Made by a program: the position numbers and the translations under genes. DNA of 64,000 bases from Trichoplax sp. H2. Its lineage: Eukaryota. Positions 1 to 64,000 of this stretch are shown here, piece after piece. Location: contig NOWV01000160.1 of NCBI GenBank assembly GCA_003344405.1, forward strand, positions 62,001 to 126,000, given 5' to 3'. The stretch's first letter is position 1. Every line of letters begins with the position of its first letter. A model generated the notes under the pieces. The model searched no databases. It was not told the DNA's origin and worked only from the letters and a program-made list of their open reading frames with translations.

Positions 1-534
1 ACAAAACTTATTATTATGATTATAGACTTTTAGCCACGTTAGTAAGATGCACGGAAGCGTAACTTTCTATATTTATCTTATGACGTATTTAGTAGCTCGC
101 TACTATGGACTGTCATAGTAGATTCTATCCTATAGTACTGATGACTATATATAGTAAAGTGGTGAGTTACTATTAAGGCTAGAGGTAAAAATAGAACTGT
201 AATTCATATATTAGAATATGCTTAGTTTAGCGAATTTTGACTGCTAAGAATAATATTCACGGAAATACTGTAGTTGGTTCCATATCGGATTAATGATGGT
301 CGCTGTAAAATGTTGTCACTAATAATAATTTGACTATGTGTAAATCAAGGTAGAATGATGTTATACTGATTGTGGCTGTGAGCAACTTTAGACTATTCAG
401 TACGTTCTTTCTAGAAGTCCTTGAATAGTTGTATTCCGCTAGAGTAGAGTTGTGTGTAGCCAGTCTTTGTATTAGATCTAATAAAGTCCTAATTTTCTAG
501 AACTTTGGAATTTTCGTGATTGCATTTTATCATG
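1..534 (+). mobile_element. Diverged LTR copy (family A), cut by the window start
   Basis: Colinear with the reverse complement of 4535-5086 over ~520 bp (e.g. GGTAAAAATAGAACTGTAA, GGATTAATGATGGTC, CTAGAGTAGAGTTGTGTGTAG, AATAAAG at ~480). It carries many substitutions, a short internal deletion and an end decayed to ...TTTATCATG. Confidence 0.8.
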
Positions 535-3500
535 ACTATGTACTAATACTTGTCCTGGCATTAAACGGTGACATTGATAAAACAAACATTTAAATATATC
601 GTTTCATGTGATCATAAACTATTAATTTATCCTAAATAATAATGTGCACTATCAGTAAATTTTGTAGCAAATTAAAATTCGACTTCTCTATGTGCATACT
701 CTTGACGTATCGAAGAATAATTTTTAAAATAGCTGACTCTCATTCTCGGTAGGGTATAGCCAGGATTTCGAATTTTCCCTTAATAGCTTTTTTGAAGCTT
801 TTTTGATATCCTGATCAAATACAAATAGTGAAGCTGGATTGACAATCGATATTGCGACTGTAGTTGTAAACGCAAAAAATATCATAGCAAAATAAACTGA
901 GCTTATGTTTTATCTCCCTCTGTGAATGTGCCGTAAGCGCTAAGCATAACATTGTAACAAAAAATGGCTTAGTTACAAATACGTCTAAAGCGGTTATTAC
1001 TATTAATGTTTTTATTGATTTTCGTTTTCTTAATTCCTTATAATTATCAACCAAATGCTTCGGTTGAACATAACTTTTCATGTAGCGAGCAATTTTTCAG
1101 TATGTTAATATTAAAAATGTCGACGGAACAAAGTATGGTGTCACGGCAAGGACAACTAAAAAATTGAAACGTTTCGGATGATGATAGAAATATCACAAAA
1201 CATCGATTCGTCATCATGAGCACTTCCAAAATCAAAGAAAGGTAAAGATATTCAAACGGAGATGACCAATATCAGAATTTATATAATCGAAATCGAATAT
1301 AGAAGCATCTGCCACGGTACAAACCACCGTGAAGAGTAAATAACTAAATTTCGTGGTCAACATTTACATATGGAGATAACTAATAATGAGCGATAGTAAG
1401 AACGACGGTAGTTAGTATTTTGTTGCAGTAAATTATGCTGCACTGCAGTTAGAGTTCTCATAAGCTTACTAATGTTAATTGATTATAGTATTCTGTCTTA
1501 TATCTCTTATCTTGTGATGAATATTCTTAAGATATTCAATTATAGAGGTTACTATAAATAATTCTGTGTATGGACATACTGTAATCTAATTATCTAGAAT
1601 CTTTCAGTACATATCTAAGATTATGAATAATTTCTGCATTGATTTAGCTATCCTATATGAACTAAATTTCGTGAGCTGTTATGACTCGTATATGATAGCA
1701 GGTGTCCAAGAGTATTTAAGCTCGGCAGATGGCAGATAGCAGCTGTAGAGGAGCAATTGATGATAATTTGTATAGGTTGTATAGAATTGCTATCGCGGAG
1801 GCTAAGTCGACTATTAGGTTTATCTTAGCCGTTTTCGACTGATATTATGAGGAGAAGAAATTGGAATTCTTCTCTGACGGACAATGCACGGACGTAATAA
1901 ACTTAACTTTACAAGTTTATTATTCGGTGTTGACTATTTTGTGTCACATTAGGGATTAGCACGTTTTGAACAACTCCGAATTTTGAGATGACAGATTACG
2001 AACCTAGGGCTAACAACCCGTACACTACATGCAGCAATGAAGCAAATTGGATGGGATTCTTTGAAAGCAACAATTTCGCAACATAGAGTAAGAATAAATG
2101 TAGGCATAGACCAGAAATGCCAAATAAAATATAGGATAGCACGACTTTTAGGCTATCACCTCTCCTGCTGCTATTTATTTCGTTCATTATCATGGTTATT
2201 CTCATATGGTTTATAAAATGCTAATGAAACTAATAGTTAAAGCAGATTTTTAATTCGTTTGTTTAGTCTAGCTAATTTGTGATAGTATCTTATACTTAAC
2301 CATTACTTTATAAGCTGTAAATTACTTTACCAGTTTTAAGCCTTCATTACCTATGAACTTGCAAATAACATTCGCTGAAAATTTTCTAATCTATGAAAAG
2401 AAGTTGATATCATCAGGTAACAGAAGAAAGAATAAATTGTATCTTTCTGAGTTAAGGATCATTAAAGTAACTACAACATATAATGAATAAAAGTATCAAA
2501 AAACAAATCAAATTCAAAGTTAATTAGTCAACTGTAAATAATAGTAAAATATACTCCTATAGCTCTAAGGCCATAATAAAAATTTTTAAAGATATATCAA
2601 ATTTGTACCATTCGATTATTTGTTATTAACAGACAACGACTATAATAATATACTTTTTGCATAAGAGGCCTTCAAAAAATAAGATCCATATTTAAATTAA
2701 TTTTCAGTACTGTCGAAGACATTCAATTTCTGCTTAGAATATACAGATTGAAAACATTAAATCTGTGACATAGATGAAGACAAAATGTATGGACAAATTT
2801 TACGTACTTTTCTTTTCGTGATTAGCTTAACCGGCGATCTCCTCTACACATACGTTCTGCTTGGAATCCCCTGTAAGACACAAGCATTAGTCTATTCTTT
2901 CTAATTCTATAAAGACCTTCGCAGCTAGAAGTGCACTCTAAAATGCATCTAAAGCGACAAAATGTAACTATTCCTACTGTTAAAGTCAAAAAAATTTAAA
3001 TCAACATTTAAAATTTTTTAATTTTTTTCTAGAACCAAATTACTTTAGTCTATCATCAAATTCAAACACCTAGAACTCTTTAGAACTCTTATCTAAGGTT
3101 TTGAAAATACATTAATATTATGTTTTTGACCTTTATAGAGCATCTACTTGTTAATGCAACCTTTAAGATACCAAGAAAAATAGTAAATGTTGCTCATTTA
3201 GGAGCATGCATAATTTCGCAATTAAAAATATCTGAATTATTGTGTTATTTGAATATAAAAATAAGCAAGAAAATGACAATATGCCTCGAATAGCATATTA
3301 TAATAACATTAAATGGGGTGCAAAGAGTGATCTTAAGATTCACTCTATATAGATATTTCATATATCTAGCCTACATAAAATCGTGAAAATGTCAAAAATC
3401 TACGATATTGAAATTTTTACGCCATTTCCATAAAATTTATTATGATTTTTATAGCACAAATTTTACGAAATAGCTCAAGCTTATCGTTAGTTTATAATGA

Positions 3501-4534
3501 AAGGTTATGATGTCAGAAATCAAGTTTATTGGTAATTTTATTAGGGATATCAGAGGTTCGGTTAGAAAATTAGATGCATCAACAATGTATACGAGACATT
3601 AATTATTTACATATATCAACGTATTTAGATTATATTTTACGCGTATTTTGCGTTTCGATAACTTTGATTTCATGTTTCTATTGATCCCTGACATTAGCAA
3701 CGATTAATAACTTCGCTTAATAGGAAAAATCGAGGGCATACTAATTTATATCTTAGATATGGTTTAGGAAATAAAACGTTAAAGTTCTATTTGTTACATT
3801 ATTGTATATGGTAAATCTTGCTTTGAGAATTATTAACAGCTAATCATCTTCGGAAGTAATTCAAATTTAATCGTACTATAATTTAATTTTAATTCTTTAC
3901 CGATAAAATAGCTTTAAGTTGGCTTTGAATACGATTTAATTATGTCCTCTAATAGATAAATATTTGAAGGAATTCTCGAACGAGTCTGCCAATTTCAATA
4001 TATAATTGATTAAATATATATATAATAGTAGTATTGATTTCAAAAAAAATAAAATTTTCTATATTAAATTAAACTATCAACAATTTATGTTCACACAAAA
4101 TAAATCATGGGAAAAGCATGACTTCATTATAACTTAAACAACAATGTTAGCAAAACTTCTACGAATAATAAATACTGGTAGAACTACTGTCCCAACCAAT
4201 CAAACCATCAATTAATGAGGTAACCCTTGATCATCCTAGACTTTTCTCGTCTTCTCTAACTTCAACTGCCCTCAATTACCGAACTGCGCCACCTTTCATT
4301 TGCTACGCAGAGCAGTTAGTGGTGTTAGACTATCTGTCACGGTTGTGAATCTACCGTGATGAATGATATCTTACTTAATTTAGACATGTAAATGCATCAC
4401 GATAAGATAGTTTTTAATTTGGATATGTGCATGATCTATTTTAGGACTTGATATAGCCGATACAAACTTGTTCCTAATACAGGTTAAATTATATATATAA
4501 ACTAACAGAGGTGACAATATAAACGTTTTGCTAA

Positions 4535-5086
4535 TGTGATATATACCGATCACGAAATTCCAAATTTTAGAAAAATAAGGGCTTTATTGAATCTTATACA
4601 AAGATTTACTACACACAGCTCTACTCTAGTCGAATGCTACTACTAAAGACTTCTACAACGAACTAACAGAATAATCTAAAGTTGCATACTTTTATACTTT
4701 TCGTAGCATTTGCAGCTACAATCCGCATGGCAACCTTTTACCTTATTTTAAACTTAGTTAAATTATTCTTAGTAAGACTGTTCTACTGCGGACCATCATT
4801 AATCCAATATGGATACGACTACAGTATTTACGTAGACATTATTCACACCAGCCAAAGTACAATGAATTAACTATATTCTAATATATGATTTACAGTTCTA
4901 TTTTTACCTACAGCCTTATTAGTAACTCAACAGCTTACTGTATATAGTCATCTGTACTCTAGTATAGAGTCTATACCACTACAGTCTATAGTTTTAGCTA
5001 CCAAACATCTCTTAGGATAAATATCTACCGTACATTATACTACACATGGCTAACAGTCTACAATCACAGTTCTAAGTCACATTACA
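4535..5086 (-). mobile_element. Solo LTR, family A (552 bp)
   Basis: Termini TGTGAT...ATTACA (TG...CA with a short imperfect inverted repeat). Perfect 5-bp TSD GCTAA at 4530-4534 and 5087-5091. Minus-strand AATAAA ~50 bp from the 3' end. A closely similar copy lies at 16339-17184. Confidence 0.9.
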
Positions 5087-8000
5087 GCTAAATTGCATGG
5101 TTAATCTTTAGTCCATATCTTACCTTTCTCTTTCTGTAGTATGGCCGATAATGGTAACTGAAATTCGTAATATATTAAAAAAATAGTGTAAAGTTTCAGT
5201 TCTTAGCTGGTAACTTATTATATGTTTCGAGTTAAAATACTTTATTTGCAAATAAATATCGACACTAAAGAAACATTTCATCGAATTCTCGAGTATAGCT
5301 ACACAATAATGTCAGAAAGATTAGTTTTCTCAATATTTTAAAGTCTAATTAAGGCTTTTGAAAGCCTAATCCCCACAAGTTCTAAATAAAATGACGGACA
5401 AGAAAGTGCTAAAATTAAGAGATAGGAATTCCTTGATTTTCGAAATAACCGCCACTCTTCTTGTAGTGTTTACTTCTAAATACGGTATTGTCTATTTTGA
5501 ATGAAACGTTAATTTCCACTAGACTGTAACGTAAGTCTAAATCTTCTTAACTTATATTTAACAATTTACGTTATGGAAATCTCTTAGACGCCAGCTAGAT
5601 TAAACCGTAGCATTAACTTTATATAGGAGTAATATATTATTATAAATCCTCCCTGTGTAGTAAAGGACTAAAAGTAGAATCCTTTGTAACTTTTGGTATA
5701 AACCTAGTATTATTTTACTATAGAAAATACCTAGAAAGTGATAGTGTCTTTAAGTTTTACCCTGCCAAATCATCATGTCGCCGTCTTTTCTTCTTCATTA
5801 TTTTACAAGGTATCATATAGATTACTATACAAGTAGCCCTAGAGCAATTGCCTAATTTAAAGAAAGGGCATATGATCGTCTATTCAAATTGTAAAGGAGT
5901 TTGGCTTAGTAACAAAACCCTATCCTTAGAGAAAGGGGATTTATGACATGACGGTAAAGCACTCTAATGTAGTCTATAATCGTACAGTTACCGTACAATC
6001 TGACGCTAAAACATCAACTGTCAATACTCAGCGATACTAATGTCAGAAAAGTAGTCGTGATTGCCATATAAAGTTTTTTTGATATGCGATATAGCGATTA
6101 GTGTGATCTTTATAAAATCCGGATTTTTCGGATTCGAATTCAGGAACCGGTCGAATTTATGTCCGATATAATTTTCCTGTTTTAATTTTTGGATTTTTGT
6201 TCATGAAAAATATCGTAAGAATTGATTTTTGAAATTTGGACTTTTTGTTATGAATATAAAACTTTGGAATTTTATGACGTGACTTGAAAGTCACAATAGG
6301 AGAGTTTAGTCAGGAAAATAGAAAATAAGATGGAAATTGGCAGATGTTGTGTAGATTGTTAAGTAGTTATACTGTTGTTTTTATGACTAAATCTTGATAT
6401 TTAAAGGTTGATTTTTAGACTTTTATAGTGTAATAATGATAGAAATTAAGTTAGAAGTGAAGTTTGATGTAATTTCATAATTAACTTGTTGGTTTTATAG
6501 TGTTTTGTAAGGGAATCATAGGGTAAATTGTATCTGAACTTTGAATGATTTTGTTTTCTTAAATGGTGCAAAGTAGTTTTCTAAAATGGATCTTAAGAGC
6601 TATTGGTTAGCAAATGTTTAGTTTTAAATACCTCTAACGGCTCTGCGAAACCTATGAATGATAGTGCAATTAGAAAATTTAGAGGGAGAGTAGAAGAAGA
6701 TTCTTTTGAAGAACTTGTTGAATTTAAAAGGCCTTCGGGGTCGAATTGTCTTAAGTTAAAACGTTGTTCTTTTTGAAAGGTTGTTTGCTCTTTGACAGTT
6801 TTTAAGTCTGTCACTTATTTTATTAATACTTAAAATTAAGTATTTGCAAGGTTTTTCGGTTTATACTTCTCTCCATTTTTTTTTATAAATTGTTGTTCGG
6901 TTATTTCCCCAAATTTTATTTGGTGTCAAAGTTTCGTTAAGTCGATCGAAGTGGAACGAAAGTAGAATCAAAGTTTGTTAAAGTTTTGTAACTTGATCTC
7001 TACACTTTTCATTCCATTACACGTGTCTATAAGCAACTTCCTGCTGTTATGCTCTTAACACTATAAAAGCTATCTTCTTTCGCCTATCTCATTAGTTAAT
7101 TCTGGTCGTTACATGGTAAGCTTACATGCTTTACCTATTCTACACTACTATAGTTATTCGACTAGTCACATTGTTACTCGCACGATAATCTTACATAAGC
7201 TCTATAAAAATTACTATTCCGTTAACTATTCTATCATACTTTATTGCGACTAATGCCGAACTCTCAACCCTCCGAAACATCACACTTATTTTACAGTTAT
7301 GATAGAGGGTTCAAAGAATCAGCGGCTGCGGACTTAGTTACCGTTTACAGACAATATGCAAGGGATTTTAATAAAGGTAAATACTTTATTCTTGATAGTA
7401 ATGGAGGTAGCTGTCGTGAAGTGACGTGAGAAAGTACCGCTACTACAAATAATGCAACTTATCAAATCCGAGGCAAAAGTCATCAGTATTTATAGATTTA
7501 GAGAGAGAACACATGCAGAGAACAGTATTGTAGAATTAGATACATCATATACCATAAACAGACTATATAATACTAAATGATTGTAGGAAATAGCGAAGAC
7601 TGTGTGTGATATAAATAACTAAACATGACATTCTATATTTGAGCGTAGATAAAATAGTCTGTAGAGGTACCTATATTTAGAACAAAACAAAATGTCTATA
7701 TTTACGAACATATCTAAAAACTATAGTGAAACTAAATTCACTTCCACAGTGTAAAAGCATCTGCAAATGTATCGTGTTTCTATGATGATATATAATAATC
7801 TGGCTCGATTTCATTACTGCAGCATTTATATCATCTTATGTAGTCAGTGTTGAGAATAAATTATACTTCACATTATATTGCATTTAAGCTTAAACGACTT
7901 ATTGAGCAATTTTACAATAAACTGAAGGAATTACTGTGTAGGTGAATATGATTTACTGGTATATCAATACTAACAAATCTCGTGTCTGTGCATTCCATTT

Positions 8001-9709
8001 GGGTGAACTTGAATGGGTTTTAAAAATATGTAAATCGCAGATCTATGATAGGAAAGTTGAACTCAATCATTGCTTACAAATATTTCAATTACTAAGGCGA
8101 GCAGCTATTTAGAATTTATATTTAATAATGAGCAAGTTTGGAATCAGAAATTATATTAACGAACTAAAGGCGATAAAAAGTCTAACCCTAACTCTGATAT
8201 TAAATTTATTTGCGTTAAGAAATGCGAGAGAGTTTTTAAATAATATGAACATCATGAAGTAGTTGATGATTCTTACAAATCTAGTTTAATTCTATATGTG
8301 GAATCTAAATTGCTGATGGATTATCAAACAGATTAGTGCAATGCACGAAATGAAAATTCTAAGTTTGTACATTAACGCCTTCTAGCTCTTGATACTTAAA
8401 GTAAAATACCTTCCACTTTAGGGTACATAAAGCATAGTCTACAATTTGCTATTACACATTCTTTTTGTAGTATGACATTAAATTTTTATTATTGTTTGAG
8501 CTTGCTGATTCAAAAAATACTTTTATTATACGACGCTCTATGAAGATGTTTGATCTTTGTAAACTCACAATGGAGAATCTATAAACGCTATTTAGGTGCA
8601 TCTCCATTAGCACGAATAATTAAAAAGCAAGTGATGAAATCTCGTAATCAATAGTTCTAACGTTACAGAATTACATATTTGCTAATAGTAGAATTTATTA
8701 TTTAAAATATTGCCATAGCTACAGCATTTATATTCATTCAAAAATCAATTAATAAAAGTAGTTGTGACTTGTAAAATACAAGAAGACTTGGAATGATGAG
8801 CATTAAGTATTAAGTATTAAGTAATCTAAGGTATATAAATTTACATTAACATGTTCGATTTTATTACTATTAATTCTAAATGAATAAACAAGGTGTAATA
8901 AATTTTAAGTATCTGATTTTACTAAATAAATAGACATCTTATATTCTATACTATTGTAGATCATTTATATACTGTAAAGAATGGGGTAAAGTCAAATGAA
9001 AAAGCTAGCCGGGGCTGTTTCTCCATGAAACTACTGATGTAACTATGTCTACTGAAATATGTGGTAGTAGTTCTTGCTAGCTATTTGATGCATTTTATAA
9101 AATTTAACTCATGCAGTATTAAAATTAGCTAACATTAGTACCAACAATAAATTCGTAAACAAAAACAACTTATTTAGATAAAGATTTAAAATATACTGTC
9201 TACACCTCTAAATTATTTGTCAACATTCAATTGTAATTAACAGAGAAAGATAAAGATGATACGACTTCGACCGATAGCAAATGTATCTAATGCATTATTT
9301 ACAATTAATTAGAGCCCTAAGTTAGTCTACAAAGTTTCATCGTTAAAAAATGCACATTAACGGTTCACACAATTTCTTCCATCTTTTTCATCTGTAGAAG
9401 AGACGAGCAAAGAATTGACTAAAATAGGTTAATTGCATCCTTTTTTTTTAAAGTAGTACAAATTTACTACTACAAATTTAGTATCATTTAATGGATTCTT
9501 AGAGTTTGGAAAAGAGAATTTACCGTCTCTTTTGAGTATAATCGTCAATAAAATAAAGCTAGTCTTATTTATAGCAGACGAAAAAGTTTTCGTATATTAC
9601 ATATATGCATATTCACTTCTTAAAATGATCAATAAATTTTTCATGAACTTATAAACTATACTTCATTTAGCTAATAGTTATATTCTGTAAAGTATGACAA
9701 TCAAATTTG

Positions 9710-10762
9710 TTATTGATGAATTGGCGATTGAACTAAGCGTAAACTTAATCGTTGTAAATTCATCGATGAAGCTCTTTCATATCGATTCTTAGGAGGACTT
9801 CTAGTTTCTTCATGACCATAAATCCAAGATTTTAATCTATAAAAGAGAGCATCACGAATACTTTCGACGAAATAAGCATATAGTAATGGATTAATAGCTG
9901 GGTAAGCAAAAGCAATGTAACGGCTAAACTGCGCGAAATAGTACAATGGCAATGACATCAATTTTACTGAACGCAGTCTTACTATTAAGAATAGTAATAG
10001 ATAAGGCAACATCATACATAAAAATACTAATGTTAAAGTAGCCATTTGTATTGATGCATACATTGTTTTTCTTCTTATGATGCTGTACTGCACAGGAGAG
10101 ATTGAAGCATTTGTTTGATTGATTTTGCGCTTTCGCATATATATTACATAAAATATGTAGGCGTAAAATGTCACAATGACAGTAATTGGAAAGAAGATAC
10201 ACCCGAAAAATAGTAAATATAAAAAAATTTCTTCTGCGGTAGTATCGCTAGAGTATAGAATGCAATCACTTATTTGCAATGGGCGAAATGTCAAGACAGG
10301 TACTATAGCAACCAACAAGGAAGAGGTCCAAATCATTCCAATGGCGATAAGATAATGATGTTGACTTAAAGTAGTTTTATAAAGTACTGGCCAGTTGACA
10401 GCGATTAAACGATCAAAACATATTAAACACTGATGTAAATTGTAATTAAGTAAAAATGATGATCCAAGCACTGGCAACAATGAACAAATTAATCCCCATT
10501 TTCGATAGCCAACTATTGCAAATCGTGGTAAAACATAGATTCCGCCAAAGAGAATACCAATAACAAATGAACTACCGATGATAATAGTGGTTAAATTTCG
10601 AAATATTTTTGCTTTACTTATACCAAAGAGCAACATCGAATTGGTAATAATTGACAGAATACCGATGATAAACCATAGCTCTCTGCTATCAGGTGGATAA
10701 AGTAATAATGTTGGTCTAAAGCTGGATGCATTAGTTAAATTACTTACGTTATTAATATGCAT
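9710..10762 (-). CDS. Orphan rhodopsin-class (class A) GPCR, single coding exon, 350 aa
   Basis: Seven hydrophobic segments; TM1 TNS, Cys at the top of TM3, DRY variant FDRL, ECL2 Cys, TM5 FFP...Y, TM6 LPY, TM7 NPLLY; N-terminal N-glycosylation sequons (NVS, NLT, NAS). Confidence 0.95.
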   Translation of the reverse strand: MHINNVSNLTNASSFRPTLLLYPPDSRELWFIIGILSIITNSMLLFGISKAKIFRNLTTIIIGSSFVIGILFGGIYVLPRFAIVGYRKWGLICSLLPVLGSSFLLNYNLHQCLICFDRLIAVNWPVLYKTTLSQHHYLIAIGMIWTSSLLVAIVPVLTFRPLQISDCILYSSDTTAEEIFLYLLFFGCIFFPITVIVTFYAYIFYVIYMRKRKINQTNASISPVQYSIIRRKTMYASIQMATLTLVFLCMMLPYLLLFLIVRLRSVKLMSLPLYYFAQFSRYIAFAYPAINPLLYAYFVESIRDALFYRLKSWIYGHEETRSPPKNRYERASSMNLQRLSLRLVQSPIHQ

Positions 10763-13700
10763 GTTGAAAATTTTAATTAAAGAACTTCAATCCGTCTTGG
10801 AAAATTATAATTATTGATTTACAGGAAGATGAATCTTGCCAGCATCTATTTGCAGATATAGACCTTTGTTGCCGAATTCGTTTTTTAAAATCATAAGTTA
10901 CGTTATTACAATATGGCTTAAGATTTTTAGCTTCTTTCAGTTCTACTTGAATGGAAACGCCAGTACTCGAAGTAAAGGTTTAAGTTACTAAATGCAAAAT
11001 TAGCTCTATTCAATTTCTGTAAATACAAACGTTTTATAATTATCCAGGCGTAAATTTTGTAAGTTGGAAGATATGGCAAATAGCGATTTAAAAATATGAC
11101 ATCGTGGTAATTCAGAAATACGAAAACTTATCACTTCGTAAATTAGTTGGTGCATTCACTAATATTAGAATGCGAAAAGTGAAAGCTTTTCGCCTCTCTA
11201 CCACTGTATAATAAGACAAACACGTACATATACCTCGGCAAAAGATTACACAATACGATTATCAATTATAAAGTTTAATTAAATGCGTGAATAATGTAAA
11301 AGGTGATGGAATTAATAATAATTACAACTAATCAAGAATGCCTACATGTGTGTAAGACAATTCTTGTTACCAAGCATATGACTTTGCTTTGATCAATAAG
11401 TGCTATTGTATTTATATTTAATGAAATATGAGTTGCTGAAATTAAAAATTTTATTGACTTTAGAAACCTGCTTTCAATCCTTTTGGCAAGAAACTTACAA
11501 TGCAGTTTATTTTCATACTGTAAGAATTTCGGGTATAGTATAACTTAAAAAAATGAAGACCGAGTCTGCCTAAATGATTAAAAGTCACTGTAAAAATTTC
11601 TAATAGCAGGACTATATTCAAATTTAACGTTCTTAACATTTAATAATACAGTAACTTATTATTCAAATATATTCACATTTGTTAAATGTTTCGCCTTAAA
11701 ATTCTTCGTAGAGCCAATCATATCTTGAACATGCTGTTACATTCATCCTGATTACTTTATTTTTATCAGTTCTTATCGTTAATATTTACTGTTATATTTA
11801 TTTACCTTTCAATACCACAGATGTTATTAATCAAATTGCATGTAATTAATTTAAAACTTTCTTGCCGACAGTATGACATTGTTATATTTTTCTTGACAAT
11901 TTTAAGTTATATTGAGTCATAGAAAATCTTTAATCTGCGTTAAAATTGGCATTGTTCATTATTAGTAAATGCACCATAATGTCGTTGAAATCCTGGAACC
12001 TACAGTAACCCATCTATTTGCAGTATATTTTAACTGTTTATCCGTTATTAGCTAGGATTTCAATGTTCTAAGGCCTTCAGTATGGCCTTTATCTCAATAA
12101 TTGTGAAACCCTTAGCTGTAATATTTTATTTTAAGGCTTTAATTCTCGTTAAAGATTTTATTACTTTATAAGCGGCACTCGTAAGATAAATCTCGATGAT
12201 ACGGCAATCTTGTAAGGCTATGTTACATAATATATTTCCTTCCACTTTGTATCGGGAGAATATCTTGGCTGAATTCAATTGAGGAGTGTTTTATTCAACT
12301 TAGCCTAACTCTTAAGGCTTACGATTTATAAGTCCTATAAAATTACAAAGATTTGGAGAATATTAACTGCTAGTAGTAAATGGATAATAGAAATTTTCGA
12401 CATACAAAGCAACTAAATCAAAAGGTTTGATTATAAAGGCAGCAGTTAATAATAGTCATGTCTTATTCCTGTTTGAGTAGTATGCACGGATAATTTGAAT
12501 TAGCCGACACATATTAAAATAGAGATTACGGAAGGCAATTGATAATTTCATAAGATATCAAGGCCTGAGATTATTAGCTTCTGATCAAACTATAGCTAAA
12601 ATAAATAATGAGAAATTAGGTGTATACCTTGTTTCTACTGTTTGCTTTAATAACGTAAACGTAATCAAAAATGGGCCAATAATGAAAATTTATCAAGTAT
12701 TCCCATTGATGATCAATCTTTTAAGTTTCTCTATAAGACAATCTCATATTTAATTCTATTGCTTGCTTTTAATAAAGAATAGAAGTATTGTTTTGATGAA
12801 TACCCATTGCTGAACTACAACATTAAGGGATTAATAAACATTAAAGATATGATGATTGATATTTTGGAAACTTTATGATTGGAAGTGAATATACCTCAAC
12901 TATATAATCATCATCATTTCCCATCCGCCATTTATTTTTCTTTTCCGTCTATACTAGCTAGAAATCAAAAATAACTTTTTACTATATAAAAGAATAATTT
13001 ATAATTATCCAGCTACTTAAATTTCAAACCTTCTAGAAGCTACGTTATCGTTCAATGATCAATTTCAATAGTGCCATTAAAAGTTTAATCAAAACTGTTT
13101 ACCAATTCAGTTTTAGTTCTTTATATGCATGAATCGTTCAACTAGTTTATAATTAATTATTGGGCCTGCATAGGATGGAGTATAAGTAAAACTTATCCGC
13201 AAAAGAAAAAATTTATAGCCTAGCTGGAATGAATAAATACTGGCCGTCAATGACTTTGTAATAAAAGATATTTTCGATAAGAAAACCGTACCTTGCAAAT
13301 TTCATAACGTAAGTAGAATACTTCCCTAGAATATTTTATTTATAAACTATTATTATAGACCATCAATACGAGCAATTTATTAATTTGATCAAAATTGTAT
13401 CGGTATAAGTTTTCGTTTGGGAAAGCTGTATAAATGAAGCACTAAGTAAAATAAGATTTTACTTAAATAAGCTATGCAACATATGTAAGGATTATGATGT
13501 TATAAACTCGACCTATAAGTGGAATTATTAAAAATATCTCTGTTCCTAATTTTGCTACGTAAGCAAATAATGAGACAGATTAATTGCCGGAAATAATTCC
13601 GTTGCTATTTGATTTATTTGAAATTATTTATTGCTAAAATAAGACTGTGTTAAAATATTTTATTTTAAATTATACATCCATTCTAAAACTACTTTAATGT

Positions 13701-16338
13701 ATTTACTTGAAAGAGTCAAAAACTATCTTAAATTGCTTCATTTTCTTCGCCAATTATACAATAATGAGTACATAAATAGTAGTTGAAGAAGGAAAGTTCT
13801 AGCGTATAGCGAATTAATCCTAAAATAGCAATATAGCATTGATTACAGTATACTCTACTTTTGATAATAGCTAAACTACAATTTTAAGAAGTACTGTAAT
13901 TTTCGGATTACCTAGAAATTTAATCATGGTAATAAAACCAAAATAATTTTAACAAAAAGCAATTATTTCACAACAAAAAATAGATTTATAAGACCTAAAA
14001 CTTACCACGCATCGGTCGATTCTAAAATTAAAGCCAGAAGTAACAAACATCGATTTAAAAAGTAAAAATAATGTTATATTTTTTTAATTAATGATTAATA
14101 CATTACTGAAAGACCAAGTAATACTCAGCAGTCATTAAAATAGAGATTGTACAATAAGTACGTAAAATTCATTCAAAGTTTTTAATGAGAAAGAGCAGGT
14201 TTATTCGGTCAGAGGAAGCTGACTTCCCGGAATACTTTTGAATAGCATTGCCATTACCTCGAAAAAGATTGTAAAGAATAGTAAAAAAGCGAAAAAGCTG
14301 AAAATAAAGCGCCTATAACAAATCTATAGCTCATATACGCGCATCTATAATAGAATAGGTAAATAAGATATAATTATGAACAGCTCTTTGTTAAAATTTT
14401 AAAGTATTAAGGCTAAAGGAAAATAAATATTTATATCTTCGTTAAAGTTACTGATACAGCTTATGTTTCAACCTTAAGTTGGAAGTAAAATAAATTTATT
14501 ACATCGCTGTTGAATGAGCCGGATTTATAATCAGCAGCTACATAGTTATAGCTCAAAAGTATCGAATAATTTCAGATTTATCTCTTGCATAATCTCAGGA
14601 GCATAGTTTAGAAACTTTTCACTTATGCATCATTGACAATACAATAGATGAAGAATGCCTGCTTCAAACATTTAAGATTGCTTAACTAGCATTATCATAA
14701 TATTGATATAAAGTTCTCACTCTTTAATTTCAGACAAGCAAGAAATCAGTTAGCCTCTATTAATTCATTAATTGTCAGATGCATAAGAAAACTGACACAG
14801 CTAAATGCAATAACTTGGGATCCAGGATAGATTCTATCTGTGATCATATATTTCAATAGTATAATTATTTTAATGTTATGAAAGGTAAAAATAAATCTTT
14901 AATGACTAGCTTCACAAAAGATAGATTCCACGTCAGGACTTATAATTATCGTTCTCGATAGTTAAAAATATCTTAGATATTCAGTGAGGTGTTTGATTTC
15001 AACTTAAGTATCATTCTGTAGCAATAAAAATCTCTTTATTAGCGCTATTACTTAAATTCGGATGTATTGAAATAGCCGTACTAACATAATATTGATTTCA
15101 TTATAGACATAGAGAAAATAAAGAAAACCATTACTACTCATGTTAATCCTAATGGTACACTTGGCAGATTTCATTTTCAATGAAATTTTTTCCATCGAGC
15201 ATTTCTAATATTATATTAGTTAATATTTGTTGCGATATGTGTTAATCGATACGTTTCTCAACAAAAGTAGAGGGTGCTTTATTTATTCGTTCAAATCAAA
15301 GTTGTGTTTGTCTAGACAAAATCAAGCCTATGCTTTATTTGATTTCATATATGATTACTTGAAGTTCATTAAATAGATGCCTCCATATTACAATTTTGGA
15401 ACATATCAAAAAACTTGCTCATATACTACTCTTAAATATTTACATGGCTAAAGGTTATTCCTTAATTAAATCAGTATGTTAGGTAACAACAATTATAACT
15501 CATCAATTACATAAAATATATATATATTAATCAAACGGCACGGATGTTAAGTAAAGGAATAGCTGACTTTTATTGGGCAAAAATTTTCTTCTTATGCTAT
15601 TATTTTCTAATTAAATACTAAAGACTTTCACCATTAATCACATGAATTTTGCCTTAATATTTGTGGTGATTAAGAGCTACCCTACTGTATTTTCAGAGAC
15701 GTACTTTAAAATTCATAAAAAACTAATTCATGCAAAATTAAGATGCAATAAACATACTTTAAATTAAAAATTTGTTTTATAAACCGTCAACTTATTTATT
15801 CGATATTTAAGTAAAAGCTTTTCCATCATATAGAAAATTTTAGAAGTCTCAGATAATACACTGACTTTTGCTTTTAAGAATACTCGAACCGTGTTTCTTT
15901 TCAGAGATAACCTTTGCAACAGCTATATATAACGCACATTAAAAAGCTAATACATTCAACAATATAGCGCAGAATAGGAGTATGTAATCTCTATTAATCT
16001 CGTAAAATACCTACGACTTTATCTATATCGAATGATGTAGTGGTCATCAATTACTGCACCATTCTTACTCAGGATGCCCATAAAGATATAGTTAGCTTTA
16101 ACAACTGTGGACAATTGCACTTGGACAGTATTTAGGGAATGTTTCAGTTACTTTATACCATTGAGTATGTAAATATAGTTTTGAAGCATCAGCTAACTTA
16201 TTTAGAAGAGCATAAAGAAGAATTTTAAAATTTCGGTCTATAATAAATGTAACCGTCAACAATAATCAGTAACTTAATAGAAGTTGATTCATTGGGCATA
16301 TTGTAGTCAACAAGCTTTTACCGTTGCATAAGAAGAAG

Positions 16339-17184
16339 TGAGATATATACCAATCACGAGATGCCAAATTTTAGAAAAATAAGGGCTTTATTGAATCTTA
16401 TACAAAGATTTACTACACACAGCTCTACTCTAGTCGAATACTACTACTAAAGACTTCTACAACGAACTAACAGAATAATCTAAAGTTGCATGCTTTGATA
16501 CATTCCATTGCATTCGCAGCTACAATCCGCATGGCAACCTTTTACCTTATATTACACATAGTTAAATTATTCTTAGAAAGACTATTCTACTGCGGACCAT
16601 CATTAATCCAATATGGATACGACTACAGTAATTACGTAGGCATTATTCACACCAGCCAAAGTACAATGAATTAACCATATCCTAATATATGACTTACAGT
16701 TCTATTTTTACCGATAGCCTTTGTTATGTTCTTCAATAATAAGTTCACTCCGTGAGTAAGATTGATAACTCCATTTTATTATTAGTTGATCGGTATTTAT
16801 AGCTACACGAGGTTACACCTCGATACGATTACAGTTCATATTTCGCACTACAATTAGTAACTTATCAGTCCGCCTTTTACAATTTTATCACCTACTGTAT
16901 TACAAGTACTACCATACAATCATCATATACGTACATATATAGTGTTTCCTTTATTTATGCCTTTATGGTTAAGATATCGTATTTAATCTATTACTAACTA
17001 TATATACAGCAGCCTTATTAGTAACTCAACGGCTTACTGTATATAGTCATCTGTACTCTAGCATAGAGTCTATATCACTACAGTCTATAGTTATAGCTAC
17101 CAAATATCTCTTAGGATAAATATCTACCGTATTTTATACTAAACAAGGCTAACAGTCTACAATCACAATACTAGCTACATTACA
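16339..17184 (-). mobile_element. Solo LTR, family A, interrupted by a nested element
   Basis: Termini TGAGAT...ATTACA. Perfect 5-bp TSD AGAAG at 16334-16338 and 17185-17189. Aligns to 4535-5086 apart from a 295-bp insertion. Confidence 0.9.
16722..17011 (-). mobile_element. Nested solo LTR, family B (290 bp)
   Basis: Begins TGTTATG and ends TACAGCA; flanked by a 5-bp duplication GCCTT (16717-16721, 17012-17016). The other family A copies lack the insert and have a single site. Minus-strand AATAAA ~50 bp from the end. Confidence 0.8.
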
Positions 17185-17744
17185 AGAAGTAATATCATTC
17201 TTATGATTTTGTTATAAGTCATAGTAACACATATACCGTATTATAGCAGCGCGGGGATATTTATACTACAGTTAGATGACTCTGATTATGGGTTCATTTC
17301 AATAGGTCAGTATAAGATTCTTACAGCGCTTTTTACCTCAAGATTTCTTCATGTAAAACGAATTGCTCTAAGGTAGTCATTTCTACAGAGTACTAATTTT
17401 TGAAATAGTATTCGTTGTATTGCTAAGGGTGGCCACTGGGCCTTTCAATTTTGATTTGATGTAATGCTCTGATGAAAATTGAATAAACATAGAATTTTTA
17501 TAGTGTTTTCTACACAGACATTTTGATAGTTACATTTTCTTATAACGGTTGTTATCGACAAAGCAAGCTTTGCTTGCATCTGCAAGCGATCCTTAGACAC
17601 ATTATCATGATTGGTATAGAATTGGCCACAGTACTAAGGACATTGTACCGCATTGTAGATATCTTATAGTACCTGCTAATCTTAACTTGGTATGTCCATC
17701 ACCGTATATTAGTTATCATAATGCGCTTTGGATTATTAATTAAT

Positions 17745-18312
17745 CTTAATATAGCATGGTACATTACTATTACCGGGATATATATAATATCGAATGATAA
17801 TACTATCTATTAATTCTATTAACAACTTGAGCATAAACGTATATCTGACAGTTTCGCTTACCAACCTTAACATAGCATTAATACTGTATATAGTAACTAC
17901 CTTATTCGGTAAACATACTAATACGAAAGTTACTGAAGGAAATTTGAGTTGGAATAGAAATGAATGATCTCTAGGGTTTATGTAAATATTATTGAGAAGG
18001 TATAAGTGATTGATACACATTAGTAGATACTATAGGTTCTATTGCTCTCATGCATTTTATAGTGTGACTCTACTGTAGTTCCCCTGTCCCGGTTATTTTT
18101 GATTACTATATATCATATAACAAAAAGTATTTCTAAGAGTATAATGTCCGTTAGTCAGCGATCTGATAGGCGAAAGCGAAGTGAACAACGTGGAAATACA
18201 CGGTCAGTACGTACATTAAACCAATCTGTTTTAAATATAGTAGTACCCAGCTATTACCGGGATATATGTTTATAACGTCGAACGGTAATACTATCTGTTA
18301 ATTATTAACAAA
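17745..18312. repeat. Diverged ~80-bp direct repeat pair (~17745-17826 and ~18233-18312)
   Basis: Both copies share AATATAG..GTAC..CTATTACCGGGATATAT..TCGAA..TAATACTATCT.TTAATT.TATTAACAA. Confidence 0.75.
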
Positions 18313-21300
18313 TGGGTACATTATCGTAAACCGTCAGCAAAGCGACGAGAGTTTGGACTAGTATCAACTACATATTCGAAGTGTGAAAGCGTAAGAAGTG
18401 TTGTACTTTGTTTGAAGTAGTATATAGTAACTAGATATCGAAGACAAAGAGCTGGTTATTAGATGTCCACAATTATAATTTTTACTTATCGTTTTATTTT
18501 CTACTTAAAAATTTCGAACTGTTACAGACAATCAAACCCTAATTCCTATACTGTAAATGCTTTACATTTTAAATATCTTCACAATTGTAACTGAAAAGTG
18601 CAGCGCTGTAGGTCAGCACTCCATTCTAGAATTGACTGATTTCGTCTTTTAATATGTCACAATATCAAAGTTATTTTGACGAGGAAATAATATATTTAGC
18701 ATTAAATTGAAGTGATAATAGATATCGCATATTAAGATATCATAATAATTGATATTTTGTATTAAAGTTCAATGATAAATGTAAAATTTACTTTGTTAGA
18801 TGGATAAGGAATTAACTTCAAAATATGAATCTGCATATTACTGCAACTGCACTATTTTAATGAATTTATAAAGGCTATTTTCTTCAGCTCAGCAATAAAC
18901 ATGTTTCTTTAGAAAGTTATCGTATGAATTACATCTGTTCTGTGAAGTTGACGAATTGTTATTTAAAATTTATGTCTAGAATTTAAAAGAAATTTTTTTA
19001 TCAATTTGTAAACATAAACCACTAACTGGACAATATACTATAAAAATATCAAGTAAATTTCAAAATTCTAGACTTAGGGAAAAATAAGCAACGACGATAA
19101 ATTGTGTAATGCTAGGAGCATTAAGAGTAGGAGATAGCTTTTAGGCTAATACAGTATATGTATGACAAGGAGGAGCTGAGCTCCGTAACAACGCATTGAA
19201 AATTTTGAATCTAAATATTCTTATTCTATTTATTAGCAAACAATTATATTCGATAGTCCCTTACTTAGAGCTAAAATGAGTTTAGAATTCGTCATTTATT
19301 TTATAACAAGCTGAGATTGTATAACTGTTAACAATTGCGATATTGGTTGGTCGTTATAATAGGGAGAATTATTAGCACCGGTACTCCTGCTGTTCGCTAT
19401 AATTCACAAATAACCGCTATGATATAAGTTAAGCTGGCGGATTACCCTATTTAGCACTTATAGGATTTCAACAAAAGTCAAGTACAATATAGGACATTTT
19501 GCATATAACTAGACTTTGGATGCTCACTAGTAACGAACCAGACCTCGCCTAGTAAACTCTAAGCTCTGTTAAACGGTATAACTTTGATATTGTAGAGCAG
19601 CCTAAAATAAGCATAAAACTAAGATTAAAGGATTTTACCACAAAAGATAAATTGCACGCTAGATTGTAAGATTTCACAACTGCGTAAATGTATAAGAAGT
19701 TTATAGTACGTATTGCAGCAACTGTATTGAGATACTTATTTTAAGATACTGAGATAATAATAGATTGCGCTCAGTATGTTGGTACTGTGAAATTTGTATT
19801 ATGACGCTTTAATTAGAAGCGCGAATTATAAATTGATAGTGCGATAGTAAATAATTGTATTTAAATGAAAATGATTTCGTAACTAATTCTAAATTAATTA
19901 TGAATTGTAATGTAATCATTTGGATAGTTCAGAGACAGCCATCAGCGGTTAAATAGTCCTCGGTAGTTGTAAAACAAACCTAATCTTAAGGAATAAAGTG
20001 AAGTTTACAAGAAACTATAGTTCATGTTATATTTTTGAGATGACACTTTTTCATAGATAAATACGAGTACAGTATGAATCTTACAGTTAGCGATGCTAAT
20101 AATTGTATGTTCACTGCATTTCTTCTTACATATGAATAGAACCATACTGTTACAAATCTCCTTTGTAACAAGAAGCCGGGTCTTAAACACTATCTTCACT
20201 AGTACTTGTGTTCCCAACTAACTTAGAGACCCGTCGTAGTTGAACTAACTCTGAGCTACACAAAAAAGCTACTATTGAGTAATAGGTTTAAATACTTTAC
20301 TTTATTTTCGTTAACCTTAGTCGTAAAATGTACTAAAGAAAAACGTAAGAATTTTCTTGGAAAAAATAGTCAAGAGATCCTGCAAATGACTAACTGGAAC
20401 TGAGAAGCTAATCTATAGCTCCGCTTTTTGTAGTCTCGCCGATGGTACACTTGTGAATATTCTTGAAATAGTGGCTTGCACTGTACAGTATACATATCCT
20501 AATATAGCAACTAGAGCCTCAAGGCTCTTACACCTAAGGTGTTATTAATTAACGTTTACAGACTAAGCGTGTTAGCTCTGACACGTCGCAATATTTAACT
20601 TTCTGATACCTTGGCAATAACAAGTGCTTATTAATAAACATTAATATCTAATAAGCTACTGGAGCAAACAATAATTTAAATGAGATATATTAATTACCGT
20701 AACAATTAATATTTCGGAGCATGGCACCGTAACACATACATAAAATCATAACAATAACACAAACTATTAATTAAACAACTAGAATCAGCATCAGCTAATA
20801 AAAATTCGTAATTGACATGGCTCACGTCTACAAGACAGTAATCTATTACTAAGTTATTCTTCTCACCAAGGTAATACATAACCAAAACTTTAAGTGAAAT
20901 CTCAGCTAGAAGGTTGTTCTTCAATTACTACTAGAATGCAAATCAAAAATTTTTGAAATCCTTATTGTCTACGAGTTCCTGATACGTACATTGTTTAGCG
21001 CTATTTTCGCCGATGTAATATTATAGTAAGCATGAAAACTATAAATTGCATTTTCAGCCAGCTATAGGCACTGTAATAGCTCACACTATTACCTTAGATT
21101 CTAGATTAGGTTATACGTATTATGAGTCTGAATTTCGGGTCAGCCTCTAATTATAAGCAAAACCCCAATCTCACTTTTCACACAATACGCGACTGTAACA
21201 CTTACTTACACCACCTTAGCAAGAACTCCAGCTGACCGTACCATCATATGCTCACTAATTTATTAGACATACGAACAACTTAGTATCAACTTTAAGGCGA

Positions 21301-22429
21301 CTTAACGCCACTTCTCTACAGACACTTAACATCATAAATATTAATAATCACCTTAGTTAATGTTCCTACAAGAGATTTATCATATGCTTACTAACCCTAA
21401 TATTCATAAAACTATACATACAGTTACTATACAATTAGCAACCAAAAGTTACCTTATTAATCCACTTCTATTTCATGCATAACTGATGTATATCTGGTCT
21501 TATCGAGGGAAAATTAAAACTTCTACATAAAATCTAGCACCGTAAGTTTAGTATCAGGTTTATCCTGCCTTAGGTTTATGGTTATGGCTAAGAAATATCT
21601 GCCTATAACATGGCTAGTGCTCCTGTTCTGACGATCTCCCATCGTCACAAGGCATAGTAATATAAATGATTTCTCTTAAATAAAGCTGAATTTAAACTTT
21701 ATCATAAGGTTAGCTAGTTGTAATAGTCTTATATACTGTATTAGAATAGAAATATCTATGTTAGGATAATTCTTTTAGCTTATCATTATTTACTTAACTT
21801 CTAATTTGGATATACAGTGTTTTAATACAGCACTAGCTTTACGTGACATTGACATATATACATATACTAAAATTAATATTTATATTAGGGAATGCGAATT
21901 ATCTACTTACAGTTCGAATGGTTGTGATTGTAACTTACTTATGGTACATTGTAAATTATCGTGGAAATGTTCTGTGATAGGAAATATCGTAATCTGACTA
22001 TTCTGTATTAGCCATCAGACGTCTATGTTGGCAAATACTGTTGTCTATATTAGGGAGCAGTAGCTAAAATCAATGTCTAACTCAGTGAATGATTCCAAAG
22101 TTAATCATACTGAATGTGACTCATGAGGTACTGAGGAAGAGTATATAAACGCAATATATCGGGTAATATAGTTAATTCTTAAACTTAATATTTAAAAAGA
22201 AATAGAAGGCGTCTAAGTCTTTATGTAGTCTGTTAGTAGGGCAAAAAATGTTCCTGATAGTGCTAATATCGTTCCTTGATACATAGTTCAAAGAATTGAC
22301 TATCGATCGAACATTACGTTATTTTGTTGCTAAGCTGTTTTATGACACCACTTTATAGTGCAATGACAATAATATTATTTATAAGTACTCAGATACTATT
22401 TTTAAAACTACGTACTTATCTATGTCATA

Positions 22430-22900
22430 TGCCAGCTTTATGAAAAATTAACGTAGGGGTCAACTTCCATAAACTCGCAGAAATTTGTACCTTTGCGAAT
22501 TTTACGTTAAGTAAAACTAGAGAACCGATTATCGAGCAACTTGTGAAGCTTATATGCTCTTAAGCAGCTGCTAGCAATGATGAATCATCTTACAACAGTA
22601 CTGATCAATATGGACATCTATTGACTAATTTTAAGCAGTCAGGCTACAGTATACCCGTTAACAGAATCGTTTAGTACACCTACGATCTGCTATTAGTAAT
22701 AATTACAACCGCAAGAGCTTGTACTGTTATCAATTACAATACAAGAATTTCGGTTACAGTGCAACAAATAACTTATTCTAGCCCATCATTTGTAATTTCT
22801 GCTATAATTAATTCATAACGATCCACTGTCACAAATTTCTTTAATAAAATGAATCCTTCTTGTATGATTACCCGTGAAACCTTCGACCGTATTGTAAATC
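22430..22900 (+). mobile_element. Decayed Ty3/Gypsy-like gag-protease relic
   Basis: Frame-broken translations FHKLAEICTFA...REPIIEQ...LKQLLA..LT resemble the retrotransposon gag pattern LxxLAxxCxF...RDQIIE...LLxxxLT. Downstream KFL**NES...MITRETFDRI resembles the aspartic-protease FLxDTGS...I...TF region. Multiple stops and frameshifts. Confidence 0.4.
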
Positions 22901-25900
22901 AGCTATCAAGCATCACTACTTTCACCACCTTGGCGAAGGGCCTTAGTCTACAAGAAGAGTCAGTCTTCAAATTTACTAGGTGATATATAACAAAGCTATC
23001 TTTATTCAATTGTCCCTCACAGTTTAAATTATTTTCCTACCTTTTTAAGTACAAATGTGCTTCCTTATATACTTGTGGCAAACTCCACCTATACAATCTA
23101 TTAATTATTTCATATACCGTAATATAGTCTTTTTCTATATATATGTAATTATATTAATTATTCTACAGCACATATATATGTTCATAAGATCTTATGTGCA
23201 AACTTCAATCCGCTTAGTGCCTAACAGATTGTATAAAAAAGTGGCAACACCATTTTGATTATTACACGTATTTTGCACAGTACTTGATCTAAATCTACAC
23301 AGTCGTTAATAGAAATCCATTATCGGTTGAATATTACAATTTTACCATTTCATTCACAACGGTCTAATTCTAAGTCAATTACATTATCTCATTTACTATC
23401 TTAAACCATAACATCCACATATAAGATTGCTTTTGCAGAATTTAGCCAGCTAATATTTCATGGTAGTTCATACCATAACAATTGAATATGCCAAACGTCA
23501 TAGATAAATTGGTATTAACCCATTCTTAGATAAGTAATTTTATGATAACTATGTTAAGGCAGCTATGTTAATGTTACTCGACAATAATTCCTAATGAGAA
23601 AGAAATATTATAATTTTATTTATTATCTTAATATAATAAAAACAGGTATCTATCTTGTGATCAAAAAGGTTATTAAGTTAGCAAAATTTTACATTCTATT
23701 TTTAATTAAAAGTAGGATGGCTGTATGGTGTTATTTAGGACATAAATCTTACATGAATACAAGGTTACGTATATACAATAGCCAGATAAATTTCTTAGCT
23801 AAACAATTCAGTAATATAACATAACGGTTCTAATAGCAAGAATTTCTAACTTGCTATTCGTAGTAGTTTTATTTAAGCACAATACTAGTCGAAATCAACA
23901 ATTTTGATCTAAGTTCTAGTCATCCTATTACTATCTATAATAGCAATCATTCCGAAATATATTTTGATGCAATAGCTTATCTAAAATAATAATCGAGGTA
24001 AAGTATCATCCATCGAAATTGTCAATAAATATATGAACTTTATTACAGCAAATAGGACCTTTCGGCTATATGTGCGGTAATCCAACAATGTACCAGAATG
24101 CAATTGTGAGTTCTATGTACTACTATATATATGCTATACATCATGAAGTCTTCTTTACTTTATAACTAAGGCAGCAAAGTTTCTTCAGTAACCTCATTTT
24201 TGCAATAAGTGTTATAAATAGCATTATAATTTTTAATAATACAGGTACATGGCTGTATAACAACTGCTAAAATGCTGTTAATGGTTTATATAGTTCTTTT
24301 ATACTTCCTAAATATAACCTTATTAGCTTTCAGAATAGTGAACGTTTCGATATAAATTTTAATTATTAGCCATCATGTTACCGCGATGATGACGTCGATG
24401 CATTTCCATATGACCAGCATTATCATAAACAAGCTACAATTGTTTAATATCGTATGATATAAATAAAACAATTGTAGCTAAACTAGGACAATAACAAAAA
24501 GACATGGATTGTTTTTCTTTGAGGATTGACTTAGCCTTAGGGATAGACGTAACGTAAACAAATAAACCTGTAATTTAATCGATGTTAATATACGAACGTT
24601 ATACTTTTAGGAATAGTACATTCAAGCGACAGGGTACCTCAGAGATTGCAACGGATTAGCAAGATTATGATTATACTGCTATTTGAGAATTCTATTCCAA
24701 AAATAACAATATACCGTAATTGAAAAAGAAGATCAAACTAATCTTGCAGCGCAAAATCTCTAATTTGATCACTATAAATTCATCAGTTTACCACGAATAA
24801 AAACCATGCTACTTTATTATACGCGATGTTGTAGCCTACTGACAACTTTTTTTCTATGATATAGGCTTAGAGAGCCGATTTCTATAATTATTATTGCTAT
24901 CCCTTCGATCTTATTAAGGATAGTCTTTTTATATGCTGTAGTACTAGAATATTTAAGTCCTGATTTCCCTTCATTCAATTTGTTAATTTGTTAAATTGTC
25001 TTTTAATCCGATCGAGGAAAAAGCTTGGGTTCGAAGCTTTTCTGTAATCTCTATTGTTTATTATATTAGGTAAGGCTTTTACTTTGATGCTATCATTGCG
25101 TATGCATAGTTTTACCTATTATTTCTATCTTCATATGTCCATTATCCTCTAAACTTTACTTTCTTACTTTATGAAATGATCTATTTGCAATTAATAGCGA
25201 TTTTTGTAGCTATATCAAGAGCTCCGTATTTTAAATTGTAGACATGCTGAAAATGACTACGACTGTATATATGTATTATTTGAGTCAAGGTGCTTAAAAA
25301 TTGCAGTTAGCACGTAGTAACTGTTTTCTAATTTTTAATAAAGTATATATTTATGATAGTAAATGTAAGCGATAGCAAGAATGTTGAATCGACTACTAAG
25401 CAGAAACGCAATGGACATGTATTCATGCATAGGCAAACCATATATTTGAAATTAGAAGGATTTTGATGGTTGATTGTATATCTGTAGTGCCTTATAAAAG
25501 CTGTAATAACTCATCATTTTTGAATTAGCTATGTAGTGTTTGATATTCAAAAAATGACTAAAATATATCATAAAATTATTGCTTAGTATTATTATAATTT
25601 TACTCCATTATTATATTTCAAAGTAATTCTTTATTTCCTGGTAAGGAAAATATCTAGCTTTTCACCTGATACAGTCTATCATAAAAGTAGAAAATCAAAT
25701 AGCTGCATCATCTAGTTATTAGAATCACATAATACTTAGTTATTGCAATTAATTATTAAAGATGTAGCTAAGTCAATTGTCACTATTAATGCAGAAAGAC
25801 ATTGAAACAGAACGAATAAGTAATTAGCAATAATTAAAAAATTTCTCGCAAAATTGATAGAGGATCCTTTGGCACCCTAAAAAACTCAGGAACTAATGGT

Positions 25901-28218
25901 GTCTTGCATTTTACGATTAATAACTGAACTTTCGAAAAGAAATTTGCATAAACTATGTCTTTGAAGTAATCATCGGATAGTCTTTGATTGTTTCCCAAAA
26001 AAAACATAGCTTTTATGTAACTTCACATGATAATAAGCAATTCTTTTGAGCAACATTAATCATTAAATTAGAAAAGTAGTGCTGCCATGTTCTCAATTTT
26101 TTATGACTGCATCAAACTAGAAACTCAATTTCATGTTATCTATGTTACAATTTAGCTAAAAAATTCATAAATGATTAATTTTGCAACGATGTTTATGATT
26201 TTCGATAGACGTAATTAGCTAAGCAAATTTTGAGTACATTGTATATTAGGGAATAGGAACGGCCAGGACAAAGCTATTTACATACAACACACCCAATAGG
26301 TGTAATCATTATGATATAATGATTTAATTGAAGGTTTATTAATTGTATCATTAATCATAAGAAAGCTATAGAAATTACTATTTACGAAATAGAGTGCGCC
26401 TACTATCGTGCTATCATGGTGGTAGATACTTTAACAGTATCGTAATGTCGGTAAAAATCCGTAATGAAGTGAAATATTTAAAATTATACGACCATAATTA
26501 GTTTGAGAAAATCTTGCAAAAGAGTGATAAATAAGCAATTAAATTAACGAAAATTAGATTTATGATAGTCTATTACCATTACTATGGTAATAATTTAAAT
26601 TATAATGTATAGTAACGGTATGCATATGCGATAGTTTTATCTTCCTTTTCTAGTGGGTTAAGATCATAACTGTACGTTCACCTCTTCAGCATTCATAGAA
26701 TGAGTAGCAATCTGTGAAATGAAAAATGCCCCCATTTCTAGCAAATCTTAATAGCATACCTTTACCATAAAAGATGCCAAAAACTCTTATCAAGTTTTAA
26801 AATGCTACAAAATGATTGAAATCTATATTAAATAGTAAAAATATTGATCGAAAACTTCTTTGATTAATTATAGTCAACACGAATTAGGATTTACTGGTTT
26901 TATTTTGACTAATACTTTACGAGCACTAGCAAAGTATATTTTCTTACAACCTTTTATAGTCTTTAAATATAGTGTATAAGGTACAATTGTAATTATAATC
27001 GAGATTCTGATAAATTTACCAACTATTCAACTAAAATCAAGCAATTTGTATAGTAGTAGAGAAGCTATGACATAGAATAAACATCTACCTTTAGCTGAAC
27101 TTGGACTATTATTTTAACTTGATCATTATCAACAGTACTGGTTGTTTATGACATCGAAATAAACTCATGTTCTCAAATGATTACCCATTTCTAGCTGCTT
27201 CCAAATTCTTTTTATAAGGCTGGGTAGATTGAAGATCACAATATGAATTTTATATCAAAATGAATGGCGTTAGCTTATTCGCGATAACCTAATAATTAAT
27301 CTAATTAAACTAATTGCTAGCTTGGATCGTAAATATTTAATGAATAGAATATGCGCGATTAACATCTTAGATACATCCAATTACAACAATAATCTTAGAA
27401 TTCGATGACCTAAAGCAACGCCATAATTTGAACTATGAAACAAGATACTCTCATGTATTTCACAAGTACATGTATATATATTTGCATGACATAATAGTGA
27501 AGTTCTTTGATTACCTTAAAGTCTGGCCTAGAACACTTTGGATTGCAATAAAATATAGTTTTCGAATGCATCAGAAATGTGCGACAACAGAACAGAAATA
27601 AAATCTTACTGGAAGTTGATGCCGTATACAAAGGCAAAAGTTTTAAAGAATATGATCAAGCCATAGCAGTAATGAGCCAATCATGATTAAATATTATACG
27701 AAAAGGCAATACCATGAAAAATTGTAGTGCTTAAGTATACTGTATTTGCAATCATATTACAAAATTAAAGTTATCCGAAGGTAGCTGCATAATACATGGA
27801 TGAAGGTTAAAGCAGTAAGATTTTACTCATGCAATCATAAATACAAGTAAATTGAAGTAGGAAAATTACAGTTGATAAATTGACCACGTCTTAGAATAAT
27901 CTAAAATATATACGGTGGAATATTTTAATGCGAAAAAGCATCCTCAAGAAGTATAGCTAGTAAAGACAGGCACTTTCTAGGTCATGACACCTTTTGCTGC
28001 GATTACGAAATCTTAACGGACAATGATAGAAATTTACTGCACCATGAAAAATGTCTTGACTTTGCTATTTTGTTTATTCATGACCCTTATTCCGGTTAAT
28101 ACTAACAAAGGAGTTAAAAGTTCACAGAACGATGATTCCAATAATAATAACGTAATGCTTTTAATACGATTTTTGAATTATTGAGAGTCAATATATCGCA
28201 TCTTTGTATAATAATGTA

Positions 28219-29346
28219 CTAAAGCATTTCAATTTCTTGCTTTTCATTAGAAACTTGATCTTGATTTTGTTCAAATAGCTGATGACTCGAAGATGATTTC
28301 TTGACCTGACCATTAGAACGAAGTTTTGCTTGACTAGCTAAATCCATACTATTGGAACGTATAAAAGAAGATCGAGTGGAATAAGATCTTGAATCACGTT
28401 GATCTGAAGCAGGCAAGTTACAAATTTGCCTGAAGTAATTCGTTAATGCTTGATTTACGCTAGCTGTTATAAAGGCATAAAGGAGCGGATTTATAGCATG
28501 GTAGCTAAAAGCTAGATATTGAAAAGTTTCAAGAAGTGTTGTGGCTGTCTGGGAAGCGCTACCACTAAAAACAGCTATCGCTGAAACAAAAGTTAGTATC
28601 ATAAAAGGAAACCAACAAAGAGAATAAACGCCCGTCATCATAGCTACTTGTTTAGCTGCTTTTAAATTTTTCTGTAATGTCGAACGTGGTTGTCGGCTGC
28701 GCTTGTAATATAATTCTTGCCTTGATTTCGAATTTATAATAATAAATATTCTAATATAAGTTGCAAAAATGACAGCTAATGGTGCAAAGAATAACGATGC
28801 ATAAACGACGATCAAATAGATACGATAAATGAAAATTTCTCTTTGTGTAAAAACAACGTAGCAAACATCGCCATGATAGAAACCGTAAAAAATATTTAGG
28901 AAAAACCCGGATATAACAGAAATTATAACAATAATAGCAATAACGACGATAGCATAGCGTTTTCTAGCAACATTATTATAAGAGAATGGCAATGAAACAC
29001 GTAAAAATCGATCCAAACTGATGGCACATTGATGGAGATTAGAACATACAATTAAGCAAACCCCGGTGTAGGGTAGCATCGAGCATAAAAATGGTGAATG
29101 AGTCCAATACGGATAAATCCATCGAGGTAAAATATACAAGACAGCAAATAAAATTCCTGTGACAAACATACTAATCATCAGGCCATTGGAGACCGTTCTT
29201 AATCTCTTCTTCGTAGCAATAATATAAATAACGAGCGAATTAGTACCAACGGTGATAGCAACTATAATACTGTAAATTATGATTCGACGTAAAACTATTG
29301 GTAATGTCAGTGGACCAGTCGGTCTTGTTACATTCGTTGCATTCAT
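28219..29346 (-). CDS. Orphan rhodopsin-class (class A) GPCR, single coding exon, 375 aa; paralogue of 9710-10762
   Basis: 7 TM segments; TNS, CSMLP, SLDRF, FFAPL..Y, CWFPF, NPLLY; N-terminal sequons NAT/NVT; Ser-rich C-terminal tail. Confidence 0.95.
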   Translation of the reverse strand: MNATNVTRPTGPLTLPIVLRRIIIYSIIVAITVGTNSLVIYIIATKKRLRTVSNGLMISMFVTGILFAVLYILPRWIYPYWTHSPFLCSMLPYTGVCLIVCSNLHQCAISLDRFLRVSLPFSYNNVARKRYAIVVIAIIVIISVISGFFLNIFYGFYHGDVCYVVFTQREIFIYRIYLIVVYASLFFAPLAVIFATYIRIFIIINSKSRQELYYKRSRQPRSTLQKNLKAAKQVAMMTGVYSLCWFPFMILTFVSAIAVFSGSASQTATTLLETFQYLAFSYHAINPLLYAFITASVNQALTNYFRQICNLPASDQRDSRSYSTRSSFIRSNSMDLASQAKLRSNGQVKKSSSSHQLFEQNQDQVSNEKQEIEML

Positions 29347-32300
29347 AATGAATCAGAACGTGAATTCAGTCAGAGTTTTAAAATACTCGTTGAGATCTCG
29401 ATTATTTTGGTGAGAACTAAGATGACAAAATAACTCTTTGATCAATAATCAGAAAACTGCTAACTCTTTAGATTAACATAATCTTGCTAGGACGTTGTAA
29501 TTTCATTAAGTGAAGGAAAGCACTAAAGGCCTACTGCTATAACGATGATATAAGCTATTCAAATAACATTTGAATTGTTCTAATTAATGTTTTCTATAAC
29601 AATAGGTAGAGAAAGGGTAAAGCAATTTTACCTAAGGCAGATACTTTTAATAGTATAGATTTACAGATTCGTCAATAAAAGGACAAAGCAGTCAACCACC
29701 CTCCTGTAAAATAGAATAATATTACGACTTAAAATATGAATAAATGAATTTCAATTCGTACTCTTTATTATCCACGTTAGTTTCATTCACTATTATTGAA
29801 TGACAGACAAACAGAATCAACAATAGACCAAAGATTGTCGACGAAAAAAACTATCAGCATCAATTATTCAATTATCTTACTTATATAGACCATGATAAAA
29901 TGTTAATCTTAGCCCATGATAATTATTGTTCAGCTCTTAACATAACTTGACAAGAGAATGAACAGCCTAATCCTAAAAAATAGACATTAAAAATTGATTT
30001 ACCGATCCTTGATGACCTACAATGATATCAATACAAGCCTTTCAATTGTTAACTATCATAACAACTCATGTTTTCCACCTATTTCCTTCATTAGTAACGT
30101 ATTGACATTCTATAGATAAATTAAATTGCTTTTTTATGCACTAATTTTCCTGTTCAAGTCATAAAGCTTGACTGAAAGACTAGATTTACTCTTAACTAAC
30201 TTAAATTATAACTGTTTCAGTTCATTTGCTATGCAAATTTATATTTACTTCGTATCAGTATTATATCTTTTATGGCAGATGTTTCATTTTAAACTTGCTT
30301 TTAGTTAAATAAGATTTTCTGAGTACTATTTTCTATTTTGCACAAGTATGAAACATCAATGATATACGGTCACAAGACTATCGAGAAATAACCAATTCAA
30401 TATCGTTTTGAACTCTAAATAACCTCTTATAATAGATGTCGTCAACTGGGCATAATTACGTCACCGACAAAGAGCTACTTGATAAAGACACTTTTCCGGT
30501 TGATATCCTTCGGTTTAGTTCTGTTTCTGTTGCATTCTACGAATCATTCGATACAATTATCAACTCTTAATCTGAAATGATCAACTTATTAAAATAATAA
30601 GGAGAAGAATAGTGGGGTAAACGTCATTTGACGATTCATGGTGATGCCATAGTAAATTCGCATTGTCTTACTTTCAAGCCGATAGTCGAAGTCTTCGTAA
30701 GACTACCAAGTTGATAAATAATCCACAGTGAAAAATGGCTTTATTGACTCATTCTTATAAGCAATCTAGTTCATCATTTTAGCCTTATTCTAGATAATTC
30801 AGGATTTCATCAATCTCTAGTTTATAAAATAAATATTATCCAAAATTAAGGATCGATTCGTTAAGAAAGTCATCTTGAAAATACCGCTAAAACTTAGAGC
30901 GTCCTTAACTCCTTATCGGAAAAGGCTCCTCGTTAAAATCCTCTTACTTGAAGAACAACGTGAACAAACAATTAGAAAGAAATAAACATTGAAAAATTGT
31001 GCAGAAATGGAGCGTCGAGAAGAGATTAATATTTGATACGTGCTAGAGAACAAAAGAGCGAAATATAGGATTACTAAAATCATTTCGGTTAAAAATCCGG
31101 TCTGAAATGCGACATTAGAGGTACTATTAAATGGTCTATATGTCAGCTCGTTCAACAAATGATTGACTAAATGTAATTAGTAATCAACTTCCGGTAGCTT
31201 TTCTAGCCGCTCACTCAATTTTGAATAAATAACCCTATATAGAACAGTTCATACTTAAATTGAACTTTAATAGATCCATTGCTGTACCCCCTTTATAACG
31301 TACCATTACCCCAATGTGAGTTAAGTACAAAACTTATACAATAAAGAGGACAGAATTAAAAGTTTACCATTTTATCTTATTGGTCACGGGCGCATAGACA
31401 CTGTTAATATATTTCGTAATTCAGAGAATAGAAGAACCCCAGCATCAAAGTAAATTCTATCAATGAACAAAAAATAACTCATTCATTCTTTAACGATTAA
31501 TTTAAACGTTAGGTTCTTTTTATTCCGCTTCATTTGGTTAGCTAAATTTAGAAATAAAATATTAATACTTTTAATATTTATCTGTTTAATATCTTTAGAA
31601 TAAAATTTTATGGTTATCTCACTAAACGTAACATCCAAATATCTTTTTTCAGCGCCAGAGCATACTTTTCTTCAAACGTAGATGAAAGGCTGTTATAAAA
31701 TTATATCCGCGTATACAATTTCTAAAAACATAAATGACTTCAGGAACTTAAATCAGTAATGTTAATAGAAATAAGTATGCCATTATCACGGTACTAGTGA
31801 ATTAGTTAGATACTTAACTAATAAGAAATCTCAAAGGTCAGATCGTGTTCTGATAGTGGCTACTCTCGTGTTATATGCATGCTCTGATGTAAAGTAGAGT
31901 ATAGAGCTATTAAAATATAAATCTAAGAATATAGGAGAGCTGATATTGTTTATTGGAGATAAGTTCCTTGTGTACGTTCTGTAGCTACTCGCTAATGTAG
32001 TTTGAAGATATAACTGAGTTACTTCATATAATAATGAGAGTTCTAGATTTGATCCTAATGAAAACTGGTGAGTCTGCATTTAACTACAGCTTGAAGCAAT
32101 TTTTGTATAAAAATTTGGTTGAAACAGCCATATAAATATTAATTTTCTAGAGCGATTTCACCAAATAACTTTCATTCAATAACAGATAAAATTTCAGTTC
32201 AAAACTCGATTTAAAATTTATCTCTACTTTATCCATACATTCATACAGATAGAAGAATTTTCAATTAAGTGATATAAATAATACCAATTGATATTACTTT

Positions 32301-33193
32301 GAATTATAAACAAGCTTGCATATTGCAGTTAGTAAAATTGTGGATATTACATTTTAGATTAAAGTCGAAGTATTAATAATTGTTTAATTAAAGATAATAA
32401 GAAATACCCAATTGCTACGAAGTTTTTTTGAAAAGCTACCATAACATAGCATTTATAAGAAAACTTGAGCAAGGATGCACTGACAACGGCTTTTCTACAA
32501 AATTTTTCGTGCTGTATGTATAAATCGGTCGATTTTGCAATACATTTAGCGTTCGAATTTATCTAGAGAAATGTAGTTTACTATAATCATTGATTATCTA
32601 ATTATCAAAAGTACAAGTCATACTTTACATAGATTTCGAAAAGGTAGAAATTACAGTAGGCTCATACCGTTAATTTTTCGAATAGCATTAACTATAGTCA
32701 GAATCATTTAGTTTGTCACATCAACAGCTAAGTCATCAAGTTGATTCATAAGACACTAAAACTAGTATGTCAAGAATTTTCATTTTACTGCAATTTCTAA
32801 CCCTAGTTCGTAGCAACTAGCAAATGATGATGATAATATTAAGCAATTACACGATTTTTCATGCTATATTAAAACACCTATCCAAAGGGTACTTACGATA
32901 CAAAGTAACTGATGCCAACGTTGTCACGACTGCAAGTTAAATTTAAAAAATTCTCCTCAATTTTCAGGCTACCAACGAGTAAAAACAAATAACAAATTGC
33001 CAGCGAACAATTCTATGAGTTATTCAAATTTAAGAAAAGCCGAAGTCTCCTCTCTTTTTTTCTCTATCGTATTTCCTTTTCATACCATTACCCTTATTAC
33101 ATCAATACTCTATATTTGTAAGATAAGTTAATAAAAACCACGGCAACAGTAAATATGTTTTAAAATAGAATCGCACGACATTAATTATCTCTA

Positions 33194-33317
33194 AAATGAT
33201 GAACATAACCAATAATAATCCTGAACGTGGAAATCAATTGAACATAACATAGAATATTGTAAAAATGGTGAAATAGCCAATAATAATCCCTAATATGGAA
33301 ATTAATTGAACATAACG
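33194..33317. repeat. Local ~55-bp imperfect duplication
   Basis: AAATGATGAACATAACCAATAATAATCC..TGGAAATCAATTGAACATAAC is repeated with substitutions ~68 bp downstream. Confidence 0.75.
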
Positions 33318-34302
33318 ACCTTAATAAAATTTGTTCCGTCAACTTGCTTTAATTTTTAAAGGATACAAAGAATTTGTGGTCGGTGTATTTATTTCTTATT
33401 CTCTATTCATTTGGGAAGCTACGTGATAGTGCTAGATGCTCTGGATGATAAGTACAATATTTTTGCAACAGCAACGGTAACTCTTACAAATCAAAAGGCT
33501 AAGAACCAACCCTAAAGAAATGGCGTAGCTGCTTAAATCCACATTAAGCCGAATATAATATTTTGGCGATAGTTGCATTTATAGGCATTTAATGTTGCAA
33601 TTTACTTTAATTCAACTTAGAATAAACTTTTCAATGTGTATATTGATCAATACCTGAAGCTAAGTTATCATACTAACTTCAATAGGTTACTACAATTTAA
33701 GCGGATCATGGATAAATCCAACAAACACATTTTGAAATAAGTAACTAGAATGAAATGATACCATGAAGAGTTATTCTTATCCTGAAGCCTAAATATTATA
33801 TTTTTTATTTTCTATAGACTTAGTGCAATAAAAAACATAATTTTTTTCACGTAAGCTTTATATTTAGCTATATTGATGCTTTTGATAGCATTAATAAATG
33901 AAGTAATAATGTAGTTTGCTAGTTCAGAACAAACCTTCACTTCAATTTCTTAGAAAATCAAAAATTATAGAAATCTAATAACTGGAGATGTGTCGAAAGT
34001 TTGAATTGATAATTGAAACTTAAGCATGTCTTACGTAATGAATAATCATTATAAATCGCTATTAAGATTATTGGCCACTAAGAGAATCGCATTTATTAGT
34101 AATATAAATTTTACTGCTAGGAGTCACTTGCTTCTCAGAAATCTTTTTAGCAGTTTAGTTTAGTGGTCTATTAGAAAATAATAGCTGCAGATATGAACAA
34201 TTATTCGGTTATAAGAAGAGATCTATACAGAAGTCAATTCTATGATTTCTTAGCGTTAGAGCCAGCAGTAAGAACGGATTAAGAATATTTATCCTAGACT
34301 TT

Positions 34303-34457
34303 GGTATACGACTATATGATACGACTACAGGTATACGACTATAGGTATACGACTATAGGTATACGACTATAGGTATACGACTATAGGCATACGGCTATAG
34401 GTATACGGCTATAGGTATACGACTATAGGTATACGACTGTAGGTATATGACTATAGG
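34303..34457. repeat. Minisatellite, 14-bp unit GGTATACGACTATA, ~11 copies
   Basis: Directly visible head-to-tail array with few variants (GGCATACGGCTATA, GGTATACGACTGTA, GGTATATGACTATA); no spacers. Confidence 0.95.
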
Positions 34458-36660
34458 CTATCATAACCTAGTCCAGTGTGTTTTTCGCGATATGATCAAT
34501 AGTATATAATCTCTTTATTTAAATCAAACTTAATTTAATTATCCTACTAGCATGTGTTAGTATATGCTTTAATTGACCTCATGAAGCCAATAGTAGAATT
34601 TTGGGAAATTAAAATTTCATAAGAAGGATATAGTATAAGACCAAAGTGATCATAATTGCAATTCATATTATGACTAATAACTAATTGTAAGGTTTTATTG
34701 TTTCTACTGCAATAATAGAACTTAACGATTTTATTTAGATTTGTCTCATTACCTTCTCTTCCTTAGTATGTTTTCGTAGGTTGAAAATCAAATCGCCAAG
34801 TCAATGTGTTCATAATGACCAAGATTTTTCTGCCTTGATATACGATAATAAACGATATATTTTAGAATATTGGGTTATGGCATCTTGAAGAAGTATATAG
34901 TAGGTACTTGCAAATGTTTCGGTACGTCATAAGATTTGAAATACAAGAGTAGAATTAGAAAGAATGATTCAAAATTTGTACTATGTCAAAGAATAGCACC
35001 TATCTCTTTTAGCTAATTATGTGTTATCAAGATAATTTTTTATTCAAGCTTTGCCAACATAGAAAACTAGGATGCTACAAAAATGGAGTTTTCTGAATTA
35101 ATTAAATTCTGTAATCATGCAATATGGTTTGTTGGCGATTCCATTAATCCTAGAGTATCAGCTCTTGGAATTTAAATCTATAATAATATAAATAGATGTT
35201 ATTAATCCAATGATTCCGTAAGTAAATCAGAAATAAAAAATTAAAATCAATCGAAAGATCTTCAAATACGTTCTTGTGTATTATTTCACACAATTTTCTA
35301 CGCCTACAGTACTTGTTCTTGCCAAGAGCCACCTCCCTCTACGGAGCCTAAAACAACTTATTTACCTATTGCGTTCTAGTTTGTAAACAGTGATTCCGTT
35401 TACAATCAACGTTATCTAGATCACAGCTGTCTTTCATTTAAGGTGCTGGGACCTACCGGTACCACTTTCAAAATGCCTTTATTCCAAAAATCTATTCTAT
35501 TATTATTGAGTATTCACAATTCCTACTCTTCTATCATTACATTCGATTGCATATACTTAATTGGACCAGCAATTGGCGTATGAGCTATCTCGATCTGAGC
35601 TACTATCATGTAGTACATGTATATGTTATACAATTTAATTTATATAATCCCTGGACTGGCACTACCATTATGTTACGGTACGAACTACCGTGAAGAAATA
35701 GCTATCTAAATTTGGTAAATATAATATAGTGATATTATATTACAACTAGTTATTTACTATAGGAATTACTCTAATTATAAATGTGTTACAGTAAATTTAA
35801 TGCTGTGCTGTAATGTGCACTGAAATGATTCTGTGAATGGACATATTGTAGTCCGACTGTGAAAAACTAGTTATCTCACCTAAATATTTTTATAAGATGA
35901 CTTGTGAATGTTAGCTGCTGTAGAAGGGTATATAAGCCCGTCAGATAGTTGAATAAAGCAGTTCTCAATTGAATTGTTGTTTTAACGTAGAATCAAAGGC
36001 GTCTAAATTCTTGTGAGGTAGTTAAGGGATACTGAATTCCGGAAGACTATAGTAATTTAGAGATTTGTTTTACGTTATCCTTGTCACGAAGTTGGTTTGT
36101 GACGCATTAGCATAAACGAATTCTTACAGTTAGTCGACCAAGGTTTGAACTCAAATTAATGAAAAATCTAAGCAGATATATTTTTTGTTAGTTTTTATTT
36201 AAAAGCAGAAATATAAGCGGGTAAGGGCAATTTCTTTACCTTTTCAAGACGTTTACACATATATATTATCATACTGCAGGCATTAACATCAAAGTACTGT
36301 ACACGTAAATATACGTATGAATATTTTAATCATGTGTTACAGTTTACAAGAACTGAACGACAGTCTGCAGAAAGGGTAATATTGGGCAAGGTTAGCCAAT
36401 AAATTTAGCAAAGTAGGCTGATTATGGTGAGCAATAAATAAATCTTCGCAAACTAAACTACTACCAAATCCCGTCGGCTATTACAGTGCAAACTTGAGAA
36501 TCTCTAGTTGTACCAAACAGACATATAAGAAACTAATTAGAATTTTATAGATAATTCTTATCTCTTTTATTAAAGTATTGTAATGTAGCAAAATTTGGGT
36601 GCTAAATGCTAGATTATTATCTTAATCAGCAAAAACCATTATATTCTCCACTCCTTCAAA

Positions 36661-38313
36661 TTACTTTTGGAGCTTAATATGTTTCGCAGCGTCAACAACA
36701 CCTGTACCAGAAGCATTTATAGAAAAAATAGCATTAGATGCAACTGAATGATTTGTCCTCGTGTTATTTTTGTCTATCTTTCGCGAGCAACTACCTTCTG
36801 TGATTGGTTTCCAAATACCTAATTGTGTTTTGTTTAGCTTATATAACTTGTTGATAACATCTTTTTTTTCCAATACTGAATGACCTCTTTTTTCATTTTT
36901 GCTTCCTAGTCCAGTTTGATAATTGAGTACGCCGCCTTCAGTCACTCTATAAAATATGTCATACCAATCTTGAATGGATGATTTTTTATATCCAAGCCTT
37001 GTGACGTGAAGATTAAACTTATCAGCATAAGGCAGATTGTATTCTGAATTATTAAGATACTCTTCAATAGTCATATTATTTGTCAGTCTGCTCTTAAGAT
37101 CATCGACATGGATATGTTGTACCCAGTCTCCAGTGGTACTAGTTGCCAAGGTTTCCTTATATATGGCCTGACCATTACGAAAAACTTGGTCATGTCCTAG
37201 TGAACAATATATAGAATTAATGGACGAATATCGGTCACTACCATCTGGTGTTATTTCCTTGACAGCGACTGCTGTTTCACTGCCTGGATTAATATAAACA
37301 GAAGCTAGTTTTGTATTAGCTCGGTACTCGAATTTGTCAGGATAATGTAACTGTAAATATTCAATGATCACTTCCATGATATCAGGATAAAAAAAGCCAT
37401 CACCAGGAATGAAATATGCGTGCACCGGTTGATTTTCTATATCAAATAAAGTTCTATCTTTCAAGAACGCATCATCAACAAAGTAAGACTCAATGCCTAG
37501 CATTTTCCATGAATTTAAACCATGTTTTAACCTTGGAAGATCCTCTGGAAAACCAAAATATAGACGTCCCTTCCGCTCCATAATAGATTTATTCAAGCTA
37601 GCCCTTGTCAAATAATCGATGTAAGAAAAATTCTCCAACGACAGTTTTTGCCCTTCAACCACTAATTTACTCCTTTGTGTAACATCGAATCCGGCCATAC
37701 CTTTCTGTTGAAGAAACTCCAAAAAAAAATTTGTGTAAGAAATCAGTTTTGAGGTACTAGGATTGAGCATCGGAATGGAAAACGACTGGTAATTAGATTT
37801 TTCAGGATCTCTAGAATCGATAAAATTGAACGAGAGAGCTTTGATTAAATCTGATAATGTATATTCATCGTATTGTGTGGGATGTTGATGTGCCTGAAGA
37901 CCACTGCGATCCATTATTGATAAATGACTATCTGAAGAGAAAACGACTTTCATTTCCGAGCGGTTATGCAACAATTCGAATGCTTTTAATAAAGCAGATA
38001 GCCCTCCAGCCGTATATGCTACGGTTTGATTAGTCGAATCGGTAAATTCTGTAGCTGTGCTATTAACAATTTGTACAGCACTTTGCTTATGCCATTTAGT
38101 AGAAAATTTCACTTTTGTAGCTTCTCTTAACTCGTCCAATAGCCTAGCATCACCAAACGCTTGAATTTTTGACAGCTTAAAATCGGAAACAGATATCTTT
38201 TCAAGAATACTCTTATAGCATTTTATTTTTTCTGAAGACCATCCTAAAAAAGGAGTCGTTTTTTTGCTCTTAAATAACTGATTAACAGGTTTCGCCACTT
38301 TCATAGTTGCCAT
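36661..38313 (-). CDS. Intronless FAD-dependent oxidoreductase-like protein of the DAO/DadA (D-amino acid oxidase/dehydrogenase) fold, 550 aa
   Basis: A 1653-bp uninterrupted ORF in AT-rich DNA. Family-like motifs occur in order: VAYTAGGLSALLKAFELL..KVVF (Rossmann beta-alpha-beta), GRLYFG, FIPGDGFFYP, YRANTKLASV, SIYCSLGH, GSCSRKID and C-terminal IFSINASGTGVVDAA. The ORF is secure; the family call was made by eye. Confidence 0.75.
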   Translation of the reverse strand: MATMKVAKPVNQLFKSKKTTPFLGWSSEKIKCYKSILEKISVSDFKLSKIQAFGDARLLDELREATKVKFSTKWHKQSAVQIVNSTATEFTDSTNQTVAYTAGGLSALLKAFELLHNRSEMKVVFSSDSHLSIMDRSGLQAHQHPTQYDEYTLSDLIKALSFNFIDSRDPEKSNYQSFSIPMLNPSTSKLISYTNFFLEFLQQKGMAGFDVTQRSKLVVEGQKLSLENFSYIDYLTRASLNKSIMERKGRLYFGFPEDLPRLKHGLNSWKMLGIESYFVDDAFLKDRTLFDIENQPVHAYFIPGDGFFYPDIMEVIIEYLQLHYPDKFEYRANTKLASVYINPGSETAVAVKEITPDGSDRYSSINSIYCSLGHDQVFRNGQAIYKETLATSTTGDWVQHIHVDDLKSRLTNNMTIEEYLNNSEYNLPYADKFNLHVTRLGYKKSSIQDWYDIFYRVTEGGVLNYQTGLGSKNEKRGHSVLEKKDVINKLYKLNKTQLGIWKPITEGSCSRKIDKNNTRTNHSVASNAIFSINASGTGVVDAAKHIKLQK

Positions 38314-39448
38314 TCTTGTTCACAATAAAGCCACTACCAACTTAGCGAACGAATAATAACCAATACAATTTTATGTAATTATATTTTCAAGTGATATTAG
38401 AAATCGCTAGAAATTACTAAACTAAAGGAGACAGACCCTAAACCGATGGATTGTTAGTTACCAACATACCAAATGATGGTTAATGCCAGAGAGAGCTAGG
38501 TTAAGTGAAGAAAGATACGGATACCGCTATAATCTGGTACGCAGACTATAAAGATTCTTTAATAAATGGAATATCTTATAAGTGCTTTAAGACCATGGTG
38601 GGCGTTGCATCTCTCGTAATCATTTTTGTTCACAAATTAGATATTTCGTAAAAGATACCACTTGTTGAATATTAATTAATGTAAATTTTCAGAATGAACG
38701 AGTATATATATATACATAAATGTCTTGGTAAAACTTATAGACGTTGATTTCCTTAACAAATATTTACTATGTGATAATGGCGTCATTTTTTCAAGTGATC
38801 AAATAGTACTCTCTCGTGATCAGGATATTGGTCAGGCCATAGGCGAGTTGAATGTAAAATTGTACCCATTATTCCATTAAAGTATAAATTTTAGTACACG
38901 TACATGTCTAAGCTTCTATGTACCTTACACAGTATAGTATGTTAAGTTCATACTTTGCTTATATTATTGTTATTGCTAATGTACTTTATGTTTGTTGCAT
39001 CATAGGTCATCGTATAACTACACTACTGTGTGCTAATAAAGAACATAGATTCTTCGTATTGGTCGAAAATCTACAAACAAAGCCTTTGAATTCTTATTCA
39101 GTATCAGTAAGTGATAGATATTGGACGAGGATTACAATTATTAATGTGTGCATATGTCAATGGGAGAGAAGTTTATCTTAGACAGCATCTATACCGTTAT
39201 ACAGTATAACGTGAAACGTATCGAAATCTTAGCTTACTTAGGCGGAAGTTCAGTGACTGAATCTGTAACTTCATATATAAGTTCATAAGTATAATACGGA
39301 TATAATATGAGAATTACGATAATGTATTTGTACCATATGTATGTAAGTCACATATAACAAACATTGTATTTAAACTATTACATAATAAAAAAGATCATCA
39401 ATTATATCTCACTACCTTTGCATAAATAGCAATCTCTGAAGTCCATTC

Positions 39449-40173
39449 TTAAAGGGGTGAAGCGCAATTTTTCTTTTTTCGTTTCTTATTTTATTTATGC
39501 AATTGTCGAGAATGTGATTACTTTATCCTATGCATAGCTTTTGAAAAAAGAAAGAAACAAATTTAATTCAGAGCTATGATTAGTGAAGTTATAAATATGG
39601 CTGGAATGATGTCTGAGTAGAAACAAACATCCCAGATGTTAATAAAATATTATCAAAGCAATATCTCATATGGTTAAAATTCGATGAAACAATAAATTGT
39701 AGAATACCCTTATCCTATATTAGATAAGGTATTGTGTATGGTATTGTAGTAAAACGACCAAGGGCCAATCGTTACTTAATTAATTGTTAAGATATTAGAC
39801 TGTCTTTTTAACTTCGAATTGATATGATAATAAGCATATTCTTTGCGATGAAAAATTGAATACGATAAAAATATTCCGAAAGCTAATCCGTAAATTAATT
39901 GATCTCAATATCGAGCAGGACCTTCTTAATAAGTGATAGTTTTACAAAAACTTCTTGACTAAAAAATTGTAAAACTGCGTTAGACCTTGTTGATATGTTA
40001 CGAAATTTTAAATTAGAGCTATAAAATCGGTTGATAATTCAAACAACACATTGTTTTTCCAAATTTTTACTATTCAATATTATTTTGTTCATGAATAACA
40101 GATGGATAATTAGAAATACCTGCTAACTAATAATGTTTAAGTGAGGATTCAAAAATTATAGTCGCCTCTTTAG
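39449..40173. mobile_element. Possible degenerate non-autonomous DNA transposon (TTAA-site, Kolobok/piggyBac-like)
   Basis: The left end TTAAAGGGGTGAAGCGCAATTTTT and the reverse-complemented right end CTAAAGAGGCGACTATAATTTTT form an imperfect TIR pair; no coding capacity. Confidence 0.3.
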
Positions 40174-42821
40174 AGTATTTTATTCTTTATTATAGCTCCG
40201 ATTCATGATAAGATGCTACGGACATCTTATCTCTTGTACAATTTTTAATACTTTTCACGATATTAAGAGTTACATTACATTATTATTCATTCATTTTATA
40301 GCAATGTTACTGATTTAGCCTCGTCATGTCTTTCAAAAATTTTATAGATTTCTGCCAGTATTGCTTATTATTTGAGAAAGATATTATAAATTCCCCAAAT
40401 TGGTAAAATTATCGAACTAATTTGGGAACAAGTAAATTTCAGAATCTTAAAGTTTTTATCTACTTTACAGTAATTGGGTATCTATAACCCAATAGACAGC
40501 CTCTATGTTTATGACGTAAATCAAATACTTATTACTAAACTTTTACTGTTAAGCATCATAACAGTTTTATCACAGGTCTACTTAAACTCTAAAACGGATC
40601 TTAATCAGACAAGGTTTTTAAACTATTTAAACATATGGCCTCGTAGCTGCAACAGAAATTTCGGTTGCAGTTAGACGTAGAAAAGATTTTCGACTGTATT
40701 TAATCAGATAAAAGTATTGCTAAAATCAATTTATTTGGCAACTTTATTGAACTTAATAAAGCACGGTTATTAATAATTAATTCATCAAGATTGCAAACTC
40801 TCACTTTTAGCAAAGAGATAAACTCGATGTAGTGCTTCATGTTTTCATATTTTTAAGTAATTGCAAGCCAAGTTCTCATTTGAAGGTTTAAAAACAATTT
40901 TATCTTAGGTCAGCTCAAGCATTTTATAAAATGGAAACATGTTCAGAAGGTAATCATTACAATTTAAAGTTCATTGCCCGTTATCTACGAACAGAATTAG
41001 TATCGTACTACTTAAAAGCTAATGTGCCGGATATAACTAAACCATTAAAGACATTTTATTGTCTTGCAGGTTCTTTTGAACACTGTCTGATTTACAAATG
41101 TTTTCTGAAAGTAAAATTTTGTTATAAATCGTATCTAGCAAATTATGAGTTCGGAATAATAATAAACGGTAGCAAAGTTTGCCGGTTAATGCAGGCGCAG
41201 ATATAAGGAAAACTTTTTATTATTGTAGTGGATTAAACAACAAATTTCTTCCTTCATATTCTAGAATAAAAATTTTAATCACTATGCACTCATATTACTT
41301 TCCTAATATAGATTGCACAGGTAGAAAATGTTTCTTTCGATCATTTATAGCAGCCTAATTAAGTTCAAGATTGAGCAACAATTTTCAGTGTAGCAAATAT
41401 GCAGCTAGCTTTAAAAACTACTTGTGAAAAAAGAAATAAATCATGTTTAGCAGACAGATTAAAAGGACGACGATATCGTGTGAAAATAAACTAGTTAGCA
41501 AACTAGACCAGATGGTCAACATGTTGCATTAAAATAAAAGACAAGTAGATTCAGCTTTAAACAACAATTTATTAATGCCAAATAATAGCTAGGTTTCAGT
41601 TTTACAAAATGGTAACCAGATGTTATTGACGTTAAATTCATTAAAATTTTAGCTATCCAATCAATCCATAATGAGTCCATTGCAACAGTTGCTAATCAAT
41701 TATTTATTCTTCTTGATGATGAACAAATTATTATTTTACTTGTAGGTAGAACATTGGTTACAAGTAACAATATCATTCATTGTATAACATACAATAATAA
41801 TTTTGTTGGATATACTGCAAGTACCCACCCAAAGTTGATATAGGAATCAGTTTAAAAATGACCGTATTTAATTAATTAATATATAAAATGCTGTCTATCC
41901 ATAAGTTTGGCAGTTGATTTGATCGTGTCTAAAGTAAATAAATTACTTCATGCAAGTTCAAGTTGATTTTTAAAGCAAATTCAAAACATGTGCGTCCAAA
42001 TGATACTGCTAATTTGATTAATAACAATAGCAGAGAACAATATTACTGTTTTTTATTGTCTATCAAGATAACCATTCAAATTAATCCAGATAATTAAGGT
42101 AATTAACAATCTAATCGGATGAGTTCGATTAGCAATCCAATCCTTAGTATCAGCACGTTTTCTGACCTCTTTGATATACCGTAGCACGCGGCTTAATCAT
42201 ACAAATAACCACAGCTATCCAATTCATCTGCGCCACTTCATCAACATTACGATATTCAAATCCTTTAATAACTAGAAAGAATTTGAATAACTAGATTCTT
42301 AGTACCGGTTATCAAAATTAAGTATTAAACTTCTCATACTGATCAATCATTTTAGAGATTCTCATTGATATGATTATATAGTTTATTTAGATAAAAATCT
42401 TAAACTTGAAATCAAATCTTCTATATCATGACTGAGAATGAATTCATTAATGGTGACTATTTCACCTACCTTTCGTGTCAGTAAAATCATTACAAAGCTA
42501 CAAAATATAAATCAAACAAATTATGTAAGTAAATCAATCAATCATTGGCAACAATGCAATCTATTATGACTTCTTTTGGAGCTATTGAGATAATCTGCAT
42601 AATAGCATTCCAACATGGAATTAATGCTTTTGTTTATGACATAATACGTTGTAAGATCTTATTGTGTTTATCAAGTACATATAAAAGTGAAGTTTGTCGT
42701 CTTCGCTCAAAATATTACCTATTCAATTGGAGTAAAGTTAGCCAATATTACAGGCACCTTGCTGAGCTTATTCGATTAAAAGATCTACTTGTTACTCATC
42801 TTTATAGCACAAAATTGAAAC

Positions 42822-45800
42822 ATGGTTACTTTGCCTCTCAACTTGAAATCTAATCACTTTAGATGGTCAGAAATAATTCTTTACACGAACATTTTTCTCC
42901 TTTTCCTTCATAGTACAGGTAAGAAAAGATTTAATTATCGCCTAAATGATTTTTACTGCTATAAAACGTGTAACTTAGAAAGGTTAGTAATTACAGTTGA
43001 TTATCCAACCTAACAAATCACGGCATCTCTTATGATAAATACTTCGAATAAAGTCATTTTTCTCCAAGTAATTAATAATTAGTAAAAATGTAACAATATA
43101 ACAATCTGCACATCTATGTCAGTAATAAATTGAAGTCAATTTCATTCATTGAAGTTTTATTTCATCGTATTAAACTGTACGCCACAGAACAGATTAGAGC
43201 GATGTTTGACTAACTCACACTTTGATGGAAATATGGTCATAAAAAATCGAATTAAACTCTGTAATCTGAACAGATTATGAAATCTGAACTGCAATTGAAA
43301 TTATTCACATTAATCGAATATTGATCGTCCGTCTTTTAATTTACTTAAGTTAGACTGTAAAAAGTAATACTAGCCAGTGCTAAAACTATCAACTACTTGT
43401 TATAGAGGTTCTACTTTGTTTAAACTCATTGAAATGCGATTCGAATTTGTTCGAACGCTAACGGGCTTTTGTTAGTAGATACAGTTTAATCTCAATCTAT
43501 TTCAGGCTATCTTAAACAATTTTCCAAAATCTATGCAAAGGAAATGGCCCATATTACCTATAATGACTGCAGAACGTTCACACTTGAAAAGGAATTTACG
43601 TAAAAAGGATATAGACAAATACAAACTTTCTTGCCCTGTAAACAGGATTTTGATTAGAATTAGTAACAACGTCAATAACTGCTTCTTTTGAAGTAATTTG
43701 TGACGTTAACTAAAATATCTATTATCGAATAATGACAGAGCGAGTGAGACTGGATTTTATGACTTAATATTAATGTAAAATTAAAGGATAGTTTCTATTA
43801 ACTTTAATAAGCATATTAACTATGATAGTTTACGGATTTGATCATCCTTAATAATTTAATACGTTAAGAAGTAAGCCATTATTTGCATAGTAAGTGGCTA
43901 CTCGACATTAGGTAAACAAATGGCCGTTACATTCAAGTGCTTGACAAACAAGTAAAATGATTGCCCTCATAGGCGGGAAAATCAAGCTTGATTAATATTT
44001 TAAATGATATTTACTGACAAATGTTTTTTAGAATCAATCCGACGACACACTAAATGATATACATCATTTAGTGTATCAAAATTTTAAACTAATTTCAGCA
44101 AATAAAACTGAGCTTGCGACAGTTACACTTGTCAGTACGATACGATGGAGAAGAAAATAAATTGATACAATGTATCTTCAACTTTTCATTAAGGTAGACT
44201 TTATTGTCGTAGGCGATAATAATAAAGTCCCTAATGCTTTTATGCGTAAAATTTAAGAGCCATAGATAGAAAAAGATCGAACTGTTTGTCGAAAAATTAT
44301 AGCCGCTATAGCCTAACGGCAAACTATTCCGCTTTTGTTCGTTTTCTATCATTTGAAAAGACTTCAAGAAATTTTGTATTCAATGCCTCAGGCTATTTAA
44401 CAGTTAGCGCATTACCAACTTGGATACAATAAAATAATAATGTCGAAAATAACCAGTAACGTGAACGTATAGACAAATATTTCAAATGGAATATGTAAAT
44501 TTAAAAATCAAAAATCCACGATAAAGCAAGTTAAATTTTGTGAAGAACACAACTCCAATTTTAATTTGAATTTAAGAGGCAGATGGGATATGAAACTATA
44601 ACTGACGCAATGTTTTCCCCAGTTTTGACAGGCAATACAACAACTCTACACGTATATTTCCCTAAATTATTGTCCGACTTAATCCATCTTGATTTTATCA
44701 TTCCTTTAGCTTCATTATTCGAAATAAATTCGTATAATGAATACAAGTTTTTGTCATTATGATAAACAATAGACAGCTAGATAATCATCTAATTCTAACA
44801 ATAGTTTAATTACGCAAATCATCATTGATAATATAATTAATTAATCGAAGCCATCAAAATAATCGCGTACAAAAAAATACGAAACTGCTAAAAAAATTGA
44901 TACTATAATAAGGAAGTGATTTTTGACGCGGCAGATTGAATGAGATGTTATTGATGATGCCGAAAATGGAATGATTTGAAATTTGCTTGTATTATCAGCT
45001 GTCAACGATTGTTATCCTCTTTTACAGCCGTAATTTAAAAAGAAAAAACTGTTAATTTCTCATTTTTAATGAATACGGAGATAGAAATGGAACTTTATAT
45101 CCTTACAGTCGCTCATAATTACACAATCACTCCATTACTCACGTCTTCCTTATAAGCTTAACTAATAGCAACCAATAGCAAATTATCTTTATTAAACTAA
45201 TTTTAGGAAAAATTTGAACAGATAACGATGAATCCTCACTTTTAATAATCTGTATAAACGACTTATGCTAACTGTAATAGATCGAAATAGTATCGTAAGA
45301 TAAAATCACTGGCACTACACCTATATTAGTAACTGCATATCTCCCTAAAATAAAAAACCGTTTCTCTTCGACTTTACAAGGCACGTGTATTTGAGACAAA
45401 TTAAATAATGTTACGTGACGAGATCCTTAAAAAACCAACAAGCATCATTATTCCTTTCCATTATTCATTTAAATAGAATGTTGAGGACATAATCGCTAGG
45501 CACAAATGAAACATATAACATCAATTTCGATTTTTACTTAGTAAATAATTGCAATTATAGTAGTGCAGTGTTCTCAGATACAAAAAGTCTTTTTCCAGTG
45601 GTTGTCAATTATTGATTTTATTTGTCGTACTCTGGACAGTCGTTCATCGTGCAGTTTATTCTTTCACACATTATGAAAATTAATGTCAAAATTATAAAAT
45701 CTTTTGCTAGCCATATTGCCTAAATTATTTTCAGTATTCGATAATTATTACGGTACTAGTTCGAAATTTAGTATTTGTCTAAAGATTTCGCCTCTTATAC

Positions 45801-48800
45801 ATATAACATAAAACAAGTAATCAATAAAATGATCATGCCGCCATTCTATCTACAAGTCAATAAAACTAACTAAAATACAATCAACAAGCATAAGCCAACC
45901 GAATTTTGCAAATTGGTTTTTATTATTTAAAAAAGAGTTTATTCGACTCAAACACAATATTCCGTCAGATTATTTCATCACCTTATTTATAAGGCTATGT
46001 ACAACGTCACCGTTAGGCAATTCACAAGTAATTATAAAGCGTCAATATTATTAAATGTATCCAAGATCTTTGACAATCTCTTAAGACTTTTCATTAGCGT
46101 AAGAAAGCCTTTACTCAAACAAATATGACGTAACTAAAATAAATACAACAAACATTGATGTACTGACTCATTCTGAGTCTATTAGCGTTCATTGATGATG
46201 TTCAGTAAAGTAATTTTATCATGCAACAAAGCTTTACTAATAAATGACTATGAAAGCATAATGATTTCTATCAGATATAATTAACAATTGAGCCTTTTCT
46301 CTATAACCTTTAGAGGCCCAAGTTACAATGGTAACTTATGATAAAGCCATTTATGCTACTCGTGGCCATTCATATTACTTTACGTGTATTCCATATAATA
46401 ATTATCGAGTCTTACATTGGATGATCAATAAAACATTGATCAACGTTGAATACTCTAACAAGCATTACGATTTGGAAGAAGGAAACACACGTTTGTGGAT
46501 TAACAATGTTAACTGGAACGATGAAGGAAGTTATACTTGCGTGGCCATTAATAGTCAAGGCAATCGATATGCACGAGATAATGGTGTATTACAAATTTCA
46601 GGTATAGCTGACATATCATACTTTTAATAAGGTTTTTTCAAGTTGATTATTGTTGGAGAAGAAGTACAGTAGAATTTGATGTTGCTAATTAGAAATTTAT
46701 GACTAAAATTTACCGTAAAAAAGGGATAACGGAAAGATTTCATTTCCTCTATTTCTTGTAGTGCCGATGAGAACAGCTGCTCCTCCAAATCAAATTATTC
46801 CGATCGATATGCCCTATCAAATCAAATGTGATGTACGCGGTAAACCTAAGCCAAAAGTGACCTGGTATAAGGATGGAAAGATGATTGATTTCAAAACCCT
46901 CGGTCGATTTCGGTTACAACAAAATGGTTCACTGTATATTAACCCAGTCAAACTGGATGATGAAGGAAAGTATGAATGTCGAGGCAATCAACGAGGAAAC
47001 ATGATTCGAAAAATGATCAAAGTCACTGTTGGAGGTATTTGCAAACTATGTTTGCTATTATTAAATTCTAATTTAAATTAAATGAATGACATATCTGTAT
47101 ATAAGTATAACGAATTATTCATTGAAATTATGTAGAGTATCCTTATTTCGTCATGGATCAAAACAACGTTCAACAACCAAGTAATGTTACAGCAGAAGAA
47201 AATAGTACCGCTAAGTTTACTTGCTTAGCCAAGGGAAAGCCAAAGCCAAAAGTTGAATGGTTGGATCAGTACAATGTGCCCTTATCTGGAGAACATTACG
47301 ACTTAACTGAACCAAGTATTTTAGTAATTAAAGCTGCAAATCGAAAAAAACATCATTCATTTATTTGTCGGGCTAGTAATGTTATTGCAAGCGTTGAAAC
47401 GAAAGTATTTTTGCAAGTCTATGGTAAGATGGCAATTAACTGCGCTGATACTATTGTTTAAATTAAAAATTTCAATACTTTTAGACTATTGGTCTATCCA
47501 ATTTTGCTCAAATAAATTTAGTACATATTTTTAAAATATAATGCAGAAACTCCTAAAATTATATCTCTAAGTGGTCCAACTAATACTAGCAAACGAGAAG
47601 TCGCTGTATTTACATGCCAAGCAACTGGATATCCTATGCCTAAAATTGAATGGTATAAAGACAATAAGCCCATCCAAACTGTGAGCATGAATGAAAAAAT
47701 CGAAATCAATGTACATGCAACCCTTCTCTATTTCTATTTCGCTTATTCTTACTAATTTCTCTTGTTAATTTGCCATTCCAGAGTTCTAATGTAGTTACAA
47801 CTGGAGCCTTTACTGATTACGCATTCCAAAGTTCATTATATCTGTTCTCAGTCGAATTATATGATGCTGGCACCTATGCCTGTTTGGCTAGTAATGGTTA
47901 TTCACCTGATGAAGAGAGACACTTAGAATTTATAACTAACGGTAAGTAAAGTTCTATATTTCTAGGATAAGTTAATGCAGTTATTCTGCAAATGAATATT
48001 GCATTAAGAAACCTTAACGTAAATAATTGCTGAATCAATAATTTATGGTATCTTTTCCAAAATTATCTTACCAACTTTTCAAAACAAATTTATGAACAAT
48101 TATTCGCGACAGAACCTGCTACTTTTCTTAAATCATCAAACGAGAAAACCGGTCTCCAAAAAGTGGTTTTTGATGTACAATCGATCAATTGTACCGCTCA
48201 AGGAAGTCCATTACCTCAAATTATTTGGATGAAGGATGGATCACCATTGAGTGAAACAGAACAAATTAAAGTTCAAGTCAATCTATTATCAACGGTATCT
48301 ATTAAGTCAACTTTAAATTTTTTATCTTTACAACCAGCTGATAGTGGATTATATAGCTGTCAAGCTTTAAACGAGTTTAACGATGCCCAACCGCCAACTC
48401 AATCATTCAAATTAGCAGTTATTGGTAAGTGACCGATTTGCCACATTATAAAAATAGATAGGAATAAGATTTAAATTCATTCGCATTGTCTTGACTATAA
48501 TAAGTCAAGATTGCCCTCTAAATGAACTCGCTTACAAGAGAAAGTGATTTCAAATTTATGTACTAAACTTATGTATCTCCTGTAGACTTTCCATCAAGTC
48601 CAAGAGATGCTAAGCTAACTAATCGTTCCTATCACGAATTACATCTTAGTTGGTCACCACCAATTAGCAACGGTGGTGATCCTAACATCATCTATACCAT
48701 AAAGTATAGGCCTAAAATTGGAAGTTTCCCATGGTCAGTCTTTACTGTCATAGACACCAAATGCCAAATTCACAATTTGCAAAATGGGACAGAATATGAA

Positions 48801-49512
48801 ATCCAAATTTATACGGTTAATAAAGCTGGCATTAGTTTCCGCTCGCCTGTCTTGGTCTTTAAGACAAAAGAAGGTAAGGTTTTATGGTATGTGCCAATAA
48901 AGCAAAGTTAGATTTGCTAATATTCATCAATTTTTTCTATCATAGTTTCCACTGCCTCTACTTATGCCTATACTACAGTCATCACTACAGTCATCTCTTC
49001 AGCTTCAACAAAATGTAAGTTCCCATATTACAAAAACAACTGTGATACAAAATCAAGACGAAATAGGAAATAACATTTACTGACTGTAATCTACTTTTAC
49101 TCGTATAGCTATCTCTACACAATTTACACCAAAGCATAGTGTTACTAGAGCAGAAATACGAGCAACCCATTCATCGATAGGTAAAAGTCAGAACTTTTAG
49201 ATTGTTCCTTATAATAAAAATTATTTTATATGGTTATATTAAAATTAAATATCTAAATAAAACACTGTTTACATATTTTAACGATAGAGAGTACAACAGA
49301 AAGTAGCTCTTCAAGCCGAAGTGAGTTTGTCAACAATATTTATATGAAATATTTTATTTACTGCCTTGAAAAAGACATTAATCGTAGTGCTACCGCCCAT
49401 TTTCACTTCTATTTCTGATTACTTTTTAATTTGGTCATAATTTTTAGATGCGTTCTCATCGTTTATATTGGTAATTGGCTTGATAATATCAACTCTAATC
49501 AACATTTGTTAG
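42822..49512 (+). CDS. Immunoglobulin-superfamily cell-surface protein: signal peptide, 5 Ig, 1 FN3, Ser/Thr stalk, probable GPI signal (~692 aa, 12 exons)
   Basis: Phase-consistent GT-AG model: 42822-42918, 46314-46601, 46762-47034, 47136-47423, 47547-47680 (alternative donor 47710), 47782-47941, 48113-48424, 48586-48873, 48946-49014, 49109-49180, 49288-49320, 49448-49512. Ig motifs C..G.P.P...W and DxGxYxC; FN3 LSWSPP..NGG and LQNGTEYEI; signal IFLLFLHSTEA/QV; C-terminus AFSSFILVIGLIISTLINIC*. Exon 1 is the least certain. Confidence 0.9.
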
Positions 49513-52500
49513 CCTAAATAAAATAATTGGAGAAAAAGATTGTTTGAAGACGAGACATACAATCCTTTTCAATACTTGAAAAAATTAAAATGATACAGTT
49601 GGAACGTAATTAGAAGTAATAAAATCATGCAACGATGACTTCGTGCCCTTATTGTAACAAGCTTTATGATTCTGCAACTATGTTGTACTGCTAAATTAAT
49701 TAGATTTTGTATATTCTATCTAGAAAAGTCTCCTAGAATTTTTTATTGGTAACTGCTGTAATGTTTTATATCAAACCAATTTATCTTCAGTAGCATTCTA
49801 TCAGAACAACCATTTTTTCATTAAATGCAGCATTAATAAGATTAAATTTATTCTTCTATAAACTTTTAAACTACATTATTTACAGTAATAGCTTTAGGCC
49901 TATAAAGACAAAAAGAAATGTAATGATCAGCATATGCGTACTTACTGTAACTAATACAATAATGAATAAGTTTTATATATAAGATATATGTATTTCAGCC
50001 AAGTATGGATATTGGATGTAACCCATATATTTTGCTATGAACTTATACTACTGTAAGATCGATGATGTATTCCATGCCTTGGATTTGAAATTAGTATATA
50101 ATTCTTCGTTTTACTAGGCAAAGTAACTTTTTTCGATTAATACCAAGTAAAAAATATTTGCTATTCGGTGATGCTCAGAACTATAGATAAATTTATCACT
50201 GATTAGCTAATCTCTACTGAACGACATATATGAGTATTCGCAAATACACTCATAGAGCATAATTTTTACTCTTCTGTGCCATTCGTAACTCAAAATAATT
50301 CAATAATAAAGCATTTTTATTACAAACTAAACAAAAACTAGCTATTGCATTGTTGACGTAATAAAATACTAAGGTTTCCTCATCGCTAAATTATCGGCAA
50401 AATTTCATTCGCAAAGTCAATAGAATATTACGCCACTTTCAACTAGAGGAATAATTGTTACAAATTTGATATTTGATGACGGGGTTGATGTCCGCTTAAA
50501 TAGTGTAACGATTCGTCGAAATCTTAACAAAAGTATCCATAAAATTTCAAACTATACCAATTTTTCTTATTTCATACGTTTTTCATTGTAGTACTTCGAC
50601 TTTTACCAGTAGTTTTAATGTCAGCTATCAGTCAAATTCATTACCTTGTTCGCTATGTTTACGAATAAAATTTAATTAAAACTGATTATAACCAAAGTAA
50701 TTTAGAATGTAATAACTGCAGTTCTTACAAAATTTTCTGTTGTTGTATTAATAAATTACGACCTTTGTTGCCTAAAAAGGCACCACTATAACTAAATTAA
50801 TAGGCCAATACACAATTAATACTATAAAGACATATATTGAGAATTATATAATCTCGAAGTTTTTGTTCTTCAATCGTCCAGAGAAGCCAAAACCAAAGCA
50901 CGTATTCAATCATCTGACTTAAATCAGCAATTTTTAAGAATTGCATTATTAAATTTTAGTAGCACTTATTTAATAGATTATCGGTATCTAAAAATCAAAA
51001 TATATTTAGCCATGCTATCTAGCTAAAAGTACAAATATTGGCGAGCATTTTAATTTCGCTACAAATTTCTCAAATAATACGGTAGTTATAAAAGCTCTAT
51101 TAATGAGAATATAATTAGGCACCATTAACCAATTTGGACTATCATTGTAGTTAATTCTCAGCCTTAAACTGATTTGATATACCACAATATCTAACAAACC
51201 TAATATGCGCAATTTTTTTTACGATATAATTTGATCTGGTATTTATTATCGATCACCAATGATTTCTTGAAGCACTTATAAAGCATTGCATTTTACTATA
51301 ATTTTTCCCTACTAGTTGCAGATTATTCGAAGAGATTTTTAATCTAGGACTGCTTATTGAGCATGGATACTGATACTTAGTTTGAATTTACTCTCAAATT
51401 ACCGTAACTCTTCGCTTAGCGGCTCACCTTGCTAGCTACGCATTTAGGTTATTATTAATTTTTGTTTTACTTTTGGCATTTTTAAATAGCATGCTCTTGA
51501 GACTTTGAACTCTTCAATTGCAATGACATCTTGCAGAAAATCTATTTTTATTTTAAAAATATAATAAAAACATATAAGAAAAACTTGCAGTAGCTAACGA
51601 GAATTTGTCATGACGTTTCAGCTATATCTTGAATCTAATATCATAAACCGACGTTTGGCAACATATCAAGCACAGTTACTCCAGTTTAGACTGTTTACTA
51701 TACTTAAAGTGTAGCTCTTGTGCAATTAAATAAAAGGATGCAACTATTTTTTCAGTTTCCATTAATTTAACTAAAAGATTATCAAGAGTCACTGTATACA
51801 TTTATATATCCTACAAGGAATTATTTACTAAGAACTTCGAGCTTGGATACTTTTAATTGTATTATTGTAATAACATCATTAGTGTCTTTCGTTATAGCTA
51901 CTACGTTTCTACTCTAATTAGTCTCCATAATTAATAATTGCTCGAAGTTATGTAAGATCTTCGATTTTCAGTAACTAGCGAGAATATACTGATTTTTTTA
52001 CTAACTGGTTTGTAATAAATTATAATACGTTCAGGGATATAACTGAAGAAGCGCTAATTTATGGATATAGGATATTATCAAAAATCTTAAATAGCATTCA
52101 AGAACACATTTAGTTGAATTGAGTTTTAAGTTTCAATTTTGATTCATGATCATTATATTCCATTCATGTATATTTTTGTTTTAAATATGAATTGAAAATA
52201 ATTTCATTGCTGAAATCTGTTATCATTTAATTTATTTCATTTATACCCAGCTAATTCTTCATTTTATACGCTAAATCTTATTTATCAAACCTTTAACATG
52301 TACTAACTTGTACTTTAACATTTACCAACTAAAAATTTTAGAAATATTCCCATAATTTCTATCCGAAACAACACAATATCGTATAAGTTGAGACGACATA
52401 ATAAATGTGCACATAATTCTACATCTTATTAATCCCCATAATCTATATAATGAAACGGATGACTTTTATGAATAAAGCTGCCTTATAAAATATTCCTTTA

Positions 52501-52934
52501 TCGTGATAATAGCCTAATCTGTAAACAAAAGATCGCATTCGATCGGATCATGCATATCCCATAGTTAAGCTATTCTCTTTTTATCGTTGTTGAAGCGTAG
52601 TGATCATTAATAAACATTTATACAAATAGAAATAAAGAGATCAATGTCTTCATCCGGCCAGCTTAAATTTGGTGATGTGTGGCTTTAAATAATTCAAAAA
52701 TTCAATTGGAAACAAAGGGTTTAATTAAAATTAATGGAATTGAACTTTGATAAAGAAAAGTAATTCATGAAAAAAATTGTTACAAAAAGATAAATCAATC
52801 TAAAGTTCGAGATCCGAAACAAATTCTCGACTAGAAAGTGATCAACAGCTGCAGTAGTATTATAATAAGGATTTTTAACGATTTATTCACACGTATGCTC
52901 GTATATTCTCCTACAACATAGACTGTTATAGTCC

Positions 52935-52989
52935 TTCAAAAAAGTTCGAAAAAGTCGAAAAAAGAATCAAAAAAGTTCGAAAAAAGAAT
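52935..52989. repeat. Short degenerate A-rich tandem repeat (TCGAAAAAAG-like) just upstream of the GPCR start
   Basis: About five units: TTCAAAAAAG TTCGAAAAAG TCGAAAAAAGAA TCAAAAAAG TTCGAAAAAAGAA. Confidence 0.7.
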
Positions 52990-53058
52990 GCACTAATACA
53001 TTCCTAGTTTATCTATCAATTGGCTTTATTACCTGTTTAAACCATCAACATAAAATTA

Positions 53059-54039
53059 ATGGCTGTGTTAACTGAACCAAATTCTACTTTGTCAATTAGC
53101 AATAGCAATGGATTCAACTTTTTAGTTTGGGAGAGATTAAGCTATACCGATCCAAGATATATTATTACGGTAACTTGTTTGGCATTCATCAGTATTATAG
53201 CAGTTTATGGTAACTTACGCAATCTAACATTGATCCATCAGTGTCGAAGACTACATGATGTAAACGTTTTATGTATCGCTAATTTAGCCTTTATCGATTT
53301 TCTTACTGGGATCATAGCCATACCTCTTGCAATCACTGTATTAACCCTAAATCCATTAGAATATCCCATTTGCCAATTTCAAGGATGCGTTACATTACTC
53401 TTATACATGACTTCGTTAGTAGCTACATCCCTAATAAGTGTCGATCGATGTAATGCCGTTGTGAATCCTTTTGGTTACGATAGTCAGATCACAGCAAGTA
53501 AATGTGTCTTTATCGTAATTTTGACTTGGCTTATACCCTTCATTATCGCTATATTACCTCTACTAGGTCTCGAGCGATATGGTCTTGGTAAGATTTATCT
53601 CGAGCTGCTTTGTGGTATCTCATTTGATTATCTACATGAAAATTTCATAATTTCATGGGTAATGACGGCATTTGTGATTATCAACATATTAGTAATCTTT
53701 TTTAGCTACCTAATTATTTTTACTGTGGCATATCGAAAAACAGTACAAGATTTAACCAGAAACAGCAAACTATCAAGATCAATTCGAACCACCAGTTTAA
53801 TCGTCGGAACAAATTTTATTTTCTGGCTTCCGTACATTATCTTTCTGGGACAAAAATTTAGCTATAATATTTCTATCCCTCCATTGCCCAAATTTTCAGA
53901 CTATTTTACAGTCATTGCAATCATTATGGTAATGAGCAATCCTGCCATCAATCCAATTATATATGCAACAACCAATGCTCATCTACGAAAGCACTTTATC
54001 AGAACCATTCCGGTACCACAAGCTACTGATCAAAACTAA
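53059..54039 (+). CDS. Class A GPCR, single exon, 326 aa, opsin/melatonin-receptor-related (placopsin-like)
   Basis: 7 TM; YGN, NLAFIDF (D2.50 present), CQFQG, SVDRC, LPLLG..RY...CGISF, FFSY, FWLPY, SNPAINPIIY. The GPCR call is secure; the subfamily is tentative. Confidence 0.92.
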   Translation: MAVLTEPNSTLSISNSNGFNFLVWERLSYTDPRYIITVTCLAFISIIAVYGNLRNLTLIHQCRRLHDVNVLCIANLAFIDFLTGIIAIPLAITVLTLNPLEYPICQFQGCVTLLLYMTSLVATSLISVDRCNAVVNPFGYDSQITASKCVFIVILTWLIPFIIAILPLLGLERYGLGKIYLELLCGISFDYLHENFIISWVMTAFVIINILVIFFSYLIIFTVAYRKTVQDLTRNSKLSRSIRTTSLIVGTNFIFWLPYIIFLGQKFSYNISIPPLPKFSDYFTVIAIIMVMSNPAINPIIYATTNAHLRKHFIRTIPVPQATDQN

Positions 54040-56108
54040 AGTGAAGCACTTTACATATTTATGTTTCTACTGAAAAACTAACGCTATATATATAATTTAA
54101 ATCCACTCTTTTTCTCTACTGCTAAACCGATAAATTTCATCACTTTATCTACTTTTATTCTATTTCATTTAAAAAACGAATAATGTTATGTTTTAGAAGT
54201 ACAAATATAATAAATTAAAAATATTAAAAACAAAATGTATTACCGTAGCTAGTGAAATATTTAATAACAGAAATTTGCAATAGTTTGCGTTATCCAATAC
54301 ACCGTGTACTTACTTCCGGATTTATGCTTAGATTGAAAAGAAATTACAATAGTCAAATATTATTTAAATTTTAAGTCGTACATAAGTATCTGAATTCATT
54401 TGGGTATATCGAACACGTTATTATCACAAAACATAAATGTTACGGAAAGTAATATTTTAAAGGCAATAAAATGAAAATAGATACTCTAATTGGAAGAATA
54501 TTATTACTATTCCCATTAATAGTATCGTAGACAATTAATCATATAAGATAGTCAATTTCATAGAGCATTAATTTAACAATTAGCTGATACAGTTATCACT
54601 AGGTGACGAAGAGGAAAGAAATCAGAATGGAACTGTAAGAGTCAAGTTGATCTATAAGGCAACGGTAATTCTTTAGTACTATCAAAACATCATACTTAAT
54701 TATACCTAATGCAGAATTAGGCACCAGTAATATACTAACAGATTGAAGCTGTAAAAGGAAACCAGTTATATTAAAATCCATTAAGTTATAGCAGTTTCAT
54801 GTATTCCTTATAAGCTCTTATGGTGTAAAGGTGCAGTTAACTACGTGTGCTTCGACTTTATTATTGAATCAAAACATGAAGCTGCATCCATACTCGAGGA
54901 AAATCACTTCGCTATATTAGCTCAATATAACCCTAATTGTTCCTCATTTTTTTACAAAATTTAGCCATAATCTGTTCATCTTCAAAAATATAACCAAAAT
55001 TACGTGAGAAAAGGAATTTGTCTAAGTTGAATAAATAAAGAAATTACAGTAAATAAGATTCCGTCCAGGTCATAGGATTTTTCTAACCTTTAACCTGTCA
55101 AAAAAATATGAAAATGATAACTAATAATATAATATAAGAATTTGGTCTAGGTTGCATATTACCGAACAAGACCGTATACCAAACTTAGATAAAATGTTGC
55201 ACCTTACAGTATATATCCATATAGAATAATAACAGAAATTATAATCTTATGTTATACTTGTATGATGCATTTATTGCTGTCTATTTATTATCAAAGTCCA
55301 ATAATAAATTTTGCACATCATCATATTACTGAACTCAAAAATTATCAATCTGTGGTGAAGCTTTCAATCGAAGTTAGCACTTAATAATTACAAGTGTTTG
55401 TAGCGTAACAATTTTTGCAAGCTAAAGTACTAGCTGAGCTTAACCATAACTTGTTATACGATATTCAGGCTGATAAACTACAGTACAAATTTAGTCAAAA
55501 TCTTTTAGTATTAACAAGTCCATCTAGAAGTTAGTAAGCGATGATTAGTCTTCTATTCATTTGCATCGGATGGCCTAAGCAGCTTTTCTCACAAGTCGAG
55601 CATCACTTAGATGTTATTTGTTCAAAAGCAGAAAGCTCGTGGACTCTGTAATGGATAATTTCCGTCCACTATTTTAAGCCTGGGTATACAATTTAAAATA
55701 CTATTTGAAAGCAAAGTAAAATTTAGCTTGGAATTTTAAATTTTTATCACATGAAAGACTGAATATAAATTTAAATTACGGTGAAAAGGTTTATTATCAA
55801 TCAGCAAGATAAAATTAAAATTAATTACCTCTCCATTCATACTACAGCTAAAGATGGCAAATATTTGAACTTAAATATCACAGTCTAACAGTATGGTCTA
55901 GTGACTCCAACATGTAAACTGAATTTATTTTGGTCGCGAATAGCTCATCATTTAGAAACACATTAATCGAAATATACTGAATATAAGATCTGCAAACGTT
56001 CTTACACGGATTAAAATACTAGAGGCATGCAACAATTTTGTTGCAAATGAAATCTTGTAATCAGATTGTACAGAGGTATAAATACGAGTCACTTGATTGA
56101 ACTGAATT

Positions 56109-59100
56109 TTATAGCATATCATCTACTTTTCCACCAATCCACCAATTAGTAGTATCATTTAAATGAGAAGTACAAGTAAATTTTGTATTAATGTTGTTGT
56201 ATAGACCAAAATTCGTTTCGCCTACAGTAGTTTCTGGAAAATAATCGTTGTATTGGCATGATTTTGTCCCTCGCAAATGTGTATGACGGTTTCGATCGCC
56301 AATTAGAAGTACAGATCTTTTCTCAATCCAGTATCCGCGAATATTAAGGTAATCCATATAAGAACACCCCAAATATCCTTCACTTAAAATATCTGTTCTG
56401 TTGAAATAACTGCGCATGTAATCTACCGGCTTGCTTGAATATGGAAGGGTTCGTGAATTAAAGTTACAAGTCGCTCGCCACATAGATTTACAGGTAAGAC
56501 TATGATCTATTTGGACTAGTTGCTTCATTTGATCTAATTGCAATCGATACAGTTGCCAATGAGAATACTCTGGTACCGTAGGAAAGTGTTGGTTATATGA
56601 GAACCCACGAGTGACCAGACTTTTCCAATTCAGAGCGAAAGACTCAATCAGCGTCCATACATATCCTGGCTCGGAGTTAAAATCGCAATATACACGCCAA
56701 GGCGTTCGTGTTCGATTAGCCAGCTTATTCCCGCATTCAGGATTTCCATATATGCTATAAAACCCATTGGGTAAATGTTTCTTTTCATTAAGCATCAGTT
56801 CAAGACAGGATCTTACCTTGGGGATTTCTACAACTCGAGTATAATCATAAAGCCATATAGAAAATCAAATTCTAATTAAATGCATTATTGATCGTCTTAA
56901 TGCGATATTTGACAGTAAAATTAGAAAACATCTCATCATTAGCGGAAATAAGTATTAATTTCCCAATATTAAAGGCTAGGTAATGATTAAATAATTGTAG
57001 AATCACACGCTATGTAGTCCTCCTTTCATTTTATGCATTTCAGCTGCTTCTTGAAATATATAAAGACTAATACTAGGAATTTTGCAGGAGTACTATACGA
57101 ATCTACTAATGATATTATTTTATTATTTGATATTTATTCCAGCCAGTTCTAAATTTTTTTAATTCGCTAACCTTATTCACAGTGACGTCCTGTATAGCTT
57201 GAAGAGCAATTGCAGAGATAGTCACCACCAGGCTGTAATGAGCATCTTCCATTGACACAAGGATTGGAACTACATGGATCTTTTTAGAATCATTTTCATT
57301 AAAATACAGTTGTTAATTAGTAAAGGATTGCTATTTAATAATGTATATCTGTTTACATCTTGTATAACATCATTTTATTTTAATACATTATGCTAATTAA
57401 TTAATAAAGGATTGCTACTTAATAATTTAGATCTTGAAATTTTTATTACCTGTCAAGATACCACAGTGACTTAAATAACATGCAGACATAGAATCAATTT
57501 TATAAGTATCATATCCAGAACAGTGTTTAACCTTGATGACTTTAGCACTTGAACATCGAGGGAAGCCAAAGTGAAAGCAAACATTGAATTTATGGATATT
57601 GTCACCATCGACGTCCCTAAAATCTGAATTCCATTTTCAGAAGTTAGTCCTTATCTCTTAATAATAAGCCTAAATCTAAAATCACAAGCATAGATACGCT
57701 AATTCTCTGTCATTATCAATAAATGCAATTAGTAGTATTCTAATATATATTCCAATTAAATATCTGTTACTGACCCTGAGCATTGTATAGTCTCTTAGCT
57801 ATAGGAAAGCATTTGATCTGACGTTTAATTCGGTACCATTTCACCGCGTTGTCCTGTATGGTATTACATCGATTGACCAGATCCGAAATATGATTGAAAT
57901 CAGGAATTAAATCTCTGGTTCTACTATGTAATCCAACTGAGCCATTCTTGCAAGGATCTTTAGATTTAAGTGAAATACCTTACGAAACGCCGTTTTTGTG
58001 TTCTCGCATACAGTATTCATTATACAAGATATTTCTACGGCGAGAATAATAAAATGACCTACCTATACATCCACGAAGATCATCCTGTAGCTCAAAATTA
58101 CCAGGACATGAGCAAAAATAACTACCGTGAGTATTAGTGCAAAGTCTATTGCATCCACCATTTTTGATCATGCACTCATCAATGTCTATCCAAAAATTGA
58201 GAATAAGCATATAAATTCCTTGCTTCCTCTCACATGTACATACTGTATTCCTTGTACGCCACATGGCATCGTTACATTAATTATTCTGCTCTCTCATTAC
58301 AACTAAGACTATTGCAAATATTTAAAGGATTATAGCAATTACGATCATGATTTTATATGCGATGCAACCTTAGAGATACTACACAGTTTTAAGATTAAAA
58401 TCTACTAACAAAAATATCTTTTAATCACACTTCATCGCCTACTGATCCTATTTACAACAAGGGCATACTATAAAACGTCCTATTTTCCACTGAAGTAAAA
58501 TCTTTGAATTACTAACGAATGGATATAGAATTAGTAATATTAAATTTACCTTGATCACATTTAATTCCTGTGTATCCTGATTGGCAGTGACAGACGTAAT
58601 CATCTTCACTTATCGTACAATTACCGTAAACACAAGGATTGGGATCGCATTTATCTAATGTTACACAAAAAATATTTAATAACAACAATGCCAAAACTTC
58701 TCTCTTGATCTTTGCTACACGAGCCATGATGGATATAGCAACTACTCGAGAGCATCTCAAATATTTCAATACTGAGGTAATACCATCTTCAGAACATTGC
58801 TAAAATAGCGCATAGCTTGCTCGAGTTCTAGCTATACCTTAACGCTTTTTGAGGTATTATAACTAAATCAATTCAGAATTACTGAACTCGAAACTACCAT
58901 GACCTTAGTTCGCATTCTTTCTAACCGAATCCTCTATTGCATTGTTGTCATCCTAACATAAGGTAATACTACTACAAATATAGTGAGAAAACACCCTCTA
59001 TGGCACAATTTACTGTAATGCTGGAGTTAAGTTGACTATTAACCATAATAAATGTTCTATCAGTCTATAATACCAACTTACTTGCTTTATCGGCACAATA

Positions 59101-60705
59101 TCTTTTAGCAACTTGGCACTCTGTTATCGGTTCAAGAAAATAACTAAAATATTTACCACAATTTTTAATTTTAATCTGCAGAGACCACGAGCAAATTCTC
59201 TTAAAGTTAAAACAAACAGTTCTCTGGACGATTCCATCCGTAACTAGATTGAAAGATGATCTTTCTATCAATAGCTTGTTCGAAGAGACATTTATATAAT
59301 TTTATGAAAGCTTGATTTGTGTAGAGAGGCTATATTAAACGTTACCTGTAAGATGGTTTCCGTTTAGCCAGCCCGTTGAAATAGTATGACATTGGAGCAT
59401 TTCTACTGGATGAGTTACAAGCATGACCGACTTTGAATGATTTTGAAGATGATACCAAGCAGATGAAAAATTAACTTTATCGCAAAGGATCGAATTGCTA
59501 TCATCAGCGCTATCACTATGCCCAATCAGCCGGGAGGTGGCGTTTAGAATTAAAGAATCGATGCAAGGATCTAAAAAATAAGTCTTAGAGTAATAACGCG
59601 TCCTTCCAATAAAATTAGAGTAGCTAATTTGGGAATTATACGGAAATTAAGAAAAATGAACGGTAAGAAAAACGGCAGCTACTGCCTCTAACGTTATCAG
59701 CGTAAATACTTCATCAGATTTCAGAATGGTTTATAGCGATATTGTCAGTTACCTATTTCGCAGTTTCTTCCTGTATAGAATTTCTTACATCGGCAAAAAT
59801 AGCCATTAGCCCAAATTTGACAACTTCCGTTATTAAAGCAAGGGTTAGGCCTACAATAATCTGAAAAAATGACATCTTATTAAGAGCCGGAATTAAATAA
59901 GGGAAATACGATACAGCTATGGTTCGTTTAATTCCTCAAACCTGGCTTCGTTGTGCAGTATCGAGCACAAAATGGCAGAGATGCAGTTGATGGTAATCGA
60001 TAGATGTAATAAACATCACAATTTTTAACTTGAACGGATAATTTTGAGAAACAGCAGTTGTTGTAGAAATAAAAGCAGACAGTTCTATTAACCACAGAGT
60101 CTGAAACTAAATAAAAACAGTGAATGTTTGATCGTAGCTGGTAAAACGATTCTATTGAGGTAAATCAACTTCAGGCAATTTTCAGGAAATTTGTGCCTTT
60201 GACAGTAATCCAACCTGCTGGATGTTCTTTGACCATCCATCCAGACGATAAGGTCAAACATCGACCATATTGTTTACTGCAGCTCTCAGGTAATACTTGA
60301 GAATCTTTGCCTCCTGTGAAACGATACCAATTATTATTTAACGCTTTATCGCACTGAAATGCCTTTGGACTCGAGGTGAATAGAAGCCTATTGATCGATG
60401 TTGATGAATCTATTAGCTTCTCGTATGCTTTACATGGATCTGTCGCATAATTTATTAGTATAATGGTTGTCTTAATAGGCAAAATTAAATCATTTATCCT
60501 TCAAATACCTGCAATAGAATACCTCGAAATAGCCAAGACAATCAACTATAATTTCAAAATTAAATAAATATTAGTAATGTCTTTAAATTTTACTCTCATA
60601 ATAATGCTCTACTGTCTATTCTTAATTAATGAGGTTCCTTTTGCAAAAACTTACAAGAGTAACACGTCTCGAATTTAGTTCATAGATTTTACGTCCCTTA
60701 TACAT
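56109..60705 (-). CDS. Secreted mosaic protein: SP-D8C(UMOD/GP2/OIT3-type)-EGF-D8C-EGF-cbEGF-D8C-EGF-fibrinogen-related-like domain; 13 exons; in-frame stop in exon 12
   Basis: Exons on the minus strand: 60705-60655, 60545-60509, 60439-60215, 60106-59942, 59860-59753, 59570-59346, 59243-59082, 58654-58550, 58185-58063, 57957-57775, 57623-57450, 57279-57172, 56827-56109. Motifs DPC..CD..WYRF..C..GW..HP / RTVCF..C..VKNC..YY..C.RYC (D8C), DIDEC..C.NT.GSYFCSC (cbEGF), RSCLE..GFYSI..VYCD..WTLI (fibrinogen-like N-terminal subdomain). Confidence 0.85.
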
Positions 60706-62559
60706 TTGGCAGCAAGCGAAGATGACCTTATTTAGGATAAGTAAAGAGGCAACTGGAAGAAAATTTGAAAAAAAATATCATGAAATAAATCTAGTCTACG
60801 TAAATCATTTGCACAACATCTAGCTAAAGAATCCTCAAGCTGACCAATATAGGCACTAGTATAAATTTTAATCTTGACTATAAATCGTGCTAAAGATTGT
60901 TTAATGCTACTCACTAAAGGTTTTTATACTCACTTTTGGTGATAGTAGTCAAGCAGCTTATTTCCCTTCTCTATTTCAAGATTATATTTAAACCACAATC
61001 GGATTTTTCAGTTTCTGATAATGTGACGATAAAATCTCTTTCGCCGTTCTTTATAGGAAGAACCTTTGCTATAATTTCACCATAACCGTAACGAGCAACG
61101 ATTTTTCAATCAAAGATATTAAACAAGGGAGACATATCGTGCACCTGTTTATTTTTAATCTATATATATAGTATTATAATTAGTTCGTGAAAGTTCCATA
61201 AATACCTCTTATATTTAATGTTATAAGTGTAAATAAGTAGGTGATAATTGACTAGATTTTTACTGATTTATGATTATTAAAATTTATTTTTATTATTCAT
61301 CTAACACTAGATACAAATTAAAAATATGAAGTAAACCTGACATCTCTTAGATTTTTCGTGCCAACTAATATCAATCCGGTGCAGACATGCAACGTTTAAC
61401 TTTTAAACAGTGAATCAATTCCAGCATTAGCAGAGGCAAAGTTCTAATATGTTTACACTACTGAAGTGTTCCTAAAATTATCTACAACAAGCGTATACGA
61501 TAACCATACTATCTTGTGACAAGCAAATTACGAAGCTACAATACCAGAAATTATTTATCTTTTTATAATCTGCAGCTGTAGAGTATAACATACATCATAA
61601 TAAAAGACATGGCTGCTCTAGAATTTAAAATAAAAATCATGACCGTATCAATATAATTTGCACTCCTGGCTATCATAATTCATTGACTATTGCCAAAACT
61701 GTCGGCTATGTGTTATACTTGATTAATAAATGACTTAATAATAGTCTGGCATAATTTCTTTATTGTAGTGATTATTTCGATATATCGAGCCCTTGAATAG
61801 ATCAATGGCTTTAGTCTGTGCAATCTAATCAAAATTGCTTCATAGAGCCAATTGAGGGAAACTGCCCGCCTTCTCCGACCATTCACATCATTTTCAGACT
61901 TTATTAGGTAATGCTAGCCACTTTTTCTATTCTTGAAGGCTGTATAAAATAGCTGTTAGATCACTAAATTTATAAATAGACAAAACCAACCCAAAAACAA
62001 ATCTGAATTTGAAGGCAATATTCATTCTGGTAGTTACCTTTATCACCAATGACTACCATCTCATAAATTCTTTAGTACCAATCATTTATAAATGAAATTT
62101 CGTGAAAGACGCATTATAGTATTAATCTGGTAGAAGATGAACAGTGATGAATGTTGCATAATAAGTACTTCCACTCTATCGATGCCACTAGAAAGAATAT
62201 AGATTTTATACTAGTAATAATTCATTAAATCTTCAGTCAATGCACATGCAGAACCCTACGTTGCAAAATCTTTTGCTATAATTAATTTACAACATCTACG
62301 GCCTAACTATAGATCTTCTATTAAGTTATAAAATGAAATATGCCTTATGATAGCAATACCGTAGCATTAAAAATATTTGGAGTATATAATTTTCCTTTTA
62401 ATATAAGAAACTTCTTGTACTAGGATCATTAGTTTGCCTAGAACGATCCATTAGGTTTATTTTACGATAGTTGCTAAGACCTTAGGGGTATGGTTAGGGT
62501 GCTATTATCTTTACATTGTAGTAGTAATTAGGTATAGTGCATTGTTGCCTAGGCATACC

Positions 62560-63690
62560 GAATTACCAATATGGATTATCGCAACAAAAGAAAGTTAATA
62601 ATTCAGGAACTCTGTACAAATTAAACCTCATTATATTATGGTAGTAATCATGAGAAAAATACGATATAAATCGCTGTTGCGCGATAAAAACTTGCACACG
62701 GACTCGCTTAAACATTTACTAATTAACGATAAAACGGTAAAGGGATTCAGTAGTACTCTATTAAAAGCTTTTATTACGTTGTAATAGTAACTAGCTCTAG
62801 TAATGCTTATACCACTAGTTACCGTGAAAACGTTAGAATAGAATTAGTAGCTGTGCAGTGTTCATATGCATATGTGCTCGAAAATATTTACTAATAGGAA
62901 GGATTCATTGATACCTCAGTTAAATATACCGATATTGGCTGTTGCAATAACACTTAGTTAATAATTCAGAAACTGCGCATAAATCAAATCTTATTATGTA
63001 GTAGTAAGTAGCTATTTTGCTTATGCAGCTGGTTAACGTGACTATGTTCGAATAGAAATAGTATAATCTTCAAAACGTTTACTAATAAAGGATTCAGTAT
63101 ACTCCAGTAAAACTCTTCCAATATTGAATATTCCAATAAGAATTAGCCAATAAAACTCTACTCTTCTCAAATCTGGTTACGTTGCTTTAGTAACCAGCTC
63201 TAATGCCGATATAGTTGGTTATTGGTGAAAACATTCGAATGGAATTAGTAGCTGTGAGATGATTCTATGTACTCGTATATGATGCACTGGCCGCAAGGTT
63301 TACAAATAAGTAAGATTCAGTGTACTTTAGTAAAACTCCCCAATATTGACAATCACAACAACATAAAGTCAATCAACTTTGTACAACTTCAATCTTATTA
63401 CATTGCAGTAGTAATTATCTGTAATATATTGCTTACACAATCGATTATAACGGAAACGTTAAATAGAATTGGTTACTGAGAGATAATCATACGTACATGA
63501 CGTACTTGGTGCTCACTAAAATGTTTATTAATAAAAGGAATTCAATTTACTCTAGTAAAATTCTCCCAATATTGACTATCTCAATTTTTTTTTTTTTCCC
63601 AATATTCACTATCTCAATAACAAAAATTTAATCAACTCTACATAGCTCAAGTCTTACTACGTTGTAGTAAAAAATACTAACTAGCTGCAA
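62560..63690. repeat. Degenerate tandem array, ~160-225-bp units, 5-6 copies
   Basis: The block TTTACTAAT..GGATTCAGT.TACTC.AGTAAAA.TC.CCAATATTGA recurs near 62743, 62901, 63089, 63314 and 63537; GAAAAC.TT.GAAT.GAATT.GT recurs near 62826, 63227 and 63452. Confidence 0.8.
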
Positions 63691-64000
63691 AAGATTTCTT
63701 ACACAATACAGTTTAGCCAAAACAAGAATTTAGCCGAAATCTCCTCTGCTATTATGCATAATAACTGGCTAAAGTCCGAAATTTTAATACTTTTACCTTC
63801 AATTCGGGCTTCAGCCAGCTAGGATGCATGCTTGCCGGCTATTATGCATATTAACCGAGATCGAGTTTTAGCCGTAACGTATATACTGTATATATGTATA
63901 TTACTCAGAGTATCAATTATTGTCTTCATTGCGTCCACTATTGATAAATTATACAACATAAGCACAGCTTGAAATAACCATTTTGAAAATTTCAATGAAA

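What the first reader, a model, noticed from the sequence alone, without database searches (positions are those of the whole stretch)
36661..38313. Intronless DadA/DAO-fold flavoenzyme in an animal genome: candidate horizontally acquired D-amino-acid-metabolising gene
Seen: a 550-codon ORF with no introns, embedded in host-type intergenic DNA between a GPCR and a 12-exon Ig gene, so it does not look like a stray bacterial contig. Established: the DAO family (Pfam PF01266) has an N-terminal Rossmann motif, a GxL strand, a PxDGxxxP motif, a VVxAxG strand, a conserved Arg near the end and a terminal Gly-rich helix start; analogues of all occur here in order. The ~80-aa segment between the FAD loop and GRLYFG (LIKAL..FFLEFL..KLSLE) recalls the insertion of bacterial D-amino acid dehydrogenase DadA rather than animal peroxisomal DAO, and there is no C-terminal SKL-type PTS1. 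Inference: a divergent, possibly bacterial-, symbiont- or virus-derived enzyme acting on D-amino acids or glycine. This is the most unexplained gene in the window.
Basis: partly seen in the sequence, partly recalled or inferred. Interest (0 to 1): 0.8.

Follow-up and report, generated by a model that had tools for sequence, protein, structure and literature searches.

The report
Rare glycine-oxidase-like flavoenzyme gene in Trichoplax
This is a genuine, expressed, intronless Trichoplax gene for a very divergent member of the D-amino-acid-oxidase fold; its bacterial relatives sit next to malate synthase in chlamydiae that lack isocitrate lyase, so it probably makes glyoxylate, and it does not look like a recent bacterial or viral import.

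Summary
The 550-codon ORF at 36661-38313 (-) is real. It equals Trichoplax adhaerens TRIADDRAFT_59532 (uncharacterized). It lies among host genes, has host-like GC, is bridged at flank depth by DNA contigs of two other studies, and is covered without splice joints by RNA-library contigs. No Pfam, NCBIfam or PDB sequence model matches it, and hhalign against true DAO proteins gives 1.1 %. Two AlphaFold models nevertheless match the two-domain DAO fold, best glycine oxidase (Z 24.4 and 26.3). GxGxxG is replaced by xGGxx[A/S] in 31 of 31 members. The family is tiny (26 representatives in 1.84 billion proteins): Trichoplax, Abeoforma, Rhynchopus, Percolomonas and Chlamydiota. The Trichoplax protein groups with eukaryotes, not inside the chlamydial clade, and no viral relative was found, so recent bacterial or viral origin is not supported. 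New lead: at 10 of 13 chlamydial loci the gene lies beside, or one gene from, malate synthase, and none of those 10 genomes has isocitrate lyase. All 33 sampled malate-synthase genomes without the family do have it. Best reading: a flavoenzyme that forms glyoxylate from glycine or a related substrate. Its role in Trichoplax is inferred only.

The parts
36661..38313 (-). Complete intronless CDS, 550 codons plus stop; identical over 550/550 residues to T. adhaerens TRIADDRAFT_59532 (B3S5W6)
38314..38550 (-). Probable 5' untranslated region: covered by RNA-library contigs, which stop by 38550 while DNA contigs continue
   Evidence: table 8 (X19 records 5-7, X20 record 16); contigs do not give strand or exact ends
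36277..36660 (-). Probable 3' untranslated region, covered by RNA-library contigs; an AATAAA lies at 36566-36571 on the minus strand
   Evidence: X19 records 3-4, X20 record 13
38239..38313 (-). Residues 1-25: poorly predicted basic N-terminus (5 K/R and 0 D/E in the first 20 residues); possible mitochondrial presequence (inference)
37927..38022 (-). Residues 98-129: predicted beta1-turn-helix-beta2 dinucleotide-binding unit. G103 and G104 are invariant, position 102 is never Gly, position 107 is A or S, and D128 is present in 29 of 31 members after beta2
37870..37905 (-). Residues 137-148: family signature loop SGxQxHxHP[TS][QE][YW]; Q140, H142 and H144 are invariant in 31 of 31
37579..37866 (-). 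Residues 150-245: family-specific, largely helical insertion (helices 153-161, 187-207, 213-240). It accounts for much of the extra length over glycine oxidase
37384..37410 (-).
37192..37203 (-). Residues 371-374: SLGH (S371 and G373 invariant, H374 nearly invariant in A1 and invariant in A5)
37006..37014 (-). Residues 434-436: NLH (N434 and H436 invariant)
36763..36795 (-). Residues 507-517: GSCSRK....N, with G507, C509, R511 and N517 invariant in 31 of 31. R511 sits where DAO-fold enzymes carry the carboxylate-binding Arg (positional inference)
36700..36711 (-). Residues 535-538: SGTG, the C-terminal Gly-rich motif (S 28/31, G536 30/31, G538 30/31)

Best explanation
The ORF is a native, transcribed, single-exon gene of the placozoan Trichoplax (TRIADDRAFT_59532). 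It encodes a member of a very small protein family with no Pfam or NCBIfam model. The family has the two-domain fold of the DAO / glycine oxidase / sarcosine oxidase flavoenzymes. It has diverged so far that sequence profiles no longer detect the relationship, and its dinucleotide-binding turn reads xGGxx[A/S] instead of GxGxxG. I propose that the family is a flavin-dependent oxidase or dehydrogenase that oxidises the C-N bond of glycine or an N-substituted glycine and releases glyoxylate; glycolate oxidation is less likely. In environmental chlamydiae this glyoxylate would feed the divergently transcribed malate synthase, giving a route to malate that does not need isocitrate lyase. In Trichoplax the enzyme, possibly mitochondrial, would do the same chemistry on glycine-type substrates. 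Shown here: the gene, its host context, cover in RNA libraries, the fold, the family's distribution, and the link with malate synthase and with absence of ICL in chlamydiae. Inferred: flavin binding, the substrate, glyoxylate as product, localisation, and that the function carries over from the chlamydial clade (about 25 % identity) to the eukaryotic one. The gene's history is a patchy eukaryote-plus-chlamydiae distribution of unknown direction. It is not a recent transfer into the animal.
For: Gene and host context. The ORF is confirmed. The flanking GPCR is 99 % identical to TRIADDRAFT_59533. The protein is 550/550 identical to TRIADDRAFT_59532, which lies on a 2.4-Mb scaffold. The stretch is held by 20 runs of 7 studies. 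DNA contigs bridge the gene and its flanks at flank depth. RNA-library contigs cover 36277-38550 without joints and give no cover at 34204-35407 or 38719-40223. GC is 0.356 and GC3 0.294, against 0.33-0.35 and 0.27-0.31 in the three GPCR ORFs. Of 8 listed variants in the ORF, 5 are synonymous, 3 missense and none a stop.

Fold. The model of P0001 has pLDDT 83.5 and pTM 0.86. Foldseek's best match is monomeric sarcosine oxidase, E 1.4e-12. VIA's best match is glycine oxidase 4ysh_B, Z 24.4, rmsd 3.4, 327 residues aligned. A second model, of chlamydial member L004, has pLDDT 91.8. Searched against 48,161 PDB representatives, its top tier at Z 25.1-26.3 is glycine oxidase, CmiS2, L-proline dehydrogenase beta, iminodiacetate oxidase, sarcosine oxidase beta and ThiO. 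GlpO scores 22.5, GlpD 19.4, L2HGDH 18.7 and MQO 16.6. All 10 ESM Atlas rows shown are PF01266 clusters, scoring 0.94-0.95.

Conserved polar residues. Q140, H142, H144, R250, D305, S371, H374, N434, H436, R456, C509, R511 and N517 are invariant or nearly so, which argues for an active enzyme.

Chlamydial context. There are 13 distinct family loci in 12 genomes: the 12 loci plus G028. Malate synthase is the head-to-head neighbour at 8 of them: L002, L003, L004, L005, L006, L010, L011 and L012 (Pfam; overlap). It is one gene away at 2 more, L009 and L008. ICL was found in 0 of those 10 genomes.

Phylum sample. In the 401-genome sample, 37 genomes have a strong malate synthase match and 34 of these also have ICL. 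The three without ICL (G005, G363, G393) are exactly the three in the sample whose malate synthase lies next to the family gene. All 33 malate-synthase genomes that lack the family have ICL (Fisher p 5e-4, not corrected for phylogeny).

Chemistry. B. subtilis glycine oxidase converts glycine, sarcosine and N-ethylglycine to glyoxylate, and malate synthase condenses glyoxylate with acetyl-CoA (passages of PMC3662618).
Against: No sequence model supports the assignment. Pfam gives 0 hits at E<=10. Among 22 members, DAO, GIDA and Thi4 each hit 1 member at E about 0.1. NCBIfam gives only two far-sub-threshold chance-level hits for P0001 and none for the other three proteins scanned. PDB sequence and profile searches give only noise. 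hhalign against 8 true DAO proteins gives 1.1 % probability.

The first Gly of GxGxxG is replaced by a hydrophobic residue in 31 of 31 members, so flavin binding is not assured.

The functional link comes only from one chlamydial subclade. The other chlamydial subclade is not linked to malate synthase: L001 lies in a genome with no malate synthase, L007 is unlinked, and G028 has a normal ICL + malate synthase pair elsewhere. The eukaryotic clade is separated by a long branch of 1.7.

I could not test whether Trichoplax has a malate synthase. No whole genome is held, and none is in the window.

The genomes are MAGs, so absence of ICL is not proof. The counts are not phylogenetically independent. 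RNA evidence comes from contigs of two runs of one study, so strand and level are unknown.
Confidence: 0.5

Rival explanations
1. One reading: the gene was acquired horizontally and fairly recently by the animal from a bacterium, symbiont or virus, as a DadA-like D-amino-acid dehydrogenase.
For: The family is extremely patchy: 26 representatives among 1.84 billion proteins. It includes Chlamydiota, which are intracellular bacteria. No other named animal homologue was found. The gene has no introns.
Against: The nearest relatives are eukaryotic: Rhynchopus, Abeoforma and the unnamed P0002, at 46-52 % identity. Their clade has 100/100 support and lies outside the 21-row chlamydial clade (100/99). 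GC and GC3 are host-like. No viral relative was found. Neighbouring host GPCRs are also intronless, so intron lack is not diagnostic here. A Trichoplax + P0002 + Abeoforma clade is not rejected (AU p 0.11). Structurally the glycine-oxidase group ranks above D-arginine dehydrogenase.
Confidence: 0.1
2. The family oxidises a 2-hydroxy acid rather than an amine. One version is glycolate to glyoxylate, which still feeds malate synthase. The other is L-malate to oxaloacetate, an MQO-like step downstream of malate synthase, with glyoxylate coming from the host.
For: The malate synthase linkage fits either direction. No PF06039 MQO is present in the 5 of 5 genomes tested. MQO, GlpO, GlpD and L2HGDH share the fold. 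The invariant histidines in the loop after beta2 recall the catalytic His loop of GlpO/GlpD-type enzymes; this is recalled, not tested.
Against: MQO is a much poorer structural match (Z 16.6) than glycine oxidase (Z 26.3), and the hydroxy-acid and alcohol enzymes all rank below the amine oxidases. All 5 genomes tested already have an Ldh/Mdh-family enzyme. The MQO version leaves the missing glyoxylate source unexplained in exactly the genomes that lack ICL.
Confidence: 0.2
3. The protein keeps the fold but no longer binds flavin. It would then be a pseudoenzyme, a binding protein, or an enzyme with other chemistry, for example one using the conserved His/Cys residues for a metal.
For: No canonical GxGxxG occurs in 31 of 31 members. 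No sequence model of any flavoenzyme family matches. Four invariant His, one Cys and one Asp could form a metal site.
Against: G103-G104 at the beta1-helix turn, D128 after beta2 and the C-terminal SGxG motif are conserved where DAO-fold enzymes contact FAD; this is a positional inference. The whole two-domain architecture is kept at Z 24-26.
Confidence: 0.1
4. The ORF is contamination or a chimeric join with a symbiont contig.
For: Chlamydial homologues exist. Contigs break at a high-copy repeat 0.35 kb beyond the 3' end of the ORF.
Against: Contigs from two independent studies bridge the ORF and more than 1 kb of upstream flank at the same depth as host DNA. 20 runs of 7 studies hold the stretch. 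The protein is annotated on a 2.4-Mb T. adhaerens scaffold next to TRIADDRAFT_59533. The gene is only 27 % identical to the Parachlamydia protein.
Confidence: 0.01

Closest known systems
Glycine oxidase (ThiO / GoxB, EC 1.4.3.19) and its structural neighbours CmiS2 and iminodiacetate oxidase IdaA
   Same: Best structural matches for both models: Z 24.4 / 26.3 for 4ysh, 24.0 / 25.7 for CmiS2, 22.8 / 25.4 for IdaA. Same two-domain architecture and same order of motifs, including an Arg near the C-terminus and a terminal SGxG. Glycine oxidase makes glyoxylate from glycine and N-alkylglycines (PMC3662618 passages). That CmiS2 and IdaA also release glyoxylate is recalled, not checked here.
   Different: Identity is only 10-14 %. 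No HMM or profile-profile signal. About 180 extra residues: a 90-aa N-terminal extension and a helical insertion. xGGxx[A/S] replaces GxGxxG. A signature Q-x-H-x-H-P loop and a G-x-C-x-R motif are specific to this family. The context is malate synthase, not thiamine genes; a true ThiO next to a ThiG-like ORF exists separately in G001 (both names are my reading of the sequences, from no family scan).
Pfam PF01266 (DAO) family: sarcosine oxidase, D-amino-acid oxidase, D-arginine dehydrogenase, DadA
   Same: Same fold. The Atlas feature search points to PF01266 clusters.
   Different: Fails the family's own HMM. Animal DAAO and DASPO are poorer structural matches (Z 20.2-22.2) and carry a PTS1, which is absent here. 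No evidence of a specific relationship to DadA.
Isocitrate lyase (functional analogue only)
   Same: It is the usual supplier of glyoxylate to malate synthase and usually lies beside it: 34 of 37 malate-synthase genomes in the sample have ICL. The new family occupies that genomic position in genomes that lack ICL.
   Different: Unrelated fold and chemistry: a lyase of the PEP-mutase superfamily versus a flavoenzyme fold. The carbon source would be glycine or a similar compound, not isocitrate.
Malate:quinone oxidoreductase (PF06039)
   Same: DAO-type fold, similar length of about 500 aa, and acts on the product of malate synthase.
   Different: Weak structural match (Z 16.6) and no HMM match. 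The genomes tested already have an Ldh/Mdh-family enzyme.

Membership tests
Pfam PF01266 DAO (FAD-dependent oxidoreductase) | Match to the family HMM above the gathering score | tested here: not met
   0 Pfam hits for P0001 at E<=10. 1 of 22 members hits DAO, at E 0.12. The PF01266 scan of G001 lists nothing at the family locus, which is C1:838187-839674.
Pfam PF01266 DAO (FAD-dependent oxidoreductase) | Profile-profile similarity to bona fide members | tested here: not met
   hhalign of A1 (22 sequences) against A3 (8 true DAO proteins from the same chlamydial genomes): probability 1.1 %, E 0.047. The reference profile is small, so this is a weak negative.
DAO / GR2 structural superfamily | Two-domain fold: FAD-binding Rossmann-type domain plus substrate-binding sheet domain, aligned over most of the length | tested here: met
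   Foldseek E 1.4e-12, TM to target 0.60. VIA Z 24.4, 327 of 368 target residues aligned. Second model Z 26.3 against all 48,161 PDB representatives.
DAO / GR2 structural superfamily | N-terminal GxGxxG dinucleotide-binding motif | tested here: not met
   Positions 102-107 read [VMFALCI]-G-G-[LI]-x-[AS] in 31 of 31 aligned members; the first Gly is never present.
DAO / GR2 structural superfamily | Acidic residue at the end of beta2 (binds the ADP ribose) | tested here: met
   D128 in 29 of 31 members, directly after predicted strand 122-126. Equivalence is by position, not by a bound ligand.
DAO / GR2 structural superfamily | Bound FAD and redox activity | not testable with these tools
   Needs purified protein.
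Glycine oxidase (ThiO/GoxB) | Oxidises glycine or N-alkylglycine to glyoxylate | not testable with these tools
   Indirect support only: best structural neighbour and malate synthase linkage with no ICL.
Glycine oxidase (ThiO/GoxB) | Sequence membership (NCBIfam or Pfam equivalog) | tested here: not met
   No NCBIfam hit near any cut-off for P0001, L004, P0012 or P0050.
DadA-type D-amino-acid dehydrogenase | Specific similarity to DadA or D-arginine dehydrogenase above other DAO-fold enzymes | tested here: inconclusive
   D-arginine dehydrogenase scores Z 21.5-23.1, below the glycine-oxidase tier. No DadA structure appeared among the rows shown.
Animal peroxisomal DAAO / DASPO | C-terminal PTS1 (SKL-like) | tested here: not met
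   The C-terminus is KLQK.
Malate:quinone oxidoreductase PF06039 | HMM match or close structural match | tested here: not met
   No Pfam hit. Z 16.6, against 26.3 for glycine oxidase.
Horizontally acquired bacterial gene in an animal | The animal sequence nests within a bacterial clade | tested here: not met
   It sits in a 4-row eukaryote-type clade (100/100), separate from the chlamydial clade (100/99). The tree is unrooted, with a midpoint root for drawing only.
Horizontally acquired bacterial gene in an animal | Physically integrated in host DNA | tested here: met

The most novel reading that the evidence does not exclude
A previously unrecognised flavoenzyme family supplies glyoxylate to malate synthase from glycine or a related small amine or acid. 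This would give environmental chlamydiae an isocitrate-lyase-independent route to malate. The same family survives in a handful of distant eukaryotes, including one animal lineage, Placozoa. There it may catabolise glycine, and it represents either an ancient eukaryotic gene lost almost everywhere or part of a eukaryote-chlamydia exchange network.
Probability: 0.35. Interest if true: 0.65.

Novelty: new variant of a known kind. Interest (0 to 1): 0.5.

Why it matters
The work puts a testable function on a protein family that no Pfam or NCBIfam model covers. In the genomes I examined, malate synthase without isocitrate lyase occurs exactly where this gene sits beside it, so one enzyme assay could define a new entry into the glyoxylate/malate node in intracellular bacteria. 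For animal biology, Trichoplax keeps an enzyme that no other named animal in the searched collections has. Its nearest relatives are protists, which is a useful marker for gene loss versus transfer at the base of animals. The finding also shows that a DAO-fold enzyme can lose the GxGxxG signature while keeping the fold. That matters for annotation pipelines that rely on the motif.

Tried and rejected
1. Sequence-model assignment led nowhere: Pfam, NCBIfam, PDB phmmer and profile search (the only hits are three chains of one protein, D339L, at E 0.13-0.68, taken as noise), and hhalign against true DAO proteins.

2. The search for related loci with the full alignment A1 failed because no stretch was conserved enough. 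I repeated it with the chlamydial subgroup A2.

3. Scans with the eukaryote-type alignment A4 found no relative in viral contigs (65 pattern matches, none confirmed) or in metagenome contigs (133 pattern matches, none confirmed).

The deep unnamed branches (P0009, P0010, P0013, P0022, P0011, P0007, P0008) therefore remain without an organism name. P0006 is from EukProt but its species is not given.

5. No whole genome is held for the window, so I could not test malate synthase or ICL in Trichoplax. The window itself has no malate-synthase signal and no second copy of the gene.

6. Other neighbours of the chlamydial genes (aminopeptidase M17, semialdehyde dehydrogenase, patatin, HEAT, HipA, rhodanese, a C1q/collagen-like protein and others) are not conserved and were set aside.

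7. The four weak partial matches in the phylum scan (G251, G312, G347, G357) are a separate distant branch. I fetched three of them (G357, G312, G251). They have no Pfam hit above threshold (one sub-threshold HODM_asu-like hit at E 0.0056). Two of the three (L027, L028) lie between GT9 and GT2 glycosyltransferase genes. They do not bridge to DAO.

8. The single 'ICL' hit in G001 is a PEP-mutase/PrpB-type protein (151 bits to PEP_mutase against 47 to ICL) next to a citrate-synthase-like ORF. It was not counted as ICL.

9. Model coordinates are not exposed to scripts, so I could not test 3D clustering of the invariant His, Cys and Asp residues.

10. Literature. No paper in the searchable library mentions TRIADDRAFT_59532, B3S5W6 or XP_002115515, nor F8L238, WP_013925552, CCB87361 or KIA76958. 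Searches on chlamydiae + malate synthase + ICL (listing only), Trichoplax + HGT + oxidoreductase, Trichoplax + malate synthase and Trichoplax + glyoxylate cycle gave nothing on this family. PMC5169069 (one passage read) only says Trichoplax is a poor candidate for its HGT pipeline.

11. Earlier findings of this scan: nothing by place, sequence or words.

12. No tandem repeat was found in the high-copy element downstream. Rfam and tRNA scans of the window were empty.
Full report
**1. The observation**

A 550-codon ORF runs from 38313 down to 36661 on the minus strand. In DNA of 30.7 % GC an open frame this long has a chance of about 4e-20 by my arithmetic, so it is not a chance ORF.

The surroundings are animal. 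Three intronless rhodopsin-family GPCR ORFs lie at 9710-10762(-), 28219-29346(-) and 53059-54039(+). I-set Ig and FN3 exons lie at 46307-48908(+). The GPCR at 28219-29346 is 99 % identical to Trichoplax adhaerens TRIADDRAFT_59533.

The ORF's own 90 % cluster contains TRIADDRAFT_59532 (XP_002115515.1, B3S5W6_TRIAD), an 'uncharacterized protein' on a 2.4-Mb scaffold. That model is identical over all 550 residues and then runs on for 33 more.

**2. It is a native, transcribed gene**

The stretch is held by 20 public runs of 7 studies. I laid two runs on record as RNA and two DNA runs from other studies on window 33000-42000.

- DNA contigs X5 (36105-39495) and X8 (36075-39437) bridge the ORF and both flanks at depth 30-34. 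The surrounding DNA has depth 23-42.
- RNA-library contigs cover 36277-38550 (X19) and 36476-38491 (X20). They give no cover at 34204-35407 or 38719-40223. No joints were reported.

This fits an unspliced transcript with UTRs of a few hundred bases. The caveats are that contigs show neither strand nor level, and both RNA runs come from one study.

GC (0.356) and GC3 (0.294) match the three neighbouring GPCR ORFs (0.33-0.35 and 0.27-0.31). Of the 8 listed variants inside the ORF, 5 are synonymous, 3 are missense and none is a stop. The window holds only one copy. Contamination or a chimeric join is therefore excluded for practical purposes.

**3. What the protein is**

No sequence model recognises it.
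- Pfam: 0 hits at E<=10.
- NCBIfam: only two chance-level hits far below cut-off.
- PDB by phmmer: 0 hits. PDB by family profile: only noise.
- Scanning 22 family members one by one: DAO, GIDA and Thi4 each hit 1 of 22 at E about 0.1.
- hhalign between the family alignment and 8 bona fide DAO proteins from the same chlamydial genomes: 1.1 % probability.

Structure prediction is nevertheless clear. The AlphaFold2 model has pLDDT 83.5 and pTM 0.86.
- Foldseek returns at least 500 DAO-superfamily chains, the best being monomeric sarcosine oxidase at E 1.4e-12.
- VIA-align gives Z 24.4 (rmsd 3.4 Å, 327 residues) to glycine oxidase over model residues 92-548.
- A second model, of a chlamydial member (pLDDT 91.8), was searched against all 48,161 PDB representatives without Foldseek. 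The same top tier came out at Z 25.1-26.3: glycine oxidase, CmiS2, L-proline dehydrogenase beta, iminodiacetate oxidase, sarcosine oxidase beta and ThiO.
- D-arginine dehydrogenase and MSOX score about 23, GlpO 22.5, DAAO about 21.7, GlpD 19.4, L2HGDH 18.7 and MQO 16.6.
- All 10 ESM Atlas feature-search rows shown are PF01266 clusters, at 0.94-0.95.

The family departs from the classical pattern. The beta1-turn-helix reads [VMFALCI]-G-G-[LI]-x-[AS] in 31 of 31 members, never GxGxxG. There is an N-terminal extension of about 90 residues and a helical insertion at about residues 150-245.

Conserved features that fit a working dinucleotide-dependent enzyme are:
- D128-G129 after beta2;
- the signature loop SGxQxHxHP (Q140, H142, H144 in 31 of 31);
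- R250, D305-G306, S371-x-G373-H374, N434-x-H436 and R456;
- G507-x-C509-x-R511 and N517;
- the C-terminal S-G-x-G.

That these residues line the flavin and substrate site is a positional inference.

**4. Who else has it**

An exhaustive HMMER pass over 1.84 billion representatives found 26 proteins at E<=1e-3, 21 at E<=1e-10 and 6 at E<=1e-30. Named members are:
- Rhynchopus euleeides (diplonemid) and Abeoforma whisleri (ichthyosporean);
- Percolomonas cosmopolitus (Heterolobosea);
- Parachlamydia acanthamoebae.

A scan of GTDB species genomes gave 12 loci. By title, 7 are Chlamydiae or Chlamydiales MAGs, 1 is Verrucomicrobia and 4 are 'uncultured bacterium'. In an even sample of 401 genomes of that phylum, only 5 have a strong full-length match.

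The maximum-likelihood tree has 33 rows, built under LG+C20+F+G4. I left out the split L011 copy, fragments under 310 aa and P0050. It shows:
- (Trichoplax, P0002) at 99/93;
- this pair joined to (Rhynchopus, Abeoforma) at 100/100, on a stem of 1.7;
- a second clade with one EukProt row and two unnamed rows (P0006-P0008) at 100/99;
- a chlamydial clade of 21 rows at 100/99, with an inner subclade of 10 rows at 100/100.

The tree is unrooted. An AU test does not reject Trichoplax + P0002 + Abeoforma as one clade (p 0.11). No viral or JGI-metagenome relative of the eukaryote-type group was found.

The distribution is thus truly patchy, but the animal gene's kin are eukaryotic. Nothing indicates a recent bacterial or viral donor.

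**5. A functional lead from the chlamydial relatives**

I examined 13 distinct family loci in 12 genomes. I checked that G363 is the genome of L002, G393 that of L005, and G408:C17 the contig of L008.

- At 8 loci the head-to-head neighbour is malate synthase, with -33 to 226 bp between ATG-based start codons: L002, L003, L004, L005, L006, L010, L011 and L012.
- At 2 loci malate synthase is one gene away. In L009 a Zn-ADH lies between; in L008 a 1684-aa PA-domain ORF does.
- At 3 loci the gene is unlinked. L001 lies in a genome with no malate synthase. L007 is unlinked, and its genome's malate synthase lies beside the second copy, L011. G028 is Parachlamydia-like and has an ICL + malate synthase pair on another contig.

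Other neighbours are not conserved. The loci linked to malate synthase that are in the tree (9 of the 10; L011 was left out) all fall in the 100/100 subclade.

None of the 10 genomes with the linked arrangement has an isocitrate lyase match. The one hit in G001 is a PrpB-type PEP-mutase protein.

In the phylum sample, 37 genomes have a strong malate synthase match and 37 a strong ICL match (one genome, G010, was not scored).
- 34 genomes have both, often side by side.
- The three malate-synthase genomes without ICL are exactly G005, G363 and G393, the three in the sample whose malate synthase sits next to the family gene.
- All 33 malate-synthase genomes that lack the family have ICL.
- Fisher p is 5e-4 within the malate-synthase genomes, not corrected for shared ancestry. 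These are MAGs, so absence is not proof.

MQO is absent from 5 of 5 genomes tested, and an Ldh/Mdh-family enzyme is present in 5 of 5.

The simplest reading is that the family takes the place of ICL as the source of glyoxylate for malate synthase. Glycine oxidase is the best structural neighbour, and it converts glycine, sarcosine and N-ethylglycine to glyoxylate (PMC3662618, passages read). I therefore propose a glycine-type, C-N-oxidising, glyoxylate-forming flavoenzyme.

The rivals are a glycolate-oxidising variant, or an MQO-like step downstream of malate synthase. The structural ranking and the unexplained glyoxylate source count against them, but they are not excluded.

**6. What this means for the Trichoplax gene**

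The eukaryotic clade keeps every family-invariant residue, so the same type of chemistry is likely. It is only about 25 % identical to the chlamydial proteins, however, and I could not test whether Trichoplax has malate synthase.

The first 20 residues carry 5 K/R and no D/E and are poorly predicted. That fits a mitochondrial presequence, which is an inference. The C-terminus KLQK is not a PTS1.

The reference model's extra 33 C-terminal residues are not supported by any joint in the RNA contigs.

**7. Comparison with what is known, and novelty**

The protein works like, and is folded like, glycine or sarcosine oxidases. It is not a member of PF01266 by that family's own test, lacks GxGxxG, and belongs to no curated family.

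I found no mention of the Trichoplax or Parachlamydia accessions in the searchable literature, and no paper describing this pairing with malate synthase (listings, plus passages of one paper). Supplementary tables could not be read.

I rate it a new variant of a known kind: a new, very small family within a well-known fold, with a specific and testable metabolic prediction. The headline of the original finding, an HGT-derived D-amino-acid enzyme in an animal, is not what the evidence shows.

**8. Verdict**

- Observation: confirmed.
- Interpretation: partly supported.
- Confidence that this is a DAO-fold protein encoded by a native placozoan gene: above 0.9.
- Confidence that the family forms glyoxylate for malate synthase in chlamydiae: about 0.6.
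- Confidence that the Trichoplax enzyme does glycine-type oxidation: about 0.4-0.45.
- Confidence in recent bacterial or viral origin: about 0.1.
- Interest: 0.5.

Noticed in passing
window 35408-36310: A high-copy element starts about 0.35 kb beyond the 3' end of the ORF. Summed contig depth is 5,000-36,000 in the DNA runs against about 30 for the flanks, and it is also present in the RNA libraries. All contigs break there, with loose ends at about 35671-35678, 36044-36046 and 36103. It is not a tandem array (0 rows from TRF), and Rfam has no match in the window.
   Followed up: partly
window 36661-38313 versus protein P0048: The reference T. adhaerens model TRIADDRAFT_59532 is 583 aa: identical over 550 residues, then 33 more past this ORF's stop codon. 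That implies a predicted intron that skips the stop. The RNA-library contigs show no joint, so the 550-aa single-exon form looks more likely.
   Followed up: partly
window 56109-56795 (-): A 228-aa ORF with no Pfam hit at E<=0.01.
   Followed up: no
L011 5962-7405 and 4771-5943 (genome G002): G002 carries two copies of the family gene. The copy beside malate synthase (L011) is split into two overlapping ORFs (5962-6636 and 6566-7405), and its malate synthase ORF is short (390 aa against about 500-540 elsewhere). The pair may be decaying, or the assembly may contain errors.
   Followed up: no
L026 1348-2802(-), L027 1051-2394(+), L028 1221-2447(+): A distant sister branch of the family (408-484 aa, E 1e-16 to 1e-25 to the chlamydial profile) with no Pfam hit above threshold. 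In two of the three loci fetched (L027, L028) it lies between a GT9 heptosyltransferase gene and a GT2 glycosyltransferase gene, which suggests a different role related to the cell envelope.
   Followed up: partly
L003 1248-1997 (-): A chlamydial-MAG ORF of 249 aa with collagen-repeat, C1q and BclA_C hits, a eukaryote-like or exosporium-like domain combination, lies about 0.7 kb beyond the 3' end of malate synthase.
   Followed up: no
L008 710-5764 (-): A 1684-aa ORF with a PA domain is inserted between malate synthase and the family gene in one chlamydial MAG.
   Followed up: no
window 9710-10762, 28219-29346, 53059-54039: Three intronless rhodopsin-family GPCR ORFs lie within 64 kb. The middle one has relatives of 65-67 % identity on short ENA and Logan contigs of unnamed origin (P0046, P0047).
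   Followed up: partly
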